Below are positions 1 to 60,377 of a stretch of 60,377 bases of DNA, piece after piece (within the stretch, counting starts at the first letter, position 1; every line of letters begins with the position of its first letter). The position numbers and the translations under genes are program-made. The DNA is from an uncultured virus (IMG/VR IMGVR_UViG_3300042519_000373) (taxonomy: Duplodnaviria; Heunggongvirae; Uroviricota; Caudoviricetes). The stretch lies in IMG/VR virus record IMGVR_UViG_3300042519_000373, positions 62,001 through 122,377 of that record. One strand, 5' to 3'. The notes below the pieces were generated by a model. The model was not told the origin of the DNA. It was given only the letters and a program-made list of their open reading frames with translations, and did no database searches.

Positions 1-736
1 ACTTCTGCAACATGAGATTGTTCCAAGAATAGCCTTTAGAATTACGGTCGGCAAATGCTTCACGAAGCCCTACTTTATTTTTAGTGCCTTTTTCACGCAC
101 ACCGGGATATGCACTAAAGATATTGTCGCTAGTGTCGCCACGCATACATTTCTCAAACAATAGCCATTCTGGATCAGGTTCAGGTTTTATGAGTCCAGTT
201 TTCTTGTCTTTAACTCGTTTGCCCTTTTCATCAAAGTACCCCTCGTGAGTAGTAGTTACTTGACTGACACCATTATATTGTTTCACATTGGGTGCAACTA
301 ATTGTGCAAAATCGCCATCTGTCGAAATGATAATATGCTGATCTTCGGGATGTGCTTGAATGAATCCTGCAATAAGATCATCTGCTTCTAATCGTGGATT
401 TTGCAACACAGTACAGTTAGTCTTGTTAGTCACAAAGTCTTTAAACTGATCAAACGTTTCCCAAAATACGCGGTCTTCCTCGGCTTCTCGAGGACTCTGT
501 GCCGCACGAGCTTCTGTACGTTGACGCTTGTAAGGAGCATAAAAGTCCTTACGCCAGCTACGCCCCTCGAGGTGAAAGATAACATGGTCACCTTTAAAAT
601 CACGCCACGCCTTGCGTACACTGCTGAGAATAGTATGCAGACTCATGCCCACTTTGTCTTCAAGACCGCCACGTACTACATGTCGAGCTCGGAAGAATGT
701 ATTTGCAGTATCAACGTGAATAAATGTCTGTGCCAT
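1..736 (-). CDS. T4 RNase H-like 5'-3' exonuclease (runs off the window start)
   Basis: Not in the ORF track; translated by hand from ATG at 736: MAQTFIHVDTANTFFRARH...LEGRSWRKDFYAPYK...LEADDLIA...ISTDGDFAQL...MRGDTSDNIFSAYPG, i.e. FEN/RNase H acidic motifs. TAATG coupling with the upstream gene. Confidence 0.88.
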   Translation of the reverse strand, partial: MAQTFIHVDTANTFFRARHVVRGGLEDKVGMSLHTILSSVRKAWRDFKGDHVIFHLEGRSWRKDFYAPYKRQRTEARAAQSPREAEEDRVFWETFDQFKDFVTNKTNCTVLQNPRLEADDLIAGFIQAHPEDQHIIISTDGDFAQLVAPNVKQYNGVSQVTTTHEGYFDEKGKRVKDKKTGLIKPEPDPEWLLFEKCMRGDTSDNIFSAYPGVREKGTKNKVGLREAFADRNSKGYSWNNLMLQK

Positions 737-1182
737 TAACTAACCTCAACTTTCCCATTACCTAAATTGTTTACATTTACAAAGCCACTGCCTCTACGTT
801 CCATATCTACACCTTCTTCGGCACCTACGCCTCTGCAAAGTTCTTGGAACCATTTATCTACAATGGCCTCATCTGTTTCGCCAGTATAACCAGCGGACCT
901 TAATTGTAACACGAAATACTCATTCCAGTCAAGTTCAAAGAATCCGTTACGCACGTTTTCTTTATTGACATGAGTATCCAATACAGCTACCCAGGGCTCT
1001 TTCTTTTCGTTTGCTATTTCTTTTGGACTGAGTTTTGACAACCGTTCTAATTCTTTAGCACGTTCTGCTTGCTCAGTTGCTTCTTTAGCAATTTTTGTAG
1101 CACGTTCTGCATCTTCTATTGCACGTCTAGTTTCGGCTTCAATTTTATCGATACCAAATAATTTTTTAAAGATATTGTTCAT
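736..1182 (-). CDS. Conserved hypothetical phage protein
   Basis: ORF track 736..1194; likely start MNNIFKK at 1182, overlapping the queE stop (TAATG). Confidence 0.7.
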   Translation of the reverse strand: MNNIFKKLFGIDKIEAETRRAIEDAERATKIAKEATEQAERAKELERLSKLSPKEIANEKKEPWVAVLDTHVNKENVRNGFFELDWNEYFVLQLRSAGYTGETDEAIVDKWFQELCRGVGAEEGVDMERRGSGFVNVNNLGNGKVEVS

Positions 1183-2039
1183 TAAGTTCCCCACTCATTT
1201 TTAAATAACGGCACTTGTAAACGGTCGCTATAACGTAAGCCTGCGTTCATTGCCATAATGGCCACTGCCTTGTTGTTTAGTGCATAGACACTTTCTACAC
1301 CACCCACTGGCATTAGATAAACGTGTCCTTTAAATCCTGCATCACGGAATTCTTTAGTTGCCTTCATTGCATCTGCAAAGTCTTGCTCTGTAGCTATAAC
1401 AAACTTCAAATATGCTGTGCCGTAATTTTCGTAATCGCAAACAACTTCTGGCTTGATAGCATCATCCCACGGTTCTCCACTACAAGGTAGTTTTGCACTG
1501 ACTGAGAAAGTAATTTCTCGTTCTAGATTCTCTGTAGTCCAAATACGTAGATAATTTTTAAATGCACTAGTCAGTCGCATTGTACCATTTGTTTCAAATG
1601 TGATTTCTTTTAACCCTACCATCTTGGGATGATCCAGTAAGTCTGGGTAAGCCTTCTGCCAACCCAACAACGGCTCACCACCCGTAATAACAAGATGAGC
1701 ATCCCCCCATTCGTTGTTAGGAAGCATTTCTATAATGCGTTCTACAATTCCGTCAGCCTCAATCATTGGACTTAGATCTTTAAATGCAGGATGCCAACTT
1801 GCATAACTGTCACAACCTGTACTAACAAGAGGCAAAGACTTGTACTCTGTAAATGGAGTTATCATTGTATGCTGTGCCGCAATGTCTGTTGCTTCGTGAC
1901 TTACCTCGCCTCGGGGCATGCCAAATCCTTGACAGGTAAAGTTACATCCGTATGTACGTAGAAATACAGAAGGCACGCCCATGTAGCGTCCTTCTCCTTG
2001 AATCGAATAGAATAATTCGCTTATTTTAATTTTGCTCAT
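1182..2039 (-). CDS. queE: 7-carboxy-7-deazaguanine synthase (radical SAM)
   Basis: ELFYSIQGEG, VFLRTYGCNFTC...GCDSY, ITGGEPL, ETNGT, RLQVPLF motifs; near folE. Confidence 0.92.
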   Translation of the reverse strand: MSKIKISELFYSIQGEGRYMGVPSVFLRTYGCNFTCQGFGMPRGEVSHEATDIAAQHTMITPFTEYKSLPLVSTGCDSYASWHPAFKDLSPMIEADGIVERIIEMLPNNEWGDAHLVITGGEPLLGWQKAYPDLLDHPKMVGLKEITFETNGTMRLTSAFKNYLRIWTTENLEREITFSVSAKLPCSGEPWDDAIKPEVVCDYENYGTAYLKFVIATEQDFADAMKATKEFRDAGFKGHVYLMPVGGVESVYALNNKAVAIMAMNAGLRYSDRLQVPLFKNEWGT

Positions 2040-2304
2040 ATATGTTTGACCATTGTTTTAATTTTTCGATCTTAGCAGCTTTTGCAACTTCTAAGTGTTC
2101 TAATGATATTACATTCTTTTCCAGCATGATGTCAATCATTGCCAGCATGTCGCCCAATTCTTCTTCAAGGTGTTCTCGATTAGTTTTGGGCTTGCCTGGC
2201 TTGAAGTTGTCAATGCCAAATCGACTAATCTTGCTCACCGCTTGAATTACTTCTGCACATTCTTCTTGTAGAATGTCCATTACTTCTTTTGTTTTACTAT
2301 CCAT
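2026..2304 (-). CDS. MazG-like nucleotide pyrophosphohydrolase
   Basis: ILQEECAEVIQAVSK...LEEELGDML (EExxE...EExGD) motif. Confidence 0.8.
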   Translation of the reverse strand: MDSKTKEVMDILQEECAEVIQAVSKISRFGIDNFKPGKPKTNREHLEEELGDMLAMIDIMLEKNVISLEHLEVAKAAKIEKLKQWSNIYEQN

Positions 2305-2758
2305 TATTTGCTCTATCAGTTAGATATTTGTCGTTGTGGATCCATTTGTTATTAACAAGGAATCCCCATTCACGTCTTTGTGGTCCAGGCATGAACATTG
2401 TCCAGCAGTCTGTTCCTGCTTCAAGCTCAACACGGTGATAGCTAGTAGCAGGGCAAATGCGGAAGTGACCAGGCCCACGCCAATGCCGTGTCTCACCGAT
2501 CTTGGCACCTTGTGAATTAAATTTAGGAGTCCATTCATAATAACCACCTTTAAGGATTAAAGTAGCGTAAGGCCATGGATGATCATGCACATCATCGGGG
2601 TCTGACTTAAGGAACTTGTGAAGAAAGATATTAAAGGGGAAGTGCTTTCTATCTTTAAGAAATAAGTAGTAGCGTTCGAGATACGGTTCATTTTCTTGCC
2701 TGTCCATTACAATTCGTTTACGACCAATTTGCTCTAAAAAGTTTAGGAACCATTTCAT
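2297..2758 (-). CDS. Cupin-fold metal-binding protein
   Basis: HDHPW...ILKGGYYE...YHRVEL cupin motifs 1 and 2. Confidence 0.7.
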   Translation of the reverse strand: MKWFLNFLEQIGRKRIVMDRQENEPYLERYYLFLKDRKHFPFNIFLHKFLKSDPDDVHDHPWPYATLILKGGYYEWTPKFNSQGAKIGETRHWRGPGHFRICPATSYHRVELEAGTDCWTMFMPGPQRREWGFLVNNKWIHNDKYLTDRANNG

Positions 2759-2971
2759 TTGCATGTCTCCAGCCAGTCGTTTAATCGATTCACTGCTTCG
2801 TCAAAGTCAACGCCGTAAACTTTGGCCTCTAATATATTATCTGCAATATTAATATCAAACGGTATTACTCCGTTAAATCTAAAGTCTTCCGGCACGTCGG
2901 TAGTAACAATAAATTCTTGCAGATGTCTTGCTCTGAAGATTAAGTTATTAGCCATATCTACTGAATTCATA
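2755..2971 (-). CDS. Hypothetical protein
   Basis: In-operon ORF; likely start MNSVDMANN right after the upstream stop. Confidence 0.55.
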
Positions 2972-3184
2972 TTAACCGCCTTGTGTTGAGCCTTTAGTGA
3001 ATGCCGCACGTACATCACGTAACAATGCTTCATCGTCCCACTCTAGTGTTGTTTTACCATCCGGATGAGTGGTAACAGTTAAGTGACTACCTTTGACAAC
3101 TTTTGTTTCTGCAAAAACTATCTTAGCACCGCCGATTGTGCCGGGCATCTCTATTGTTGTTTCTTTCTTTTTACGTGTTGCCAT
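2972..3184 (-). CDS. Hypothetical protein
   Basis: ORF track; tight packing behind folE. Confidence 0.6.
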   Translation of the reverse strand: MATRKKKETTIEMPGTIGGAKIVFAETKVVKGSHLTVTTHPDGKTTLEWDDEALLRDVRAAFTKGSTQGG

Positions 3185-3186
3185 AA

Positions 3187-3888
3187 TTACCTCGGAGCAA
3201 AGTCTTGCTGTAGTTTGATGTTGTCAAAGAATTCTTTCTTTGTACTTTGGTCGTCTTTAAACGCACCTTTAAGCACAGTAGTCTGCGTCAATGAGCTATG
3301 TGCCATAATACCTCGATTCTCACAGCATCCATGCACTGCTTGAATGTAAACGCCTACGTCTTTGGCGTCAGTGGCTTTTTGGATTTCCCTAGCAATGTCA
3401 TTAGCAAGTTCCTCCTGGAGAGTACCTCGACGGGCACACCACTGAGCGATCCTTGTATACTTGCTAAGTCCGATGAGTTTCTCAGCCGCAATAATACCAA
3501 TATAAGCAACGCCACTAACGGGTTGGTGATGATGGCTACACATACTGCGAAGCTCGCTACGAACAACCAACATACCTTCGTAACGGTCCTCCGAATCATT
3601 TGGAAACGCTGTTGCGTCTGGTGCATCATCATATCTTCCTGCCATTATTTCGTTGTAGTACATTTTGGCCAGTCGACGTGCTGTGCCTTTACTATTTGGA
3701 TCAGTTTCGCGATCAATAAGCAATGTATCTAGCACTTTTTCAAATGCGGTTGTCGCTTCGTTGATAAGGTCTATTTTATCCATGGGTTTGATATATTCTG
3801 AAATATTATCACCAGCCCAGAATCTTTTTCCGTTTGCTTTCATTTTATCGCGTATGGCTTGCGATAAGTTTTTACTTGTATCTGTCAT
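3187..3888 (-). CDS. folE: GTP cyclohydrolase I
   Basis: SMCSHHHQP, IGLSKYTRI, LQEEL, HGCCENRGI motifs. Confidence 0.95.
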   Translation of the reverse strand: MTDTSKNLSQAIRDKMKANGKRFWAGDNISEYIKPMDKIDLINEATTAFEKVLDTLLIDRETDPNSKGTARRLAKMYYNEIMAGRYDDAPDATAFPNDSEDRYEGMLVVRSELRSMCSHHHQPVSGVAYIGIIAAEKLIGLSKYTRIAQWCARRGTLQEELANDIAREIQKATDAKDVGVYIQAVHGCCENRGIMAHSSLTQTTVLKGAFKDDQSTKKEFFDNIKLQQDFAPR

Positions 3889-3943
3889 TGTAGTTTTTCT
3901 CCGATGTTGAGGCAGTGGATTGCCATGTATATATTCTATACTA

Positions 3944-4756
3944 TTATTTAGGTTCAGTCAACCGTAGTAGCAAATTTTTCTGCACGGCTGATGAAATTAC
4001 ATTTAGGTTAACATTATGTTCTTTGGCATAGTTTATTAGTGCTTCTGTATCTTTTGGAAAGCAGTATCCACCAAATCCTAAAGAACCATCTATACCCGGA
4101 ACACGCATATGACTTTCACCAATACGTACATCTTGTTTAATTAAATTAACAATCACGTCATAATTTAATCCAGCTTTTTCAGCTAGTTGATAAAGTTCAT
4201 TCATGAACACTACCTTAGTAGCAAGAAAGTTGTTAATAGCATATTTGGCCAAGGCAGCATCTCCAATATTACAGAACTTAACTGATTCTAAATTCGGCTG
4301 CGTCATTTTGATAATGCGTTCTGCTTCGTTTCGATATGCTCTAACATCACCGCCAATAATACACCACTTTGCGTTGGCATAATCTCTACTGGCATTAGCC
4401 GCGGTCAAAAATTCTGGACTGTGTACTAGATTAGGATAGACTTTATTAAGACGTTGATATACATTTGGCGGTGCAGTTACTTTAGAAATAATAACACCTC
4501 GAAAGTCTTTTAGTTTTTCTAAAACACTTTCTAAAATACTTGTATCACAACTTCCGTCATCATTCATTGGACTTGGGACACATATAAAGATGCCCTCACA
4601 TGTCATCAACTCTGCGTAAGTTCCAACGTATCCTTTACGTACATCTGAGTCCACACATACAACATTATCTGGTACAAACTCGGTAGAAGATCGAACAGCT
4701 TCACCTACAAAGCCTAACCCTACAATTCCTATTCTGGGATAAAAAGAGTCATTCAT
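3944..4756 (-). CDS. Short UDP-glucose/GDP-mannose dehydrogenase family protein (no C-terminal domain)
   Basis: GLGFVG Rossmann motif, ICVPSP, SPEFL, KYAINNFLATKV, catalytic GFGGYCFPKD; only 270 aa. Confidence 0.85.
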   Translation of the reverse strand: MNDSFYPRIGIVGLGFVGEAVRSSTEFVPDNVVCVDSDVRKGYVGTYAELMTCEGIFICVPSPMNDDGSCDTSILESVLEKLKDFRGVIISKVTAPPNVYQRLNKVYPNLVHSPEFLTAANASRDYANAKWCIIGGDVRAYRNEAERIIKMTQPNLESVKFCNIGDAALAKYAINNFLATKVVFMNELYQLAEKAGLNYDVIVNLIKQDVRIGESHMRVPGIDGSLGFGGYCFPKDTEALINYAKEHNVNLNVISSAVQKNLLLRLTEPK

Positions 4757-5847
4757 TTTATATTCTCTAAAAGAATGTTAGCACTGAAAAACAAACTGGT
4801 TAGATCCTGTGCTTGTTTGTTTAATTGAGGAAGGAATTTATTATAATTTTCCATGTACTGCATTATCTTTTGACATATTTGCGGTCGATAGCCTTGATAG
4901 TTTTCCCAGTTACGAGTCCAGATTTCCGGATACTTAAATGTATCGAAATACATTTCAGAGTAGCTAAGACGATCTGGTACCATTGGAACGGCATCTACTA
5001 AGGCACCTTCGTAACAGCTAATGCCAAGAGTTTCCTGCAAGTTAGCACTGAACACTATTTTTGCTTCGCCTAACAAATTATGATATTCGTTTTTAGTCAG
5101 TTGTTGATCCTGACACACTACAAATTCATATTGTGGCAAGTGTTCTTTTAAGTCACGAAAGATTTCAACTTGCTTCTCGGGTGCAATACGATGCGGAAAT
5201 AAAATTAAGTCACGCTTTGGCATACCCTTGTATGCGGTAAGTATATCATCCATATACTCCATGGGCCAGCCTGTGCGTACAACCTTGTTGTTGAATAACG
5301 TATCGTCAAATACAGTCTTATACATACTTGCTTTACGATCCGGATCTGGTTGGATCAAGTTTTCGTAAAACATGTGAATATGAAAGTCTGTGGCAAAGTA
5401 GTTGTGATCAAAAGCATGGTAGAAACTTTTTTCAGCGTGTCTGACCCAAGGCTTGTTGCCAACAAGACGTCCTAGGAAGTCTTGTGGATCATAACTGCCA
5501 GCATGCCAAAGACCGTGTGTTGTTACTGGAATACCCAGCAGTTCACTCATGTACTTGAGATTGATGATACCAGGGTGCCAAGCATCAGTAAATATAAAAT
5601 GATCACCTGCATGAACGGCTCCGTCGCAAAATAGCCGACCCATCTGCTCAACCTGCCGAGCTTTGTAGATGTTTGTGCCGCCAAAATTAAGAAAAGCCCC
5701 AGGGGTAGTAGCACTAGGAATATCTGCGGGACCAGAGATAATTTGAACATTGTGTCCTGCCTTTCGTAAGAGATTAGGTACATGAGTCTTCCACTGACCC
5801 GTGTACCTAGTCTCAACTGATTCTAAATCAACGAGAAAAACTGTCAT
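4753..5847 (-). CDS. Glycosyltransferase, GT-B/GT4-like
   Basis: FPHRIAPEKQ and SANLQETLGISCYEG (E-x7-E) motifs; likely start MTVFLVDLE at 5847. Confidence 0.8.
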   Translation of the reverse strand: MTVFLVDLESVETRYTGQWKTHVPNLLRKAGHNVQIISGPADIPSATTPGAFLNFGGTNIYKARQVEQMGRLFCDGAVHAGDHFIFTDAWHPGIINLKYMSELLGIPVTTHGLWHAGSYDPQDFLGRLVGNKPWVRHAEKSFYHAFDHNYFATDFHIHMFYENLIQPDPDRKASMYKTVFDDTLFNNKVVRTGWPMEYMDDILTAYKGMPKRDLILFPHRIAPEKQVEIFRDLKEHLPQYEFVVCQDQQLTKNEYHNLLGEAKIVFSANLQETLGISCYEGALVDAVPMVPDRLSYSEMYFDTFKYPEIWTRNWENYQGYRPQICQKIMQYMENYNKFLPQLNKQAQDLTSLFFSANILLENIK

Positions 5848-6082
5848 TTCTGTTGTATTGTGGACGAGGGTTTTTACCCTTGTATTCAGTGCGAGGCCGA
5901 CGTTCACCTCCGCTGTTCCAACGCTGATAATTCTTGTATTCTGGAGAGCGATACAAGTCTGCTGGATTAAAATCCAACAAGTTGAAACGGCAATAATCAA
6001 GCCACTTATCGAGATCATCAAAGATCTTTTCAACTTCGGGTTTCATGAACAGGGTTTTTTGAATGTAATTTGGCTGTGCCAT
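5828..6082 (-). CDS. Hypothetical protein
   Basis: 84-aa in-operon ORF with an upstream AGG. Confidence 0.6.
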   Translation of the reverse strand: MAQPNYIQKTLFMKPEVEKIFDDLDKWLDYCRFNLLDFNPADLYRSPEYKNYQRWNSGGERRPRTEYKGKNPRPQYNRNDSFSR

Positions 6083-6097
6083 TTTTATAATACCTAA

Positions 6098-6481
6098 TTA
6101 AAGGGTTGAAGGAAATTTAATGAAGCAGCCATTCTCGCCGTCTTCACTTACGTCAATCCAAATCTCACGACCTGGATATCTTGCAGAAATAGTTCCGTGA
6201 AGATCACGGCTTATCATTTCGCAGGATTTATGGTTAAGTTCGAGTGTGCCATCTGTGTAGCAGTGCTCTAACCAACGCTTAAACTGAATAAACTCAATAT
6301 CACGATCATCGTGAAATACTTGAATATAGATTTTAAAATGGAAAATATGACGGTGCGGAGTACCAAGGAAGCTAACATCATACATGTCGCCTGTTTTAAG
6401 TTTAGGATCTGTGGCCGCTGCGGGATACAGATGAACACCTTCCTTGCGAAAGGTAACCCAAATCATATTAAGATCAGTCAT
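6098..6481 (-). CDS. dpdL: QueD-paralog T-fold protein, DpdL-like (proposed CDG decarboxylase)
   Basis: LGTPHRHIF fits LxxxHRHxF in place of the QueD CxxxHGH motif; DRDIEF, SCEM, VSEDGENG; sits in the 7-deazaguanine cluster. Confidence 0.7.
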   Translation of the reverse strand: MTDLNMIWVTFRKEGVHLYPAAATDPKLKTGDMYDVSFLGTPHRHIFHFKIYIQVFHDDRDIEFIQFKRWLEHCYTDGTLELNHKSCEMISRDLHGTISARYPGREIWIDVSEDGENGCFIKFPSTL

Positions 6482-6680
6482 TAACTAATTCCTTTGCAAG
6501 AGATTTAATCTCTGAATCGGTTAGGAAAAATTGATAGTTTGAAGTAAAGTCAACTTCACCATCTTTGTTAAAACATTCTTGAATAAACTGTACATGGTTT
6601 AAATCTGTAGGAGTAAGACATTTTTTACTTTGTACTCGAAGTCTAAACGCTTTATTTTCTTTAACTGTAAACTCTTTCAT
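6474..6680 (-). CDS. Hypothetical protein
   Basis: Overlap-coupled ORF. Confidence 0.55.
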   Translation of the reverse strand: MKEFTVKENKAFRLRVQSKKCLTPTDLNHVQFIQECFNKDGEVDFTSNYQFFLTDSEIKSLAKELVND

Positions 6681-7195
6681 TTTGCTATTTCGTCCTCTTT
6701 ATATTGATCCCAATCGGTAAACTTATTACTATCCAACAAGTCGTGCAACCTATGCGTCCAAACTCCTGCATTAGTTGCTTCAAAATCTTTGTCGTCTAGC
6801 TTTATTGTAGCATTATAATTGAACTGTGTCAAGTAGGGTAGCTTAACAGAAATCATCGAAATGAATTTTCTTTGCTCATTCAGTCCCGTTTCCAAAATAT
6901 CTTCTGCATATTTGCAATCAAAATCTAGAGTACACCAAAAATCTTGTTTCAAAAGAGCCATAATCATTAGTTTCCAATTTTCGAGTTCTTCTGTACTTCT
7001 TGGTTTAAAACTTTGATTTGCTCCAAAGTATACATGTTTTACTTTTTCTTGTTTTGCAAGCAGTAATACTTCGGCTGGATTTTGGACACCTGTTACAAAC
7101 AAAGTGTCCATTCCATATGCCGCAGTATGTTCAATTTCTTTTCCTGTAAAGAAAATTACCTGATCACTAGTGCCCGTTGCATAATCACGATTCAT
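6677..7195 (-). CDS. Conserved hypothetical protein next to the TGT-like gene
   Basis: 172-aa ORF (GKEIEHT...TLFV...HVYFGANQSF), overlapping both neighbours. Confidence 0.7.
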   Translation of the reverse strand: MNRDYATGTSDQVIFFTGKEIEHTAAYGMDTLFVTGVQNPAEVLLLAKQEKVKHVYFGANQSFKPRSTEELENWKLMIMALLKQDFWCTLDFDCKYAEDILETGLNEQRKFISMISVKLPYLTQFNYNATIKLDDKDFEATNAGVWTHRLHDLLDSNKFTDWDQYKEDEIAK

Positions 7196-8822
7196 TAATA
7201 ATTCCTTCTTCTAAAGAACGTAGGTCGTCATCGTCTGGATTTTCTAAATCTACTTCCGACGAAGTAGTAACTTCTTCAATTTCGAATAAGTTGTTAAACT
7301 TGTTTTGAGCAGGACCGCCTTGCAAGCGAGAACCTTCTAAACTCTTTAAGAAAGGCATAGCTTGTTCGATCATTGCAAATGCTTCTGCTTTATCCTTAGT
7401 ATTGAATAGATCCTCTACAAAGGTATTAAAGTATAACACATTTCTAGGAACCCAGTCACTGTGTTCGTCGCTCATATCAGAGCCCTTAACTTTTTTCCAA
7501 TGTGTCCAATGTAGCTTGCCGGAAGTCTTGGCAATCTCAATATCCATTAACTGTTGAGCACGTTGTACCGCAACAATATGACACTCAACATTATGACCCA
7601 TCATCAATGCATAGGCAAAACTATCCCACGATGTTTTGTTTGGAATCTTACCTAGTTTATTAAGTCTCGGCACAGTGTTATAGTGAGCAGGATTTAAGTG
7701 ATCAAACTTAGCACCATTTAATTCTGCGTCAGTCTTTCTCTCGCCTAGATCATAGTAGGCAATATCCTTCATTGTTAGTCTGCGACCGATTGACGATTCG
7801 AATGGGAACGGGATATCTGATCCTGAAAGTGCTTTGTTATCTGGGGCTTTGTCCATAATAACACTCCACCTTTTTGGCGTGTGGACTGCGTTTGTGTAGA
7901 CAAGTCCGTGTGCTGTTGCGATGAACGGTGAGGCACAGTCAAAAGATATGGTAAGCTCTTCATTAATATGTTTCCTAATTTGTCGTTGAATCAAAGTTAA
8001 GTAACAACTCCAGTCGAGTTGTGCTGTACCCAAGAAGTGGATCCAGTTTTTGCCCTTCAGCAAACCATCTTCACGCAAGGTCATTAGACGCTTGAGTGTA
8101 ATATCCATCTTGCACATATTGGCACCACCGAAGGCCCAACCTTCTGCTTCGCGACCTGCATACTTACCTTTAGGATCGCTGAATTCTTTTACACCTGCAT
8201 ACCACTTTTCAGCAGTGTCCCAATCTGAACCTTGTAAAACATTGAGCCATTTAGTTTGGCCTAATCGATTCATTAGGAAGTAATCGTTGTTGTAGCGAGT
8301 CTTGTCTAAACAGTCATCGAATGTTTTTAAGCCTGTCTTTGGACTATGGATGTGATCGCAAGCCCATGTAGGAACGTCTAACATCATTGACCAGTCGGCT
8401 GTGAGCTCGAGCCATTCTAAAATACTTTGGCGTGTCTTAGTAGCACTTTTACCTTCAAAGTCTAACCAGTCAAACTTTAGAACGCCCTTACCAATTTGGT
8501 ATCCGCCGGAGTCTCCCAGAATCATTGTATTCCCGCGATCACGTTGTTGGATCATTGACTCCTGCGTTATACTCTTATTCAAGTCCAACTGTGCGTGACC
8601 CGCAGAGTATAGACCGTACTTGTATGTGAAATATCCTTGTTCAGGATTTAAAAAATTCATACCTTCAATACCACGATCAAATCCTGCCGGAACTCGAGCT
8701 TTAGGCACGAATTCTTCTAGTCGTTGTTTGGCAACATAGGTACTATAGAAACTACTAATAGCTGGCAAATAGACAGCATAGTCTTTCTGTAATGGTGTTA
8801 GGTTAACTTGTTGTTTCGTCAT
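7185..8822 (-). CDS. dpdA: TGT/DpdA-family 7-deazaguanine transglycosylase-like protein
   Basis: ILGDSGGYQIG (TGT DSGG motif), MMLDVP, NVLQG, GWAFGG, WIHFLG, ISFDCASP; context with folE and queE. Confidence 0.78.
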   Translation of the reverse strand: MTKQQVNLTPLQKDYAVYLPAISSFYSTYVAKQRLEEFVPKARVPAGFDRGIEGMNFLNPEQGYFTYKYGLYSAGHAQLDLNKSITQESMIQQRDRGNTMILGDSGGYQIGKGVLKFDWLDFEGKSATKTRQSILEWLELTADWSMMLDVPTWACDHIHSPKTGLKTFDDCLDKTRYNNDYFLMNRLGQTKWLNVLQGSDWDTAEKWYAGVKEFSDPKGKYAGREAEGWAFGGANMCKMDITLKRLMTLREDGLLKGKNWIHFLGTAQLDWSCYLTLIQRQIRKHINEELTISFDCASPFIATAHGLVYTNAVHTPKRWSVIMDKAPDNKALSGSDIPFPFESSIGRRLTMKDIAYYDLGERKTDAELNGAKFDHLNPAHYNTVPRLNKLGKIPNKTSWDSFAYALMMGHNVECHIVAVQRAQQLMDIEIAKTSGKLHWTHWKKVKGSDMSDEHSDWVPRNVLYFNTFVEDLFNTKDKAEAFAMIEQAMPFLKSLEGSRLQGGPAQNKFNNLFEIEEVTTSSEVDLENPDDDDLRSLEEGIINES

Positions 8823-9174
8823 GTTCTTTACTTAATATTATTGTAGCATCTAATTGTATCTTGGCCTTCTTTAAATTGCCCAAGGCAATATTAATAGCAG
8901 GATGTTCTCGGGCCAATGCTTCAAGTTGCAATTCTTCGTCACGCTTCTTTCGAGCCCAGTCAAGCAATGCTACTGCTTCACTGGTCATTGATACACTAGC
9001 ATAGCTGCTGGCTAACTCTTGCCACGATGAACCGTCATACACTTCTATATTATGATTAGAGGTATTATATCTCATCATACCTGCTGATTGGTTTCCGGAA
9101 GGAATGTAAGGATTCATTGGACTGCCTCCAGTTACCTGGAGGTATAGTCCACTGTGGGTTAACCCTTTTATCAT
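8803..9174 (-). CDS. Hypothetical protein
   Basis: 123-aa coupled ORF containing GMMRYNT...IEVYDGSSW. Confidence 0.6.
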   Translation of the reverse strand: MIKGLTHSGLYLQVTGGSPMNPYIPSGNQSAGMMRYNTSNHNIEVYDGSSWQELASSYASVSMTSEAVALLDWARKKRDEELQLEALAREHPAINIALGNLKKAKIQLDATIILSKEHDETTS

Positions 9175-9905
9175 GCCTGTGCTGGAATAATATATTTGTA
9201 AGTAGCTAGACCGCTATCTAATGTAATCTGCATAGCACCTTCATTGCTAAAACTAACTTTGGCATTGTTTGCATCGGCAATTTTAAGAATGCTCAATACA
9301 CTTTGAACAGGCCATGTCCATCCTTTATTTAGGCTACCAGTAACACCTGTTGCAAAAATAAATTCACCACCGTGTGTACTTTGGTCACCAAATGTAAACT
9401 TTAAATTACCACCATCAGTCTTTGCAAGGAATGTAGTGTGCTCGTTGTTTGCAGCCGCCTGGAACTGAAAACGTTGTACACTTTGAACGCTGGGCTCGAT
9501 CTCGACATCCCATCTAACTCCGCGAAACTTAACAGTCTTTAACTTTTCGTTAATGATGTCAGTGTTCATAAAACGGTAATCGTTCTTAAAATCCTTGGTC
9601 TTATTTTCAAAGTGCAAACCAGTTGGGATAGTATCGCCATTACGGTCTGCGGTAGTAACTTCAATCTTAGCATCTTCTTTATACTCAGGGCAATCTAGCA
9701 AATACTTGAGTTTGTTCATTTGTGGCATACCAAATACGCCAATCATATCTGGATATGGGTTAGCAGTTTCGGCGTACATGATAACTGAACGGTCATCTGC
9801 CATACTGTCAACGGAGGTCTTTTTATCGTCTCCAGTAATTTTCACAATGTTTAGGAAACCAAGGTTATGTGTGTGACCTACGATGTCTTGAAGAATGTCT
9901 TTCAT
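9171..9905 (-). CDS. Putative sliding clamp (gp45/PCNA-like)
   Basis: 244 aa, next to the DNA polymerase, beta-rich with C-terminal YKYIIPA; a clamp loader is also in the window. Confidence 0.6.
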   Translation of the reverse strand: MKDILQDIVGHTHNLGFLNIVKITGDDKKTSVDSMADDRSVIMYAETANPYPDMIGVFGMPQMNKLKYLLDCPEYKEDAKIEVTTADRNGDTIPTGLHFENKTKDFKNDYRFMNTDIINEKLKTVKFRGVRWDVEIEPSVQSVQRFQFQAAANNEHTTFLAKTDGGNLKFTFGDQSTHGGEFIFATGVTGSLNKGWTWPVQSVLSILKIADANNAKVSFSNEGAMQITLDSGLATYKYIIPAQA

Positions 9906-9922
9906 TTTAAATCCTTTTGTTT

Positions 9923-9951
9923 AGTATATTTAGAAATTTGTATAATGTCAA
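9923..9951 (-). promoter_or_regulatory. Sigma70-type promoter for the clamp/dpd operon
   Basis: TTGACA-17 nt-TATACT on the minus strand; also contains TAAATA. Confidence 0.7.
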
Positions 9952-9958
9952 ATAAATT

Positions 9959-12628
9959 TTATTCAAAGCTGAATAAACTGCCGAATGTATTATTTTGTGT
10001 AGTGGATTCTAAATCCCACTCTAGTACTCCAATAAGGTTTTCTAGCTTATTGTTAATAATGGTTGCCTCCATCTCCCCATGATCAAACGGAAGTTCTTGG
10101 AACCATTTCGGTAAACGCATTTCGTCAACTGGATATGCAATTGAAGTGTATCCTAATGGATTGTCTTTCATCTTGCACACAATAACTTTCATGCCGTCTA
10201 CAATACCCATCGAGTATTTGTCACCGTTCATACGTTTAAGAGTATTCCAATTAATACTAGCACGAACATGTCCGGGCATGTTGGTTCTACCCGCTTTGAC
10301 TTCTTTGGCCTGATACTCTGCAATGTTATTTGCACGTTTAGGACTACCCTTCTCCCACCCAGGCCTCTGTTTGAATTCACTTCGGAACTCACCGATACGT
10401 TCTAGAATTTCTTCTTCTTGAGCATTGTTAAGAACTTTGGTTAAAATCTCGCTTAAAAAGTTTTGCATAAATTCAGGAGTATCACTACGTTTCAAATCTA
10501 AGCCCATGGCTTTGATTTTACCTGGCTTGCCATCTATATCTTGCCTCTTACCTTCCTTGTCAAAGTACAAGATAGCGTATCGCTTCTTGGTCATAAAGAT
10601 GCCTTTGATAGCAACAAATTCTCGACCGGCCTTAATAACATCTCCTCGAGTTTTTGGGCAATGAAAATCGTCCAACATAAATTGTGGAAATGTTCCATTT
10701 ACTTCTTCAGAGATAGTATCGTATAGTTGAACGACAACTTCTTTGTTCCAGGGAATTACCCCTTTATTGATATCATTTTTTAAAGTAGTGTATGCACTAA
10801 AATATACAGAGTCAGTATCACCGTATATCACACTCTTGCCGGTGTAGTTATAGTCTCCAGTAATAACTTCATTTACTTTCGAAGCCATATGCCTGGCGAT
10901 CCGTCTACCAGTAAGAGTTGTGGATTGCCCAATACGATTATCAAAGAACCTACAACCAGCGTTAAGAATAGCACCGTATAAGCTATTAAGGTTAATCTTT
11001 TTAACCAGCTGTCTTTTATCCCAATATTCTTCTTCAACTTTATTCCCCGATGCAATACATTCTTTTAATTTTGCCTGCATTTCTTTACGTTCGGCATACC
11101 AACGTTTCAACAATCCAGGAATGATCCCTTCTTTCTCATAGGTAAAGATAGTACCGTTTGCTGAGATAACCCACGGCTGATTACTTTCAAAAATCAGTTC
11201 ATAAATTTGAGCCCCACTTAGCACATCAACTCTGCCATCTTCCCAATCAACTGTGATATCAGTTACACGATCTTTTGCCATGACAAGTTCGTATTCGTTA
11301 CTGCCGAACTTGCCTTCCCAAGAGGCTGCAAAGCTAGAACCCTTTGCTATCTTACCTTCAATTTCAGCTTTGGTATAAGATTGACGTAACTGCCCAACAA
11401 TAGTTTCTGGTCCCATGTTTAATGCACGAATAGCTGACGGATACAATGAGTTAATGTCCATTGATCCAATCCAGTCATGCAATCCTTTCTTAGGATATGC
11501 AACATACGCACCAGCGGCTTGTGTTTCTAAATCATCATCACGTTTAGGACGACCCGGAACAATTAGTCCTCGATGATGAGCTTCATTTACAATGGCCTGC
11601 TCAGTTACAGCCACAGCACCCATTGTGGTCTGTAACAACACAGTACATTCATGTGCTAGTGTATTTGCTAGGTCAATAAATTTTAATTTATTATCTAGTT
11701 TATTCAGCAATGCAGTATCTTGCCTGTTGTATTCAATAAACTTGCGGAAGTCATTGTTGTACAATTGATCTAGGGTACCTTCGTACTGCGTCTTAGTTTC
11801 ACCTACCTCCATCTCTCCAATTGCATCCAATCGGTATGTATGTCGCTCTTCATAGGTGTACTTGCGGTACAACTCGAGACTGTCCAAATGAACACGACCA
11901 ACAAGATCATAAGTAATAGCCTTTTTTCCATACTTCTCGTACTCCCGTTTCTTGGGGAACTGGTCCCATAGACATAACCTACGGGTATCTTCTTTGCTAA
12001 GAACTTTAATGATGCGGTTGACAGTATAAGGCATATCGTATCCTTCACTGTTCCATCCGCTTAAAATATCTGCATCTTGAATCAAGCCCAGGAATGTTTC
12101 CAACATTTCGTATTCTGTTTCAAACAGCATTGTGTTAGGAAAGTCTTTTACCTGCTCTACTGCTTGCTCCATTGTCAGTGTCTTTGGGGGGACTGCAAGA
12201 CATACTAATGTATCTAACCATTGTAGGTGGACAGAAATCGCAGTAATTGGCATGAACGCATCTTCAGGAGTACTGTAACCACGTTCTGGATCAAAGTCTA
12301 CTTCAATGTCCCAAAATGCTACATTGAGCTTAGGAGCATCTTTGCCTAAATAGTTTTCTTCTAGGCATCGGAATACAGGATTAATATCATTTTCAAAGAG
12401 TTTCTTTCCTGAATGAATTCGGGTTTCTTTTTGGAACTCTTTGTAATTTTTGACAGAAACTTTGCTAAGAGGATCACCGTAAATTGAACGATATTTTCCT
12501 TTAGAGTCTGGGTAGTATAATACATATTTGGCAGGATAATCTTGAAAGATTCTGCCTTTTTTGGGATCACGCTCAACGACGCGAATAACGTCCTTGTCGC
12601 GATCCCACATTGAATCGACGTAGCTCAT
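9959..12628 (-). CDS. Family B DNA polymerase (gp43-like)
   Basis: Exonuclease motifs DIEVD, GWNSEGYD, YNRQD; polymerase motifs DINSLYPS, KINLNSLYG, YGDTDSVY, KKRY. Confidence 0.96.
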   Translation of the reverse strand: MSYVDSMWDRDKDVIRVVERDPKKGRIFQDYPAKYVLYYPDSKGKYRSIYGDPLSKVSVKNYKEFQKETRIHSGKKLFENDINPVFRCLEENYLGKDAPKLNVAFWDIEVDFDPERGYSTPEDAFMPITAISVHLQWLDTLVCLAVPPKTLTMEQAVEQVKDFPNTMLFETEYEMLETFLGLIQDADILSGWNSEGYDMPYTVNRIIKVLSKEDTRRLCLWDQFPKKREYEKYGKKAITYDLVGRVHLDSLELYRKYTYEERHTYRLDAIGEMEVGETKTQYEGTLDQLYNNDFRKFIEYNRQDTALLNKLDNKLKFIDLANTLAHECTVLLQTTMGAVAVTEQAIVNEAHHRGLIVPGRPKRDDDLETQAAGAYVAYPKKGLHDWIGSMDINSLYPSAIRALNMGPETIVGQLRQSYTKAEIEGKIAKGSSFAASWEGKFGSNEYELVMAKDRVTDITVDWEDGRVDVLSGAQIYELIFESNQPWVISANGTIFTYEKEGIIPGLLKRWYAERKEMQAKLKECIASGNKVEEEYWDKRQLVKKINLNSLYGAILNAGCRFFDNRIGQSTTLTGRRIARHMASKVNEVITGDYNYTGKSVIYGDTDSVYFSAYTTLKNDINKGVIPWNKEVVVQLYDTISEEVNGTFPQFMLDDFHCPKTRGDVIKAGREFVAIKGIFMTKKRYAILYFDKEGKRQDIDGKPGKIKAMGLDLKRSDTPEFMQNFLSEILTKVLNNAQEEEILERIGEFRSEFKQRPGWEKGSPKRANNIAEYQAKEVKAGRTNMPGHVRASINWNTLKRMNGDKYSMGIVDGMKVIVCKMKDNPLGYTSIAYPVDEMRLPKWFQELPFDHGEMEATIINNKLENLIGVLEWDLESTTQNNTFGSLFSFE

Positions 12629-12638
12629 TTTTTTCTCC

Positions 12639-12688
12639 TTTGTAGTTTGTGGCCTACAAATACCAACATGATCATTTATGGCTGATCA
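12639..12688 (-). promoter_or_regulatory. Tandem hairpins with near-identical 8-nt loops just upstream of the polymerase SD (candidate translational operator)
   Basis: mRNA strand: TGATCA-GCCATAAA-TGATCA and TTTGTAG-GCCACAAA-CTACAAA, running into AAGGAGA. Confidence 0.6.
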
Positions 12689-12698
12689 AACCTTTCTC

Positions 12699-12986
12699 TT
12701 ATATATTTAATAGTCTAACGTATCCAACAATGTCAATAGTGACTAATAGTAGATAGTTTGCAACCATGCCAGTACTCTTACGAGTCCAAGCAGCCCACCC
12801 GAATATTGCACATTGTAAAATGAATATAGGATATAGATAGAAAAATAAAGGATCAGTTGCTCCTGCGGCCAATGTTAAGGAACATCCGAGACTCATTAGC
12901 CAGGCAGCAATTTCTAATGAAAATCGAGTTGGCCACTCTCGATAATCAGTTCTCGCCCAATTATATATTTTTTGGACAAGGCCCAT
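12699..12986 (-). CDS. Small membrane protein
   Basis: Three hydrophobic segments in 95 aa. Confidence 0.65.
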   Translation of the reverse strand: MGLVQKIYNWARTDYREWPTRFSLEIAAWLMSLGCSLTLAAGATDPLFFYLYPIFILQCAIFGWAAWTRKSTGMVANYLLLVTIDIVGYVRLLNI

Positions 12987-13255
12987 TAATCTTCCTTACG
13001 AAAACTGTGACCGCTAATATCAACAATAGTTTCCAAATCATCAAACTCACGGAACACTTGATCCCATGTATCTTTTTGTGCAATCTTGATAGCCTTCTTG
13101 ATAACGCTTGGCTTGACTTCAAGTTCCTCTGCAACAGCTTTGATTGTTTCATTCAATCCTTCTGTTAAGTCTTGAATTTCCTGCATAACTGTCATACCTT
13201 CTGCGACAATCTGCTTAATCTTTGCTTGCTCTGGTGCACCGAATGCTTTTGACAT
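12986..13255 (-). CDS. Putative dsDNA-binding protein (T4 DsbA-like)
   Basis: 89-aa helical protein (IKAVAEELEVKPSVIKKAIKIA); SD CAGGAG; near the polymerase. Confidence 0.55.
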   Translation of the reverse strand: MSKAFGAPEQAKIKQIVAEGMTVMQEIQDLTEGLNETIKAVAEELEVKPSVIKKAIKIAQKDTWDQVFREFDDLETIVDISGHSFRKED

Positions 13256-13278
13256 AAATTAATCTCCTGTGAACATTA

Positions 13279-13307
13279 AGTATATACTAATGCAACCACA
13301 GTGTCAA
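13279..13307 (-). promoter_or_regulatory. Sigma70-type promoter
   Basis: TTGACA-17 nt-TATACT upstream of the ATG at 13255. Confidence 0.7.
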
Positions 13308-13311
13308 ACTT

Positions 13312-13947
13312 TTATTCGTAAGTTACTGTATCGGAGTCGCCCAATCGCCATTTGGGGTTTGTTTCTACAACCCATTTTTTTGTAGCAACTTTAAAATCTG
13401 GAAATAACATTTCTTTAGGGTTACTGGCTGCATCAAAGAATCTGCAACGATTATTGGGCTGTGCGGCATATTGTCCATTATCTAGTTGTATAAAGTTAAA
13501 ACTTTTGTGATCTTCGGGCCACTCTGAGTAGCTAGTGTCTATAACATTGAGATCTGGACTAGCATTGTCTACGGTAAACATATAGTCGCCTTTGTGTAGC
13601 TGACGATCCTTGGCATAGAACTCGCAGGAAAGATTACGTAAGAACGCCTTTTGTATTACAGCAATATCATAGCTGAAGCAGTCCCATATTTGCAGTGTAT
13701 CGAGTGGTACAAACTTGTCTGGCTCTAAATCGGTGTTTCTGCTTACATAGGCATGTAAAGGTAGTTTGTCGTACAGTGCTCCGTATCTGGGCAAATAGCT
13801 TTCTATACGGAATGCTTGACTACGCAGGCTTTTGATTGACACCCATATGCACGGTTCGTATTCGCCCTGTCCTGACTTAAAATCATACAAAAATTCTTTG
13901 CGTACAAAACAATGCACCGGAGGTAAGTTTGCAACTAAGAAACTCAT
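13312..13947 (-). CDS. Conserved hypothetical phage protein
   Basis: 211-aa ORF (YGALYDKLPLHA...QIWDCFS...GQYAAQPNNR). Confidence 0.75.
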   Translation of the reverse strand: MSFLVANLPPVHCFVRKEFLYDFKSGQGEYEPCIWVSIKSLRSQAFRIESYLPRYGALYDKLPLHAYVSRNTDLEPDKFVPLDTLQIWDCFSYDIAVIQKAFLRNLSCEFYAKDRQLHKGDYMFTVDNASPDLNVIDTSYSEWPEDHKSFNFIQLDNGQYAAQPNNRCRFFDAASNPKEMLFPDFKVATKKWVVETNPKWRLGDSDTVTYE

Positions 13948-13948
13948 T

Positions 13949-14365
13949 TTATTCTTCTAGATTAACAGCGTCGGTATTAAAAAATTCAGGGTTCGCTTTA
14001 TTAAATTTACGCATCACAATACCAGCTAGTTCGTGTGCTTGATTTTCTTCAGGGCTACCGGTAGCACCCGCACCTGGCTTCAGTCCAGTTTCTTCGTTTT
14101 GTTTGTAATGTACCATCTCGTGTGCAAGAGTTCTTAAAATATCTAAAGGATGTCTATCTTCAATTGCAATATTGATTATTTTAGTTTCACTGTTAAAACT
14201 ACCAAAACTAGGTTGATCATCTACGCTGCCAATACGTAAATGCATTTTAATTTTTGGAACAGATTTTAATTTAAGTTCATTGACTGCAAAGGGAAGAAAC
14301 TCCTGAAGTATTTTCATAAAATCAGGTTTTGAATTTACATCCTCTAATAGGTCTATGATTTTCAT
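13949..14365 (-). CDS. Zincin-like metallopeptidase, probable internal virion protein
   Basis: LRTLAHEMVH (HExxH) with a downstream ENQA; likely start MKIIDLLE at 14365. Confidence 0.7.
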   Translation of the reverse strand: MKIIDLLEDVNSKPDFMKILQEFLPFAVNELKLKSVPKIKMHLRIGSVDDQPSFGSFNSETKIINIAIEDRHPLDILRTLAHEMVHYKQNEETGLKPGAGATGSPEENQAHELAGIVMRKFNKANPEFFNTDAVNLEE

Positions 14366-15552
14366 TACTTGATAATTCTTCGATCTAATGCTGCCCATAG
14401 CTTAGATTCGTAAGCTGGCTCTTTAGCCTTGTGTTTTACATCACCTTGCTTTTGTGCTTTCTTTTTATCTTTGTGAGCACCTGCACCACTTTGTACTGCG
14501 TTCTTGGCAACAAAGTTTCTAGGCTTAACTGCATGTTTCACAGCACGTACACCTTTCTTGTTTTCTTCTACACTTTGTTCTTCTACTTTGCCGGCATTGT
14601 GTGCTTTCCATGCAGCACCGTATGCCTTGCTTTTTTCAGTTTTAGTTAACTTACCATCTTTAGCATATCCCTTTTTAATATGCTTGACCATGCGTTCGGC
14701 TTTGGCTCCCGGCGGTGCTACCTCCGCCACACCTTCATTGTTTTCATCTTCAGCATCAAAATCATATTTGTCGTATTGAATGTGACCGTCGTGTCCGATG
14801 CCAGACAGCACCACCATAACATAGTCGTCGCCATAATCGGGTTCCCATCCTAATGCTCTTAATTCATCTGCATTGTCGCCGTCAGTCCAGTATTGGTAAG
14901 CCAATGGAAATAATTTTGCCTTGTATTTTTCCATACTTGGCAAGTATGATGGATCAAGATCAACTGGTTCAAATTCTTGTGTCGGCCACATCTCGTCAGC
15001 ATCGCCTGGAGTAATTTTTCCAGTCATTTTTCTCATTGATTTATCAAATTTTTCGTCACCTGTGGCCTCCGCCACACCTTGCTTTTTATTATCCAATTTG
15101 GTAAACGCTTTAACAAAATTAGGACCACTTTTCATGCGTTTTGTGTCACTGCGTTTTGTGGGATCCATTCTGTGTTTAAGATTATCTTTATCTAATTTTG
15201 TTAGATAACTGGTTAGCGTAGCATCACTAACCTCCGCCACACCTTGCTTGTATTGTGTATCTAAGTGACGCTTGATCTTTTCAGCCTTTTGACGAGCAGC
15301 CTCACGCTTTTGTGGGCTTGTTTCATTCTTGCTCCAATGCACTGCGGTGTCATGGTCTTTCTTTAGTTGAGCAATCTTATCTTCCTTGCCTTCCGCAGCG
15401 TTAGTTTCTTGAAACAACTTTCCACTATCCAATGCATTGTCAGTAGGTTTCTGACGTTTAATCATTCCCTTACTGCCTTTTGCAACTGTTGCTACTGATG
15501 CTGAGCTTGTGCCTCCAGTAGTTGCTGATTCTAAAAGTTGTTTAATTCTCAT
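14365..15552 (-). CDS. Modular probable internal head protein with GVAE-delimited modules
   Basis: N-terminus MRIKQLLE; three (Q/E)GVAE motifs separating dissimilar charged segments. Confidence 0.7.
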   Translation of the reverse strand: MRIKQLLESATTGGTSSASVATVAKGSKGMIKRQKPTDNALDSGKLFQETNAAEGKEDKIAQLKKDHDTAVHWSKNETSPQKREAARQKAEKIKRHLDTQYKQGVAEVSDATLTSYLTKLDKDNLKHRMDPTKRSDTKRMKSGPNFVKAFTKLDNKKQGVAEATGDEKFDKSMRKMTGKITPGDADEMWPTQEFEPVDLDPSYLPSMEKYKAKLFPLAYQYWTDGDNADELRALGWEPDYGDDYVMVVLSGIGHDGHIQYDKYDFDAEDENNEGVAEVAPPGAKAERMVKHIKKGYAKDGKLTKTEKSKAYGAAWKAHNAGKVEEQSVEENKKGVRAVKHAVKPRNFVAKNAVQSGAGAHKDKKKAQKQGDVKHKAKEPAYESKLWAALDRRIIK

Positions 15553-15920
15553 TTTGTTAGTTTCTTTCTATCTGGTACAGGCCCGTATATATTAGTCGAG
15601 TCTAACTCGCAACTATCCATATCGCCGTGATTCATATCTTCATAACTGGCACCGGCAGCTTTGTATGCTGCTTTGAGCATGTCTGCTTCCACTTGAGTGT
15701 AAGGATGTGCAGTCTTTTTCTTTCCTGCCCAACTCTTTGAATCGATGTCTAATTTATTTTTTCCATCGCTCATAGCTGCGGCCATGCCTACTCTAAAGCT
15801 AACATAACCGCTATCTGCTTTTTCGGCGTCTGAATAACGATGCAGACCCCTAGTAGATTGTTGCTGACGTTTTGTTATCTTACCTTCTTTTCTTTCAGCG
15901 ATGAATTCTTTTGCTCTCAT
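15549..15920 (-). CDS. Probable internal head protein
   Basis: N-terminus MRAKEFIAE resembles the T4 capsid-targeting sequence MKTYQEFIAE. Confidence 0.65.
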   Translation of the reverse strand: MRAKEFIAERKEGKITKRQQQSTRGLHRYSDAEKADSGYVSFRVGMAAAMSDGKNKLDIDSKSWAGKKKTAHPYTQVEADMLKAAYKAAGASYEDMNHGDMDSCELDSTNIYGPVPDRKKLTK

Positions 15921-15928
15921 AATGTTAT

Positions 15929-16195
15929 TTATTTTTTACCAAACCAAAGTTCGAACCAAGCCGGTGTACCCGGTTTAATTCCTTGTTCACGCATTATGCG
16001 AGCATTTTCATTACCGTGCTGACTATGCAAAGGTGTGTCTCTCTTTTTTAAGTATTCACGCATACGCTGTTCTGCACCTAACTCTCCTAACCAGTTACTA
16101 GATTGTAGTGCATGTATAGGATCATCTGGGCTTAGAGCACAGTCTGGATCAGTTGAAGTATCTACAGGAAATCCTGCTATTCGATATTGCTTCAT
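15929..16195 (-). CDS. Hypothetical protein
   Basis: 88-aa ORF ending IKPGTPAWFELWF; coupled to the upstream gene. Confidence 0.65.
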   Translation of the reverse strand: MKQYRIAGFPVDTSTDPDCALSPDDPIHALQSSNWLGELGAEQRMREYLKKRDTPLHSQHGNENARIMREQGIKPGTPAWFELWFGKK

Positions 16196-19100
16196 TTATT
16201 ACTTTCAAACAGCTTTAGAATAGCCAGGGTCATTTCAAGTTCGTAGGCTTCGCCAATTGGCACACACTTGTCTTTACCGTTCTTAGTACCTGCGTACTTA
16301 TAACCTTTCCAACAGGCTTTGCCGTCTGCACCTTTAATCTTTTCTTTTAAGTTGCCCCATTCGTCTTTACTGGTTCGATCATTCTTAGCAATCTGTGTGC
16401 CCATGTACTGACTATCGCGTTTCTTATCACCAGCTGCTCTAAGTTTGGCTGTCATTCCATCTTTAGGATCAGTTAAGCGTTTAGATACAGTATCTATAGC
16501 ATTGCTGCCAGCCTCCGCCATACCTTGCTCTCTATGCTTTTTAGCATCATTATCAAACTGCTTGTTAGTTGCTTTAACAATTCCTTTGAAACGTTTATGA
16601 CCCTTAGCATAGTCGCCCGCTTTGTCTGCGGCAGTTGCTTGATCACCGGCGGCCTTTTTATATTGTCCTAATTTTTCATTGGACAACTCTGCGACAATCT
16701 GTCTTAAACTTTCTACAGCCTTGCTTTCGTTGATCTTAGGATCCATGCCCATTTCTTTTTGGCTTAACAAATAATCCCAGACACTGACCAACATCATTTC
16801 TGCTTTGGCAATCTTTTCTTGTCCCCATTCTGGCAAGTTATCGTTGCTCTTAATAGTTTTTAATAAACCATCAACTGCACGAGCCATTGTGCGTAGATTA
16901 CTCTGTGCCATTCCTGCTTCGTCGTCGTATTCGCCGTTGAAGTCTTCATTCTTAGCTTTTGCTTTACCTGCTTTCATATTTGCCATCCAATGTGCTAATT
17001 GTCCTTTACGGCCGCCTTGTTTAGCTACTTTACGTAGATTGCTCACTGACGATTTTGTAGGAACGCCGTGACGTTTACTGTCGCCCTTGTCTTGTGGATT
17101 ACGTCCATCCGCAAAGTTTTCTGCTACAGATCGATCTCCGCTCTGTAAAAGAGATACAATTTTAGGTGCTCTTCTACCAACTTGTGAATACCATGCACTA
17201 TTTTTTAATGCATTTGCTGCTTGATCTATGTTTCCTGCTTGCATGGCTTTTGTAAAATTAGGCCAAGCCTTCCACCATCTTGGACCCATGTTAAATGTTA
17301 GATCAATTAGAGCAGCCTGTCCGTTCATGTTTAAATTACTAAATCCAGGAATTTTTTCTGCTGCCTGTTTATGATGCTGATAATCCTTTTTAAACAGATT
17401 CATTATTTCTGCGTCTGAAAATGTTCTTTTCCACTCTGAAGGGAGAGTCTTGCCATCACCAATTAAGTGACCTACTCCTACAGTCCATAATCCTTTTGTA
17501 TCTTGGTATGGTTTATTTTTTACACCTTCATGATCTTTAACCATATTCATGATATCGTCTTCACTAGAAATTTTAGTAACAGCCGCTTTGGCCCTATCTC
17601 TTGCTGGTTGATCTATGTTTGTGTTAGGACCACTTCGAACTCCGGTTTGGGTTGGTTCGTCGGGCCGGACGGTTGCTGGATTAACGACCCCCCTGCCACC
17701 ACCCATTTCTGGTTTTTGTTGACCAACAAATGCCTGTGCTTTATCTCTTGTCGTTTGATCTATGTTAGAGTTTGGACCTTGTTTAACTGAGGGTTGGGGC
17801 ATTGGAGAAGATTGATCTTTCACTTGTCTTGCCGCAATTGTAGACAGGGTATCTCCAGGCATTACTTTATAAGTTGTGCCGTTAGGCAATTTTAACATCT
17901 GCCCTGCATTAATTTTGTTCACATCTTTAATATTGTTTAATGATGCAATTTTTAACATTTGCCGTTTACTGTTGCTGTTGTCTTGTGGATTACGACTATC
18001 AGCAAAGTTTTCTTGATTCATGCTCTCACCACCATCACTACCACCATCTCCACCGTTACCACTATAACCTGCATCAAATCCGTACCAACCATATGGCCCT
18101 GGACCCCATGCTGCACCTTTACTTTTTTTACGTTTACGTTCTTCAATAGTCTTTTCATTTACAATTTTTTTAGGACTCATTAGTGCATTAAACAATCTCA
18201 TTTCACCTAGTGCAGGTTGTTGAACAGTCTGCGGAGTAGGTAGTACAGCAGGCTTCTTAACTGCTGGCTTTGGTTGAGGTGTGCTCATTCCGGTCTTTGA
18301 CACATCCATTAAATGTTTAATCCATTGTGACGGTAATGGTTTTGCTCCATCCTGGCCGCCATTGAATGCATCATTCCACATTTGGAATGCTTGTTGCTCA
18401 TCTCCAGTTTTTAACACGTTACGTAGCTTAGTAAAGCTCATGCCAGTTCCTCTAGGAGTAACTTCTAATTGTACCTTAACATGCTCGTATCCAGGAAACT
18501 TATTAACTGCCTTCATTAGGGCCTGTGCGATAGGCATCTTGGCCTGATCTTCACCTACCATAATAATAACATTATCGTAGCGTGGTGGCTTGCCTGGCAA
18601 CGGGTTGATTAACTCGTGCTTGATCTTTTGCATCAAAGATCCGCCCTCTTGTGTTACAGCACTGATATTGCCTGCATACTCGGGATACAATTGTTTCCAA
18701 GTTTTAATTTTGTCAGCAACTGGAATAGGATCGTCTGCACCTACTGCACTGCCCATAAACAGATAAGGATCGCCGCTGACTTCTTTTGCCTTATTAATTG
18801 TAAGACCAAATAGCTGTTGATGACCTTTGTGTCCCACAAAGCTACCGATAGCAACTACCGCAGTTTTGTTTTCACCACGCGGCTGTTCTGCACGAGCGGC
18901 AGCTTTGGCAGCGTTCTTTTGGGTAATAATATCTTTTTGTTGTTGGCTAGTAACTTTGATAGGGCCAAGACGACTGTTGATAACAATACCTTCGTAGTCT
19001 TGACCTAATATATCTTTGCCAATAATGTTAGGATCTGCATCAATTGCCTTTTCCAGTGCAATCTTAACAGGCATTAATTTTTCTTCTACTTCGCGTCTTA

Positions 19101-21000
19101 GTTGCAAACTGGCACGATCTCTTTTGCCTGCTGTGTCAGATACAATTTGTTTTAGTTCTTCGATATTATCTAAAGGATTAATAATCTCAGTAACATCAAG
19201 TCCGTCTTTTTGTACTAGACTATTACTAAGGAATCTAACACTTCCTTGTCCGCCTAATTTGCTTAGACTTGTAACAACATCGTTAGCATCAGGTACATCT
19301 TCTCCGGAACTAGCATCTACTACACGGAACGGCACAAGAACTAATTCTACACCTGGAGGAAACTTATCGTATTGAATTCCTACAAATTTTAATTTGCCCT
19401 CTGACGTTTCGGCTGCAAACGGCAAGAACAATACTTCACAGGTGACCTGTTTATTAACAAGAAAGTCTGCACCTAGCTTGCTATCAACCAATTTGATAGC
19501 GTTCATCATTTCATTAAACAGTTCATCAAACTTTTCTGCACGACCTAAAATTTCAGGATCAGTTGTGCCCTTGTCTTGATGATATTGTACAAATCCTGCT
19601 TTATATCTTGGAGGAGTATTGCTGGTAGCCATAAAAGGCTTGCCTTCTGCATCCTTACCAAAACGTCCGCCAAATCCGTCAATCTTAACATTTAACGGAA
19701 TGTTTTGTAATTTAAAATTACCATTACCATCGTGAATCTCGTCCAATAGATCTAAAAAGTCAATAGGCTTTAGATCACGTAGGTGTGGCATGTTCTTACG
19801 GAACTGTGCTTTAACTTCTGCTTCTTGCAAACTTTCAGCAGTAACTCTGTACGATGCCTTGTATTGCTGCTTCATCTGTTCAAGATCACTAGGTGTCTGA
19901 ACTCCTAATTTATTGATCATTAAATCCAATGCAGCAGATTTTTCTGCACTATCACGCTCTGGATCGCCTTTGTAAAGACCTTGGGCACCCTTGCCAAATA
20001 TTTTGTCAATAAATGCAGACAACACTGACTGCTTTTCTTCTGGAGTTACTAGCGTATTCATTGCATCAACTAAACCAGTAAAGCTCCAGTACTTGCTTTC
20101 TAATTGTGCAGCTTGTTTAGGATTTAATCTCGAACCAAAGATAGATCCAAAAATCTTTCCAATGTCTTGTTCGTAACCAGTTGCTGGTAATGCCTGCATA
20201 ACTGGCATACCGTTACTAATTAAAGGCTGTCCGTTTGCATCTAATACTGGTTCGTATTTGGCACGTAGGCCGCCGCCTTCTTTACTGGATACTGCAAAGC
20301 TGACCATGTTATCAGTTGTAGGAACATCTTGTATTTCTTTGGCCTTGCCTCGTCCTACAGCTTTGCGTAGTAAGAAATCTTTTCTACTTAATGATGCTAG
20401 ACTTTGAATTAAAAACTTGTGGAATACACCCTTAACTCCTGCGTTTAGATCATCCCAGCTGCTGCTATGACTAAATTTGCTCCATGGAGTGGGTTCGTCT
20501 TTGTCAAACTCTACAAATTCTAAGTCAATTTGCACTTTAATAGGTGGGTCTTGTAGCTCCCATAAACTGGAGAATTGTTCGTTGCCTCTTTGGAAACCTA
20601 AGAACTTGGCATTGCCTACCATCTTACCTTGACTAGCAGATAACCATTGTTCTAATTCTTGTTCGTTTTCTTTGTTGACCTGTGTGTCAATGTCGCCTAC
20701 TTTTGGTTTCTTTTCTACAAATTGTTGGTCAGTAATACCTTTGGTATTAAAGAAGTGTAGACTACTTCCACTTAGAAATTGTTTACTCTGTAGTAGTTGC
20801 GGATTCCACAAAGGTTTTTTGTATTTTTTTGCAAAAGAACTGTTGATATTAATCAACAGTGTATCTAAAATTGGTACAATGTAGGAACGATTATGCACTT
20901 TAAGATCGATTTGCTGTGCATCGTGCCCGCCAGGTAGCGATAAATTTCCACCTTCTGACACAACTTTCTTTTTGTTACTAAACAGCTCATTTAAATTCAT
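16192..21000 (-). CDS. 1602-aa multidomain polyprotein: Pol-beta-like NTase, ligase-like domain, HIGH nucleotidyltransferase, permuted LysM, T4-type lysozyme and small modules
   Basis: SGSS...GDID...QID; KIDG...EVLF...EGIVI...IKV; GSFVGHKGH...VGED...MSFTKLR; LNNIKDVNKINAGQMLKLP and YKVMPGDTLSTIA; HEG...YQDTKGLWTVGVGH...LIDLTFNMG...SAWYSQVGRRA. Confidence 0.8.
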   Translation of the reverse strand: MNLNELFSNKKKVVSEGGNLSLPGGHDAQQIDLKVHNRSYIVPILDTLLININSSFAKKYKKPLWNPQLLQSKQFLSGSSLHFFNTKGITDQQFVEKKPKVGDIDTQVNKENEQELEQWLSASQGKMVGNAKFLGFQRGNEQFSSLWELQDPPIKVQIDLEFVEFDKDEPTPWSKFSHSSSWDDLNAGVKGVFHKFLIQSLASLSRKDFLLRKAVGRGKAKEIQDVPTTDNMVSFAVSSKEGGGLRAKYEPVLDANGQPLISNGMPVMQALPATGYEQDIGKIFGSIFGSRLNPKQAAQLESKYWSFTGLVDAMNTLVTPEEKQSVLSAFIDKIFGKGAQGLYKGDPERDSAEKSAALDLMINKLGVQTPSDLEQMKQQYKASYRVTAESLQEAEVKAQFRKNMPHLRDLKPIDFLDLLDEIHDGNGNFKLQNIPLNVKIDGFGGRFGKDAEGKPFMATSNTPPRYKAGFVQYHQDKGTTDPEILGRAEKFDELFNEMMNAIKLVDSKLGADFLVNKQVTCEVLFLPFAAETSEGKLKFVGIQYDKFPPGVELVLVPFRVVDASSGEDVPDANDVVTSLSKLGGQGSVRFLSNSLVQKDGLDVTEIINPLDNIEELKQIVSDTAGKRDRASLQLRREVEEKLMPVKIALEKAIDADPNIIGKDILGQDYEGIVINSRLGPIKVTSQQQKDIITQKNAAKAAARAEQPRGENKTAVVAIGSFVGHKGHQQLFGLTINKAKEVSGDPYLFMGSAVGADDPIPVADKIKTWKQLYPEYAGNISAVTQEGGSLMQKIKHELINPLPGKPPRYDNVIIMVGEDQAKMPIAQALMKAVNKFPGYEHVKVQLEVTPRGTGMSFTKLRNVLKTGDEQQAFQMWNDAFNGGQDGAKPLPSQWIKHLMDVSKTGMSTPQPKPAVKKPAVLPTPQTVQQPALGEMRLFNALMSPKKIVNEKTIEERKRKKSKGAAWGPGPYGWYGFDAGYSGNGGDGGSDGGESMNQENFADSRNPQDNSNSKRQMLKIASLNNIKDVNKINAGQMLKLPNGTTYKVMPGDTLSTIAARQVKDQSSPMPQPSVKQGPNSNIDQTTRDKAQAFVGQQKPEMGGGRGVVNPATVRPDEPTQTGVRSGPNTNIDQPARDRAKAAVTKISSEDDIMNMVKDHEGVKNKPYQDTKGLWTVGVGHLIGDGKTLPSEWKRTFSDAEIMNLFKKDYQHHKQAAEKIPGFSNLNMNGQAALIDLTFNMGPRWWKAWPNFTKAMQAGNIDQAANALKNSAWYSQVGRRAPKIVSLLQSGDRSVAENFADGRNPQDKGDSKRHGVPTKSSVSNLRKVAKQGGRKGQLAHWMANMKAGKAKAKNEDFNGEYDDEAGMAQSNLRTMARAVDGLLKTIKSNDNLPEWGQEKIAKAEMMLVSVWDYLLSQKEMGMDPKINESKAVESLRQIVAELSNEKLGQYKKAAGDQATAADKAGDYAKGHKRFKGIVKATNKQFDNDAKKHREQGMAEAGSNAIDTVSKRLTDPKDGMTAKLRAAGDKKRDSQYMGTQIAKNDRTSKDEWGNLKEKIKGADGKACWKGYKYAGTKNGKDKCVPIGEAYELEMTLAILKLFESNK
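17072..18013. repeat. 51-bp imperfect direct repeat flanking the LysM-lysozyme cassette
   Basis: 17072-17122 vs 17963-18013, 45/51 identical; encode ENFADGRNPQDKGDSKR and ENFADSRNPQDNSNSKR. Confidence 0.9.
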
Positions 21001-21001
21001 T

Positions 21002-21376
21002 TTATTTTCCTAATTGATATAGGCCTTTGAGAATGTCGCCGTTATAGTGTTCTGATAATCGAGTGCATAAAGACTCTCTAAACTCTTTAGAAAATAACTT
21101 TACAGGATCTTCTTTAAGATCAAATTTGTGATAAAATTTCATGCAGCCTTTGTTTGCCAATGGCATCCAAACTTTTGGAGTATGCTCATCAGTCGGTTTG
21201 TTTCCAATCTCTTCTGCGATTGGGAAGAAGACCTTTTTATGCAAATTGTCGTCATTTATGATATACTCTAGTATATCCTCTAACATCTGTGTTTCTTGAA
21301 GTTTGTCAGTTTCTTCATTTCTCGACGGCTTGTCGTTTTTGATGTTTAATCGTCCAAAGAATTCATTTAATAGCAT
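21002..21376 (-). CDS. Hypothetical protein, probable virion/internal protein
   Basis: N-terminus MLLNEFF; first gene of the internal-protein block. Confidence 0.65.
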   Translation of the reverse strand: MLLNEFFGRLNIKNDKPSRNEETDKLQETQMLEDILEYIINDDNLHKKVFFPIAEEIGNKPTDEHTPKVWMPLANKGCMKFYHKFDLKEDPVKLFSKEFRESLCTRLSEHYNGDILKGLYQLGK

Positions 21377-21447
21377 ATGTTTATAGGCCCTAATATAACC
21401 AATAGAGAGGCTAACGCTCTAGTAGAGTATTTAGCTGAAATGTTTGC

Positions 21448-21897
21448 TTAGTAATTGTAGCTGACTGAGGTCACAGCACCGGAATTTACAGCAAATATTG
21501 CACGTAACCATGCAAATTGTCCTGTAAAATTAAGGTGTTCTGTGCGAATAGGACCTTCAATGGCACCTACTCTAGCTGGAGGTATATAGCCCGGGCTATT
21601 TGTAGTATAGACAAACTCCGCATTGTCTATATTGAACCAGTCAGTATCCGCCGGACTCACTGCTAACGTAGCTTGGATAGTTGCTGTTCCTACAAATGTA
21701 GGAGTAGTATTCACTATAAGCGTGTGTAAACCTGAAGTAGTTCCATAATAACCTGCTCCGTGTTCCGGAACACTGGTAAAGACTTGAGTACCTGTGGTAC
21801 CAATAGGATAAAGTGGGTATGCAACTGCTACACTGGTACCAGTTGATCCTATTCCTGTATATACGGTGAATTTAAAACTCTTACTTAGTGATGGCAT
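21448..21897 (-). CDS. Hypothetical beta-rich protein, probably structural
   Basis: T/G/V-rich 149 aa; TAAATA motif upstream. Confidence 0.6.
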   Translation of the reverse strand: MPSLSKSFKFTVYTGIGSTGTSVAVAYPLYPIGTTGTQVFTSVPEHGAGYYGTTSGLHTLIVNTTPTFVGTATIQATLAVSPADTDWFNIDNAEFVYTTNSPGYIPPARVGAIEGPIRTEHLNFTGQFAWLRAIFAVNSGAVTSVSYNY

Positions 21898-21918
21898 ATT
21901 ACGGCTCTAAAGCTATAT

Positions 21919-22602
21919 TTAGCCCTTAACTAATGTATCTCGAGGTATGTATTCGTACACTTTACGAATGTTATTACCTAAGAACAAATGAGTCATGGTT
22001 AACATCTTACTGTCCTTGACATAAAAGAACGGATCTTGTTTATAAGAGTATCTTCCAGTCATCCATTTTTCGGTTGTGGGACTAATTTTAATATTGTCGC
22101 CGTATTTTTTAGCCCACTCGTAGAATTGAAATTTCACATTAGATGCTACACTTCGCATAACAACTTTATAAGCGTATTTTTCATATGGAATAACATCACA
22201 TAAAATTCGTTTGTTTTCGTTATCTAATAAGAATGTTAATTGGTCCGGAGTTTCTGGTTCGGATATTGTCCATACCCAAGGAGATAAGTCTTTTACAATA
22301 CTGTCATAGACAGCAGGGTCTTTACAGAAAAGGCAGAACTTACTGCCCTCTGCTCTGACCTGTATTTCTTCTTTGCGACCTAGGTAAGATATAACTGCCT
22401 TGGTAAATTCACGAAGTTTATCCTTGTCAACTGCAATCTTTGAATATCCCAGATTAGCAACCTTACCGTCACAATAATCTAAAACAGTGTCAGCACCATA
22501 TCGAACTATTCTACTAGAGGCCGATACAAGACATTCAATCTTGTAGGGCCACTTGTTGTAGAATAGCTTATCGACTTTCTGTCGCTTTATCAATTTCAAC
22601 AT
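21919..22602 (-). CDS. Hypothetical protein
   Basis: 227-aa ORF overlapping the end of clpA. Confidence 0.65.
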   Translation of the reverse strand: MLKLIKRQKVDKLFYNKWPYKIECLVSASSRIVRYGADTVLDYCDGKVANLGYSKIAVDKDKLREFTKAVISYLGRKEEIQVRAEGSKFCLFCKDPAVYDSIVKDLSPWVWTISEPETPDQLTFLLDNENKRILCDVIPYEKYAYKVVMRSVASNVKFQFYEWAKKYGDNIKISPTTEKWMTGRYSYKQDPFFYVKDSKMLTMTHLFLGNNIRKVYEYIPRDTLVKG

Positions 22603-24838
22603 TTTCTACTACGGGTAAAATTTCAGGATAAGTTAAGGTAAGATCATTACTGTTAGCACCTACTTCAACAACTCCACCGTTTACTAACCGACCAAATAAA
22701 ATTTCCTTACTCAGCGGCTTCTTAATCATATCATCAATTGTACGTTGTAGTGGACGAGCACCCATCTTACGATTAAATCCTTTCTTGATTAACAATTCGG
22801 CAGCGTCAGCAGTTAACTTAACAGCAACATTCTTATCTTTCAACAAACTGTTTAGTTCGTCAATAAACTTCTTGACAATCTTAGCCATGGTATTGTGATC
22901 TAGTTTACCAAACTTGATAATACCGTCTAATCGATTGCGGAATTCTGGTTTAAAGAAACTGTTAATTGCACCATCAGTTTCGTCACCTCTTTCTAAACTA
23001 CTAAATCCAACTGCATTACGATCGTTATCGGCAGCACCTAAATTACTAGTAAGGATAAGAATGGCATTTCGACCATCAGCCTTCTTACCATTAGATCCAG
23101 TAACATAACCATTGTCCATCATTTGTAGTAGTAAGTTAGCAACATCAGGATGAGCTTTCTCAATTTCATCAAACAGTAAAATAGCAGTTGGATGCTCTTG
23201 CAGTTTGGTAATCAACATACCTGCATTGTCTTCAAATCCAATATAGCCGGGGGGAGCACCAATAAACTTAGCAATTGAGTGTTTCTCTTGGAATTCACTC
23301 ATATCAAAGCGAACTAGTTCTACTCCCATACTTGCAGCCAATACTTTTGCAGTTTCAGTCTTACCTACACCGGTTGGTCCTGTAAATAGGAAACTACCTA
23401 CTGGTTTGTTTAAGCTCTTTAAACCTGCTTGTGCAATAAAGATTTTATCTAACAATATTTCAATTGCAGTTTCCTGACCAAACACTTTGTTACGCATGTT
23501 CTTGTCAAGGTCTTTAAGATTCTTGTTTTCTTTTTGTGCAATTTGATCTAAAGGTAAGCCAGTTAACTTTGACACTTCAAATAAAATTTCATCGTGATCA
23601 ACAATGCCTGCTTCTTCGTCTCTGACTTTGAATCTAGCACATGCACAGTCAATTAGGTCAATTGCTTTATCTGGCAGCTTCTTATCAGTCATATACTTGA
23701 TAGAATATTTTACGCTGTCAATAACTGCCTGATTAGTGATCTTAACACCGTGATGCTGTTCATAGTACTTCTTAAGACCTTTAAGGATTTTAATAGCAGT
23801 AGCTTCATCTGGCTCGTTAACTACAACACGTTGGAATCGACGCATCAGGGCACGATCCTTTTCAAAGTGCTTACGGAATTCTTCCCATGTAGTCGATGCC
23901 ACAACTTTGATAGTACCTTTACCTAATGCTGGTTTCAACATATTTGCCATGTCATTAGATCCGCCACTTGCTGATCCAGCACCGTTCATCATATGTGCTT
24001 CGTCGATGAACAAGATACAGTTCTTTTTCTTTTCAAGTGCAGTAATAACCATCTTTAAGCGTTCTTCAAAGTCGCCACGATACTTACTGCCTGCTAGTAA
24101 TGCACTGATATCTAGACTGTAAACAGTATGACCTTGAATAAACTTAGGAACCTTGCCTTCTTCAATCTTGCGAGCAAGGCCCTCTGCAATAGCAGTTTTA
24201 CCTACACCTGGGTCGCCGATCAACATAACATTTGATTTTTGACGGCGTGCTAGTGCAAGTTGAATTTCTTCAATTTCTTTCTCACGACCGATAACAGGAT
24301 CAATCTTTTTCTGCTTGACCCTATTAGTTAAGTTTGCACAGTATTGAACAATCATTTTTTCTAGTTGATTGCTACCTACTTCGCTAGCCTCACCGTCTTC
24401 GTTTAACGCACTGTTATGTAGAAATTCAATAAACTTGTCTTTATCAATTTTAGCCTTGCGTAGAAAGAAGTTAGCAAAGCTCTTCTTTTCACTAAAAATA
24501 CTAATAAAGCAGTCAATTGGTTCAATTACTGTACGGCCGCTAAACAACACTTGTGTAAAAGCACGATTCAACATACGCTCTACAGTGTTTGTTTTCTTTG
24601 GACGATAATTTTCTTTGTCAGTTTTAATATCGTTAAGATCATCTCGAATAAACTTTTCGAGACTCTTCTTTAACAACTCAACTTCGGCACCAAAATCTTT
24701 TAGCATCCCTTTGAAGTTTTCATCAGTTATCATACTGTACAAAAAATGTTCCAGCGTGATATACTCATGTTTATGTTTAGCGGCAACTTCGATCGCACGT
24801 TCAAACATTCCTTCGAGATCGTTATTTGGTTCCAGCAT
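22568..24838 (-). CDS. clpA: ATP-dependent Clp protease ATP-binding subunit ClpA
   Basis: HEYITLEHFL N-domain; GDPGVGKT, KYRGDFEERLK, FIDEAH; GPTGVGKT, RFDMSEF, GAPPGYIG, GARPL. Start MLEPNN at 24838. Confidence 0.95.
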   Translation of the reverse strand: MLEPNNDLEGMFERAIEVAAKHKHEYITLEHFLYSMITDENFKGMLKDFGAEVELLKKSLEKFIRDDLNDIKTDKENYRPKKTNTVERMLNRAFTQVLFSGRTVIEPIDCFISIFSEKKSFANFFLRKAKIDKDKFIEFLHNSALNEDGEASEVGSNQLEKMIVQYCANLTNRVKQKKIDPVIGREKEIEEIQLALARRQKSNVMLIGDPGVGKTAIAEGLARKIEEGKVPKFIQGHTVYSLDISALLAGSKYRGDFEERLKMVITALEKKKNCILFIDEAHMMNGAGSASGGSNDMANMLKPALGKGTIKVVASTTWEEFRKHFEKDRALMRRFQRVVVNEPDEATAIKILKGLKKYYEQHHGVKITNQAVIDSVKYSIKYMTDKKLPDKAIDLIDCACARFKVRDEEAGIVDHDEILFEVSKLTGLPLDQIAQKENKNLKDLDKNMRNKVFGQETAIEILLDKIFIAQAGLKSLNKPVGSFLFTGPTGVGKTETAKVLAASMGVELVRFDMSEFQEKHSIAKFIGAPPGYIGFEDNAGMLITKLQEHPTAILLFDEIEKAHPDVANLLLQMMDNGYVTGSNGKKADGRNAILILTSNLGAADNDRNAVGFSSLERGDETDGAINSFFKPEFRNRLDGIIKFGKLDHNTMAKIVKKFIDELNSLLKDKNVAVKLTADAAELLIKKGFNRKMGARPLQRTIDDMIKKPLSKEILFGRLVNGGVVEVGANSNDLTLTYPEILPVVENVEIDKATESR

Positions 24839-25338
24839 TATTTGTATTTCCTTTTGATTGATTTCTTTACTGCCAACGCCCACTTGAGAGCACTTGTTCT
24901 ATTTTGAAATGTGATTCCTTCTAGATGATCAAATTCATGTAAAAAGCATCGACACTCGTAACCAAAAAATTCAGCTTCTTGGGTCTCACCTTTTGAGTTT
25001 TGAAACCTAACAAGAATTCCTCTTGGTCTTTTTATTTTAGCATAAATGTTGGGAAAACTCAAGCATCCTTCCTCTTCTTCGAGCAAGTCGTCTGTTACTC
25101 TCGCAATGATTGGATTGAAAAATGCCTGTGCATGATCTCGATATTTCTGATGTCCCATAACAAACATACGAGTTCTAACACCTATTTGATTAGCAGATAA
25201 TCCAATGCCGCCATTGGCAAGCATAGCTTCAATCATGTCTTTTTCAAGTTGAACAGGATCGGTTAGTGGATTTTCAAAATCAAATTCTGGCATTCTTTCA
25301 GCCAATATTGGGTCTGGATTTTTTATAATTGTCAACAT
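24838..25338 (-). CDS. def: Peptide deformylase
   Basis: GIGLSANQIG, EGCLS, HEFDHLEG motifs. Confidence 0.95.
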   Translation of the reverse strand: MLTIIKNPDPILAERMPEFDFENPLTDPVQLEKDMIEAMLANGGIGLSANQIGVRTRMFVMGHQKYRDHAQAFFNPIIARVTDDLLEEEEGCLSFPNIYAKIKRPRGILVRFQNSKGETQEAEFFGYECRCFLHEFDHLEGITFQNRTSALKWALAVKKSIKRKYK

Positions 25339-25346
25339 AGTAATAT

Positions 25347-26180
25347 TTAAGATGCAATTGATCTCAGTGTATTCTTTTGATACTCTGTAAGGTTATTAGG
25401 AATTGATACTTTAATCAGTATCATATGATTGCCTTTAATACCGGGATTATTCATTACTGGCATTCCGTAGCCTTGTATTCGTAGGAACGAATCTGGTTGA
25501 GTGCCTTCTTTTATTTGAACAGTTAGTTTATCTCCTCCAACTGTAATTACTTCAAGGTCTTTGCCTAACATTGCATCCCAGGCAGTGATATTAATCTGTT
25601 CAACAAGATCATTTCCATTTCTCTGAAATCTTGAGTGAGGGCGAATTCTTACTGACAGCATAGCATCACCGGGAGGCATACCTGCAAATGAATTATCTCC
25701 TGCACCTGCAATCCTTAGTACTATTCCATCATTAATACCAGCAGGAATTTTAACTTCAAACGTTCTTTCTTGATGATTTATTAAACGATAGCTTGCAATA
25801 ATTTCTTTACCAGCAAATGCTTCTTCTAGACTAATAACTGTTTCAAGATTTATATTTTTATTACGCTGAGGCCTTCTGCCAAACACTGCACCCAGGTCTG
25901 GACCAAAGTGATGAAAGAATTGTTCAAATCCTTGCGGAACTCCGCCGGTATTTGCCTGTTGCCATCCTCCAAATGGATCTTGTCCAAACGGACTGGGATT
26001 ATCATATGCTGCTCGTTTTTCTGGATCTCCCAGTGTAGCATATGCTTCTTGAATTTTTTGAAAAGAGGCAGTATCACCTCCCTTATCTGGGTGATGTTTT
26101 GAAGCTAGACTACGAAACGCTTTTTTAATTTCGTCTTGTGTTGCTTCTTTTGAAATGCCTAAAGTTTTGTAATGGTCCAT
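25347..26180 (-). CDS. dnaJ: DnaJ/CbpA-type co-chaperone (no zinc finger)
   Basis: J-domain with HPD, G/F-rich linker, DnaJ C-terminal domain. Confidence 0.92.
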   Translation of the reverse strand: MDHYKTLGISKEATQDEIKKAFRSLASKHHPDKGGDTASFQKIQEAYATLGDPEKRAAYDNPSPFGQDPFGGWQQANTGGVPQGFEQFFHHFGPDLGAVFGRRPQRNKNINLETVISLEEAFAGKEIIASYRLINHQERTFEVKIPAGINDGIVLRIAGAGDNSFAGMPPGDAMLSVRIRPHSRFQRNGNDLVEQINITAWDAMLGKDLEVITVGGDKLTVQIKEGTQPDSFLRIQGYGMPVMNNPGIKGNHMILIKVSIPNNLTEYQKNTLRSIAS

Positions 26181-26183
26181 AAG

Positions 26184-26226
26184 AAAAGGTATAGTTTATT
26201 ATACTATACCTTTTTCTAATTGTCAA
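26184..26226 (-). promoter_or_regulatory. Consensus sigma70 promoter overlapped by a 12-bp perfect inverted repeat
   Basis: TTGACA (26226-26221)-17 nt-TATAAT (26203-26198); arms aaaaggtatagt 26184-26195 and actatacctttt 26203-26214. Confidence 0.75.
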
Positions 26227-26232
26227 CTAAGA

Positions 26233-26436
26233 TTATTTCTTAGGTGCTTTTTCTGGAACTTTTGTTCCTTCGTGCTTTTCGTGTATTTTTACAGTTTTGC
26301 ACTTTTCAACTTCTTTCTGAGTCTTTGCATCTGTGGTTTTAACACACACTTTTTTAGTTTCTGGTTTAGCTTCTTCAGCCTGGGCTCCTGTAGCTAATGC
26401 TAATGCTAGACCTGCGACAAAAATAATATTTTTCAT
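26233..26436 (-). CDS. Small secreted/periplasmic protein
   Basis: Signal peptide MKNIIFVAGLALALATGAQA, two Cys, SD AAGGA. Confidence 0.7.
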   Translation of the reverse strand: MKNIIFVAGLALALATGAQAEEAKPETKKVCVKTTDAKTQKEVEKCKTVKIHEKHEGTKVPEKAPKK

Positions 26437-26447
26437 AGTTTTTCCTT

Positions 26448-26981
26448 TTATAGTTCTGGATCTGGGCCCTGCATAGGACCCGGCTTACCGCTGCTTGAAA
26501 CAAATGTTGAGCTAGGAGTAAACGATGGTTGAGTTACTGGTGACCTTGCTGCTGGTGCTCCAAAACTTGGGCCTGCTGCCGGTGCTCCGAAACTCGGTGT
26601 TGCTGCTGGTGAACCAAAGCTACTGGGTGTGCCGAAGCCTCCTGCTGACGGCGAGCCAAATGCTGGACCGTTAGTTGATGGTACGGAGATGCCTCCATTG
26701 TTTGCTCCATTTAATTTCTCCTGAGTTCGACCAAATGCCGCAATACCTAAAACAGCACCCATTGCAATATGGAATAATCCAGCACCTTGCAGGGTTAACG
26801 GATTCCATTGTGTGATTTGTGTGCCTGTTGTAGTTTGTAATAAACTCCACAGAATTGGAAATATAACCATGTCCATAGTACAGACAACCATATACATCCA
26901 TCCCATCATTGGACGCCACTTACTGTTCATCCAATCTTCTTTTTTCTTTTCGCTTTCGCTTTGTTTAACTTCTTCTGTCAT
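26448..26981 (-). CDS. Holin-like membrane protein (3TM holin family-like) with a P/S/G/A-rich tail
   Basis: WRPMMGWMY...FHIAMGAVLGIAAFGRTQEK; inside the lysis cassette. Confidence 0.65.
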   Translation of the reverse strand: MTEEVKQSESEKKKEDWMNSKWRPMMGWMYMVVCTMDMVIFPILWSLLQTTTGTQITQWNPLTLQGAGLFHIAMGAVLGIAAFGRTQEKLNGANNGGISVPSTNGPAFGSPSAGGFGTPSSFGSPAATPSFGAPAAGPSFGAPAARSPVTQPSFTPSSTFVSSSGKPGPMQGPDPEL

Positions 26982-26990
26982 GATCGCCCC

Positions 26991-27527
26991 TTATAGTGAT
27001 AGTGGTAGCCACAGCCACAGGCCCTGACTTAGTAGTAGAGAACCAAATGCACCTACTGCAATACTGCCCCAAAACATGGGCATACTGACAGCTAGAATAC
27101 TTGCACTTAACAACACGATTCCTAGTTGGAAAGCCATGCCAGCAAATGTTAGCCACGGTGTATGTTGTTTAGCCTGATCTCGTTCTGCTTCGATGCTGAT
27201 AGCTTTGGCCATCAGTTCTTTCTTTCCTTCACCTGACTTAGGATCACTTTCGTATCGATCAATTTTAGCCTGTAGTGTGGCCTTACGTTGGGTATCATTA
27301 GTAGCTTCTAATTGACCTTCTGCAATACTTTGCTTGATACTTTTTGCCTGATAAAAGTTCCAAGTATCGTTAGCTTTAATAGTATTACCTAAAATTTTGC
27401 TACTAAATCCGCTAGCAACATATGTGTTGCCTGCTAGTAACAGAGCAATGACGGTAATGACCCATCCTGCTTTGTCTTTAATCTTTGCTTCACGCTCTGA
27501 ACGTGATAGTGGTTTCACTTCTGACAT
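26991..27527 (-). CDS. DUF4337-like membrane protein
   Basis: TM helix, ANDTWNFYQAKSIKQ, C-terminal TMs (FQLGIVLLSASIL). Confidence 0.7.
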   Translation of the reverse strand: MSEVKPLSRSEREAKIKDKAGWVITVIALLLAGNTYVASGFSSKILGNTIKANDTWNFYQAKSIKQSIAEGQLEATNDTQRKATLQAKIDRYESDPKSGEGKKELMAKAISIEAERDQAKQHTPWLTFAGMAFQLGIVLLSASILAVSMPMFWGSIAVGAFGSLLLSQGLWLWLPLSL

Positions 27528-27554
27528 TGTCGCTCCTAATAAGTGTAGTGTTAA

Positions 27555-27824
27555 TTATTTATTTGAATTATCAAATATTCGTTTTTGCTCAGTGTACCAT
27601 TCATTCCAACCTTCTACCTTCAAACTGCATTGATAATACAGTCCGTAATTTTCTACTACAGTTTTTAGCAAATCTGTTATAGCAGGCTTTGAAGGGTCTG
27701 CTTTTTGCAAAGCCTGGCACTTGTCTAAAAGTTCTTTAGGTGCCTCGGGCCATTTTTGTTTTACGGGTACCGCAGTAGAACACGCTGCTAGAAAAAATAC
27801 AAGTGCTAAAATACTGTATTTCAT
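27555..27824 (-). CDS. o-spanin-like lipoprotein (Rz1)
   Basis: Lipobox FLAAC, Pro-containing; follows the i-spanin. Confidence 0.75.
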   Translation of the reverse strand: MKYSILALVFFLAACSTAVPVKQKWPEAPKELLDKCQALQKADPSKPAITDLLKTVVENYGLYYQCSLKVEGWNEWYTEQKRIFDNSNK

Positions 27825-28300
27825 TTCTTTGCTCCTTCTGCGGCTTTGTTCATTTCAGTAGCAGCATTATGTAGCTCAATAATTTCTTTTGGAACTGGAC
27901 AAGTTTCGATATATTTGACAATTTCTTCTTTCTTGATAATTTCTTTATCAATATATCTTGTAATATATTCAGTTTTGCCTTTGACAAATTCTTTTTGTTT
28001 TACAATCTTTTCTTGTATAACAGTATTTGTCTGTTTGCTTTCTTGTTCGGCTATTACTAACTTAGCTTCTAATTCTTTTACTCGTGCTTCCCACTTTGCT
28101 TCATTGGCAATTACTCCTTGAAAGTAAACTCCCACTAACAAAGCTAAAATACCGCCAACCTGTAAAGGCAAGCGGTATGTAGAAACAAAAGGAATGAACT
28201 TGAGAACAAATGATGCTAGCACCGCCAGCACTCCTGCTATTAATACTAATGCCCAAAACCAATCAGGTAATAGACCTAGCATCCAAGTTAATTGCCACAT
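27821..28300 (-). CDS. i-spanin-like protein (Rz)
   Basis: N-terminal TM segments then coiled coil; follows the endolysin. Confidence 0.7.
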   Translation of the reverse strand: MWQLTWMLGLLPDWFWALVLIAGVLAVLASFVLKFIPFVSTYRLPLQVGGILALLVGVYFQGVIANEAKWEARVKELEAKLVIAEQESKQTNTVIQEKIVKQKEFVKGKTEYITRYIDKEIIKKEEIVKYIETCPVPKEIIELHNAATEMNKAAEGAKK

Positions 28301-28301
28301 T

Positions 28302-28931
28302 TTAGTGTGCTCCTAGAACATGCAATGCGTGATTGTAATGCTTAATACGATCTTCTAAACCAATAAAACCGCCGTTGATTTTTTTGGTCATTGTTTTAAT
28401 ATCGCCAGCATCTGCTTCTTTATTCAATCCAGTGCTTTCCCAGAACCAACACGCTGATTGTACAGCACCTTCAAATGTTGCCAAGTATTCAGGAACCTCT
28501 TCGACAGACATTTCTAAACTAGCAGCAAACCAAGAATAGTTTTCTTTACCAGTTAACTGAATTAATCCACGACCACAATAACGGAATCCGTCTCCGCTTG
28601 CTTCGCTACCGTTGCCCATACGATTCGCATAAACTCTGTTAGCAATTGCTTCTTGCTTGTTAGCGTATTGTGCGGCCATTTCATCACTTGTGAAATATTT
28701 AGGAAATACTTTCCTTAATGTCACTGCACGGTAGTTTAAGTTTTCTTTAAGTGCTCTAAAGCCGCCACTTTCGTGAGCACATTGAGCAACAAATGCTGCT
28801 ACACGTTCTGGTGTGTTGATCTGGTATTCTGGCAAAATTGCATATAATGCATCATACCATTGATCCACATACGGATTGCCGTGAATCATTTCTTCTAGAT
28901 GTTCTTTTTTAAAATCAAATGTAAAGCTCAT
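28302..28931 (-). CDS. Endolysin, glycoside hydrolase family 19
   Basis: AQCAHESGGF, ENLNY, YANRMGNG, GRGLIQLTGKENY, TKKINGG. Confidence 0.9.
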   Translation of the reverse strand: MSFTFDFKKEHLEEMIHGNPYVDQWYDALYAILPEYQINTPERVAAFVAQCAHESGGFRALKENLNYRAVTLRKVFPKYFTSDEMAAQYANKQEAIANRVYANRMGNGSEASGDGFRYCGRGLIQLTGKENYSWFAASLEMSVEEVPEYLATFEGAVQSACWFWESTGLNKEADAGDIKTMTKKINGGFIGLEDRIKHYNHALHVLGAH

Positions 28932-28980
28932 TATTACCTCTTATGTTTTCCGCCGCATTTAGGGCATTCTTCTTGATCCA

Positions 28981-29727
28981 TTACCATCGTTCCTTTTTAA
29001 AAACTAACGCTGTATCTCCATTACGAACTAAAAATTTATCATTAATTTTATGTATTTCGTAAGGACCTAAATATTTTTCTAAAAAATTAACCTGACTTTG
29101 GCTAGCTTCGTCTAACTGAATAGCACCTTGTAAGCTGTCTTGTATTTCTTGATACGGCCCCATTGCTAATAGTTCTAAATTAACAGATCCTGAAAATGGC
29201 TTAGAAATAGTAACGCTGTGATTCTCGTCAATTTTTACAGAATCAAACGGAGTTCTATCAAAGAATTCTTTAATAGCGTCTCCTTTAATTTCTAGCATTT
29301 TATTTTTGTAATCTTCTTCAGACAACGGAATGTCTTCTTGGATTGCCTGTTCGCTAAACGCTCTGCTTTTTCCGCCTTTATGGTATCGGTATCTCCAATC
29401 AACACTGTCGACCAGTTGACCAACGCCACTTAACAAATCTCTAATTTGTCCAGGCAAATGTTTAGTTCTTTGTATTTCTACAAACACTTGATATTTGCCA
29501 TCTCTCTCTTCTCCGCTGCTCATGTCAGCATCGAGTACAAAAGGATAGCCCTTTTCAATAAACTCCATCAAATCGATAGCAGGATGCTTATCGTTAACTT
29601 TAAATCCTAAGACTAGTACATCGGAGTCTTGCCCCATCTTGCTAGTATATTGATCAATAGTAAAAGTTGTATCTACAAATCCTTGCAGATCACCTCTCCT
29701 AAGACCTTCAAACAACTGGTGCTTCAT
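28981..29727 (-). CDS. Conserved hypothetical protein
   Basis: Likely start MKHQLFEGL at 29727 after the SD AGGAG. Confidence 0.7.
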   Translation of the reverse strand: MKHQLFEGLRRGDLQGFVDTTFTIDQYTSKMGQDSDVLVLGFKVNDKHPAIDLMEFIEKGYPFVLDADMSSGEERDGKYQVFVEIQRTKHLPGQIRDLLSGVGQLVDSVDWRYRYHKGGKSRAFSEQAIQEDIPLSEEDYKNKMLEIKGDAIKEFFDRTPFDSVKIDENHSVTISKPFSGSVNLELLAMGPYQEIQDSLQGAIQLDEASQSQVNFLEKYLGPYEIHKINDKFLVRNGDTALVFKKERW

Positions 29728-30268
29728 TAGGTGCTCCTCCTGCAACTTGGCCGCCTGCTGCGGCTTCTTCTCCACCTCCAGCAACAGCTGATTGATTTGC
29801 CTGCTGTAACTGTTCGTATTTTAGTGAATCTGCCAACGCACTATTCTCTCGATCTTCGTATCCTTGGAAGATATCCTGCATTAATTTTTTAGGAATAGTG
29901 ATAGTCACAATCCAAACAGGATGTGCATCTAGTTTTCCTTTTTTAGTATTAGGTCTAAAATCATCTGGACTATATACTTTTCTAGGAACGAGTAGATTGT
30001 CTTTCTGATAAGTGATTTTGCAACCATAGTCTAACAATCTTTCGCCGCCACTAGGATCAGGCATCTCTTCACGAGGCCACATAAACTTGCAGGTAACTGA
30101 ATACCTGTTTACAGTAGGACCTTCGATAAGTTCACCGTCTTCCCAGTTTTTAAACACATAGATATCTAACTCGTCGATTACACGTTCAAAATCTTTTAGG
30201 ATTTGAAATGCAGTGTCGTTAGAGCTTAGAGTCTGTACGTTTTTAATAATATCTACAATATCGTGCAT
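29708..30268 (-). CDS. Conserved hypothetical protein
   Basis: 186-aa ORF preceded by TATAAATA. Confidence 0.7.
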   Translation of the reverse strand: MHDIVDIIKNVQTLSSNDTAFQILKDFERVIDELDIYVFKNWEDGELIEGPTVNRYSVTCKFMWPREEMPDPSGGERLLDYGCKITYQKDNLLVPRKVYSPDDFRPNTKKGKLDAHPVWIVTITIPKKLMQDIFQGYEDRENSALADSLKYEQLQQANQSAVAGGGEEAAAGGQVAGGAPNEAPVV

Positions 30269-30285
30269 AGGGGTTCTCTTTGTAA

Positions 30286-30293
30286 TATTTATA
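30286..30293 (-). promoter_or_regulatory. T4-type late promoter TATAAATA
   Basis: Exact TATAAATA on the minus strand, 17 nt before the ATG at 30268; the TAAATA core recurs before many other genes. Confidence 0.6.
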
Positions 30294-30376
30294 CGATTCG
30301 AAAGAACCCTATTTGATTAGCTTTTTTATACTCTTGAGTAAATATCTATGCAGGTCGCTCACAAAGGAGGCATAAT

Positions 30377-31117
30377 TTGTCTAGAGCAAAACGTAAGGAA
30401 AGAGTAATGGCTCGTCCCGAACAAGGTCAAAATCTGATTCAAATGAATCAATATCTGCGTAAAAAAACACAGGTCAATATAGTTCCGCGAAATCTTTCGC
30501 AGGAAACATACTTAGAACTGCTGAAAAATCCTCGAAAATACATTGTTTTTGCTATTGGTCCAGCCGGCACGGGTAAAACTATGCTAGCCGTTCAAATGGC
30601 CATTAAGTTGTTTAAAGAGGGTGCAATCAGTAAGATCATTGTAACCAGACCTGCGGTTAGCGTAGATGAGGAACACGGTTTTTTACCGGGTGATTTGAAT
30701 GCTAAGATGGCACCTTGGACAAGGCCCATTTTCGATGTATTTGAAGAGTATTACCATCCAAAAGAAATAGCAGAAATGCTAGAGGATGGAGCGATTGAAA
30801 TATCGCCGTTAGCTTATATGCGAGGCAGAACCTTTAAGAACGCCTTTGTCATTGCTGACGAAATGCAAAACGCCACACCGTCACAGATGAAAATGTTATT
30901 AACTAGATTAGGCGACGGCAGTCGCATGGTAGTCACAGGAGATTTGAATCAAGCGGACCGTCCTAGAGAGAACGGCTTGCTAGAATTTTGCAGTTTATAC
31001 GCCCAAGGAGGTGAGTATCGTATGATTGCGATGGCAAGGTTTGAAACAAAAGACGTTGAACGTCACCCTGTAGTTCGAGAAGTATTAAAGATCTATAAGG
31101 AATCAGATAACGAATAA
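30377..31117 (+). CDS. phoH: PhoH-like ATPase
   Basis: GPAGTGKT, TRPAV, GFLPG, LAYMRGRTF, DEMQN, TGDLNQAD, RHP; TTG start with SD AAGGAGG. Confidence 0.95.
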   Translation: MSRAKRKERVMARPEQGQNLIQMNQYLRKKTQVNIVPRNLSQETYLELLKNPRKYIVFAIGPAGTGKTMLAVQMAIKLFKEGAISKIIVTRPAVSVDEEHGFLPGDLNAKMAPWTRPIFDVFEEYYHPKEIAEMLEDGAIEISPLAYMRGRTFKNAFVIADEMQNATPSQMKMLLTRLGDGSRMVVTGDLNQADRPRENGLLEFCSLYAQGGEYRMIAMARFETKDVERHPVVREVLKIYKESDNE

Positions 31118-31147
31118 ACACCACATTCGCTAAACATAAATCGTACG

Positions 31148-31196
31148 ATCAGGTAGTGTAACCGTTTATCCGGCCTGCACACTACCTGATTTTTTT
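31148..31196 (+). terminator. Intrinsic terminator between the convergent phoH and clamp loader genes
   Basis: 12-bp stem atcaggtagtgt/acactacctgat, 19-nt loop, then a T run. Confidence 0.7.
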
Positions 31197-32118
31197 ATTG
31201 TATTCTAGCTAATTTAATTATAGTTGCTGCCAGATTAATTTCTGGATCTGCAATAATAGTGTGGTCAACTAGTCCTTGTTTGATAATAAGGATAGCAGCA
31301 TCCTTAGTATCTTCGTCAGTGCTGAACAAGTCTAGGTTATCATATAGCCATCTAAAGATTTCATCAATCTCCTCAGGTCTAGCTTTACTACATACTAGTG
31401 TTCTTGCTTCTTTAAACTTTTTCTTTTTAAAGAGATCAACCATATCAATCTTCCAATCTGATGTAGTGGAAGTTTCTGACGTTGGCTTAACTAATTGTCC
31501 GCCCTGCACATGTTGTTGTACGGTATTAATACATTTACGCAAGTCCGGGTATGTTGCTTTGACGAAAGTATCAAGATCGTCTAATTCAAATTCAATATTC
31601 TCTTCTACCAGGATGACCGCAACTCGTCCGGTGAACTCGGTTTGATCGACTCTGTCGATGTGGAATCCTTGACATCTACTGTGGATAGCAGGGATAATAC
31701 GAGCAGGATAATTGCAAGTAAGTATGAAACGAGCGGTCGAAGCAAACTGCTCCATAACTCCGCGGAGGGCAGCTTGTGCATTAGGTGTAAGATAATCTGC
31801 TTCATCAAGTAGTACAACTTTAAAAGGTCCAAAAGGAATCATTGAAACAAAGTTTGTGATTTTGTCTCGAACATCTTCAACTGAGTTAGTACGACTGGCG
31901 TTGATTTCCAACACATCAAATTCTTCAATGCCTAACTCGTTAATTAATAATTTAGCCATAGTAGTCTTGCCGATTCCGGCAGTACCACTGAGCAACAGAT
32001 GAGGGATACTCTTGTCCTTAATCCATGTATTGACCTGCCTGCGTTGCTGTGCATCTTTGAACACATAGCCGTCAACTGTCTTTGGTCTGTATTTTTCTAC
32101 CCAGAGTTCTTTGCTCAT
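31195..32118 (-). CDS. Clamp loader ATPase subunit (RFC small/gp44-like)
   Basis: LWVEKYRP, GTAGIGKTT, EINAS, LDEAD, SRC motifs. Confidence 0.93.
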   Translation of the reverse strand: MSKELWVEKYRPKTVDGYVFKDAQQRRQVNTWIKDKSIPHLLLSGTAGIGKTTMAKLLINELGIEEFDVLEINASRTNSVEDVRDKITNFVSMIPFGPFKVVLLDEADYLTPNAQAALRGVMEQFASTARFILTCNYPARIIPAIHSRCQGFHIDRVDQTEFTGRVAVILVEENIEFELDDLDTFVKATYPDLRKCINTVQQHVQGGQLVKPTSETSTTSDWKIDMVDLFKKKKFKEARTLVCSKARPEEIDEIFRWLYDNLDLFSTDEDTKDAAILIIKQGLVDHTIIADPEINLAATIIKLARIQ

Positions 32119-32537
32119 GATTTTAAATGTTCCATAGTAATAATCTTATCAATCTCTTTACCAAAATCTGCATCGTTGTTAATGACGTACAAACCGTTTG
32201 TATTGCGGTCTGTCTTCTTGTCATAGCGGCGTGTCTCAATAACTCTACCACCATTAGCATTATACACAGTGAATTGAATTGCACGTTCTGGCTGATCAAT
32301 ATTTGGAGGGCCTACACTAATTAAAGAACCAGATAATCGACTTATTTTCTGTGCTGATTCACGTTCTTGATTCTGACGCTTTTCAAAATCGGCACCTTCT
32401 ACCAACTTCTTCATGAGCCATCGAGAAAAGAATCCTGGCTTTTTAACTTTCTTTTTTTGTAGTGCAGATTCGATTCTGTACTCTACATCTGTTTCTTCTG
32501 CGTATTTTGCCGACGCTATTGCTGCACCGTAGTTCAT
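32115..32537 (-). CDS. Hypothetical protein
   Basis: Coupled ORF. Confidence 0.65.
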   Translation of the reverse strand: MNYGAAIASAKYAEETDVEYRIESALQKKKVKKPGFFSRWLMKKLVEGADFEKRQNQERESAQKISRLSGSLISVGPPNIDQPERAIQFTVYNANGGRVIETRRYDKKTDRNTNGLYVINNDADFGKEIDKIITMEHLKS

Positions 32538-32962
32538 TATTGATATTCCTTATCTAAGGTAGTGTTGGTAAGTCCGGCAATAACTTGGAAGTTATCCCAC
32601 GCTTTCTTAGCGGCTGGATTTGTTTCCAGTTCACTACTTGGCAAGACTGCTTCTAGCCAAATTTCAGGACGGCGGCGGGGATGAGCTCCAAACTGTCGAG
32701 GTTGATGCATCTTGCCATCTGCGTAAAGCATAATGCTGACGCTACGGAATTTGTCCTCGTCATCTTTACTATGAAAATCGTAATCACTCCATTCGGGATT
32801 GCTCAGCCCGCCATAGCAATATCCAGACCAAATTCCTGCCCATTGTTCGTCATCACGTGGATCAAAATTTGTACGAGTAATTAAAACTAGTACATCTTCT
32901 ATGCCAACTCGACCTTCTACAATGTCCAGGACACACCGGCTGTAACTTAATCCGATTTTCAT
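32537..32962 (-). CDS. Hypothetical protein
   Basis: Coupled ORF (MKIGLSYSRC...HQPRQFGA). Confidence 0.65.
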   Translation of the reverse strand: MKIGLSYSRCVLDIVEGRVGIEDVLVLITRTNFDPRDDEQWAGIWSGYCYGGLSNPEWSDYDFHSKDDEDKFRSVSIMLYADGKMHQPRQFGAHPRRRPEIWLEAVLPSSELETNPAAKKAWDNFQVIAGLTNTTLDKEYQ

Positions 32963-33111
32963 TTCTTTTCTCTCAGTAGTTCTTGCTTCATTCTATCCCG
33001 CCACCTAACTGCGTCTTCTTCGTAGTCAAAATGCGGGCTCAATTCTAAGTCTTCATTTAGGTCGTCAACCCAAACATATATTTCTTTATAGTCGTCACAG
33101 AGTAATTTCAT
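32959..33111 (-). CDS. Small hypothetical protein (50 aa, below the ORF-track cutoff)
   Basis: MKLLCDDYKEIYVWVDDLNEDLELSPHFDYEEDAVRWRDRMKQELLREKK; ATGA overlaps at both ends. Confidence 0.65.
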   Translation of the reverse strand: MKLLCDDYKEIYVWVDDLNEDLELSPHFDYEEDAVRWRDRMKQELLREKK

Positions 33112-33569
33112 TCTGCAAACCTTGCTTTACGTTTAGCTTCGTATTCTTCAAAATGTTTATCACATACATTCTTAATCCAACCCGATGTCTGTTTAGTAGC
33201 AGGTGAACCGCAATCTTCGCAAGATCTTTGTGCCCAGCTTTCTGCCATTCTAACCATTCCGCTAATTTCGTCGTCACCACCATCGTAGTAGAAACGTAGT
33301 CCGCCAAATTTTTCTTTAATTTGACGAACTACAACTTGTTCTACTTCGTCTGGAATATCGTGATTATACGGATTGTCTTCTAATAATTGAGCACGAGTCT
33401 TATTCTTCCAATCAATATGGCCCTGAATATTAACACACAATGCTTCAAGAATAGGCCACCAGCCTTCACCGCAGGCAAATCCACCGTATCCTTCTTCGAA
33501 CATTTTTGGAAAGCGAGTTTCCATTTGTTCAGCAAACACCTCATAAGGTTCTAGTTCTTCATCACCCAT
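33108..33569 (-). CDS. Conserved phage protein (QIKEKFGGLRFY family, C-terminal CxxC...C)
   Basis: CGEGWWPI...QIKEKFGGLRFY...CEDCG...VCDKH; likely start MGDEE at 33569. Confidence 0.7.
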   Translation of the reverse strand: MGDEELEPYEVFAEQMETRFPKMFEEGYGGFACGEGWWPILEALCVNIQGHIDWKNKTRAQLLEDNPYNHDIPDEVEQVVVRQIKEKFGGLRFYYDGGDDEISGMVRMAESWAQRSCEDCGSPATKQTSGWIKNVCDKHFEEYEAKRKARFAE

Positions 33570-33570
33570 T

Positions 33571-34419
33571 TTACACCTCAAAAATAAAGTTATCATCAAA
33601 TTCTATTTCGCCAGGATAACCTCTAGGGTTGCATACAACTCTAGTGTCCCCTACCATATAGTCAAACTTCTGATGCATGTGGCCGTGTGTCCATACTTTG
33701 ATTCTAGGATGATCTAATATAAACTCACTCAGATTACTTGCATAACCACCGTTCATCAATGTGTCATCTTTGTACTGCTCTCCGATACTGAGGAAAGTAG
33801 GTGCATGATGTGTACATACAACTACTTTAGCATCTTGAGGTAGTCCTTGTATAACTGTTTGAAGGTATTGCTTGGTCTTAATATGTTCAACTACTGCTCG
33901 CTTGGGCAAGAACTTTTTAAAGTTTTCGTTAGCAATGCGAATAATTCGGAAGTCGTTCATCATATTCTCAATATGATACAAAGTAAGTGCATCATGATTG
34001 TTCATGTCAGTCCACAAGGTTCCCCCAATGAAATGAACTCCGTCAATTTCTTTAGTGTTGTTGTCTAACAGATGAACATTGTCCAAACCCATACTAGTGA
34101 ATTCGTCCCTCAAATAGGTTGCACTACGATCAAACTTACCATGATAGTGTTCGTGATTACCCATCACGTAGATAACATGAGAGAATTGAAAACTAACACG
34201 CTTGAAGAAGTCTCGGAATCTTTGTGCTTTACCTGCTTGACGTTTAAGGTCTTCTAATGCTCCGGGGCTCCACGGATCAAACTGAGCCGCAGGATGATCA
34301 TGAAGATCCTGTGCTGTGCAAATGTCGCCAGACAGCACCAGTACATCTGCACCGTTTTGGTTTTGGAGATTCAAATCATGAAACTCTAGATGTAAATCTG
34401 ACGCTAATTGGATCTTCAT
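33571..34419 (-). CDS. Calcineurin-like metallophosphoesterase
   Basis: SDLH, GD, GNHE, THH, HGHMH, NPRGY motifs. Confidence 0.9.
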   Translation of the reverse strand: MKIQLASDLHLEFHDLNLQNQNGADVLVLSGDICTAQDLHDHPAAQFDPWSPGALEDLKRQAGKAQRFRDFFKRVSFQFSHVIYVMGNHEHYHGKFDRSATYLRDEFTSMGLDNVHLLDNNTKEIDGVHFIGGTLWTDMNNHDALTLYHIENMMNDFRIIRIANENFKKFLPKRAVVEHIKTKQYLQTVIQGLPQDAKVVVCTHHAPTFLSIGEQYKDDTLMNGGYASNLSEFILDHPRIKVWTHGHMHQKFDYMVGDTRVVCNPRGYPGEIEFDDNFIFEV

Positions 34420-34874
34420 TTTTTACTTTCTGCTTCTGCCACACGTTTGCGTAGGCTGGATGAACTAAAACTGTGATCTCTACCGTTAAAAACTAAGTTA
34501 ATGCCTCTTTGTAAGCAAATAGCTTTACCAGTAAATTCCTTCTTTTCGTACTCTATACCTAATATTCTAACATCAATTGGCAAAATGAGCAAGAGATCTT
34601 CAAGGTCTTTTTCAGTATTATACACCACAATTTCGTCCACGTACCGAGTTGCAGCCAATTGTATTTGTCGTTCTACAATACTTTGAATGGGCTCATTCTT
34701 TTCTGGACGATCCCACTTGGCATTGTTTTGCAAACCTGCAATCAGGTAATCGCAATGGTTGCGGGCCTCACTTAACATGGCAATGTGTCCTGCATGTAAC
34801 ATATCAAATTGGCTAAAGGTAATGCCAATCTTCATTCCTTGCTTTTTAAGTTCTTGTATTTTGTTGAAGATCAT
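34416..34874 (-). CDS. Cytidylyltransferase (TagD-like, HIGH family)
   Basis: FDMLHAGH, ER, YVDEI, RDHSFSSSSLR. Confidence 0.88.
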   Translation of the reverse strand: MIFNKIQELKKQGMKIGITFSQFDMLHAGHIAMLSEARNHCDYLIAGLQNNAKWDRPEKNEPIQSIVERQIQLAATRYVDEIVVYNTEKDLEDLLLILPIDVRILGIEYEKKEFTGKAICLQRGINLVFNGRDHSFSSSSLRKRVAEAESKK

Positions 34875-35044
34875 ACCACTTCCTCAACAATGCCTAGAAT
34901 TTCTGCTAGAATAAGCAAAGCACCGCACACAACTAATGACCCCATAATAAGGGCTGCACCTGCGGCAATACGTACTGCACTCTTACAAATGCTGACATAA
35001 AAATGTCCCTTGCTAGTATCTTTTGGTTGTACTTCAATTTCCAC
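34871..35044 (-). CDS. Small membrane protein (57 aa, GTG start)
   Basis: MEIEVQPKDTSKGHFYVSICKSAVRIAAGAALIMGSLVVCGALLILAEILGIVEEVV; AAGGA upstream. Confidence 0.6.
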   Translation of the reverse strand: MEIEVQPKDTSKGHFYVSICKSAVRIAAGAALIMGSLVVCGALLILAEILGIVEEVV

Positions 35045-35186
35045 GTTTGAAAAATCCTTTAATAGTTTGTATTAGATTGTAAAATCTAAAATGATAATTT
35101 GTCAGCATAGGCTCACGATAGGGGCAGCGGCCCTGATTATAGTCGCAATCTGGTGCGATTTCTTTCCTACAAAAATTACACTTCAT
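35034..35186 (-). CDS. Small Cys-rich protein (50 aa)
   Basis: MKCNFCRKEIAPDCDYNQGRCPYREPM...; ATGA-coupled to the upstream gene. Confidence 0.55.
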   Translation of the reverse strand: MKCNFCRKEIAPDCDYNQGRCPYREPMLTNYHFRFYNLIQTIKGFFKRGN

Positions 35187-35500
35187 TCTTCTTCCTTTAA
35201 CATTTTGTCAACAATTACATCTTCTCCAGGGAAGGTAGTAACATGATATTCTGTCTCACCAATTATATAGTACTCTGTAAAACTGTGCTGATTGTTAGTA
35301 GCCTTGAACGGCTCCATTAATGCTAACAACAATAAAACATTGTCCTTTTCTTTACCTTCCAACGTAATATGAGGCAGCCCCATAATTTTACGCAAAAATG
35401 TTTTTAACCGTGCAGGGTCTTTTTGCAGTTCATCTGTAAATTCTTTATACAGGTTTATCTGTGCTAAGGATGTTAATGATCCGTTTTTGCTCTTGCTCAT
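35183..35500 (-). CDS. Hypothetical protein
   Basis: ORF track; GAGGA upstream. Confidence 0.6.
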   Translation of the reverse strand: MSKSKNGSLTSLAQINLYKEFTDELQKDPARLKTFLRKIMGLPHITLEGKEKDNVLLLLALMEPFKATNNQHSFTEYYIIGETEYHVTTFPGEDVIVDKMLKEEE

Positions 35501-35693
35501 GTAACCATTCCTCTTCCGGACTAAATGTTGGACATTCTTTTAATAATTTGTCCAACTGCCATTTCAGTTGATACAGGTCTTGTTTAACACCCCAGGCAAC
35601 AAATCCGTCATTGCGTGGATTACTACACTCACGTGCCGCAGCACGTATTTGGTTAGTGGCTTCGATAATATCGTATGAATGTTTATATCCCAT
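35445..35693 (-). CDS. Hypothetical protein, probably leaderless
   Basis: Start MGYKHSY at 35693, 7 nt below a -10 box. Confidence 0.6.
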   Translation of the reverse strand: MGYKHSYDIIEATNQIRAAARECSNPRNDGFVAWGVKQDLYQLKWQLDKLLKECPTFSPEEEWLHEQEQKRIINILSTDKPV

Positions 35694-35699
35694 ACAAAT

Positions 35700-35736
35700 A
35701 TTGTAGAGATTAAAAAAGGGTCTGTCAAGACCCTTT
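35700..35736 (-). terminator. Intrinsic terminator whose loop is the -35 box of the next promoter
   Basis: mRNA: AAAGGGTC-TTGACA-GACCCTTTTTT; TTGACA-17 nt-TACAAT. Confidence 0.72.
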
Positions 35737-35740
35737 GGTG

Positions 35741-36106
35741 TTATTTTACAAACGGTTTTAAATCCGGCGGCGTCCAACCTATTGGCTTGAGAACCTTACC
35801 ATCTTCACGTTTGCGAACCTTGCCAGTTTCTTTGTCAATCTTGGCAAAGTTTGTGTTCATGACTTCTTTCCATGCACCTTCGGCATCATAACCTGCACTG
35901 TGAATAGTACCAATAGTAACAACTAGAATGTCAATCAATGCATCTAGCGTTTCTAATTGATCATGATTATTAATAGCTTCTTTGAGTTCTTTATACTCTT
36001 CTTCAATTAATCCGAGATACATTTTAAATTGTTCTTGGTTAAACTCTTCGACCGTTTGGTCACAGGCCCGCATAAACTTTTCTTGATCACGAAATGGGTT
36101 GGTCAT
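35741..36106 (-). CDS. NTP pyrophosphohydrolase (MazG/PRA-PH-like)
   Basis: LIEEEYKEL...DALIDILVV...EVMNTNFAK...REDGKVLKP. Confidence 0.82.
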   Translation of the reverse strand: MTNPFRDQEKFMRACDQTVEEFNQEQFKMYLGLIEEEYKELKEAINNHDQLETLDALIDILVVTIGTIHSAGYDAEGAWKEVMNTNFAKIDKETGKVRKREDGKVLKPIGWTPPDLKPFVK

Positions 36107-36483
36107 TGTTTTCCTACATTAGAAGTATTTTCAGCCGGTGCTCCTACTTGGAATGCAAATAATGCATCGTTAGGAACTTCGTCAGCTGACATTAGTATAG
36201 CAGCATTATCTACCATACGCAACTCGATCATCTCGCCATCTTCAAGTTCATATTCGATACTTCTGGTCCAACGGCCGTGCTCTACTAAAATCCATTCGCC
36301 TACTTTTACTTCTTTTTGTTCAGGACCGACTGCAAAGACCTTAGCCCATCGTGGATGAATGCCTTGCACCTTACCGTTGTCACTAGGAATGATAATACCT
36401 GAAAAAGTTTTCTGACTGTCAAAATTCATGTCCGACACAAGTACCTTGTCTCGAATAGGAACAATCTTTCCTATGACTTTCAT
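36103..36483 (-). CDS. groES: Co-chaperonin GroES-like
   Basis: PIRDKVLV, SGIIIP, VFAVGP, VKVGEWILV. Confidence 0.85.
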   Translation of the reverse strand: MKVIGKIVPIRDKVLVSDMNFDSQKTFSGIIIPSDNGKVQGIHPRWAKVFAVGPEQKEVKVGEWILVEHGRWTRSIEYELEDGEMIELRMVDNAAILMSADEVPNDALFAFQVGAPAENTSNVGKQ

Positions 36484-36698
36484 TTTTTACCTTTATTCAT
36501 AGTGGCGTTTGGATTACTTTCGTAATACGAATTAATAGTGTCTTCACGCTTCTTAACAATCCTGCCGCCTGGTCCTAATTCATCTCCACGAGCATTCATT
36601 CGCACATTGCCTACTGCTGGCATTAGTTGATTTTTTTCTAGAAGTTGGTCCATGTCAACTTCTTTGCCCTTCATTGTTCTATATACTTTACGTGTCAT
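36480..36698 (-). CDS. Hypothetical protein
   Basis: 72 aa (AVGNVRMNARGDELGPGG); SD AAGGAG. Confidence 0.7.
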   Translation of the reverse strand: MTRKVYRTMKGKEVDMDQLLEKNQLMPAVGNVRMNARGDELGPGGRIVKKREDTINSYYESNPNATMNKGKK

Positions 36699-36708
36699 TT
36701 TTGACTCC

Positions 36709-37233
36709 TTATTTTAAAAACTCATGTATATCGAGTTTGTATTTGATACTATCTACTTTATGGATACCTATTAGGTACAGCACATAACTGGCCACACTAC
36801 TGCCTCTGCCTACACCCCAAATTAGTTGATGTTCACGCATAGTGTCTACCAAGTATTTAAGGTAATACAATAGGTCCAGCATGCCATGCTGAATAAACAG
36901 TTCTAGTTCTGAACTTACTCTATCTCTTTGTTCGTCAGTTTTGCACATTCCGTAAATTTGTTGTATCAAATCCGGGCAGTAATTGTCGGGCATAAACCAA
37001 TTACTTTGATTAGTTTTGTCAAATAGCTCTACAGAATCAACATCTGCAGGTTGTTGGTAAATCTTTAAAAGGGCAGTATGTTCAAAGTTTTCCTTGACGG
37101 CAGCATTGAATTGTTTAATTTCTGCGGTATCGTCAAATAAAATCTTATCAAGACTTTTGATTTTACCAGAATACAATGCCTTAAATGCATCGTCTGTGTT
37201 TAATATTAACTGTCCGTAGTTGTCAGATCTCAT
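36709..37233 (-). CDS. Stand-alone fragment of DNA polymerase III alpha (DnaE)
   Basis: RVSSELELF...YLVDTMR...WGVGRGSSVASYVLYLIGIHKVDSIKYKLDIHEFL matches the DnaE GxGRGS region; only 174 aa. Confidence 0.75.
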   Translation of the reverse strand: MRSDNYGQLILNTDDAFKALYSGKIKSLDKILFDDTAEIKQFNAAVKENFEHTALLKIYQQPADVDSVELFDKTNQSNWFMPDNYCPDLIQQIYGMCKTDEQRDRVSSELELFIQHGMLDLLYYLKYLVDTMREHQLIWGVGRGSSVASYVLYLIGIHKVDSIKYKLDIHEFLK

Positions 37234-37250
37234 TTAACAAGTTTAACATA

Positions 37251-37493
37251 TTAATCTACGTTAATCAAGTCGTCAATATTGCCATTATTCTTCTTAGTTG
37301 CACCCTGTAATGCTGCTTGATTCCGTTTGGCCATTTCTTCTCTATAGGTATTAAGCACAACAATAATTTGTGGTAATACCTGATTCATTCCTGTTCTTGC
37401 TGCAATACCGTACTTTCTAGAGAGATCTAAAATTCTTTGTTCTAGTTCTGCATCTTTTAAATCAGCAGGATTTGCCAGCAACGGGTTAAACAT
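37251..37493 (-). CDS. Hypothetical protein
   Basis: 80-aa coupled ORF. Confidence 0.65.
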   Translation of the reverse strand: MFNPLLANPADLKDAELEQRILDLSRKYGIAARTGMNQVLPQIIVVLNTYREEMAKRNQAALQGATKKNNGNIDDLINVD

Positions 37494-38064
37494 TAGTATA
37501 TGTGCCGATAAACTTTATGAATACAGTGTCTCCTGCATCAGCAGTTGACATTTCAAATATGTGAGATACTTCTGTATTAGTTCCTAAAACGTGCGGTAAT
37601 GTTAAACTTGCTTCCTTCTTTAACACATTACTACCTTGTGTAAAACTGATAGTTCCTGTTAACGTAGTTGCGTTTAAGATTTCAAACCTTACTGTTGAAT
37701 ATATGTTGCTATCAGATGGCCAGTTGATCACTGTTAAGGTTGCAGCACCGTCTACAGTAACTTTATGATATCCACCTAGTTGATAGTTTATTTGAGTACT
37801 TGATGATATGTCATCAATAACTGTTCCTGCAATACCTGTTGCTTTGAGCACTCCTCGATATATGCTGCCTTCGTATCCGTAGTCATTTACATCGTTTAGT
37901 TTTACAGAAGTTAATTCTAGTTGAGTTAATTCTTGGGCCGCAGATTGCAGTGCATTTTTGATGCTGGCAAAGTTATCTCGAAATCCCTGAGTATCGTTAT
38001 CTACTCCTGGCACAGGATATAAAACATTGATATTGTTACTAAAATTGGTTACGGTGCTTGACAT
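37486..38064 (-). CDS. Probable virion structural protein
   Basis: YPVPGVDNDTQGFRDNF N-terminus, coiled coil, beta-rich C-terminus; downstream of tail genes. Confidence 0.6.
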   Translation of the reverse strand: MSSTVTNFSNNINVLYPVPGVDNDTQGFRDNFASIKNALQSAAQELTQLELTSVKLNDVNDYGYEGSIYRGVLKATGIAGTVIDDISSSTQINYQLGGYHKVTVDGAATLTVINWPSDSNIYSTVRFEILNATTLTGTISFTQGSNVLKKEASLTLPHVLGTNTEVSHIFEMSTADAGDTVFIKFIGTYTNV

Positions 38065-38091
38065 ATGTTTCTCTCTAAGAACAGTAGATAT

Positions 38092-39666
38092 TTATCCGAA
38101 GATTGTGAGGGGTGTTGCAGAATTAAAAACCTGATACAATGCTTTAGCTGAGCCACCTTGTAAGCTGCCCCAGTTAGTGTAGCCAGAACCGCCGTAATAA
38201 CTTTCGTTAACTTTCCATGTGCTGCCTGTAGAAGTTGTCCAATTTAAACACTGTTGTTGAGTCATCTGTGGTCTTGCCTGTAACACATTGGCCAATACAC
38301 CCACTACCTGTGGACATGCTTGACTGGTTCCGGATACGGCATTTAGATAGTAATTAGAATTTCTAGGATCCGCTACCGCAGGATATGCATATGCACTATT
38401 TGCATATGCACCCATAATATAATCTCCTGGGGCCCATATATCTACCCCGGGTCCTGTGCAGCTAAAATCTCGTTTATGTTCGGGATTAACCGCAGCAGTT
38501 GCATAGGCTGCAATTGCACCGACACAGATTACTCCATTAGTACCTGCAGGAGTTGATCCTCTATGGTAATAATAAGTAAAGCCCGTATATTCAGTCCAAT
38601 AGTTGTTATAATCGAGACCACCGCTGACATCAATTTTATGACGATCGTTACCGGCAGCAGCTACTACAATAACTCCGGCATTGATACAACTTTCTATTTC
38701 AGCATTTAATGCAGGATAGAAATATCCGTGTACACCTATGCCACCTTCGGGAATTCCGATAGTTCCGTATGCCGCAGTAGTAGTTGATACGGCATAGTTA
38801 GTACTACGATATCTAATACCTGTTACTCTTGTGTAGCTATAAAAGAAACCAAAACTGCAATTAACAATAGTAGGTCTCTTGTAACCAGTTGTGGGATCTA
38901 CAGACTTAGCTACATGAAATGCTCTGATAGTTTGCCAAACTTCAAAGTCATCTAACAGTCCTAATTCTCTGCCATCTGTTATATCGTATTCTGTTGCCGC
39001 ACCTGAACCAACTGAACGTAGACTATAGATATTTGCACCCGGTGCCCAACCCTGTGTATTGCCTGCCGCAATGCTGGCACAGTTGCTGCCATGTCCATCG
39101 CAGTCCCCTAAGAACCCGCCTGTGGGTGCAGATGTAATAATTCCGTGCTGTGTCCAGTCGTAATCTACAACTCTGCTACCTCCAGTACCGTCTGCATTAA
39201 CTGCAAATTCTGGATGGTTAGGCTCGACACCTGTATCGATAATAATTATATCAACTCCTGAACCATTTAGATTAAAAGTAAATGGACCAGTACTAGACCC
39301 AAACCCTGTTGGAAAATTAGTCACTGTGCTTAGGCATCTAATCAAACCCCAATTTTTTGAAGTCTGAAAAGGCTCAACTGATTTGTTAAAAACACCAGTT
39401 CTAATACCTGTTGTTCTTTTCTTAACGCCCATTTCAACAGGATCTCTATGAACTTCTTTGATCCTAAGATCGGACATCAGTGCCGCCGCTTCTTCGTCAG
39501 TTAGCATCACAGTAGAATTGTGCTCACTGTGCAGCATTGGGTTAATGATTTCTACGGCACGTTCTGGAATGGCTTCGTCTGAATAATCCGTAGTCAAATC
39601 TGCATGAACGCCGGGCTTGTCATTTGGATTTTCAACTACGACATAATATTTTCGTAACATTGACAT
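38092..39666 (-). CDS. Subtilisin-like (S8) serine protease
   Basis: Catalytic triad IIIDTG / DGHGSNCAS / SGTSQACP; oxyanion AAGN. Confidence 0.9.
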   Translation of the reverse strand: MSMLRKYYVVVENPNDKPGVHADLTTDYSDEAIPERAVEIINPMLHSEHNSTVMLTDEEAAALMSDLRIKEVHRDPVEMGVKKRTTGIRTGVFNKSVEPFQTSKNWGLIRCLSTVTNFPTGFGSSTGPFTFNLNGSGVDIIIIDTGVEPNHPEFAVNADGTGGSRVVDYDWTQHGIITSAPTGGFLGDCDGHGSNCASIAAGNTQGWAPGANIYSLRSVGSGAATEYDITDGRELGLLDDFEVWQTIRAFHVAKSVDPTTGYKRPTIVNCSFGFFYSYTRVTGIRYRSTNYAVSTTTAAYGTIGIPEGGIGVHGYFYPALNAEIESCINAGVIVVAAAGNDRHKIDVSGGLDYNNYWTEYTGFTYYYHRGSTPAGTNGVICVGAIAAYATAAVNPEHKRDFSCTGPGVDIWAPGDYIMGAYANSAYAYPAVADPRNSNYYLNAVSGTSQACPQVVGVLANVLQARPQMTQQQCLNWTTSTGSTWKVNESYYGGSGYTNWGSLQGGSAKALYQVFNSATPLTIFG

Positions 39667-39669
39667 TCC

Positions 39670-40503
39670 TTACGATATCACTGTTCTATCAGTGAATAGT
39701 CTCCAATTGGCTCCGTCATAGAAACAAGGTTGCCCACCGCCCGCAGCATCTACTACATAAAGTATTGCACCTTGTCGTGTAATTGCACCTAACGCAGATA
39801 ATTGTGCAGTAGTTGCAGTAGTTAATACAAAAGGACTGTTAACAGTAATTTGTCCAGCAGCCCGTAAATTAAGATCGTTGCCTGATTGAATAGTTGCAGC
39901 AGTGCTTACTCCGGTAACAGTTAGCGTTGAGATGTAAAGAGTCTGCACAGTGTAAGTATTGCCCACTACTGTAACAGCCCCAGTTGCTCCTAGATTACCT
40001 GTTGCACCAGTTAGTCCAGTTGAGCCAGTTAGGCCTATTTGACCCGTTGCACCAGTAATACCAGTAGCACCTGTTGCCCCTCTTAGACCAGTAGCACCAG
40101 TAGAACCGTCATTGCCAGTACCAGTAGCACCGGACGAACCAATTGCACCCGTAGCACCTGTGGCACCTTGACCAGTAGCTCCTTGTGGTCCGGTTGCCCC
40201 TTGAGGGCCAGTAGCACCTGTGCTGCCCTGTGCTGCCGCAGTTCCGGGGATTCCTTGCAATCCGGTAGCACCACCCGGTCCTGTTGATCCACTTTGCCCA
40301 GTTGCACCAGTAGCACCTGCAAACGCTACAGTTCCGTCTAATCCTCTAGGACCTGTGGCACCCGGCATACCAGTTGCACCTGTGGCACCTCTAGGTAATG
40401 GGCCTGCAACCCATGCTGTTGATGTGCTGTTATAAACCCAAAGACTGCCGTTGTAAGTGTAAACTTGACCAGCTATCGGGCTTGATGGAAATTGAATTGC
40501 CAT
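39670..40503 (-). CDS. Collagen-like fibre protein
   Basis: Gly-X-Y (mostly GAT) run; N-terminal MAIQFPSSP domain. Confidence 0.8.
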
Positions 40504-40524
40504 TGTGTATTCCTATATTTCTAA

Positions 40525-43473
40525 TTACGCACCACGCATCATGCAGCCGTTAAACCATGTAATGTTTCCGCCAGCAACGGTAATATCTTTACTGCTGCCG
40601 CTAGTCTGTTGAATATAGACTTCAAAATAATCTCCAGTTCCGTTAGCATAAGCTATAGTGCTTACGCCCATGCTAAAGAAACTAGCACCTACTTCTGTGC
40701 CACTTGCATTCCAACCACGCTTATACTCTGATCCATTTTTCCAAATAACTAACATGCTTTCACCAGTACCCATAGTACCGCTTATGCGAACTGCGGCATT
40801 TAGTTGATAATAACCTGCAACAGTGGGCGTAAATCTTGAACTGGCAAAATTTCCATTAGTGTCAAAATCTTCAAGTTGGAACAACACTTTTTGTTGTGTT
40901 CCAGAAGTAATTGTCTGCGTTACTCCCGAGTCTGGATAAACTGAGAATGCAGGGCCGTTTACAGCCTGACTATTATTGACTGAAATATTTCCGCCAACAT
41001 GTAAGTTTCCGCCAATGCCAGCACCACCTACAACTTGTAGAGCACCAGAGTTTGTTGAAGTTGCACTGGTAGTATTTGTAATTGTAAAGACGCTACTTAA
41101 TGGATTTGCAATTGCACCTGTTGCACCAGCAGGACCAGTGGCACCTGTAAATCCTTGAAATCCTCTTGCACCAGTAAGACTAATAGACCAATCTTTAAAT
41201 GTTCCCGGCCCGTTAATGGTATATGGAGCAATACCTATATTAGTGCCAGTATACCATTCAACGTAGCCGTCAATAACTGTGCTAAATGCAGTACTGGTAA
41301 ATGCCACTGCACGAACACGAGTTGATGTTGTATACGCATTAGTTCCGTATGCTTTATCAACTTGAAATACAAAAGTCGAAGTACTGGTAGTTATAACTAA
41401 GGTAGTTGATGTAGAAATTAGTTGTAGGTATCCAGGTCCAGTTGATCCTGTTGGACCAGTGGCACCAGTAGATCCCCATAGACCAGTAGCACCAGTAGAT
41501 CCCCATTGCCCTGTAGCCCCAGTAGACCCAAACTGTCCGGCTGCACCTGTAGCACCGGTAGAACCACTACCAGTAGCACCTGCTGGGCCAGTAGCCCCTG
41601 TTGATCCTCTAGTTCCAGTCGGTCCTGTAGCACCTGTTGCTCCAAACGCTCCGGTAGTGCCTTGAATACCTGTAGCACCTGTACTACCGAACTCACCAAC
41701 GGCACCTGTAGCACCGATGAATCCAGTTGCACCAGTTGAACCTGTGGCACCCAGACCAGTTGAACCTGTTAATCCGGTTGCTCCTGTTGATCCTTGATCA
41801 CCTTGCGGTCCAGTTGAACCTGAAGCACCTTGACCGGTGGCACCGTTTTGTCCCTGTGGGCCTGTAGCACCCTGTGCACCGGTTGCACCTGTAGCACCAG
41901 ATCCTGTAGCACCTGCTGGACCAGTAGCACCAGTAGCACCTGTTGCTCCAATAGCACCTGTCGCTCCAGTTGCACCTGCTCCGGTTGCACCAGTTGATCC
42001 CTGAGCACCAGTAGCACCAATATTTCCTTCAGATCCTTGAGGTCCAGTAGAACCTGTGCCGCCTTGCAATCCAGTTGCACCAGTAGATCCAATTTCTCCC
42101 TGAGCACCTGTTGCTCCTTGACCTGCAAACGTTCCAGGAATGCCTTGGGGCCCAGTAGCACCTTGAGGACCAGTAGCACCTGTAGCACCTGTAGCACCTG
42201 TTGAACCAACTGGCCCAGTTGCACCTGTAGCACCTGTAGCACCAGTTGATCCAATATTTCCTGTAGCACCTGTACTACCACTACCTGTTGCCCCTTGAAG
42301 TCCAGTAGCACCGGTAGCACCAGTAGATCCAATTTCTCCCTGAGCACCTGTAGCACCTGCACCAGTAGCACCTTGAGGTCCAGTAGCACCGGTAGCACCA
42401 GTAGATCCAATACCCGTTGCTCCGGTAGCACCATCCGGTCCTGTAGAACCTCTAGCACCTTGTCCGCCGACTAATGTTATAGTCCATGCTTGGAATGTTC
42501 CTGCACCAAAGCTAGTTAACGGTCTAATAGTGAGCTGATCTCCAATAAAACTTTCAACAATGCCGTCAAAGTTTGATAAAATATCAGCGTCCGCAGTAGC
42601 CCTTACTCTAGAACTTACTGTATACGCTACAGTACTAGACGATAAATGAGTTACGAAAGTTACAGTGTTTAAACTGATAGTTGCAGTAGTTTGAGAATAC
42701 AAAGGAATGAAACCAACTCCGGTTGCACCTGTGCTACCACTACCAGTTGCACCAGTTGCACCGTCTACGCCCGGCAATCCGCTTGCACCAGTAGACCCTT
42801 GACCTGCAAATGTGCCAGGAATGCCTTGGGCACCAGTTGCACCGGTTAAGCCTGTAGCACCTGGCCCGCCAGTAAATCCGGTAGCACCGGTGGCACCCTG
42901 ATACCCAGTTGCACCCGTAGCACCGACTGAACCAGTTGCTCCCGTTTCTCCAACAGCACCACCAGGACTTGCTGATACCCAAACAGAACCGTTGTAAGTA
43001 AACAGTTGTCCTGTTTCTTGAGTATCAAGCCACATGTCCCCAGCCGCTGCCACCGATGGTCTTGAAGTTGAAATTACTGCGGTCAGTCTAGGACCAGTTG
43101 CACCAGTCGATCCTCTAGTGCCAGTTGCACCCCGAGCACCAGTTGCACCCATTGAAACTACATTGACTACACCTTCAACAATTTCTAAACCGTCGCCTAC
43201 TATAATTGTTCCTAGAGTAGAAGTAGTTGCAGTAGTAGCAACAGTTGTTACATTTAAAAATCCTTCTTGGTCAATATTTAAACCATCGCCAATTTTAATT
43301 CCGCCAATAGTGCTAGTAGTTGCCGTTGACACATTGAATGTGACTAATTCATTATTAATGAATTCGCCTAACTGCCCTACAGTCATCTGTTTAGTTAGGT
43401 TGCCGTCAGCAACAGGCATACTAGTTGCCGTTGTTATTGAACCAATAACGGGTAGATTACTAATGGTACTCAT
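40525..43473 (-). CDS. Collagen-like tail fibre with a C-terminal C1q-like domain
   Basis: Long GAT/GST repeats; duplicated globular insert; C-terminal PAFSVY...FTPTVAGYY...GDYFEVY...WFNG. Confidence 0.82.
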
Positions 43474-46007
43474 TTAACTAAACACTCCACAATGCCTGAA
43501 CCGTTTTCTAATGCAAATGCAAATGGTTGTCGGCCATTGCTAGTTGTACTGCCTTTGCCATCCATGTACGGCCAAATAGGTTCGCCTTTTAACACGTACC
43601 CTTCTACTTTAACTGGTACACGACCAGTTAACGCAATATATGTTCCGCCTTCTAATTCACTATTCATCATATATGCAGGCTTACCGGAGACTACACCGAT
43701 AACATAACAGTCACTAGTTGTTACCGCGGTAACTTCTGCAATGCCACCAACTGTCATCACAGTACCGACTGAGTATTCTCGGTCTGTTAGATATTTTTCT
43801 GCCAAGTCAGCATACACTGCAACAGTAGCAGTTCCTCTAAAGAACGATCCTCTAATATCACCTAGGTCATCTCTTGCAACAATAGTAGCAGTAATATTAT
43901 CTTCATATCCTTTAGCATAGTATGTAAATCCGCCTGCATAAGGCACAATTTCTAAAGCTGCGGCCTGTGCATTACTCGAACCAGTAGCACCAGTTAATCC
44001 AGTGGCACCAGTTGATCCTTGAGCACCAGTTGCACCCGATGATCCTTGAGCACCTGTGGCACCTGTGGCACCATCATATCCAGCAGGCCCAGTAGACCCC
44101 CACAAACCAGTTGATCCTGTACTTCCTGGAAGTCCGATATCTCCTTGTGGACCAGTTGCTCCCATTGATCCAGTTGCACCAGTTGCTCCGGTCGCACCTG
44201 TTGATCCTATTCCAGTAGCACCAGTAGCACCCATTACACCTTCTGCTCCAGTTGCACCTGTAGCCCCACTAGGACCAGTAGCACCGGTTATTGGACCAAC
44301 ACTTATTACGGAAGCATCGCTTAATGTAAATTCAATTATTGTATTGCTAGAAGTTAATGTAGCAGTGGTAATATATTTGCCTTGAGGACCAGTTGCACCA
44401 GTAGCACCAGATGCTCCTTCACTGCCTTGTAAACCGACTGCTCCGGTAGCCCCAGCCGGCCCTGTCGCACCTGTCGCACCTGTAGTTCCCGGTATACTTG
44501 GACCTTCTGAACCAGTAGCACCTGCAGGACCAGTAGCACCGGTTGCACCGGTTGCACCTGTAGTTCCTAACGGGCCAGTTGCACCTGTGCTGCCTTGTAA
44601 TCCAGTAGCACCTGTTGCACCTGTTGCTCCAATGGCACCTGTTGCACCTGTAGCACCTTGTCCTGTAGCACCTGTAGCACCCGGCTCTCCTTGGTTACCA
44701 GTAGCACCTGTGGCACCAGTTGAACCAATGCCTGTAGCACCAGTTGAGCCTAACTCGCCTTGAATACCAGTTGCACCGGTAGCACCGTCACCGCCAATTG
44801 GTCCAGTTGAACCAGTAGCACCGTCTGGACCGGTAGCACCGTCTGCTCCGGTTGCACCTGTAGCACCTAATCCAGTTGATCCTTGCGGACCAGTTGCACC
44901 TGTAGCACCTCGGAGTCCGGTAGCACCAGTAGCACCAAAGTTACCTGTAGCACCTGTTGATCCTAACGGACCAGTTGCACCTGTTGTACCTAAGTCGCCA
45001 GTCGGTCCTTGAATGCCAGTAGCACCAGTTGCACCAAAATTGCCAGTAGCCCCAGTTCCGCCAACTGGTCCAGTAGCACCCGGACTGCCTATACCAGTTG
45101 CACCTGTAGTTCCTTGTCCAGTAGCACCAGTTGCACCTGCACCGCCAAATGGTGCACCTGCACTCCAGTTACCATCTCCGTTTTGTTTAATGTATAATGT
45201 TCCGGTACCTAGTTCTAAAAATGCAAAACCAAACGGACGATCATCATATTGACTTCGTTCGTCGTACGGAGTTGGCCAATACCCTACAGCATCAATAACA
45301 AATGGCTGACCAATTTCCCCTGTTGCACCTGTAGCACCTTCGCCTGTAGCACCAGTTGAACCAATTGGTCCAGTTGAACCCGTACCGCCTTGACCTGCAA
45401 ATGTTCCAGCAATACCAGTAGCACCTTGGGGTCCTGTAGAACCTGTTGATCCTTGAGCACCAGTTGCACCTGTACCGCCTTGGCCGGGAATACCTTGTTG
45501 ACCAGTGGAACCAGTACCGCCTTGGAATGCTGCTATTCCGGGAATACCCTGGAGACCGGTTGCACCTTGTTCACCGGTTGCACCTTGGGCACCTGTAGAA
45601 CCAGTAGCACCGCTACCAGTAGCACCTGCACTACCTGTAGCACCTGCACTACCAGCAGGCCCTTGACTTCCGGTTGCACCAGTTGCACCCATAAATGCAG
45701 CAGTACCTGGGATACCTTGCGGACCAGTAGCACCAGTTCCTCCGGGATAGCCAATATCACCTTTTGGACCAGTAGATCCAGTTGAACCACCTTGCCCCGT
45801 AGCACCAGTTGATCCGCTGCCTGTGGCACCTCGTAGACCAATCGGTCCAGTGGCTCCGCTAGCACCTACCGCAGTTTCTCTACTAAAAAATGTTCCTAAT
45901 GTTTCTACAGTTACATAGTATGTTTGTCTGGTAGAAGTATCCGCTACTGGTATCAGAACAGCATTGGTTAGTGTGTTTAACGGTGGTAAATTACTTATTG
46001 TGCTCAT
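43470..46007 (-). CDS. Collagen-like tail fibre with a C-terminal YADLAEKY domain
   Basis: Long Gly-X-Y repeats; C-terminal ADLAE...[10 protein letters not shown] domain also found in 49266..55751. Confidence 0.82.
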
Positions 46008-46010
46008 CTT

Positions 46011-48740
46011 TTATTCAACTAGTAGTGCGTTTCCATCAGAGTCAGTAATAATGATACCGTCTGGACCAGCCAGCACATTTAATGGTTGTACATCATCAAC
46101 ATTCTTAATTGGGAACTTGAGATATTTATCGCCACTGTAATCTAGTGTTTGATCAATAATTAATCTATCAACTTCGAAATCAATTAACTTAAAGTCAAAT
46201 CCATTAAGCTCAATCTTTCTTTTAATTTTATAGCCTTCGCCGGGTAATGCATAACAAATTGGCATCGCTTTAATAAATCCTAAAGGTGCTCCAGTTGCCT
46301 GTTGAATAGTACTCATAAATCTAGGACGTAAATATTCGTCTACTTTAATAGTTTCGCCGTATATTTGAACGCTTTCTAGACTCTTTTGCCAGTTTTCAAC
46401 GCTATTACTGTATAAATTAACCAGTCCCTGATTAATCAAGAAACTGATATTATCCGGACTTTTCCCTAATGTATTACTTTGGCTGTCAATAATGTCAACG
46501 TAGACAAAGTCGTAAACATAATTTCCTTGAGCGTCTTCTGCAGGAATTGTCTTGACATCTCCAAAATAGAATCTCTTATTGTAGAAATAATTCTGTAGCC
46601 CTAAAACGTATTCAGCTAAGTTTAATCGCTCAATGCCGTACTCTAAAGTCATTCGAATATCTTTTTGTAGCCCGAATGCTGGATCCGATGGTCGGTATAA
46701 TACCTTTGGATCGAATACATCTCTATTGTTAATAAAATCTCTATAGACTTTTCTTCTATGTCGTGCCATGAACGGTCTCATGTACACGCTGCTAAACGGA
46801 GTTGGATCGTTGTCTCCAATAAGAATTGTAAACTCTTGATCAATTGTTGCCAGTCGATAGGCATTAGTAGCTTCTACTGTAAACGTATATGCACGGTCAA
46901 ATGTAGTTCCGCCACCATCGATGGTAAATTCTGTAGGTTGGTAGTAATCAACTTCAGTAGTTCCACCATAAGGAATTTTCCCCACAATACTTCCGTCATT
47001 CTTAAATTCTAAACCTGCAGGTAATTCACCTTGTACAAATCTGTATTGAATTCCTAAGTCGGGTAAATTTTCATGTTGTGCTACTACTGATAGCTCACTT
47101 TGATATCCTGCTGCAATTGTTCCTACGGTAGAGGTAGTAATCCATTGTAAATCAGTGTTTACACTGCCTTGTAGTCTTAATTGAAATACTCTATCGCTTT
47201 TACTTTGATCTCCGGTCTTAGGATCAGTTTTAATCATCCTAATAGTAAATTTGTAATCTTCACTATATGCAGGTATGTACGGAATTTGTCCGTATAGGTC
47301 TCCAGACGTTTCATTTAAATTAAATCCGGGCGGCTTTTGACTCTCACTTCCAACGAATAGAATAGTATTATCTGGAATGTCGTCTCTTAGTGTAGTGTCA
47401 TATACTACCGTATCGCCTACAAGTACTGGACTATGTTTAATACCAACTACACAAGTTGAAGTAGTTCCTGTCACTGAACTGATTGTATAAGTAGTATCGT
47501 ATATTGCATCGGGCACATATGTGTCCAATCTAAGCAATTGTCCAACTTGAGGCAAGCTAGACAAGCTCTTTAAATGCACCTCACTCATACCAGCACGGTT
47601 ATACTTAGGTAAGAAGTCTGCACTTTCCCAATCCGTTCCGTTCCACACATAGCTAACAGTTTCATCTACTACATTGTACAAATCACCGATGGTATTAACT
47701 AACGGTAACTCAGCAAACGTATCAACTACACCTCTTACAGTTACAGGTAAGCCACTTGGTCCTGTATTGTACTGAGTATCAGCAATAGCTCGTACTTCCG
47801 GATTTACACTAATATTATCCCAGATCCAATTAACTGCACCTAGTTCAGGGTGCGGATCATATGTTTGTATTCTAACAATTTGATAGTTCGCGGCACGACG
47901 AATACCCAAGTTCGCCGGACTTAGCCAAGCAGGTGCATACAAGTAACTGTCGCCTGCTTGAAAACATCTTGCATCTGCTGAAATATACCCAGTGTCTGCA
48001 CGTAAGCTGTTTACATCAACAACTTGCAATTTAAATAATTTACGACTGCTATTAAAACTGTCAGTGGCAGTTACATAGAATTGATAAATTTTCTTAATGT
48101 ATTTTGGACGATTAGTTTTATTTTCAATAATGAAAGCACTATCATACGGATAACGGTCATATTTTTCAGTGTCGTATCCGTTGCCTGAAACTCCAACCGG
48201 CTCTTCTTGCACAGTTATTTCATCAATAACGCCAGTTAATCTACCGTCTTCAGTTAATTTAATCCCTTTGGGTAGTTGCCCGTCTCCGTCTGCAATGTAA
48301 TATCTTAGTTTCATATTTTCAAACAAGACATTAGCTACAGCAGACAATTGATAATCTACAATATGTTCGTTTACTGCAAAACACTCACCACTGGTTCCTA
48401 CTGCTAGGAATCCGCTAGGAGTTACCCATACTGGATCTTGATTGCTAGTTACATCTACTGAAAACGTACGGTCAGCTACACCCTGTGCATTTTTTGCACG
48501 AACTACAAATTGACTTCTAATTGTAGAAGGCACGCTCATAGGGTTTCCAATAATAAACCCAGTTGTAGTAGTCGACGTAGCAGTAGTTACTAATTGTAAA
48601 ACCATTCCGTCCGGAAGCTTCCCGCTTATAACACTGAATGTAGATCCAGTGCCTTCAACTGAAAATGGTATATTAATAGCAGTTCGTTCTGTTAACGTGC
48701 CCAGGAACCCCGCATTGGTAATCCATACTGGTGCTGTCAT
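46011..48740 (-). CDS. Putative baseplate/tail protein with Ig-like repeats
   Basis: Repeated PVW(I/V)T...G.LP.G..L...G.(I/L).G units; structural gene context. Confidence 0.65.
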   Translation of the reverse strand: MTAPVWITNAGFLGTLTERTAINIPFSVEGTGSTFSVISGKLPDGMVLQLVTTATSTTTTGFIIGNPMSVPSTIRSQFVVRAKNAQGVADRTFSVDVTSNQDPVWVTPSGFLAVGTSGECFAVNEHIVDYQLSAVANVLFENMKLRYYIADGDGQLPKGIKLTEDGRLTGVIDEITVQEEPVGVSGNGYDTEKYDRYPYDSAFIIENKTNRPKYIKKIYQFYVTATDSFNSSRKLFKLQVVDVNSLRADTGYISADARCFQAGDSYLYAPAWLSPANLGIRRAANYQIVRIQTYDPHPELGAVNWIWDNISVNPEVRAIADTQYNTGPSGLPVTVRGVVDTFAELPLVNTIGDLYNVVDETVSYVWNGTDWESADFLPKYNRAGMSEVHLKSLSSLPQVGQLLRLDTYVPDAIYDTTYTISSVTGTTSTCVVGIKHSPVLVGDTVVYDTTLRDDIPDNTILFVGSESQKPPGFNLNETSGDLYGQIPYIPAYSEDYKFTIRMIKTDPKTGDQSKSDRVFQLRLQGSVNTDLQWITTSTVGTIAAGYQSELSVVAQHENLPDLGIQYRFVQGELPAGLEFKNDGSIVGKIPYGGTTEVDYYQPTEFTIDGGGTTFDRAYTFTVEATNAYRLATIDQEFTILIGDNDPTPFSSVYMRPFMARHRRKVYRDFINNRDVFDPKVLYRPSDPAFGLQKDIRMTLEYGIERLNLAEYVLGLQNYFYNKRFYFGDVKTIPAEDAQGNYVYDFVYVDIIDSQSNTLGKSPDNISFLINQGLVNLYSNSVENWQKSLESVQIYGETIKVDEYLRPRFMSTIQQATGAPLGFIKAMPICYALPGEGYKIKRKIELNGFDFKLIDFEVDRLIIDQTLDYSGDKYLKFPIKNVDDVQPLNVLAGPDGIIITDSDGNALLVE

Positions 48741-48741
48741 A

Positions 48742-49266
48742 TTATAACCTAAACAAACTTACTTGAGCACGCCAAGAAATTACATTAGTAGCAGTTAGTC
48801 CGGAAACATTATAGGCCTGTACTCTCACTCGATTGTCATAGATTGATGTATCTACAATGTCCCAGTTGGCATTATTGGTGCTACCGTTTTCAAATAAGCT
48901 CACAATTCCTGTACCTAACACATGACTGGTAGTGCTATTCCAGGTTACCATATAGCTACTTCCGGAATCCTGTGTATCAGTAGTTTGGTTCTCTGCTAGA
49001 ATATCTATGCTAGCACCTCTATATATTCTTTTATCAAATTCAAAAAGTTGCACAGCCGTAGAGTTGTCGCCCGGTAAGGTAAATGTGCCACCAAATGATT
49101 GTAGTTCAATTGCAGGCACTTCACCACTATCGCTGATAACAACAGATGACGTACTGGAACTTTGAACTTGTGAAAAGTTTTGATTAATTTTGTGGAATGC
49201 TACTCGGAGACTATCACCGTCTCCTTTGTTTGCACTTGTTCCAGTGTTGATGTATTGTAATGCCAT
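48742..49266 (-). CDS. Baseplate/tail-fibre connector-like protein
   Basis: N-terminal INTG..ANKGDGDSLRVAFHKINQNF, a gp9/gp10-type motif. Confidence 0.65.
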   Translation of the reverse strand: MALQYINTGTSANKGDGDSLRVAFHKINQNFSQVQSSSTSSVVISDSGEVPAIELQSFGGTFTLPGDNSTAVQLFEFDKRIYRGASIDILAENQTTDTQDSGSSYMVTWNSTTSHVLGTGIVSLFENGSTNNANWDIVDTSIYDNRVRVQAYNVSGLTATNVISWRAQVSLFRL

Positions 49267-52200
49267 TAAATTCTCCCTACTACAACTTCAATGACGCCAA
49301 TTGTTTGACTATCATAATCTTCTAATGCTTTGCCAATTACTGAACCCATTGCAGGATTCTTTTCAGCAGTTGCAACACCCGGAGCACCACTAGAAATTAA
49401 CATATCGCCTTTGCGTACTTTACCTACAACTTTACATGGAACACGACCAGTAAGTGCAATAAAGACGCCACCTTCTAGTTCGGCATTCATTTTGAACGCC
49501 GGATTAGTTGCAACCACGCCGGCGATCCTGCGGTCCATGAATTCTACCGCAGCAGTAACTTCTTTTGCACCGCCAAATACTACAACAGTACCTGGCTCAT
49601 AATGTGCATCTGGCAAATATTTTTCTGCCAAGTCACCGTATTTTGCATAGTAAGCAGTGCCATAAACTGTTCCAAACAAGTTATCACTTTGACCAATGTC
49701 GCCAGTTCCGTTAGTGCCGCTCTTTGTGATGCTCGGAACAGTCGGAGTACCGGTTATGTTACCGCTAAATGTTGCAGTAACGGTCCCTGCACTAAAATTG
49801 CCACTACCGTCTCTAAAGACCAGTGTACTTGCACTATTAGAACTTGTACCGTTTGAAGTAACGGTGAATGTTTGAGTTTCTCCTGTTGTGCTACCGCTTA
49901 GACCATATCCGCTAGTTGCACCAGTAGATACATAATCTCCAGTTGTATCAGTACCTAATGCAACACTATTGTTTGATATAGTAGTCACAATGTTGATACC
50001 ACCTGCACCAGAGAAACTAGCACTACCAGTAACATCACCGCTAAGTTGAATAGTTACCGCAGCATCTAAGCTCTGTGCAGTAGTTGCAGTACCTTGGAAT
50101 CTGTTCGCATAGACATTAACGTATCGCTTGCCATTTTCACCAATGTCGTATGTTAAGTTAGCACTAGGTTCTAACTTTTGAGTAACTAACGTACCTACCA
50201 TAGTGTCGCCACTGGTATTGATATAGTTTAGGTTAGCCCATTGTCTGTTAACAGCATCTTTATCAGCTGCTGGATCGGCCATATTAACAATACGGTTGTC
50301 GCCCATCTTGATAGTATCGAGCATTTCTAAAACGCCGCCACGATCTAAGAATCCATTACCGATTGGACTGACACCTGCGGTAGTATTGTTTCTGTTTAGG
50401 CCTAATCTACTATTAACATATGTTTGTATAGCACGTTCAGTTGGAACGCTGTTATTACTGTTGCCGCCTAACGTACCGTCTACGCTAAACACCTGTACAA
50501 GAGTCTGCCCACGTTTAAAGCTAATGCCATCAACGTTAGTTAAACTAATCGGAGCACTGATACTCACAGTACCGCGACCTTGGTCTACGCTGAAGAACTT
50601 ACCAACTTTAAAGTTACCGTCTTGGTCAGTAGTGGCATAGTATACACGACCTTTTCCTACCTCTTGAGTTTCTAATGCCGAGTCTGGAGGATTGCTTGGA
50701 GGGCCGTATAAATCGTTTGGATACTTACTGTCAGCATAGCCTCCTGTACCTACGTTCAACATGTCGTGTCCGGTAACACGCATTGTAGAAATACGTACAG
50801 TAATATCACCCGGTTGATTAGATGTAATACCTGCTTTTAATGCTGTAGCCAAAACTTGATGTTGTAATGTAGCACCATCACTAACTCTCTCAACAACAAT
50901 TTCTCCCCATTCATTATAAGTTTCGTCGCTGTTAATATAATCTGTAATTTTATACAAATTACCTGCATGACCAAATATATAATAGTAAGGAGTACTTGCA
51001 GTTAATCCCGCACCTATCCTTGCCTGATCATCTGCGTCAAGGTCTACAACTTTGATCCTGTTATTACCAGTTTCGCCATCTGGGTAAGCTGTTACAGTAG
51101 CTGTGGCAGATCCTCCAGTAATCGTGATATTACTAACACTGGTTCCGGCGTAGCCTGCACCCTGATTAGTTAAAATAACTTTAAAAATTTGTCCACTGCT
51201 GTTAGCCTTGCCGTAACCAACTGCCTGTGTTCCGGAGAATGTTAGGCCAGTACTGTTAGGCCATGTCCATGTTCGGTCAACTCTAATCTGTGTAGAACTA
51301 GAATTAACCCAAGTTACATAAGTTGCAGCACCGTTAGGATCAGCACCACCAGATGTTAAAGTTACACGACTACCTATCATTATAGTGCCGCTTGCACCAC
51401 TGATAGTAATTAAATCAGTATCTGTTGCAGTGCCATTAACTGATGCAGTTCCTGCGGTACTTGGTGCAGGAATTGTTGCAGTATAGTTTGTGGTAGTCGA
51501 ACCAAATCCAGCACCGCCGCTGGTAATTGTTAATTTGCCTAAGCCTTGTCTGTATAAACCGTTACTCTCAGTCCACGGAGTTAGGTTAATATAGTTGTAA
51601 GGAGTATCACTTTCTGCAAGTGCAGTATCTCCGCCAAGGTCTGAATATTTTAATACACGATATACGTATGTTGGATCTTCGTCTAAAGTCAATACAGTAC
51701 TAGGACGGCTTAATGTTGCTGCATTTACATCTAATAATTCTTGATTGTAGTATATGCGTAACGTGGCTTTCTCACCGTTTGCAATAGCTGCCCTTAGTCC
51801 CTGTCCTTGCCCGTCATCTAATGATAGAGAATACACGGTACTATCAAATGTATCTTGTACTGCACTCTTGACATTATAAAGGACAACAGTTCCACTATGG
51901 TTAACTTCAAGTTGACTTTGTGCAATAGGTGCATAAGACAACCCAGTTACATACAAGGTTGCATCTTCAGCTTTGTTTGTGTATGTGCCTGCTGCGGTAA
52001 TTGTGGCAATCTGGCTAGTAGAACGTTTGTTTCTAACTGCAATTGGAACCTCTGTTGGATCGCTCCCCTCTGACTTAAGACCATTTAGACCGTAGGAAGT
52101 AGAACCAGCAATACTACGACATTGAGCACCATTTAAAGAATAGTACGCACTATAGCAGTAGTAAGTAAACATGGAAACGTTTTCTACTAAACCGCCGTTA

Positions 52201-55200
52201 GTTGCAAAAATACCGTAGCCTAAGTCGTTGATCTGTGTGAAGTCGTTAGCCAACATACTTCTATTACCAGCTGTGATTAATGTGATCTCGCTTGGTAAAG
52301 GATGTGCTGCGGTAACAATGAATCCAGGTTTAACTGTGGCCACATATGCTAACCCAGTACCAAATGTTACTGCCGGATCTGAATTATAGCCGCTGCCTGC
52401 TGTTCCAATAGTAATTGCAGTAATTGTACCATTGCCGTCTACACTGGCCACTGTTGCGGCAGCACTTGTACCACCGGAACTTGGGAAATTAATAACTGTG
52501 CCAACTGCGTATCCAACACCACCGTCGATAATTTCGTAACCAGTAATTGCACCTGAACTATTTCTAGTCCAACTAATTCGAGCACCACCAATAACAATAT
52601 TTGGGCAACCTTGAGTAGTTCCGAACGTGAATAATCCGTTTGTATACCCTGATCCTGGGAAGGATACAGAAACACTAGATACATTACCCGAAACTCCAAT
52701 CACCGCAGTACCTGTTGCATTTAGACCACCTGCCTGTGTCGGAGCACTGAATCTTACAGGTACTGTTCCTGCGTTAGCTTTAAATCCTGTAGCAATGTTT
52801 CCTGCATTAGTAATAGTGGCAATACCACCTGGACGTAACGGATTTAAGTTTAAACTACCTGTACCGTTTGTTGGATTAAAGTTACTAACAAAGCTGACTT
52901 CGTATGTAACACCGCTATGAACAAAGAAGCAAGGCACTTGGGGACGAATATATCCTTCACCAGGCACAACACTCGGACGTCCAATGCTGCCAGTAGTCAA
53001 TGCTGAATTAATTCTTACTGGATAGCCTGTTCCTGATGCAGTAGTAATGCTAGCAGGAGTCATCTTAGTATTGCCGGAGAATCCGTCAATAAACATACCA
53101 CCTGCAAATACGTGCCTGTTCTTGCTCTTAGAGAAGCTAGAAGCAGTTTGAGTATATGGGGACTTGGCAAGAATTTGACCGTCTGGGTCAAGTACTTTCA
53201 TGAAGCCGCCGTGTCCTTGACAACTAATATATCGATTAATTGTTGCATCGTTCATCAAGAACACATCCATTTGATCGTTATACTTGGGAGGATTAAAATC
53301 AGGATCGTTGTTGACAATGCGTGAGCAGGCCTGCACTAAGTCTGCTAAGATTAAATCAGACCCACTACTAACTAGTGTACCACCAACTGGGTCAGTGAAC
53401 ACTTGATCTTCGACCGCTTGATAAGAAGTAACAGGTTGTTGATTCTTAATAATTCGTTGACCAATAGTGTTAATATAGTTAATAGCCGCAACAGTCTCTG
53501 CTAGTTGGGATCCTTTAACTACTGCAACATTTCGATAGCTATCGCCTGCATTAATAGTTCTATTATTTCCACCGTTAGTTAAATCGTATGCAATTGAATC
53601 AACAATAATACCGATGTCTCTTGCACATTTATCTTCATCAAATACAAAACTAGGGTATGTAGCATTTAGGAAGCCAATACATTCTGCTTTGATAAATTCT
53701 CGGTTGTCTAGTAGAATAGAACCGGCATTATTATAACCACCACTGTTAGTCTGAGTAGTTAATGTGTTAACTGGACGACTAGCATCTCTTAGGTAATGAT
53801 ATCCGTATTTGAACGGTTCATATATATGCCATGCACCGTAAGCAATAGTATTGCCTACTGTATAATTGTAAGCACTCTTTTCAAAATTAACTTCGTTCTG
53901 TGCTAGAGAAACTGCAAAAGTATTGCTACTTACGGCTCGAACTTCACCTTGTGCAGAAACTGCACCGGTAGTTTTGAAAATCTTTCCAATCCAATTGGTG
54001 CTAACAACTCCTGCATCTACAGTAACAGTAACAGTTTGTGTAACTGAGTCATTATCAGTTGAGCTGATAGTAATACCTGCTGCACTTGCATAATCAGTTG
54101 CAGTGTTTAATTGTGTTACAATAATACCGTCAATTTGGGCATCTCTAAAGAAGTATGTATTAGCCCATTTAGAACTACTAATACCTGGAAGTCTTGTACC
54201 TTCTAAAGGTGCAGGTTTAATAACACTTCGGCGGAATTCATCACCACGGATAGAACAGTTTTCCGGAACCTTAATTGGGTATTGATCGTTATGCTCACCC
54301 GACTCTACCATAATAGTAGATTGATTCTTGTTCTGTTTTTGGCCCCATTGTAGCTCTTCGTTTAATTCAAAGTCGGCAGCATAGACGTGCCACTTATCAT
54401 AGTCAACAACATCGCCATTTTGTAATCCGAGACCATCTCTAAACTCAACAACAATAGTGTCTCTAACGTTTTGATCGTCGTCTAGTTCTTGAATAATTCG
54501 AGAAATATATCCATAGCTTATGACACCGTAACTAGAATTAGTGATGACAAATTTGTAACCAATCCAAAAATCTGGAATGTCAATGCTGTCTGCTACGTCT
54601 AATAAGAACGCTACTTCGGTAATTTCACCACCACTGGTTACATACGCATTATAGCTGAACGGCTCTGGTTCAACTGCCATACGATATGGTTTAGCGTAAT
54701 CAACTGGAGTAATATCATAGTATTCATAGCCATTCACGTCATCGAGTGTAATAGCTTCAACTAGACCTACTGCTTCACTGCTTGCACCAATGATGTAGTT
54801 TCCTGGGAAAATACTTTTATTAATAAAGGGATCTGATCCAATATTAAAACTAGCTGGATCTAGTGTTAATCTTAAGCGGATACCAAAAGAGCTAGTGTCT
54901 AGCAATGTACTAGTGGTTATGTTAGTAACAACAGGATTTGCTGTGCCGTTACTCATCGAAACAGTTTTTTGGTACGGTCCTAGTACAATTTGACTTGCTG
55001 CAATAAATTGTTCTGCTGCTTCTGCGGCACGATTAACAGTTTTAAATGCATAGGCAAAGGCCCGCCCACGTTTATAGCTAGGTAAAGAATACTGATGATC
55101 GTCACCACTTAAACTAACAAAGAAGTTTTGGCGACTTGCAAAACCACTGTTGTCAACAAGTTCGTCAACATATCCTTTGTTAACAATGTGAGTAGAACTT

Positions 55201-55751
55201 GTAGGACTTACTAATAATTCAACATTATCCCGAATCGTACTCATTCCGTCATATATGCTCTCACTTACACTAGTGTTATCATATCTAGTAATACCGTCAC
55301 GGTTAACAAAGTTCTCATAAACCCACTTACGACTAACTGCATCCCAATCTGCATGTGGACCTGTGTTATCCATGTTAATGATACTAAATGCATTCTCACC
55401 GCTGATGTCTGCTGCTAGTGTTGGATTCTTATCACTTGATAGGCTAGATGCAGTATTAACGATCCTGATTTCAGTTGAACTTGTAACAAAGTCAATGTTA
55501 ATACCTGTGCCAGCTACTAAAATTTTATTAAGAAATTTATTACCTTCTGCGTTAACTTGTAAAATAGCATTGGGTCTTAATGTGCTAGGAGCTTCCTTTA
55601 GTCTTAAAAAGCTGAATCCAGCACCAAAACCTAACAATGTATAGATGTCTGTAAAGTTAGAGTTAACTTTCTGAAAAGCTGCATAGACGCTGTCGCCTGT
55701 TCCATCGTTTGGTTCGCTACCGATATTGATAATCTGTTGATTTAGTGGCAT
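49266..55751 (-). CDS. 2161-aa baseplate/tail fibre protein
   Basis: N-terminal INIGSEPNDGTGDSVYAAFQKVNSNF; GDEFRRSVI, KCARDIGII, GSGY repeats; C-terminal YGDLAEKY domain. Confidence 0.78.
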   Translation of the reverse strand: MPLNQQIINIGSEPNDGTGDSVYAAFQKVNSNFTDIYTLLGFGAGFSFLRLKEAPSTLRPNAILQVNAEGNKFLNKILVAGTGINIDFVTSSTEIRIVNTASSLSSDKNPTLAADISGENAFSIINMDNTGPHADWDAVSRKWVYENFVNRDGITRYDNTSVSESIYDGMSTIRDNVELLVSPTSSTHIVNKGYVDELVDNSGFASRQNFFVSLSGDDHQYSLPSYKRGRAFAYAFKTVNRAAEAAEQFIAASQIVLGPYQKTVSMSNGTANPVVTNITTSTLLDTSSFGIRLRLTLDPASFNIGSDPFINKSIFPGNYIIGASSEAVGLVEAITLDDVNGYEYYDITPVDYAKPYRMAVEPEPFSYNAYVTSGGEITEVAFLLDVADSIDIPDFWIGYKFVITNSSYGVISYGYISRIIQELDDDQNVRDTIVVEFRDGLGLQNGDVVDYDKWHVYAADFELNEELQWGQKQNKNQSTIMVESGEHNDQYPIKVPENCSIRGDEFRRSVIKPAPLEGTRLPGISSSKWANTYFFRDAQIDGIIVTQLNTATDYASAAGITISSTDNDSVTQTVTVTVDAGVVSTNWIGKIFKTTGAVSAQGEVRAVSSNTFAVSLAQNEVNFEKSAYNYTVGNTIAYGAWHIYEPFKYGYHYLRDASRPVNTLTTQTNSGGYNNAGSILLDNREFIKAECIGFLNATYPSFVFDEDKCARDIGIIVDSIAYDLTNGGNNRTINAGDSYRNVAVVKGSQLAETVAAINYINTIGQRIIKNQQPVTSYQAVEDQVFTDPVGGTLVSSGSDLILADLVQACSRIVNNDPDFNPPKYNDQMDVFLMNDATINRYISCQGHGGFMKVLDPDGQILAKSPYTQTASSFSKSKNRHVFAGGMFIDGFSGNTKMTPASITTASGTGYPVRINSALTTGSIGRPSVVPGEGYIRPQVPCFFVHSGVTYEVSFVSNFNPTNGTGSLNLNPLRPGGIATITNAGNIATGFKANAGTVPVRFSAPTQAGGLNATGTAVIGVSGNVSSVSVSFPGSGYTNGLFTFGTTQGCPNIVIGGARISWTRNSSGAITGYEIIDGGVGYAVGTVINFPSSGGTSAAATVASVDGNGTITAITIGTAGSGYNSDPAVTFGTGLAYVATVKPGFIVTAAHPLPSEITLITAGNRSMLANDFTQINDLGYGIFATNGGLVENVSMFTYYCYSAYYSLNGAQCRSIAGSTSYGLNGLKSEGSDPTEVPIAVRNKRSTSQIATITAAGTYTNKAEDATLYVTGLSYAPIAQSQLEVNHSGTVVLYNVKSAVQDTFDSTVYSLSLDDGQGQGLRAAIANGEKATLRIYYNQELLDVNAATLSRPSTVLTLDEDPTYVYRVLKYSDLGGDTALAESDTPYNYINLTPWTESNGLYRQGLGKLTITSGGAGFGSTTTNYTATIPAPSTAGTASVNGTATDTDLITISGASGTIMIGSRVTLTSGGADPNGAATYVTWVNSSSTQIRVDRTWTWPNSTGLTFSGTQAVGYGKANSSGQIFKVILTNQGAGYAGTSVSNITITGGSATATVTAYPDGETGNNRIKVVDLDADDQARIGAGLTASTPYYYIFGHAGNLYKITDYINSDETYNEWGEIVVERVSDGATLQHQVLATALKAGITSNQPGDITVRISTMRVTGHDMLNVGTGGYADSKYPNDLYGPPSNPPDSALETQEVGKGRVYYATTDQDGNFKVGKFFSVDQGRGTVSISAPISLTNVDGISFKRGQTLVQVFSVDGTLGGNSNNSVPTERAIQTYVNSRLGLNRNNTTAGVSPIGNGFLDRGGVLEMLDTIKMGDNRIVNMADPAADKDAVNRQWANLNYINTSGDTMVGTLVTQKLEPSANLTYDIGENGKRYVNVYANRFQGTATTAQSLDAAVTIQLSGDVTGSASFSGAGGINIVTTISNNSVALGTDTTGDYVSTGATSGYGLSGSTTGETQTFTVTSNGTSSNSASTLVFRDGSGNFSAGTVTATFSGNITGTPTVPSITKSGTNGTGDIGQSDNLFGTVYGTAYYAKYGDLAEKYLPDAHYEPGTVVVFGGAKEVTAAVEFMDRRIAGVVATNPAFKMNAELEGGVFIALTGRVPCKVVGKVRKGDMLISSGAPGVATAEKNPAMGSVIGKALEDYDSQTIGVIEVVVGRI

Positions 55752-55912
55752 AATTTCCTCTGTACTACACCATATTTATTCTGGTAAAATTCTGTCAAAA
55801 TAACAGCAGGTAGTATTCTACAAGTATTTATTTTAAGTTACTCAAAGGGTGTTAAATGAAATTCCTGTAATAGTAAATAAAGTATCGAGTTAATACTTTT
55901 AAGGAGATATCG

Positions 55913-56257
55913 ATGTTTAAAACAATTAAAGAATTCTTCCTAGGCAAGCCAGTTGAAACACCGGCAGCACCCAAGGTTGAAGAAACAAAGCCTGTACATG
56001 CAAATGATGTGGTACTACAACCGGTAGTTGAGGAAGTGCAACCAGTAGTAGAAGCTAAGGTTGATCCGGTTTCAGTCGCATTAGATTTAGAACCAATGGA
56101 TTTTGCAACCGCTACTACTCCGGTAACTGCTAAGACGCCGCGTAAACCACGTGCTCCTAAAGCTGTGGTTGCAACTCCGGCAAAAGCCACAAAGCCTAAA
56201 GCAGAAAAAACTGCACCAAAAAAGGTAGCAGTAATTAAAGCAAAGAAGGTAAAATAA
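55913..56257 (+). CDS. Small protein with an acidic middle and a K/A/P-rich (histone H1-like) tail
   Basis: SD AAGGAG; tail KTPRKPRAPKAVVATPAKATKPKAEKTAPKK. Confidence 0.7.
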   Translation: MFKTIKEFFLGKPVETPAAPKVEETKPVHANDVVLQPVVEEVQPVVEAKVDPVSVALDLEPMDFATATTPVTAKTPRKPRAPKAVVATPAKATKPKAEKTAPKKVAVIKAKKVK

Positions 56258-56282
56258 AAAAGGGCTCCGAGAGCCCTTTTTT
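56256..56282. terminator. Bidirectional intrinsic terminator
   Basis: aaaaaagggctc-cga-gagccctttttt between convergent genes. Confidence 0.85.
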
Positions 56283-57297
56283 AATTGGTTAAACTGTAAT
56301 CGTACAGTGTTTTAGAAGCTAGGTTTTTAGCTTTAGACTCGCACATAATGTCAAAGTCTTTTCTAAAAGTCAATGCCCAATCATTAACAGACTTGTTCCA
56401 ATAGAAGTTGCTGTGTGCTCGCATCTTCTGTTTTTTGTAGCCGTTCTCTAGCAATAATGCATGATCAGGTAACGTAATTGGACAATGCCCTATTAACACA
56501 TCTTCTCGGCTGACTGAATAATGAATAACAGGACGAACGCCACGCCACGATTCAATCACACGCTGACATCTATCGTCGGTGGCTTGAATGTAGTCTCCTG
56601 TACGGATCCAGTGGTGGTGTATATCAAGTACGAGGGCACAATGTTTTGCGAGTTCGATACTTGAGTCGATTCCCCAACAGTTTTCGTCGTTTTCGATTGT
56701 GATGCAGTTTCTTGCTTCTGGGGATAACTTTCCCAATGCGTCAATGATGCCTTCGGGGCCGCGTTTACCCGAGATGTGAACATTGATTTTAAGATCTTGG
56801 AAGGTCTTACCGAATCCCATCCAGCGGGCCATATCCACATGATATTCAAACTCCTCAATTGAACGTTCTACAATGCCGGGATTTTCACTAGCCAGCACAG
56901 TAAACTGACCAGGATGAAATGACAAGCGAACGTTATTAGTGCGAGCCAAAGCACCCACTTGGGCGAAGTGCTTTTCCGCATAAGCACGAACGTCTGGTAG
57001 ACGCCAAAAGTAGCTATAATCAGGTTGGGTATAGACAGGAAGTATATCACTGCTAATACGTACCATTCGGAGAGATTCATCAAGTGTGCCTACTTTTTCT
57101 ACTAGTTTGCGTACAGCTTCAATGTTGCCTTTCATTAGGTCCCACAGTTTTTCTTCTGCTACCTGTTGGCTTTGACGTTTGAGCCATGCCACAGTAGTAG
57201 AACCTGTGTTGTATTGTTTAGCATCGTCTGTAGGCTTAATACCGTCAATTTGTGCAGGATTATCAATCCATTTACATGCAAACCCAATCTTACCCAT
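56281..57297 (-). CDS. uvsE: UV-damage endonuclease
   Basis: KIGFACK, RISSDILP, RLSFHPGQF, INVH, TIENDE, LDIHHH, HYS, AHS, MCESKAKNLA; start MGKIG at 57297. Confidence 0.9.
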   Translation of the reverse strand: MGKIGFACKWIDNPAQIDGIKPTDDAKQYNTGSTTVAWLKRQSQQVAEEKLWDLMKGNIEAVRKLVEKVGTLDESLRMVRISSDILPVYTQPDYSYFWRLPDVRAYAEKHFAQVGALARTNNVRLSFHPGQFTVLASENPGIVERSIEEFEYHVDMARWMGFGKTFQDLKINVHISGKRGPEGIIDALGKLSPEARNCITIENDENCWGIDSSIELAKHCALVLDIHHHWIRTGDYIQATDDRCQRVIESWRGVRPVIHYSVSREDVLIGHCPITLPDHALLLENGYKKQKMRAHSNFYWNKSVNDWALTFRKDFDIMCESKAKNLASKTLYDYSLTN

Positions 57298-57298
57298 T

Positions 57299-57469
57299 TT
57301 ATTCTTTCTTAGAAAGTGAAAAACCACTGTCGTTATAATCTTTCCAAACTAGTACATCACCGTAGTCCCACCCCATTTGAGCCAATAGATCAGGAGGGAA
57401 AGGCATCATTAATTTTCCAGGATGCTCCGGATCTCCCTCTAGAGTAACAACCTGGCTAGTATCAGTCAT
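57299..57469 (-). CDS. Small AbrB/MazE-like protein (56 aa, not in the ORF track)
   Basis: MTDTSQVVTLEGDPEHPGKLMMPFPPDLLAQMGWDYGDVLVWKDYNDSGFSLSKKE; paralogous to the N-terminus of the upstream gene. Confidence 0.65.
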   Translation of the reverse strand: MTDTSQVVTLEGDPEHPGKLMMPFPPDLLAQMGWDYGDVLVWKDYNDSGFSLSKKE

Positions 57470-57932
57470 TTACTTGTTCTTTCCAAGTTGTAAAAAAGTT
57501 TTTGATTTTTGTATCTTCATCCCAAGAAGTACCATAGTCGTTGTCTTTATCGCACAACGCCAGTGCTTCTTCCTTAGTAACAACACGATGAGACACAATT
57601 TGTTCGCCGATATGTTCTTGGCTAAATTCTTTAGCTTCGTTCATTGTTACAGTATCTAATGCCCATAGAGTTTTATCTTTACCGTACTGGTCTACACCTA
57701 CTGGCACTTCAACCATATAGCGTTCACGAAATGTGCTAACACATTCAACTAGCACCCATTGAGTTGGTTCTTTCTTTTTAAGTTCCCAAGAACCGTCTTT
57801 ACGATCAATCCACTCTATCGTGTCCCCTTCTTTCCATCCTGCCTTCTCTAGCAGTTCTGGAGGGAACATTAGGATAGCATCTCCTGTTGCGGGATCTTCT
57901 TCTATATTAAGTGTCCAGTGTTTCTGTTCCAT
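57462..57932 (-). CDS. Protein with an N-terminal AbrB-like domain
   Basis: EEDPATGDAILMFPPELLEKAGWKEGDTIEW. Confidence 0.65.
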   Translation of the reverse strand: MEQKHWTLNIEEDPATGDAILMFPPELLEKAGWKEGDTIEWIDRKDGSWELKKKEPTQWVLVECVSTFRERYMVEVPVGVDQYGKDKTLWALDTVTMNEAKEFSQEHIGEQIVSHRVVTKEEALALCDKDNDYGTSWDEDTKIKNFFTTWKEQVND

Positions 57933-58215
57933 GATCTATTAATTTAACGGTTAGTACACGCATAGTTTTGAAACTACGCCATTCTTGTTTGTCTGTATCA
58001 AAAACCGGAACGGTTTCTAAATCTAGCAGACGGGTTTGATGATGTTCGCGAATTGCTTCACTAGGCATCCAATCTTTATGAAGCGTACACTTCATGACTC
58101 GAAGCTCGCCACTTACTTTAGTAAACTCAACTTCACAAACACCTTGATAGAGGATGTCTTTAATAACTTGATACTGTGTTTCCACAGGGTTAGAGGTACC
58201 TGCAAAGTCAATCAC
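57907..58215 (-). CDS. WYL_2/SH3-like phage protein
   Basis: VEFTKVSGELRVMKCTL...VPVFDTDKQEWRSF. Confidence 0.65.
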   Translation of the reverse strand: MIDFAGTSNPVETQYQVIKDILYQGVCEVEFTKVSGELRVMKCTLHKDWMPSEAIREHHQTRLLDLETVPVFDTDKQEWRSFKTMRVLTVKLIDHGTETLDT

Positions 58216-58394
58216 ATTCTCACCTTTGAAAATTTATAGTTAACGTATACAAGAGCAAAGTTAACAAGTGCCCAAATGTAGTTACCGCGAGCAATACTAT
58301 CAATGCCGGCAAAAGTCAGCCATCCAATAATAAACCAAGTAATTTGATCTTGATTATAAATGTACCAATTACGAAATGAATTCCACATAAACAC
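58212..58394 (-). CDS. Small membrane protein
   Basis: Two hydrophobic segments; first gene after a promoter. Confidence 0.6.
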   Translation of the reverse strand: MFMWNSFRNWYIYNQDQITWFIIGWLTFAGIDSIARGNYIWALVNFALVYVNYKFSKVRM

Positions 58395-58411
58395 CTTTCT
58401 AGTAATATCTT

Positions 58412-58440
58412 ATTGTACAGGATTTATGTAGCATTGTCAA
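58412..58440 (-). promoter_or_regulatory. Sigma70-type promoter
   Basis: TTGACA-17 nt-TACAAT. Confidence 0.7.
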
Positions 58441-58611
58441 TCACCAATGTCTAATAACACCAGCAATAATGAACAAATTGGTTATCATGTACACAGATAC
58501 AATTAGTGTACGAATAAGGGCAATACGATCAGCTTCTCGATCAGTATCGCCCATTTTTTCACCTAGGGCCTTGGCCCAAAGTCTCCATACTTTACGCAAA
58601 TAGATCTTCAT
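58441..58611 (-). CDS. Small membrane protein
   Basis: WRLWAKALGEK...ADRIALIRT...NLFIIAGVIRHW; exact start uncertain. Confidence 0.6.
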   Translation of the reverse strand: MKIYLRKVWRLWAKALGEKMGDTDREADRIALIRTLIVSVYMITNLFIIAGVIRHW

Positions 58612-59098
58612 TCCATTCACGATGACCTTCACGGAATGCCATGTTACTTTGGGTTTCACGTACTTCTACACGATAACACCAAAGACGTTTGCTTTCACCG
58701 TCACCCCACATGTCTGGAATGTAAACACCATTCACATACTTGTACAGCATATCGCTCAGTGCTTCGCAACCTAATGCTGGCAGTATTGTTAGCTTTGCTA
58801 ACTTACGGCGTTCCATCTCTTTATAGAATTCTAGTTCTGGATCGTCGGCACTAACTAGGGTAGTGTGATCAAATTGATCTTCTAAGATTTTTTTAAGTTC
58901 TTTTAAGCCACCGTAGTCAGCCGCCCAATTACGAACGTCTAGGTCGTTAGTTCCAAAATAGAACTTCATTGAAAAACTGTATCCGTGATTTAGGTTACAG
59001 TGACTATCGGCTCTCCATTGGCGATATGCACATGGAAAAGCATCGTGATACTCTTTTGTCGAGGTGTACTTATATTGTACGGGTTGTAGATTTGCCAT
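58592..59098 (-). CDS. queD: 6-carboxy-5,6,7,8-tetrahydropterin synthase
   Basis: SHCNLNHGYS (CxxxHG), DYGGLK, FDHT, GCE, VEVRET; SD AAGGAG. Confidence 0.9.
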   Translation of the reverse strand: MANLQPVQYKYTSTKEYHDAFPCAYRQWRADSHCNLNHGYSFSMKFYFGTNDLDVRNWAADYGGLKELKKILEDQFDHTTLVSADDPELEFYKEMERRKLAKLTILPALGCEALSDMLYKYVNGVYIPDMWGDGESKRLWCYRVEVRETQSNMAFREGHREWNEDLFA

Positions 59099-59105
59099 CT
59101 CTAGT

Positions 59106-59178
59106 CTCCTTTGTAAGGTAGCAAGTTTGACGACATGCAGAATTTATAAAGCGGGGTGAAAGTCGTTAAAGACCGCTA
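59106..59178 (-). ncRNA. Candidate structured 5' leader (H-type pseudoknot) of queD
   Basis: AGCGG/CCGCT stem; loop ACGAC complementary to downstream GTCGT; begins at the predicted transcription start. Confidence 0.45.
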
Positions 59179-59184
59179 GTAACT

Positions 59185-59213
59185 ATTATATAGGCAGATA
59201 TTTATTCTGTCAA
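59185..59213 (-). promoter_or_regulatory. Consensus sigma70 promoter of queD
   Basis: TTGACA-17 nt-TATAAT, with TAAATA inside the spacer. Confidence 0.82.
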
Positions 59214-59217
59214 GTGT

Positions 59218-60297
59218 TTAAGCTCTAATTTCACCAAAATTCTTCCAAGTGCCCGGAGTGCCAGATCTGACACAGACCCAACCAATGAAGCCCTGTGGTA
59301 GAGGATTGTCATTCCATACAATGTCTCCTTGTTGGTAAGCACCTTGTGTTGGAGGTTCAACTCCACGCATCTGTAGCTTTCCGCCAATTCGAACATTCCC
59401 ACCAACTTCAAATGCTTCAGTTGGATTCTTCACGTTGATGGCCAGTTTACCGTATGCACGAATAACTGTGCTGTCACGGAGTTCATGTCCAAATGTAATA
59501 TGGCCCTGTTCATCAATACTTACGCGAACTTGGTCATCTGTAATAATGTCCAGTGCCTTGGTATTCAGAGTACCGATGCGGCCACGGCCTCGATCGTCTG
59601 AATCAATAACTACTTCAACATTATTTGGATAATCGTAAACTGTAAACAATGCAGTAGGAGCATCTTGTCCTAGGCTGAATCTATTAGCAATGGGGTTGTA
59701 AAAAACAAAGTCGTTAAAGTTTACAGCACCACTTACATTTAAGTCACGGAGTGTTCCTACAGTTTTTAAACTGGAATTAACAATGCTACTGCCCAGGCTT
59801 TCGCTAGTAAGTACACTGGCACCACCAATAAGATAGTTTCTGCCTTTGGCAATTTCGATGCTTTCTGTACTAAAGAATCGATCAGGACCAGCCATCAACA
59901 CCAATTGTTTATTGTAAGGGGCACCTGGCCATAACAATCCTGTACCTACGTTTGTACCGCTTTCTCCGTGTGCAAACTCTAGATATTGCTTTTCATAAAT
60001 CTGATTTGTGATAATTTCTGTAGTACGAACAAATCCTGCATCTAGTACACCATAGATTTTAACATCCCCTCGGAATGTAGTGTTACCTTCGATGTTCTTT
60101 ACATTCAGTGTCTGTACTGTAATTTTATCATCTTCTACAACTAACGTCTGTTTTGTAGCAAGATCTTTAATACCTGTGCTACCAAAATTGGTAATTGTTC
60201 CGCCATCAATAACATCGCCGCTAAAATCGTTTTCTACAATTAATAAGCTGCCGCGTGGAATATTTTCTAGATTACCTGCATCAAATGTCTTTACCAT
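59218..60297 (-). CDS. Probable virion structural/tail-associated protein
   Basis: Beta-rich 359 aa; C-terminal GDIVWNDNP...GWVCVRSGTPGTWK motif typical of fibre ends. Confidence 0.6.
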   Translation of the reverse strand: MVKTFDAGNLENIPRGSLLIVENDFSGDVIDGGTITNFGSTGIKDLATKQTLVVEDDKITVQTLNVKNIEGNTTFRGDVKIYGVLDAGFVRTTEIITNQIYEKQYLEFAHGESGTNVGTGLLWPGAPYNKQLVLMAGPDRFFSTESIEIAKGRNYLIGGASVLTSESLGSSIVNSSLKTVGTLRDLNVSGAVNFNDFVFYNPIANRFSLGQDAPTALFTVYDYPNNVEVVIDSDDRGRGRIGTLNTKALDIITDDQVRVSIDEQGHITFGHELRDSTVIRAYGKLAINVKNPTEAFEVGGNVRIGGKLQMRGVEPPTQGAYQQGDIVWNDNPLPQGFIGWVCVRSGTPGTWKNFGEIRA

Positions 60298-60320
60298 GGT
60301 GTTGTTCCGTAAATGTGAGA

Positions 60321-60359
60321 AGCCCCTAAGTGCTTTTGTGTATTTAGCACATAGGGGCT
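60321..60359 (-). promoter_or_regulatory. Hairpin enclosing a TAAATA late-promoter core
   Basis: agccccta-a-gtgct ... agcac-a-taggggct with tattta at 60341-60346. Confidence 0.5.
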
Positions 60360-60377
60360 CTACAGTTTAGGAACGAT

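Follow-up and report, generated by a model that had tools for sequence, protein, structure and literature searches.

The closest described relatives of the locus reported here are the internal proteins of phage T4 and the promoter-early stem-loops (PeSLs) of T4-type phages. In the accounts cited, T4 IPI, IPII, IPIII and Alt carry a short leader ending in hydrophobic-x-Glu, and the internal proteins are small, mostly basic, highly diverse, non-core and encoded at a variable locus (PMC9026906, PMC3012670); the leaders are capsid-targeting sequences of about 10-19 residues that end in L/I-X-E, the site at which gp21 cuts after Glu, and are removed by gp21 (PMC9026906). PeSLs are described as intergenic promoter-terminator elements that move whole genes, with mini-circles detected by inverse PCR (PMC2839356), i.e., short conserved functional motifs flanking non-essential cassettes in a plastic region (PMC2839356, PMC4122927), where they act as homology patches through which close relatives come to differ by deletions, insertions or replacements (PMC2839356). 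In phiKZ, 201phi2-1 and SPN3US, many inner-body or ejection proteins are cut after Glu, often at several sites, by a gp21-related prohead protease (PMC9026906, PMC5694885, PMC10052503); the motif is S/A-X-E, with no conserved longer linker, and the parts of PMC9026906 used here report neither nucleotide-level conservation nor shuffling at the sites.

The present locus, a variant of T4 internal proteins and PeSL-type linker shuffling, belongs to an uncultured T4-like jumbo phage of lake water and was analysed in a stretch of 60,377 nucleotides (the window). It is best read as a hypervariable locus of capsid-internal proteins between a conserved 123-aa gene and the DNA polymerase gene (Table 1), and we consider it moderately probable that its products are capsid-internal polyproteins whose protease-site linker doubles as a recombination joint. 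As in T4, there are short leaders ending in hydrophobic-x-Glu, a gp21-family protease, small, mostly basic, highly diverse and non-core products of a variable locus, and a lysozyme-bearing internal protein next door. The T4 internal proteins are, in the accounts above, single-module genes with one cleavage, whereas here several unrelated modules are fused in one frame around a repeated, nucleotide-conserved linker, and packaging and cleavage are predicted from sequence. Unlike a PeSL, which combines an intergenic sigma-70-like promoter with a terminator stem-loop, the linker lies in frame within genes, codes for a putative protease site and moves modules of a protein rather than whole genes: across 918 kb of loci its DNA motif has 82 matches, all 82 of them in the GVAE frame of an ORF that is 100 aa or longer, and no partner arm accompanies it. 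The head module is T4-type, not phiKZ-type, and P3 is mostly V/L/I/M rather than S/A.

Integron cassettes also form an array of exchangeable units with a recurring sequence between them at one locus, and the PeSL authors likewise drew this comparison (PMC2839356). A first, sequence-only reading of this DNA had loosely compared the array to an integron, a likeness that does not extend to the machinery. A PHROGs scan that covered 82 of the 103 ORFs gave no IntI tyrosine recombinase or other integrase beside the array; attC and attI are absent, the linker being a 15-18 nt non-palindromic coding word with flanks of about 0 bits and no attC-type imperfect inverted repeat; and there is no promoterless-ORF logic, the units being in-frame protein segments. 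That reading had also stated that it knew of no description of such a system, which is too strong, given that both halves have close published precedents (PMC9026906, PMC2839356); the in-frame combination and the linker motif itself we did not find described in the literature.

Table 1 Features of the locus in window coordinates; ↓ marks the end of a putative protease site
Feature	Position	Strand	Basis and remarks
149-aa HExxH (HEMVH) protein	13949..14398	-	ORF; internal Met gives CTS-like start MKIIDLLE
395-aa modular gene, read as capsid-internal polyprotein	14365..15552	-	ORF; leader, SATTGG module, then GKED, VSDA, ATGD, VAPP, NKKG
Decayed linker copy SVEE↓N, aa 327-331	14563..14574	-	Precedes NKKG/DUF7230-like C-terminal module
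Linker copy 3, N-EGVAE↓V, EGVAE aa 273-277 (site 272-278)	14721..14735	-	Exact match; between ATGD and VAPP modules
Linker copy 2, K-QGVAE↓A, QGVAE aa 158-162 (site 157-163)	15066..15080	-	Exact match; between VSDA and ATGD modules
Linker copy 1, K-QGVAE↓V, QGVAE aa 103-107 (site 102-108)	15231..15245	-	Exact match; between GKED and VSDA modules
Decayed linker copy NAAE↓G, aa 51-55	15388..15399	-	Sequence; precedes GKED module
N-terminal leader MRIKQLLE↓, CTS-like	15529..15552	-	Start of 395-aa gene
123-aa gene starting MRAKEFIAE↓, T4-type capsid-targeting leader	15549..15920	-	ORF; T4 likeness
1602-aa protein, LysM and phage-lysozyme domains, C-terminal run of the same shuffled modules	16192..21000	-	Pfam, PHROGs
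Linker copy 4, QGMAE↓A, aa 1492-1497 of 1602-aa protein	16512..16526	-	One mismatch
LysM-lysozyme cassette, aa 998-1294	17119..18009	-	Flanked by direct repeat E↓NFAD(S/G)RNPQD; not in L017 orthologue

Linker-bounded modules and their exchange

The repeat AAGGTGTGGCGGAGG occurs in three exact copies, all within the 395-aa ORF, and in one single-mismatch copy, AAGGTATGGCGGAGG, in the next large ORF (1602 aa). The chance expectation for matches to the 15-mer is 0.05, and four copies were reached in 0 of 100 dinucleotide shuffles; across the whole 122,377-base record GGTRTGGCGGAGG matched in four places only, which are the four copies of the window. All four read (Q/E)G(V/M)AE in frame, as had been stated from the sequence, and lie on the minus strand, so that what had been quoted was the coding-strand reading. 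The reported spacings of 165 and 345 bp are correct and the contrast between a basic and an acidic interval holds (55 aa, pI 9.9, and 115 aa, pI 4.1, with 28 D+E vs 10 K+R), while the partial GCGGAAGG noticed near 15390 is real and forms a decayed linker copy, NAAE↓GKED. At this last position another lake-metagenome contig carries an intact linker (loose end at 15396), and TNAAE precedes the GKED module in 6 of 37 junctions. The second decayed site also has fuller counterparts, GMAE↓NKKG in one homologue (P0034) and GVAE↓GDVEENKKG in another (P0013). Linker copies number 1-4 per genome, all at one locus, and no T4 late-promoter octamer was found near the linker genes, which counts against the main reading.

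At E<=0.001 the 395-aa protein has 2068 homologues, mostly partial matches covering 14-43% at 70-98% identity, and 109 of the best 120 contain G[VMIL]AE, from one to 7 times in a protein. When homologues are cut at the linker, fixed module lengths emerge in many orders, i.e., 55 aa (25 copies), 53 aa (19) and 54 aa (5). A tblastn search of 50,697 phage records matched only aa 263-337, in 14 cyanophage records, and found no linker array in isolates.

As comparison of these sequences shows, relatives swap, delete and reorder modules at the linker. It had been proposed that module borders should coincide with the repeat and that orthologues should differ by whole modules there, and both were found: besides the fixed lengths above, BLAST HSPs end at aa 107 (copy 1) in 21 of 185 cases and start at aa 102 in 12, end at aa 160-164 (copy 2) in 13 of 185 and start at aa 156 in 7, and end at aa 273-277 (copy 3) in 9 of 185. 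Two homologues, P0004 (95% identical) and P0005 (88%), equal the query minus modules 2 and 3, with the joint YKQGVAE↓VAPP, although both come from 2-4 kb contigs in which assembly collapse may have occurred; P0006 is a further relative with a motif-bounded change. A further case is L017, in which the flanking genes are 94-100% identical and the DNA polymerase 97% identical (protein), yet other modules lie between NTAE↓ and the C-terminal module; DNA homology to the window stops exactly at 15388 and resumes at 14589, and the decayed NAAE↓G site is thus the left edge of the replaced block. In a family of about 95-aa proteins the order is reversed, with a DUF7230-like before a DUF6321-like module. 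A family of small two-module proteins keeps its content while its linker drifts (GVAE, GAAE, MVE, VSE, AME, PME), so that these proteins can function without the complete linker.

We also compared, as Logan contigs, 24 lake-water metagenome runs that contain the stretch. Among the loose contig ends listed, 12 of 24 fall within 25 nt of a linker copy, zones that make up about 14% of the stretch; those at copy 2 are at 15044, 15068, 15085 and 15090, and one at copy 3 is at 14719. At 16540 (copy 4) the same upstream module is followed in another contig by GVAE↓GGGNFA. One unrelated skip joint, from 16198 to 16541 with side 21, was also listed among the contigs.

The 1602-aa protein, with Pfam matches to Phage_lysozyme (1.1e-15) and LysM and a match to phrog_2083, 'internal virion lysozyme motif', is read as an internal or ejected virion protein with putative sites at aa 998, 1295 and 1493. 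Its residues 1-1029 and 1294-1602 align to aa 4-974 and 941-1273 of the L017 orthologue, which has a single LNE↓NFADGRNPQD.

Leaders and putative protease sites

The genome encodes a T4-type head module, with Peptidase_S77 (the gp21-family prohead protease, 5.3e-25), Gp23 (2.8e-96) and Portal_T4 (2.7e-109) all above cutoffs and phrog_207, phrog_138 and phrog_213 as the PHROGs matches. Three adjacent genes have T4-type leaders, MRAKEFIAE (123-aa), MRIKQLLE (395-aa) and, from an internal Met, MKIIDLLE (149-aa); T4 IPII and IPIII start with MKTYQEFIAE (translated from NC_000866). MRIKQLLE↓ is followed by a segment, SATTGGTSSASVAT, similar to the region around YLAE↓SATAGATSTGNIAT in the capsid protein of the same phage, and Glu precedes this SATAG-type segment in 23 of 23 junctions. 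The 395-aa gene reads as such a leader ahead of unrelated modules that are small (53-115 aa), several of them basic and one acidic, each preceded by a Glu-ending site of which the coded linker (Q/E)GVAE is the commonest form. We postulate that the leader would carry this precursor into the prohead core. The gp21-family serine protease would cut after Glu at hydrophobic-x-Glu, which VAE, MAE, LLE and IAE fit, and would release the modules within the capsid as small proteins of their own, which would probably exit with the DNA, like T4 IPI-III and Alt. Cleavage, packaging and injection of the modules are thus what we infer from the sequences.

The earlier suggestion that the repeat is also an xAE protease site fits the presence of a gp21-type protease in the same genome and the strict conservation of the putative P1: of the 159 distinct junctions ahead of five module types, 158 carry Glu there. 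This Glu is held even when the rest of the linker differs (TNAAE, LDMVE, LIPME, KQLLE), and the mostly V/L/I/M P3 is V in, e.g., 22/23, 16/17 and 29/59 junctions. In the capsid protein, the predicted site YLAE↓S and the T4 LTE site (residues 63-65) are about 9 alignment positions apart, which counts against the protease-site reading.

It is also conceivable, though we think it unlikely, that the protein stays uncleaved as beads on a string and acts whole, the GVAE being an inter-domain linker copied along with the modules and a virion not being required. Shuffling and DNA conservation need no protease, cleavage is a prediction, and the linkers fall, as flexible linkers would, in low-confidence stretches of the AF2 model (aa 106-109, 150-165 and 236-288). 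That model is poor overall (mean pLDDT 56.5), and low confidence at the linkers says little. An uncleaved chain leaves unexplained why the last linker position is Glu almost throughout when other positions vary, why the same modules are found directly behind T4-type cleavable leaders or behind GVAE, and why the putative scaffold gene, which lies between the protease and capsid genes, has the highest density of the motif class (5 [LIVM]AE over 369 aa; genome mean, 0.139 per 100 aa) in a genome that also encodes a gp21-family protease.

Synonymous conservation of the linker

Across 89 distinct linker contexts from related loci, the Gly codon is GGT in 85/89 (background 0.44), the Val codon GTG in 68/89 (0.17) and the Ala codon GCG in 73/89 (0.07), whereas the Glu codon is GAA in 69/89, i.e., at its background of 0.79. 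The proposal that conservation acts on the DNA hence stands for Gly, Val and Ala and fails for Glu. The window's own Glu codon, GAG, is the minority form, the consensus linker being CAAGGTGTGGCGGAAGG. Over 35 homologous flank pairs the linker G/V/A codons are identical in 94/105 cases, vs 70/103 and 38/70 for other conserved four-fold residues, and the synonymous sites are thus kept far beyond background, as had been anticipated; information content is about 0 outside -5..+14 nt of the linker (89 contexts). A search of the wider viral collection that accepted any of the 16 Val/Ala codon pairs gave 145 distinct contexts, 104 of them with GTG-GCG. Both the shuffling at the linker and this conservation are shown by comparison, and we infer that recombination, not another nucleotide-level constraint, keeps the letters.

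Since the linker is kept nearly letter for letter, every module border would offer an in-frame identity patch of 15-18 nt, and recombination between copies would delete, insert, swap or reorder whole modules with a product that is always open and processable. General recombination is the simplest explanation of the exchange. Linker variants resemble each other no more within a gene than between genes (0.469 vs 0.432, the observed value being reached by 412 of 2000 shuffles), and so give no indication of gene conversion acting locally. The unbiased Glu codon counts against simple copy-and-paste, which would be expected to fix this codon too.

Conservation could instead be translational, rare GUG-GCG slowing ribosomes at module borders while modules fold one by one, with shuffling as ordinary illegitimate or homologous exchange; we rate this as distinctly unlikely. 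Codon usage in related genes, where no Ala codon is rarer than GCG and GTG is one of the minor Val codons, is in keeping with it, as are a bias on exactly two codons with Glu at background, the lack of within-gene homogenisation and the window's Shine-Dalgarno-like GGAGG, proposed to add to the slowing. Yet Gly uses its commonest codon, the rarest Val codon is GTC (background about 0.10) and not GTG, GGAAGG occurs in 69/89 family members vs GGAGG in 20/89, no in-frame start codon follows the GGAGG copies (by eye), and pausing would not explain breakpoints exactly in the linker.

What passive homology explains least well is GTG-GCG in so many contexts, amid hundreds of unrelated flanks and with no within-gene homogenisation. 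It is rather improbable that the 17-nt linker is an actively recognised recombination signal, which might be a Chi-like sequence or a hot spot at which some phage nuclease or recombinase acts. Were it so, the locus would be devoted to diversifying the mini-proteins that the capsid delivers, as an in-frame 'protein integron' in which the head protease erases the joints once the protein is made.

Other enzymes

The sites might be cut by another protease than the gp21-family one, namely the 149-aa HExxH protein, a host enzyme or the Lon-like protease encoded at 22568-24883, six genes away, which we consider very unlikely. The 3' end of the 395-aa gene is overlapped by the HExxH gene, for which Pfam gives a weak match to a metallopeptidase family (DUF6782, E 0.015, below cutoff), and the Lon-like gene (phrog_4871, 4.2e-244) is syntenic in 29/87 loci. 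However, the HExxH gene is present in only 14/87 related loci, linker genes in most, and it is thus not their constant partner; moreover, hydrophobic-x-Glu is the published gp21 specificity (PMC9026906), and an S77 protease is in the genome. The HExxH protein is itself a possible candidate for a packaged metallopeptidase.

Least probable of all is an integron-like movement of cassettes in which the linker is the specific target of a dedicated enzyme, be it an integrase, a homing-type nuclease or a retroelement. The unusually strong letter conservation and the HNH and homing-endonuclease-like genes elsewhere in the genome (phrog_1314, phrog_7363) would speak for it; against it stand the lack of an integrase or reverse transcriptase in the 82 scanned ORFs (of 103) and in the syntenic locus, a motif with neither inverted repeat nor conserved flank that is found in coding frame only, and the few copies per genome, confined to one locus. 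The G+C content of the region is about 40%.

Linker copies and the exchange of modules

A 15-bp repeat, AAGGTGTGGCGGAGG, which reads (Q/E)G(V/M)AE in frame and is here called the linker, recurs in the minus-strand genes of this part of the window. As the sequence-only reading had claimed, three copies are exact and one carries a single mismatch (table below); chance would account for 0.05 matches, four were reached in 0 of 100 shuffles, and a search for GGTRTGGCGGAGG through the entire 122,377-base record returned the same four matches only. It had also rightly described the intervals between linkers as one basic (aa 108-162 of the 395-aa protein, 55 aa, pI 9.9) and one acidic (aa 163-277, 115 aa, pI 4.1), and what it had taken for a partial copy around 15390 proves to be a linker that has decayed, NAAE↓GKED (the arrow marks the predicted cut after Glu; GKED names a module). 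Behind the three linkers of the 395-aa protein, the sequence continues as VSDATL, ATGDEK and VAPPGAK, respectively.

Features of the linker locus and its surroundings, in window positions
Feature	Position	Strand	Remarks
QueE-like gene	1182-2039	minus	
GTP cyclohydrolase gene	3187-3888	minus	
149-aa HExxH gene	13949-14398	minus	
395-aa ORF	14365-15552	minus	three linker copies: QGVAE, QGVAE, EGVAE
High-depth segments	14377-14530, 15070-15146, 15224-15377, 16533-16600		lake metagenomes
Second decayed linker	14563-14574	minus	SVEE↓NKKG
Linker	14721	minus	exact
Linker	15066	minus	exact
Linker	15231	minus	exact
Post-leader segment SATTGGTSSASVAT...ALD	15391-15528	minus	aa 9-54 of 395-aa protein
1602-aa ORF	16192-21000	minus	fourth linker copy, QGMAE
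Cys-pair mini-module DGKACWKGYKYAGTK...C	16192-16330	minus	C-terminus of 1602-aa protein
Linker	16512	minus	one mismatch
LysM + phage-lysozyme cassette	17119-18009	minus	aa 998-1294 of 1602-aa protein
Lon-like ATP-dependent protease gene	22568-24883	minus	771 aa; phrog_4871, 4.2e-244
Peptide deformylase gene	24838-25338	minus	
Octamer TATAAATA	30286		single match
Collagen-like tail-fibre genes	40525-46007		
QueD-like gene	58592-59098	minus	

Out of 6251 candidates, 2068 passed E ≤ 0.001 as homologues comparable in length to the 395-aa protein; shorter homologues number 685. Most homologues align over just 14-43% of the query, with 70-98% identity. The best 120 of the 2068 include 109 with one or more G[VMIL]AE and 11 with none. 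BLAST segment ends cluster at aa 107 (21 of 185), 160-164 (13) and 273-277 (9), and segment starts at aa 102 (12) and 156 (7). When the best 120 homologues are cut at the linker, modules of exactly constant length are obtained (55 aa, n = 25; 53 aa, n = 19; 54 aa, n = 5), which appear in many different orders and neighbourhoods. The homologues P0004 (95% identical) and P0005 (88%) correspond to the query minus two middle modules, with the joint YKQGVAE↓VAPP, and P0006 carries another 100-aa module in their place. In L017, a close relative, flanking genes are 94-100% identical to those of the window and the polymerase 97%; its orthologue of the 395-aa gene encodes 300 aa with different middle modules, and DNA homology breaks exactly at 15388, i.e., the decayed linker, and picks up again at 14589. 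These comparisons establish that modules are shuffled at the linker, as the sequence-only reading had suggested.

Of the 24 contig loose ends listed from four lake metagenomes (there were 40 further ones), 12 lay no more than 25 nt from a linker copy, in zones that make up ~14% of the stretch, and one loose end continued the same upstream module into GVAE↓GGGNFA. No deletion joint between linker copies occurred among the joints listed from four lake metagenome runs, these being contigs from which rare variants are dropped. Related genome fragments of 164-270 kb hold 0-3 copies each of the searched pattern, all at this locus. Summed contig depth over single modules was severalfold above the rest of the gene (e.g., 112.9 vs 13.7 in run X24), which shows that many co-occurring phages have individual modules in common. 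The LysM-lysozyme cassette of the 1602-aa protein has the direct repeat E↓NFAD(S/G)RNPQD on either side, and L017 has a single repeat copy and no cassette; cassette borders are thus of two kinds, the second marked by a tag behind a Glu site.

Among isolated phages, only aa 263-337 (DUF6321-like) of the 395-aa protein was matched, in 14 cyanophage records; in the cyanophage isolate S-RSM4 this module closes a 113-aa protein starting MKTFKQF (cf. the T4 internal protein IPI). The Cys-pair mini-module recurs in an S-RSM4 hypothetical protein (gene 061, 710-1309 of L104) and, in similar form, as CWKDYKQIGMKKKGGKQVPNC in L017; it ties the lake phages to marine cyanophage proteins. A Pfam search of the 395-aa protein found no family at E ≤ 0.01. 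AF2 modelling of the whole protein (40-row mosaic alignment) gave a mean pLDDT of 56.5 and a pTM of 0.27, and the GKED module alone was confidently predicted, as a helical hairpin (pLDDT ~92).

A T4-like phage and the signs of a probable head-protease site

CheckV completeness of the virus record is 35%, and the identical 395-aa protein is found on contigs that reach 381 kb, which makes this a jumbo phage. All 24 sequencing runs holding the stretch are lake-water metagenomes, and no RNA dataset is listed among them. The head module of the phage is of T4 type, with Gp23 as major capsid protein (2.8e-96), a prohead protease of the Peptidase_S77 family (5.3e-25; 5461-6096 of its own record, minus strand) and Portal_T4 (2.7e-109). 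Genes for a family B DNA polymerase, a clamp loader and a late sigma factor resembling gp55 are also present, as are baseplate genes resembling those of T4. A large family shares the gene order Lon-like protease, three small genes, big protein, 88-aa gene, 123-aa gene, variable region, 89-aa gene and DNA polymerase. Synteny of the Lon-like gene extends to 29 of 87 related loci; with it, just upstream of the putative internal-protein cluster, lies a peptide deformylase gene.

The T4 prohead protease gp21 cleaves after Glu at L/I-X-E (PMC9026906), and the leaders of T4 internal proteins, 10-19 residues long, are described as capsid-targeting sequences taken off by gp21 (PMC9026906, PMC3012670). 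IPII and IPIII of T4 start with MKTYQEFIAE and IPI with MKTFKEF; here the 123-aa gene starts with MRAKEFIAE, the 395-aa gene with MRIKQLLE, and in the 149-aa HExxH gene a comparable stretch, MKIIDLLE, begins at an internal Met. Of 103 ORFs, 7 fit a loosely defined leader pattern, these three adjacent genes among them, and leaders of homologues are of the same pattern. Identical module types are found straight after the leader or after GVAE. Across five module types, 158 of 159 distinct junctions have Glu immediately before the module, and this last residue before the predicted cut (P1) is kept despite a varied remainder (TNAAE, LDMVE, LIPME, QDVKE, KQLLE); the third-last (P3) is mostly V/L/I/M. 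Among the 103 ORFs, [LIVM]AE is densest in the putative scaffold gene, between the protease and capsid genes, where 5 fall within 369 aa against a mean of 0.139 per 100 aa for the genome; the 395-aa gene contains 3.

We favour, with confidence somewhat better than even, a locus of capsid-internal polyproteins whose linker would serve both for cleavage of the gp21 type and as an in-frame recombination joint; the modules would be cut apart and injected. That the linker stays uncleaved strikes us as unlikely.

The post-leader segment of the 395-aa protein resembles the N-terminal region of the phage's own capsid protein after its predicted cut, YLAE↓SATAGATSTGNIAT (capsid gene at 3136-4317 of its own record), and a segment of the SATTGGTSSASVAT type is a C-terminal module behind VAE↓ in other proteins (P0221, P0232 and P0240). 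The segment may mimic the capsid protein for targeting. Exact equivalence of YLAE with the T4 site was rejected, as YLAE aligns to T4 residues 74-77 and not to LTE 63-65, ~9 positions off; in T4 the cut is after Glu65. PMC9958956, searched for the length of the T4 propeptide, yielded nothing on it. The 149-aa protein contains HEMVH, matches DUF6782 weakly (E 0.015), occurs in 14 of 87 related loci and may be a packaged metallopeptidase.

Conservation of the linker at the nucleotide level

Searching related loci for the peptide GVAE gave 89 distinct contexts, of which 85 encode Gly by GGT (background share 0.44), 68 Val by GTG (0.17), 73 Ala by GCG (0.07) and 69 Glu, without bias, by GAA (0.79). 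The information content falls to ~0 beyond -5..+14 nt. A scan of the viral collection in which all 16 Val/Ala codon pairs were allowed gave at least 125 stretches and at least 145 distinct contexts; GTG-GCG was used in 104 of 145 distinct contexts among the matches listed, and we infer from the product of background shares that ~2 of 145 would be predicted. In 35 pairs with homologous flanks (nucleotide identity ≤93%), linker G/V/A codons were identical in 94 of 105 cases vs 70/103 upstream and 38/70 downstream for other conserved four-fold residues, and the Glu codon matched in 26/35 linker cases and 28/40 flank cases; a smaller codon-identity test gave 48/48 vs 129/187. All 82 DNA-motif matches in 918 kb of loci fell within the GVAE frame of long ORFs. 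The earlier claim that conservation acts on the DNA beyond the peptide is thus upheld by comparison for the Gly, Val and Ala codons and fails for Glu.

Translational pausing, as the cause of this nucleotide conservation, we hold to be rather improbable. Inspection by eye of the linker copies in the window showed no in-frame internal start of translation after their GGAGG. Linker variants were no more alike within than between genes (0.469 vs 0.432; 412 of 2000 shuffles, not significant), which counts against simple local gene conversion. Cleavage of the linker by another protease is very unlikely, the HExxH neighbour being confined to just those 14 of 87 loci. A dedicated site-specific enzyme acting on the linker is likewise very unlikely; the scan, which covered 82 of the 103 ORFs, found no integrase. 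The integron likeness of the sequence-only reading does not hold as a mechanism, and its overall interpretation is supported in part, for the shuffling at the repeat and the DNA-level conservation.

Known systems and wider meaning

The two systems closest to a gp21-type site doubling as a recombination joint are the T4 internal proteins with a capsid-targeting sequence and the cassette shuffling in T4-type hyperplastic regions mediated by promoter-early stem-loops (PeSLs); the latter, according to PMC2839356, were likened to integrons by their authors, and mini-circles were demonstrated by inverse PCR. What sets our case apart is that the linker is intragenic and in frame, and that its function would lie at the protein level. 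Among the papers listed in literature searches, we found none on the GVAE linker motif or on an in-frame linker/protease-site combination; papers on DUF6321, DUF7230, QGVAEG and GVAEG did not deal with phages, and those returned on the prohead proteases and ejection proteins of jumbo phages did not use the term polyprotein.

T4 capsid cargo includes anti-restriction and host-takeover proteins, and more than 2000 protein clusters have modules in common with the 395-aa gene. If our reading is true, one short sequence would keep every linker-linker recombinant in frame and each module releasable by the head protease. The T4-like jumbo phages of fresh water, a large and uncultured family, could then cheaply reassort their capsid cargo. 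Linker-mediated modular evolution, as in PeSLs, would then be widened from genes to protein segments, a ready catalogue of candidate injected mini-proteins would be at hand, and [V/L/I/M]-A-E would be a testable specificity for a Peptidase_S77 protease beyond the enterobacterial T4 group.

Elsewhere in the window, the T4 late-promoter octamer, TATAAATA, has one match where shuffles expect 5.4, and this phage family probably uses another late-promoter consensus despite its gp55-like sigma factor. With its QueE-like, QueD-like and GTP cyclohydrolase genes, the phage may modify its DNA with 7-deazaguanine. Across 40001-46000, where the collagen-like tail-fibre genes lie, G+C reaches 0.47-0.52 vs ~0.40 elsewhere.
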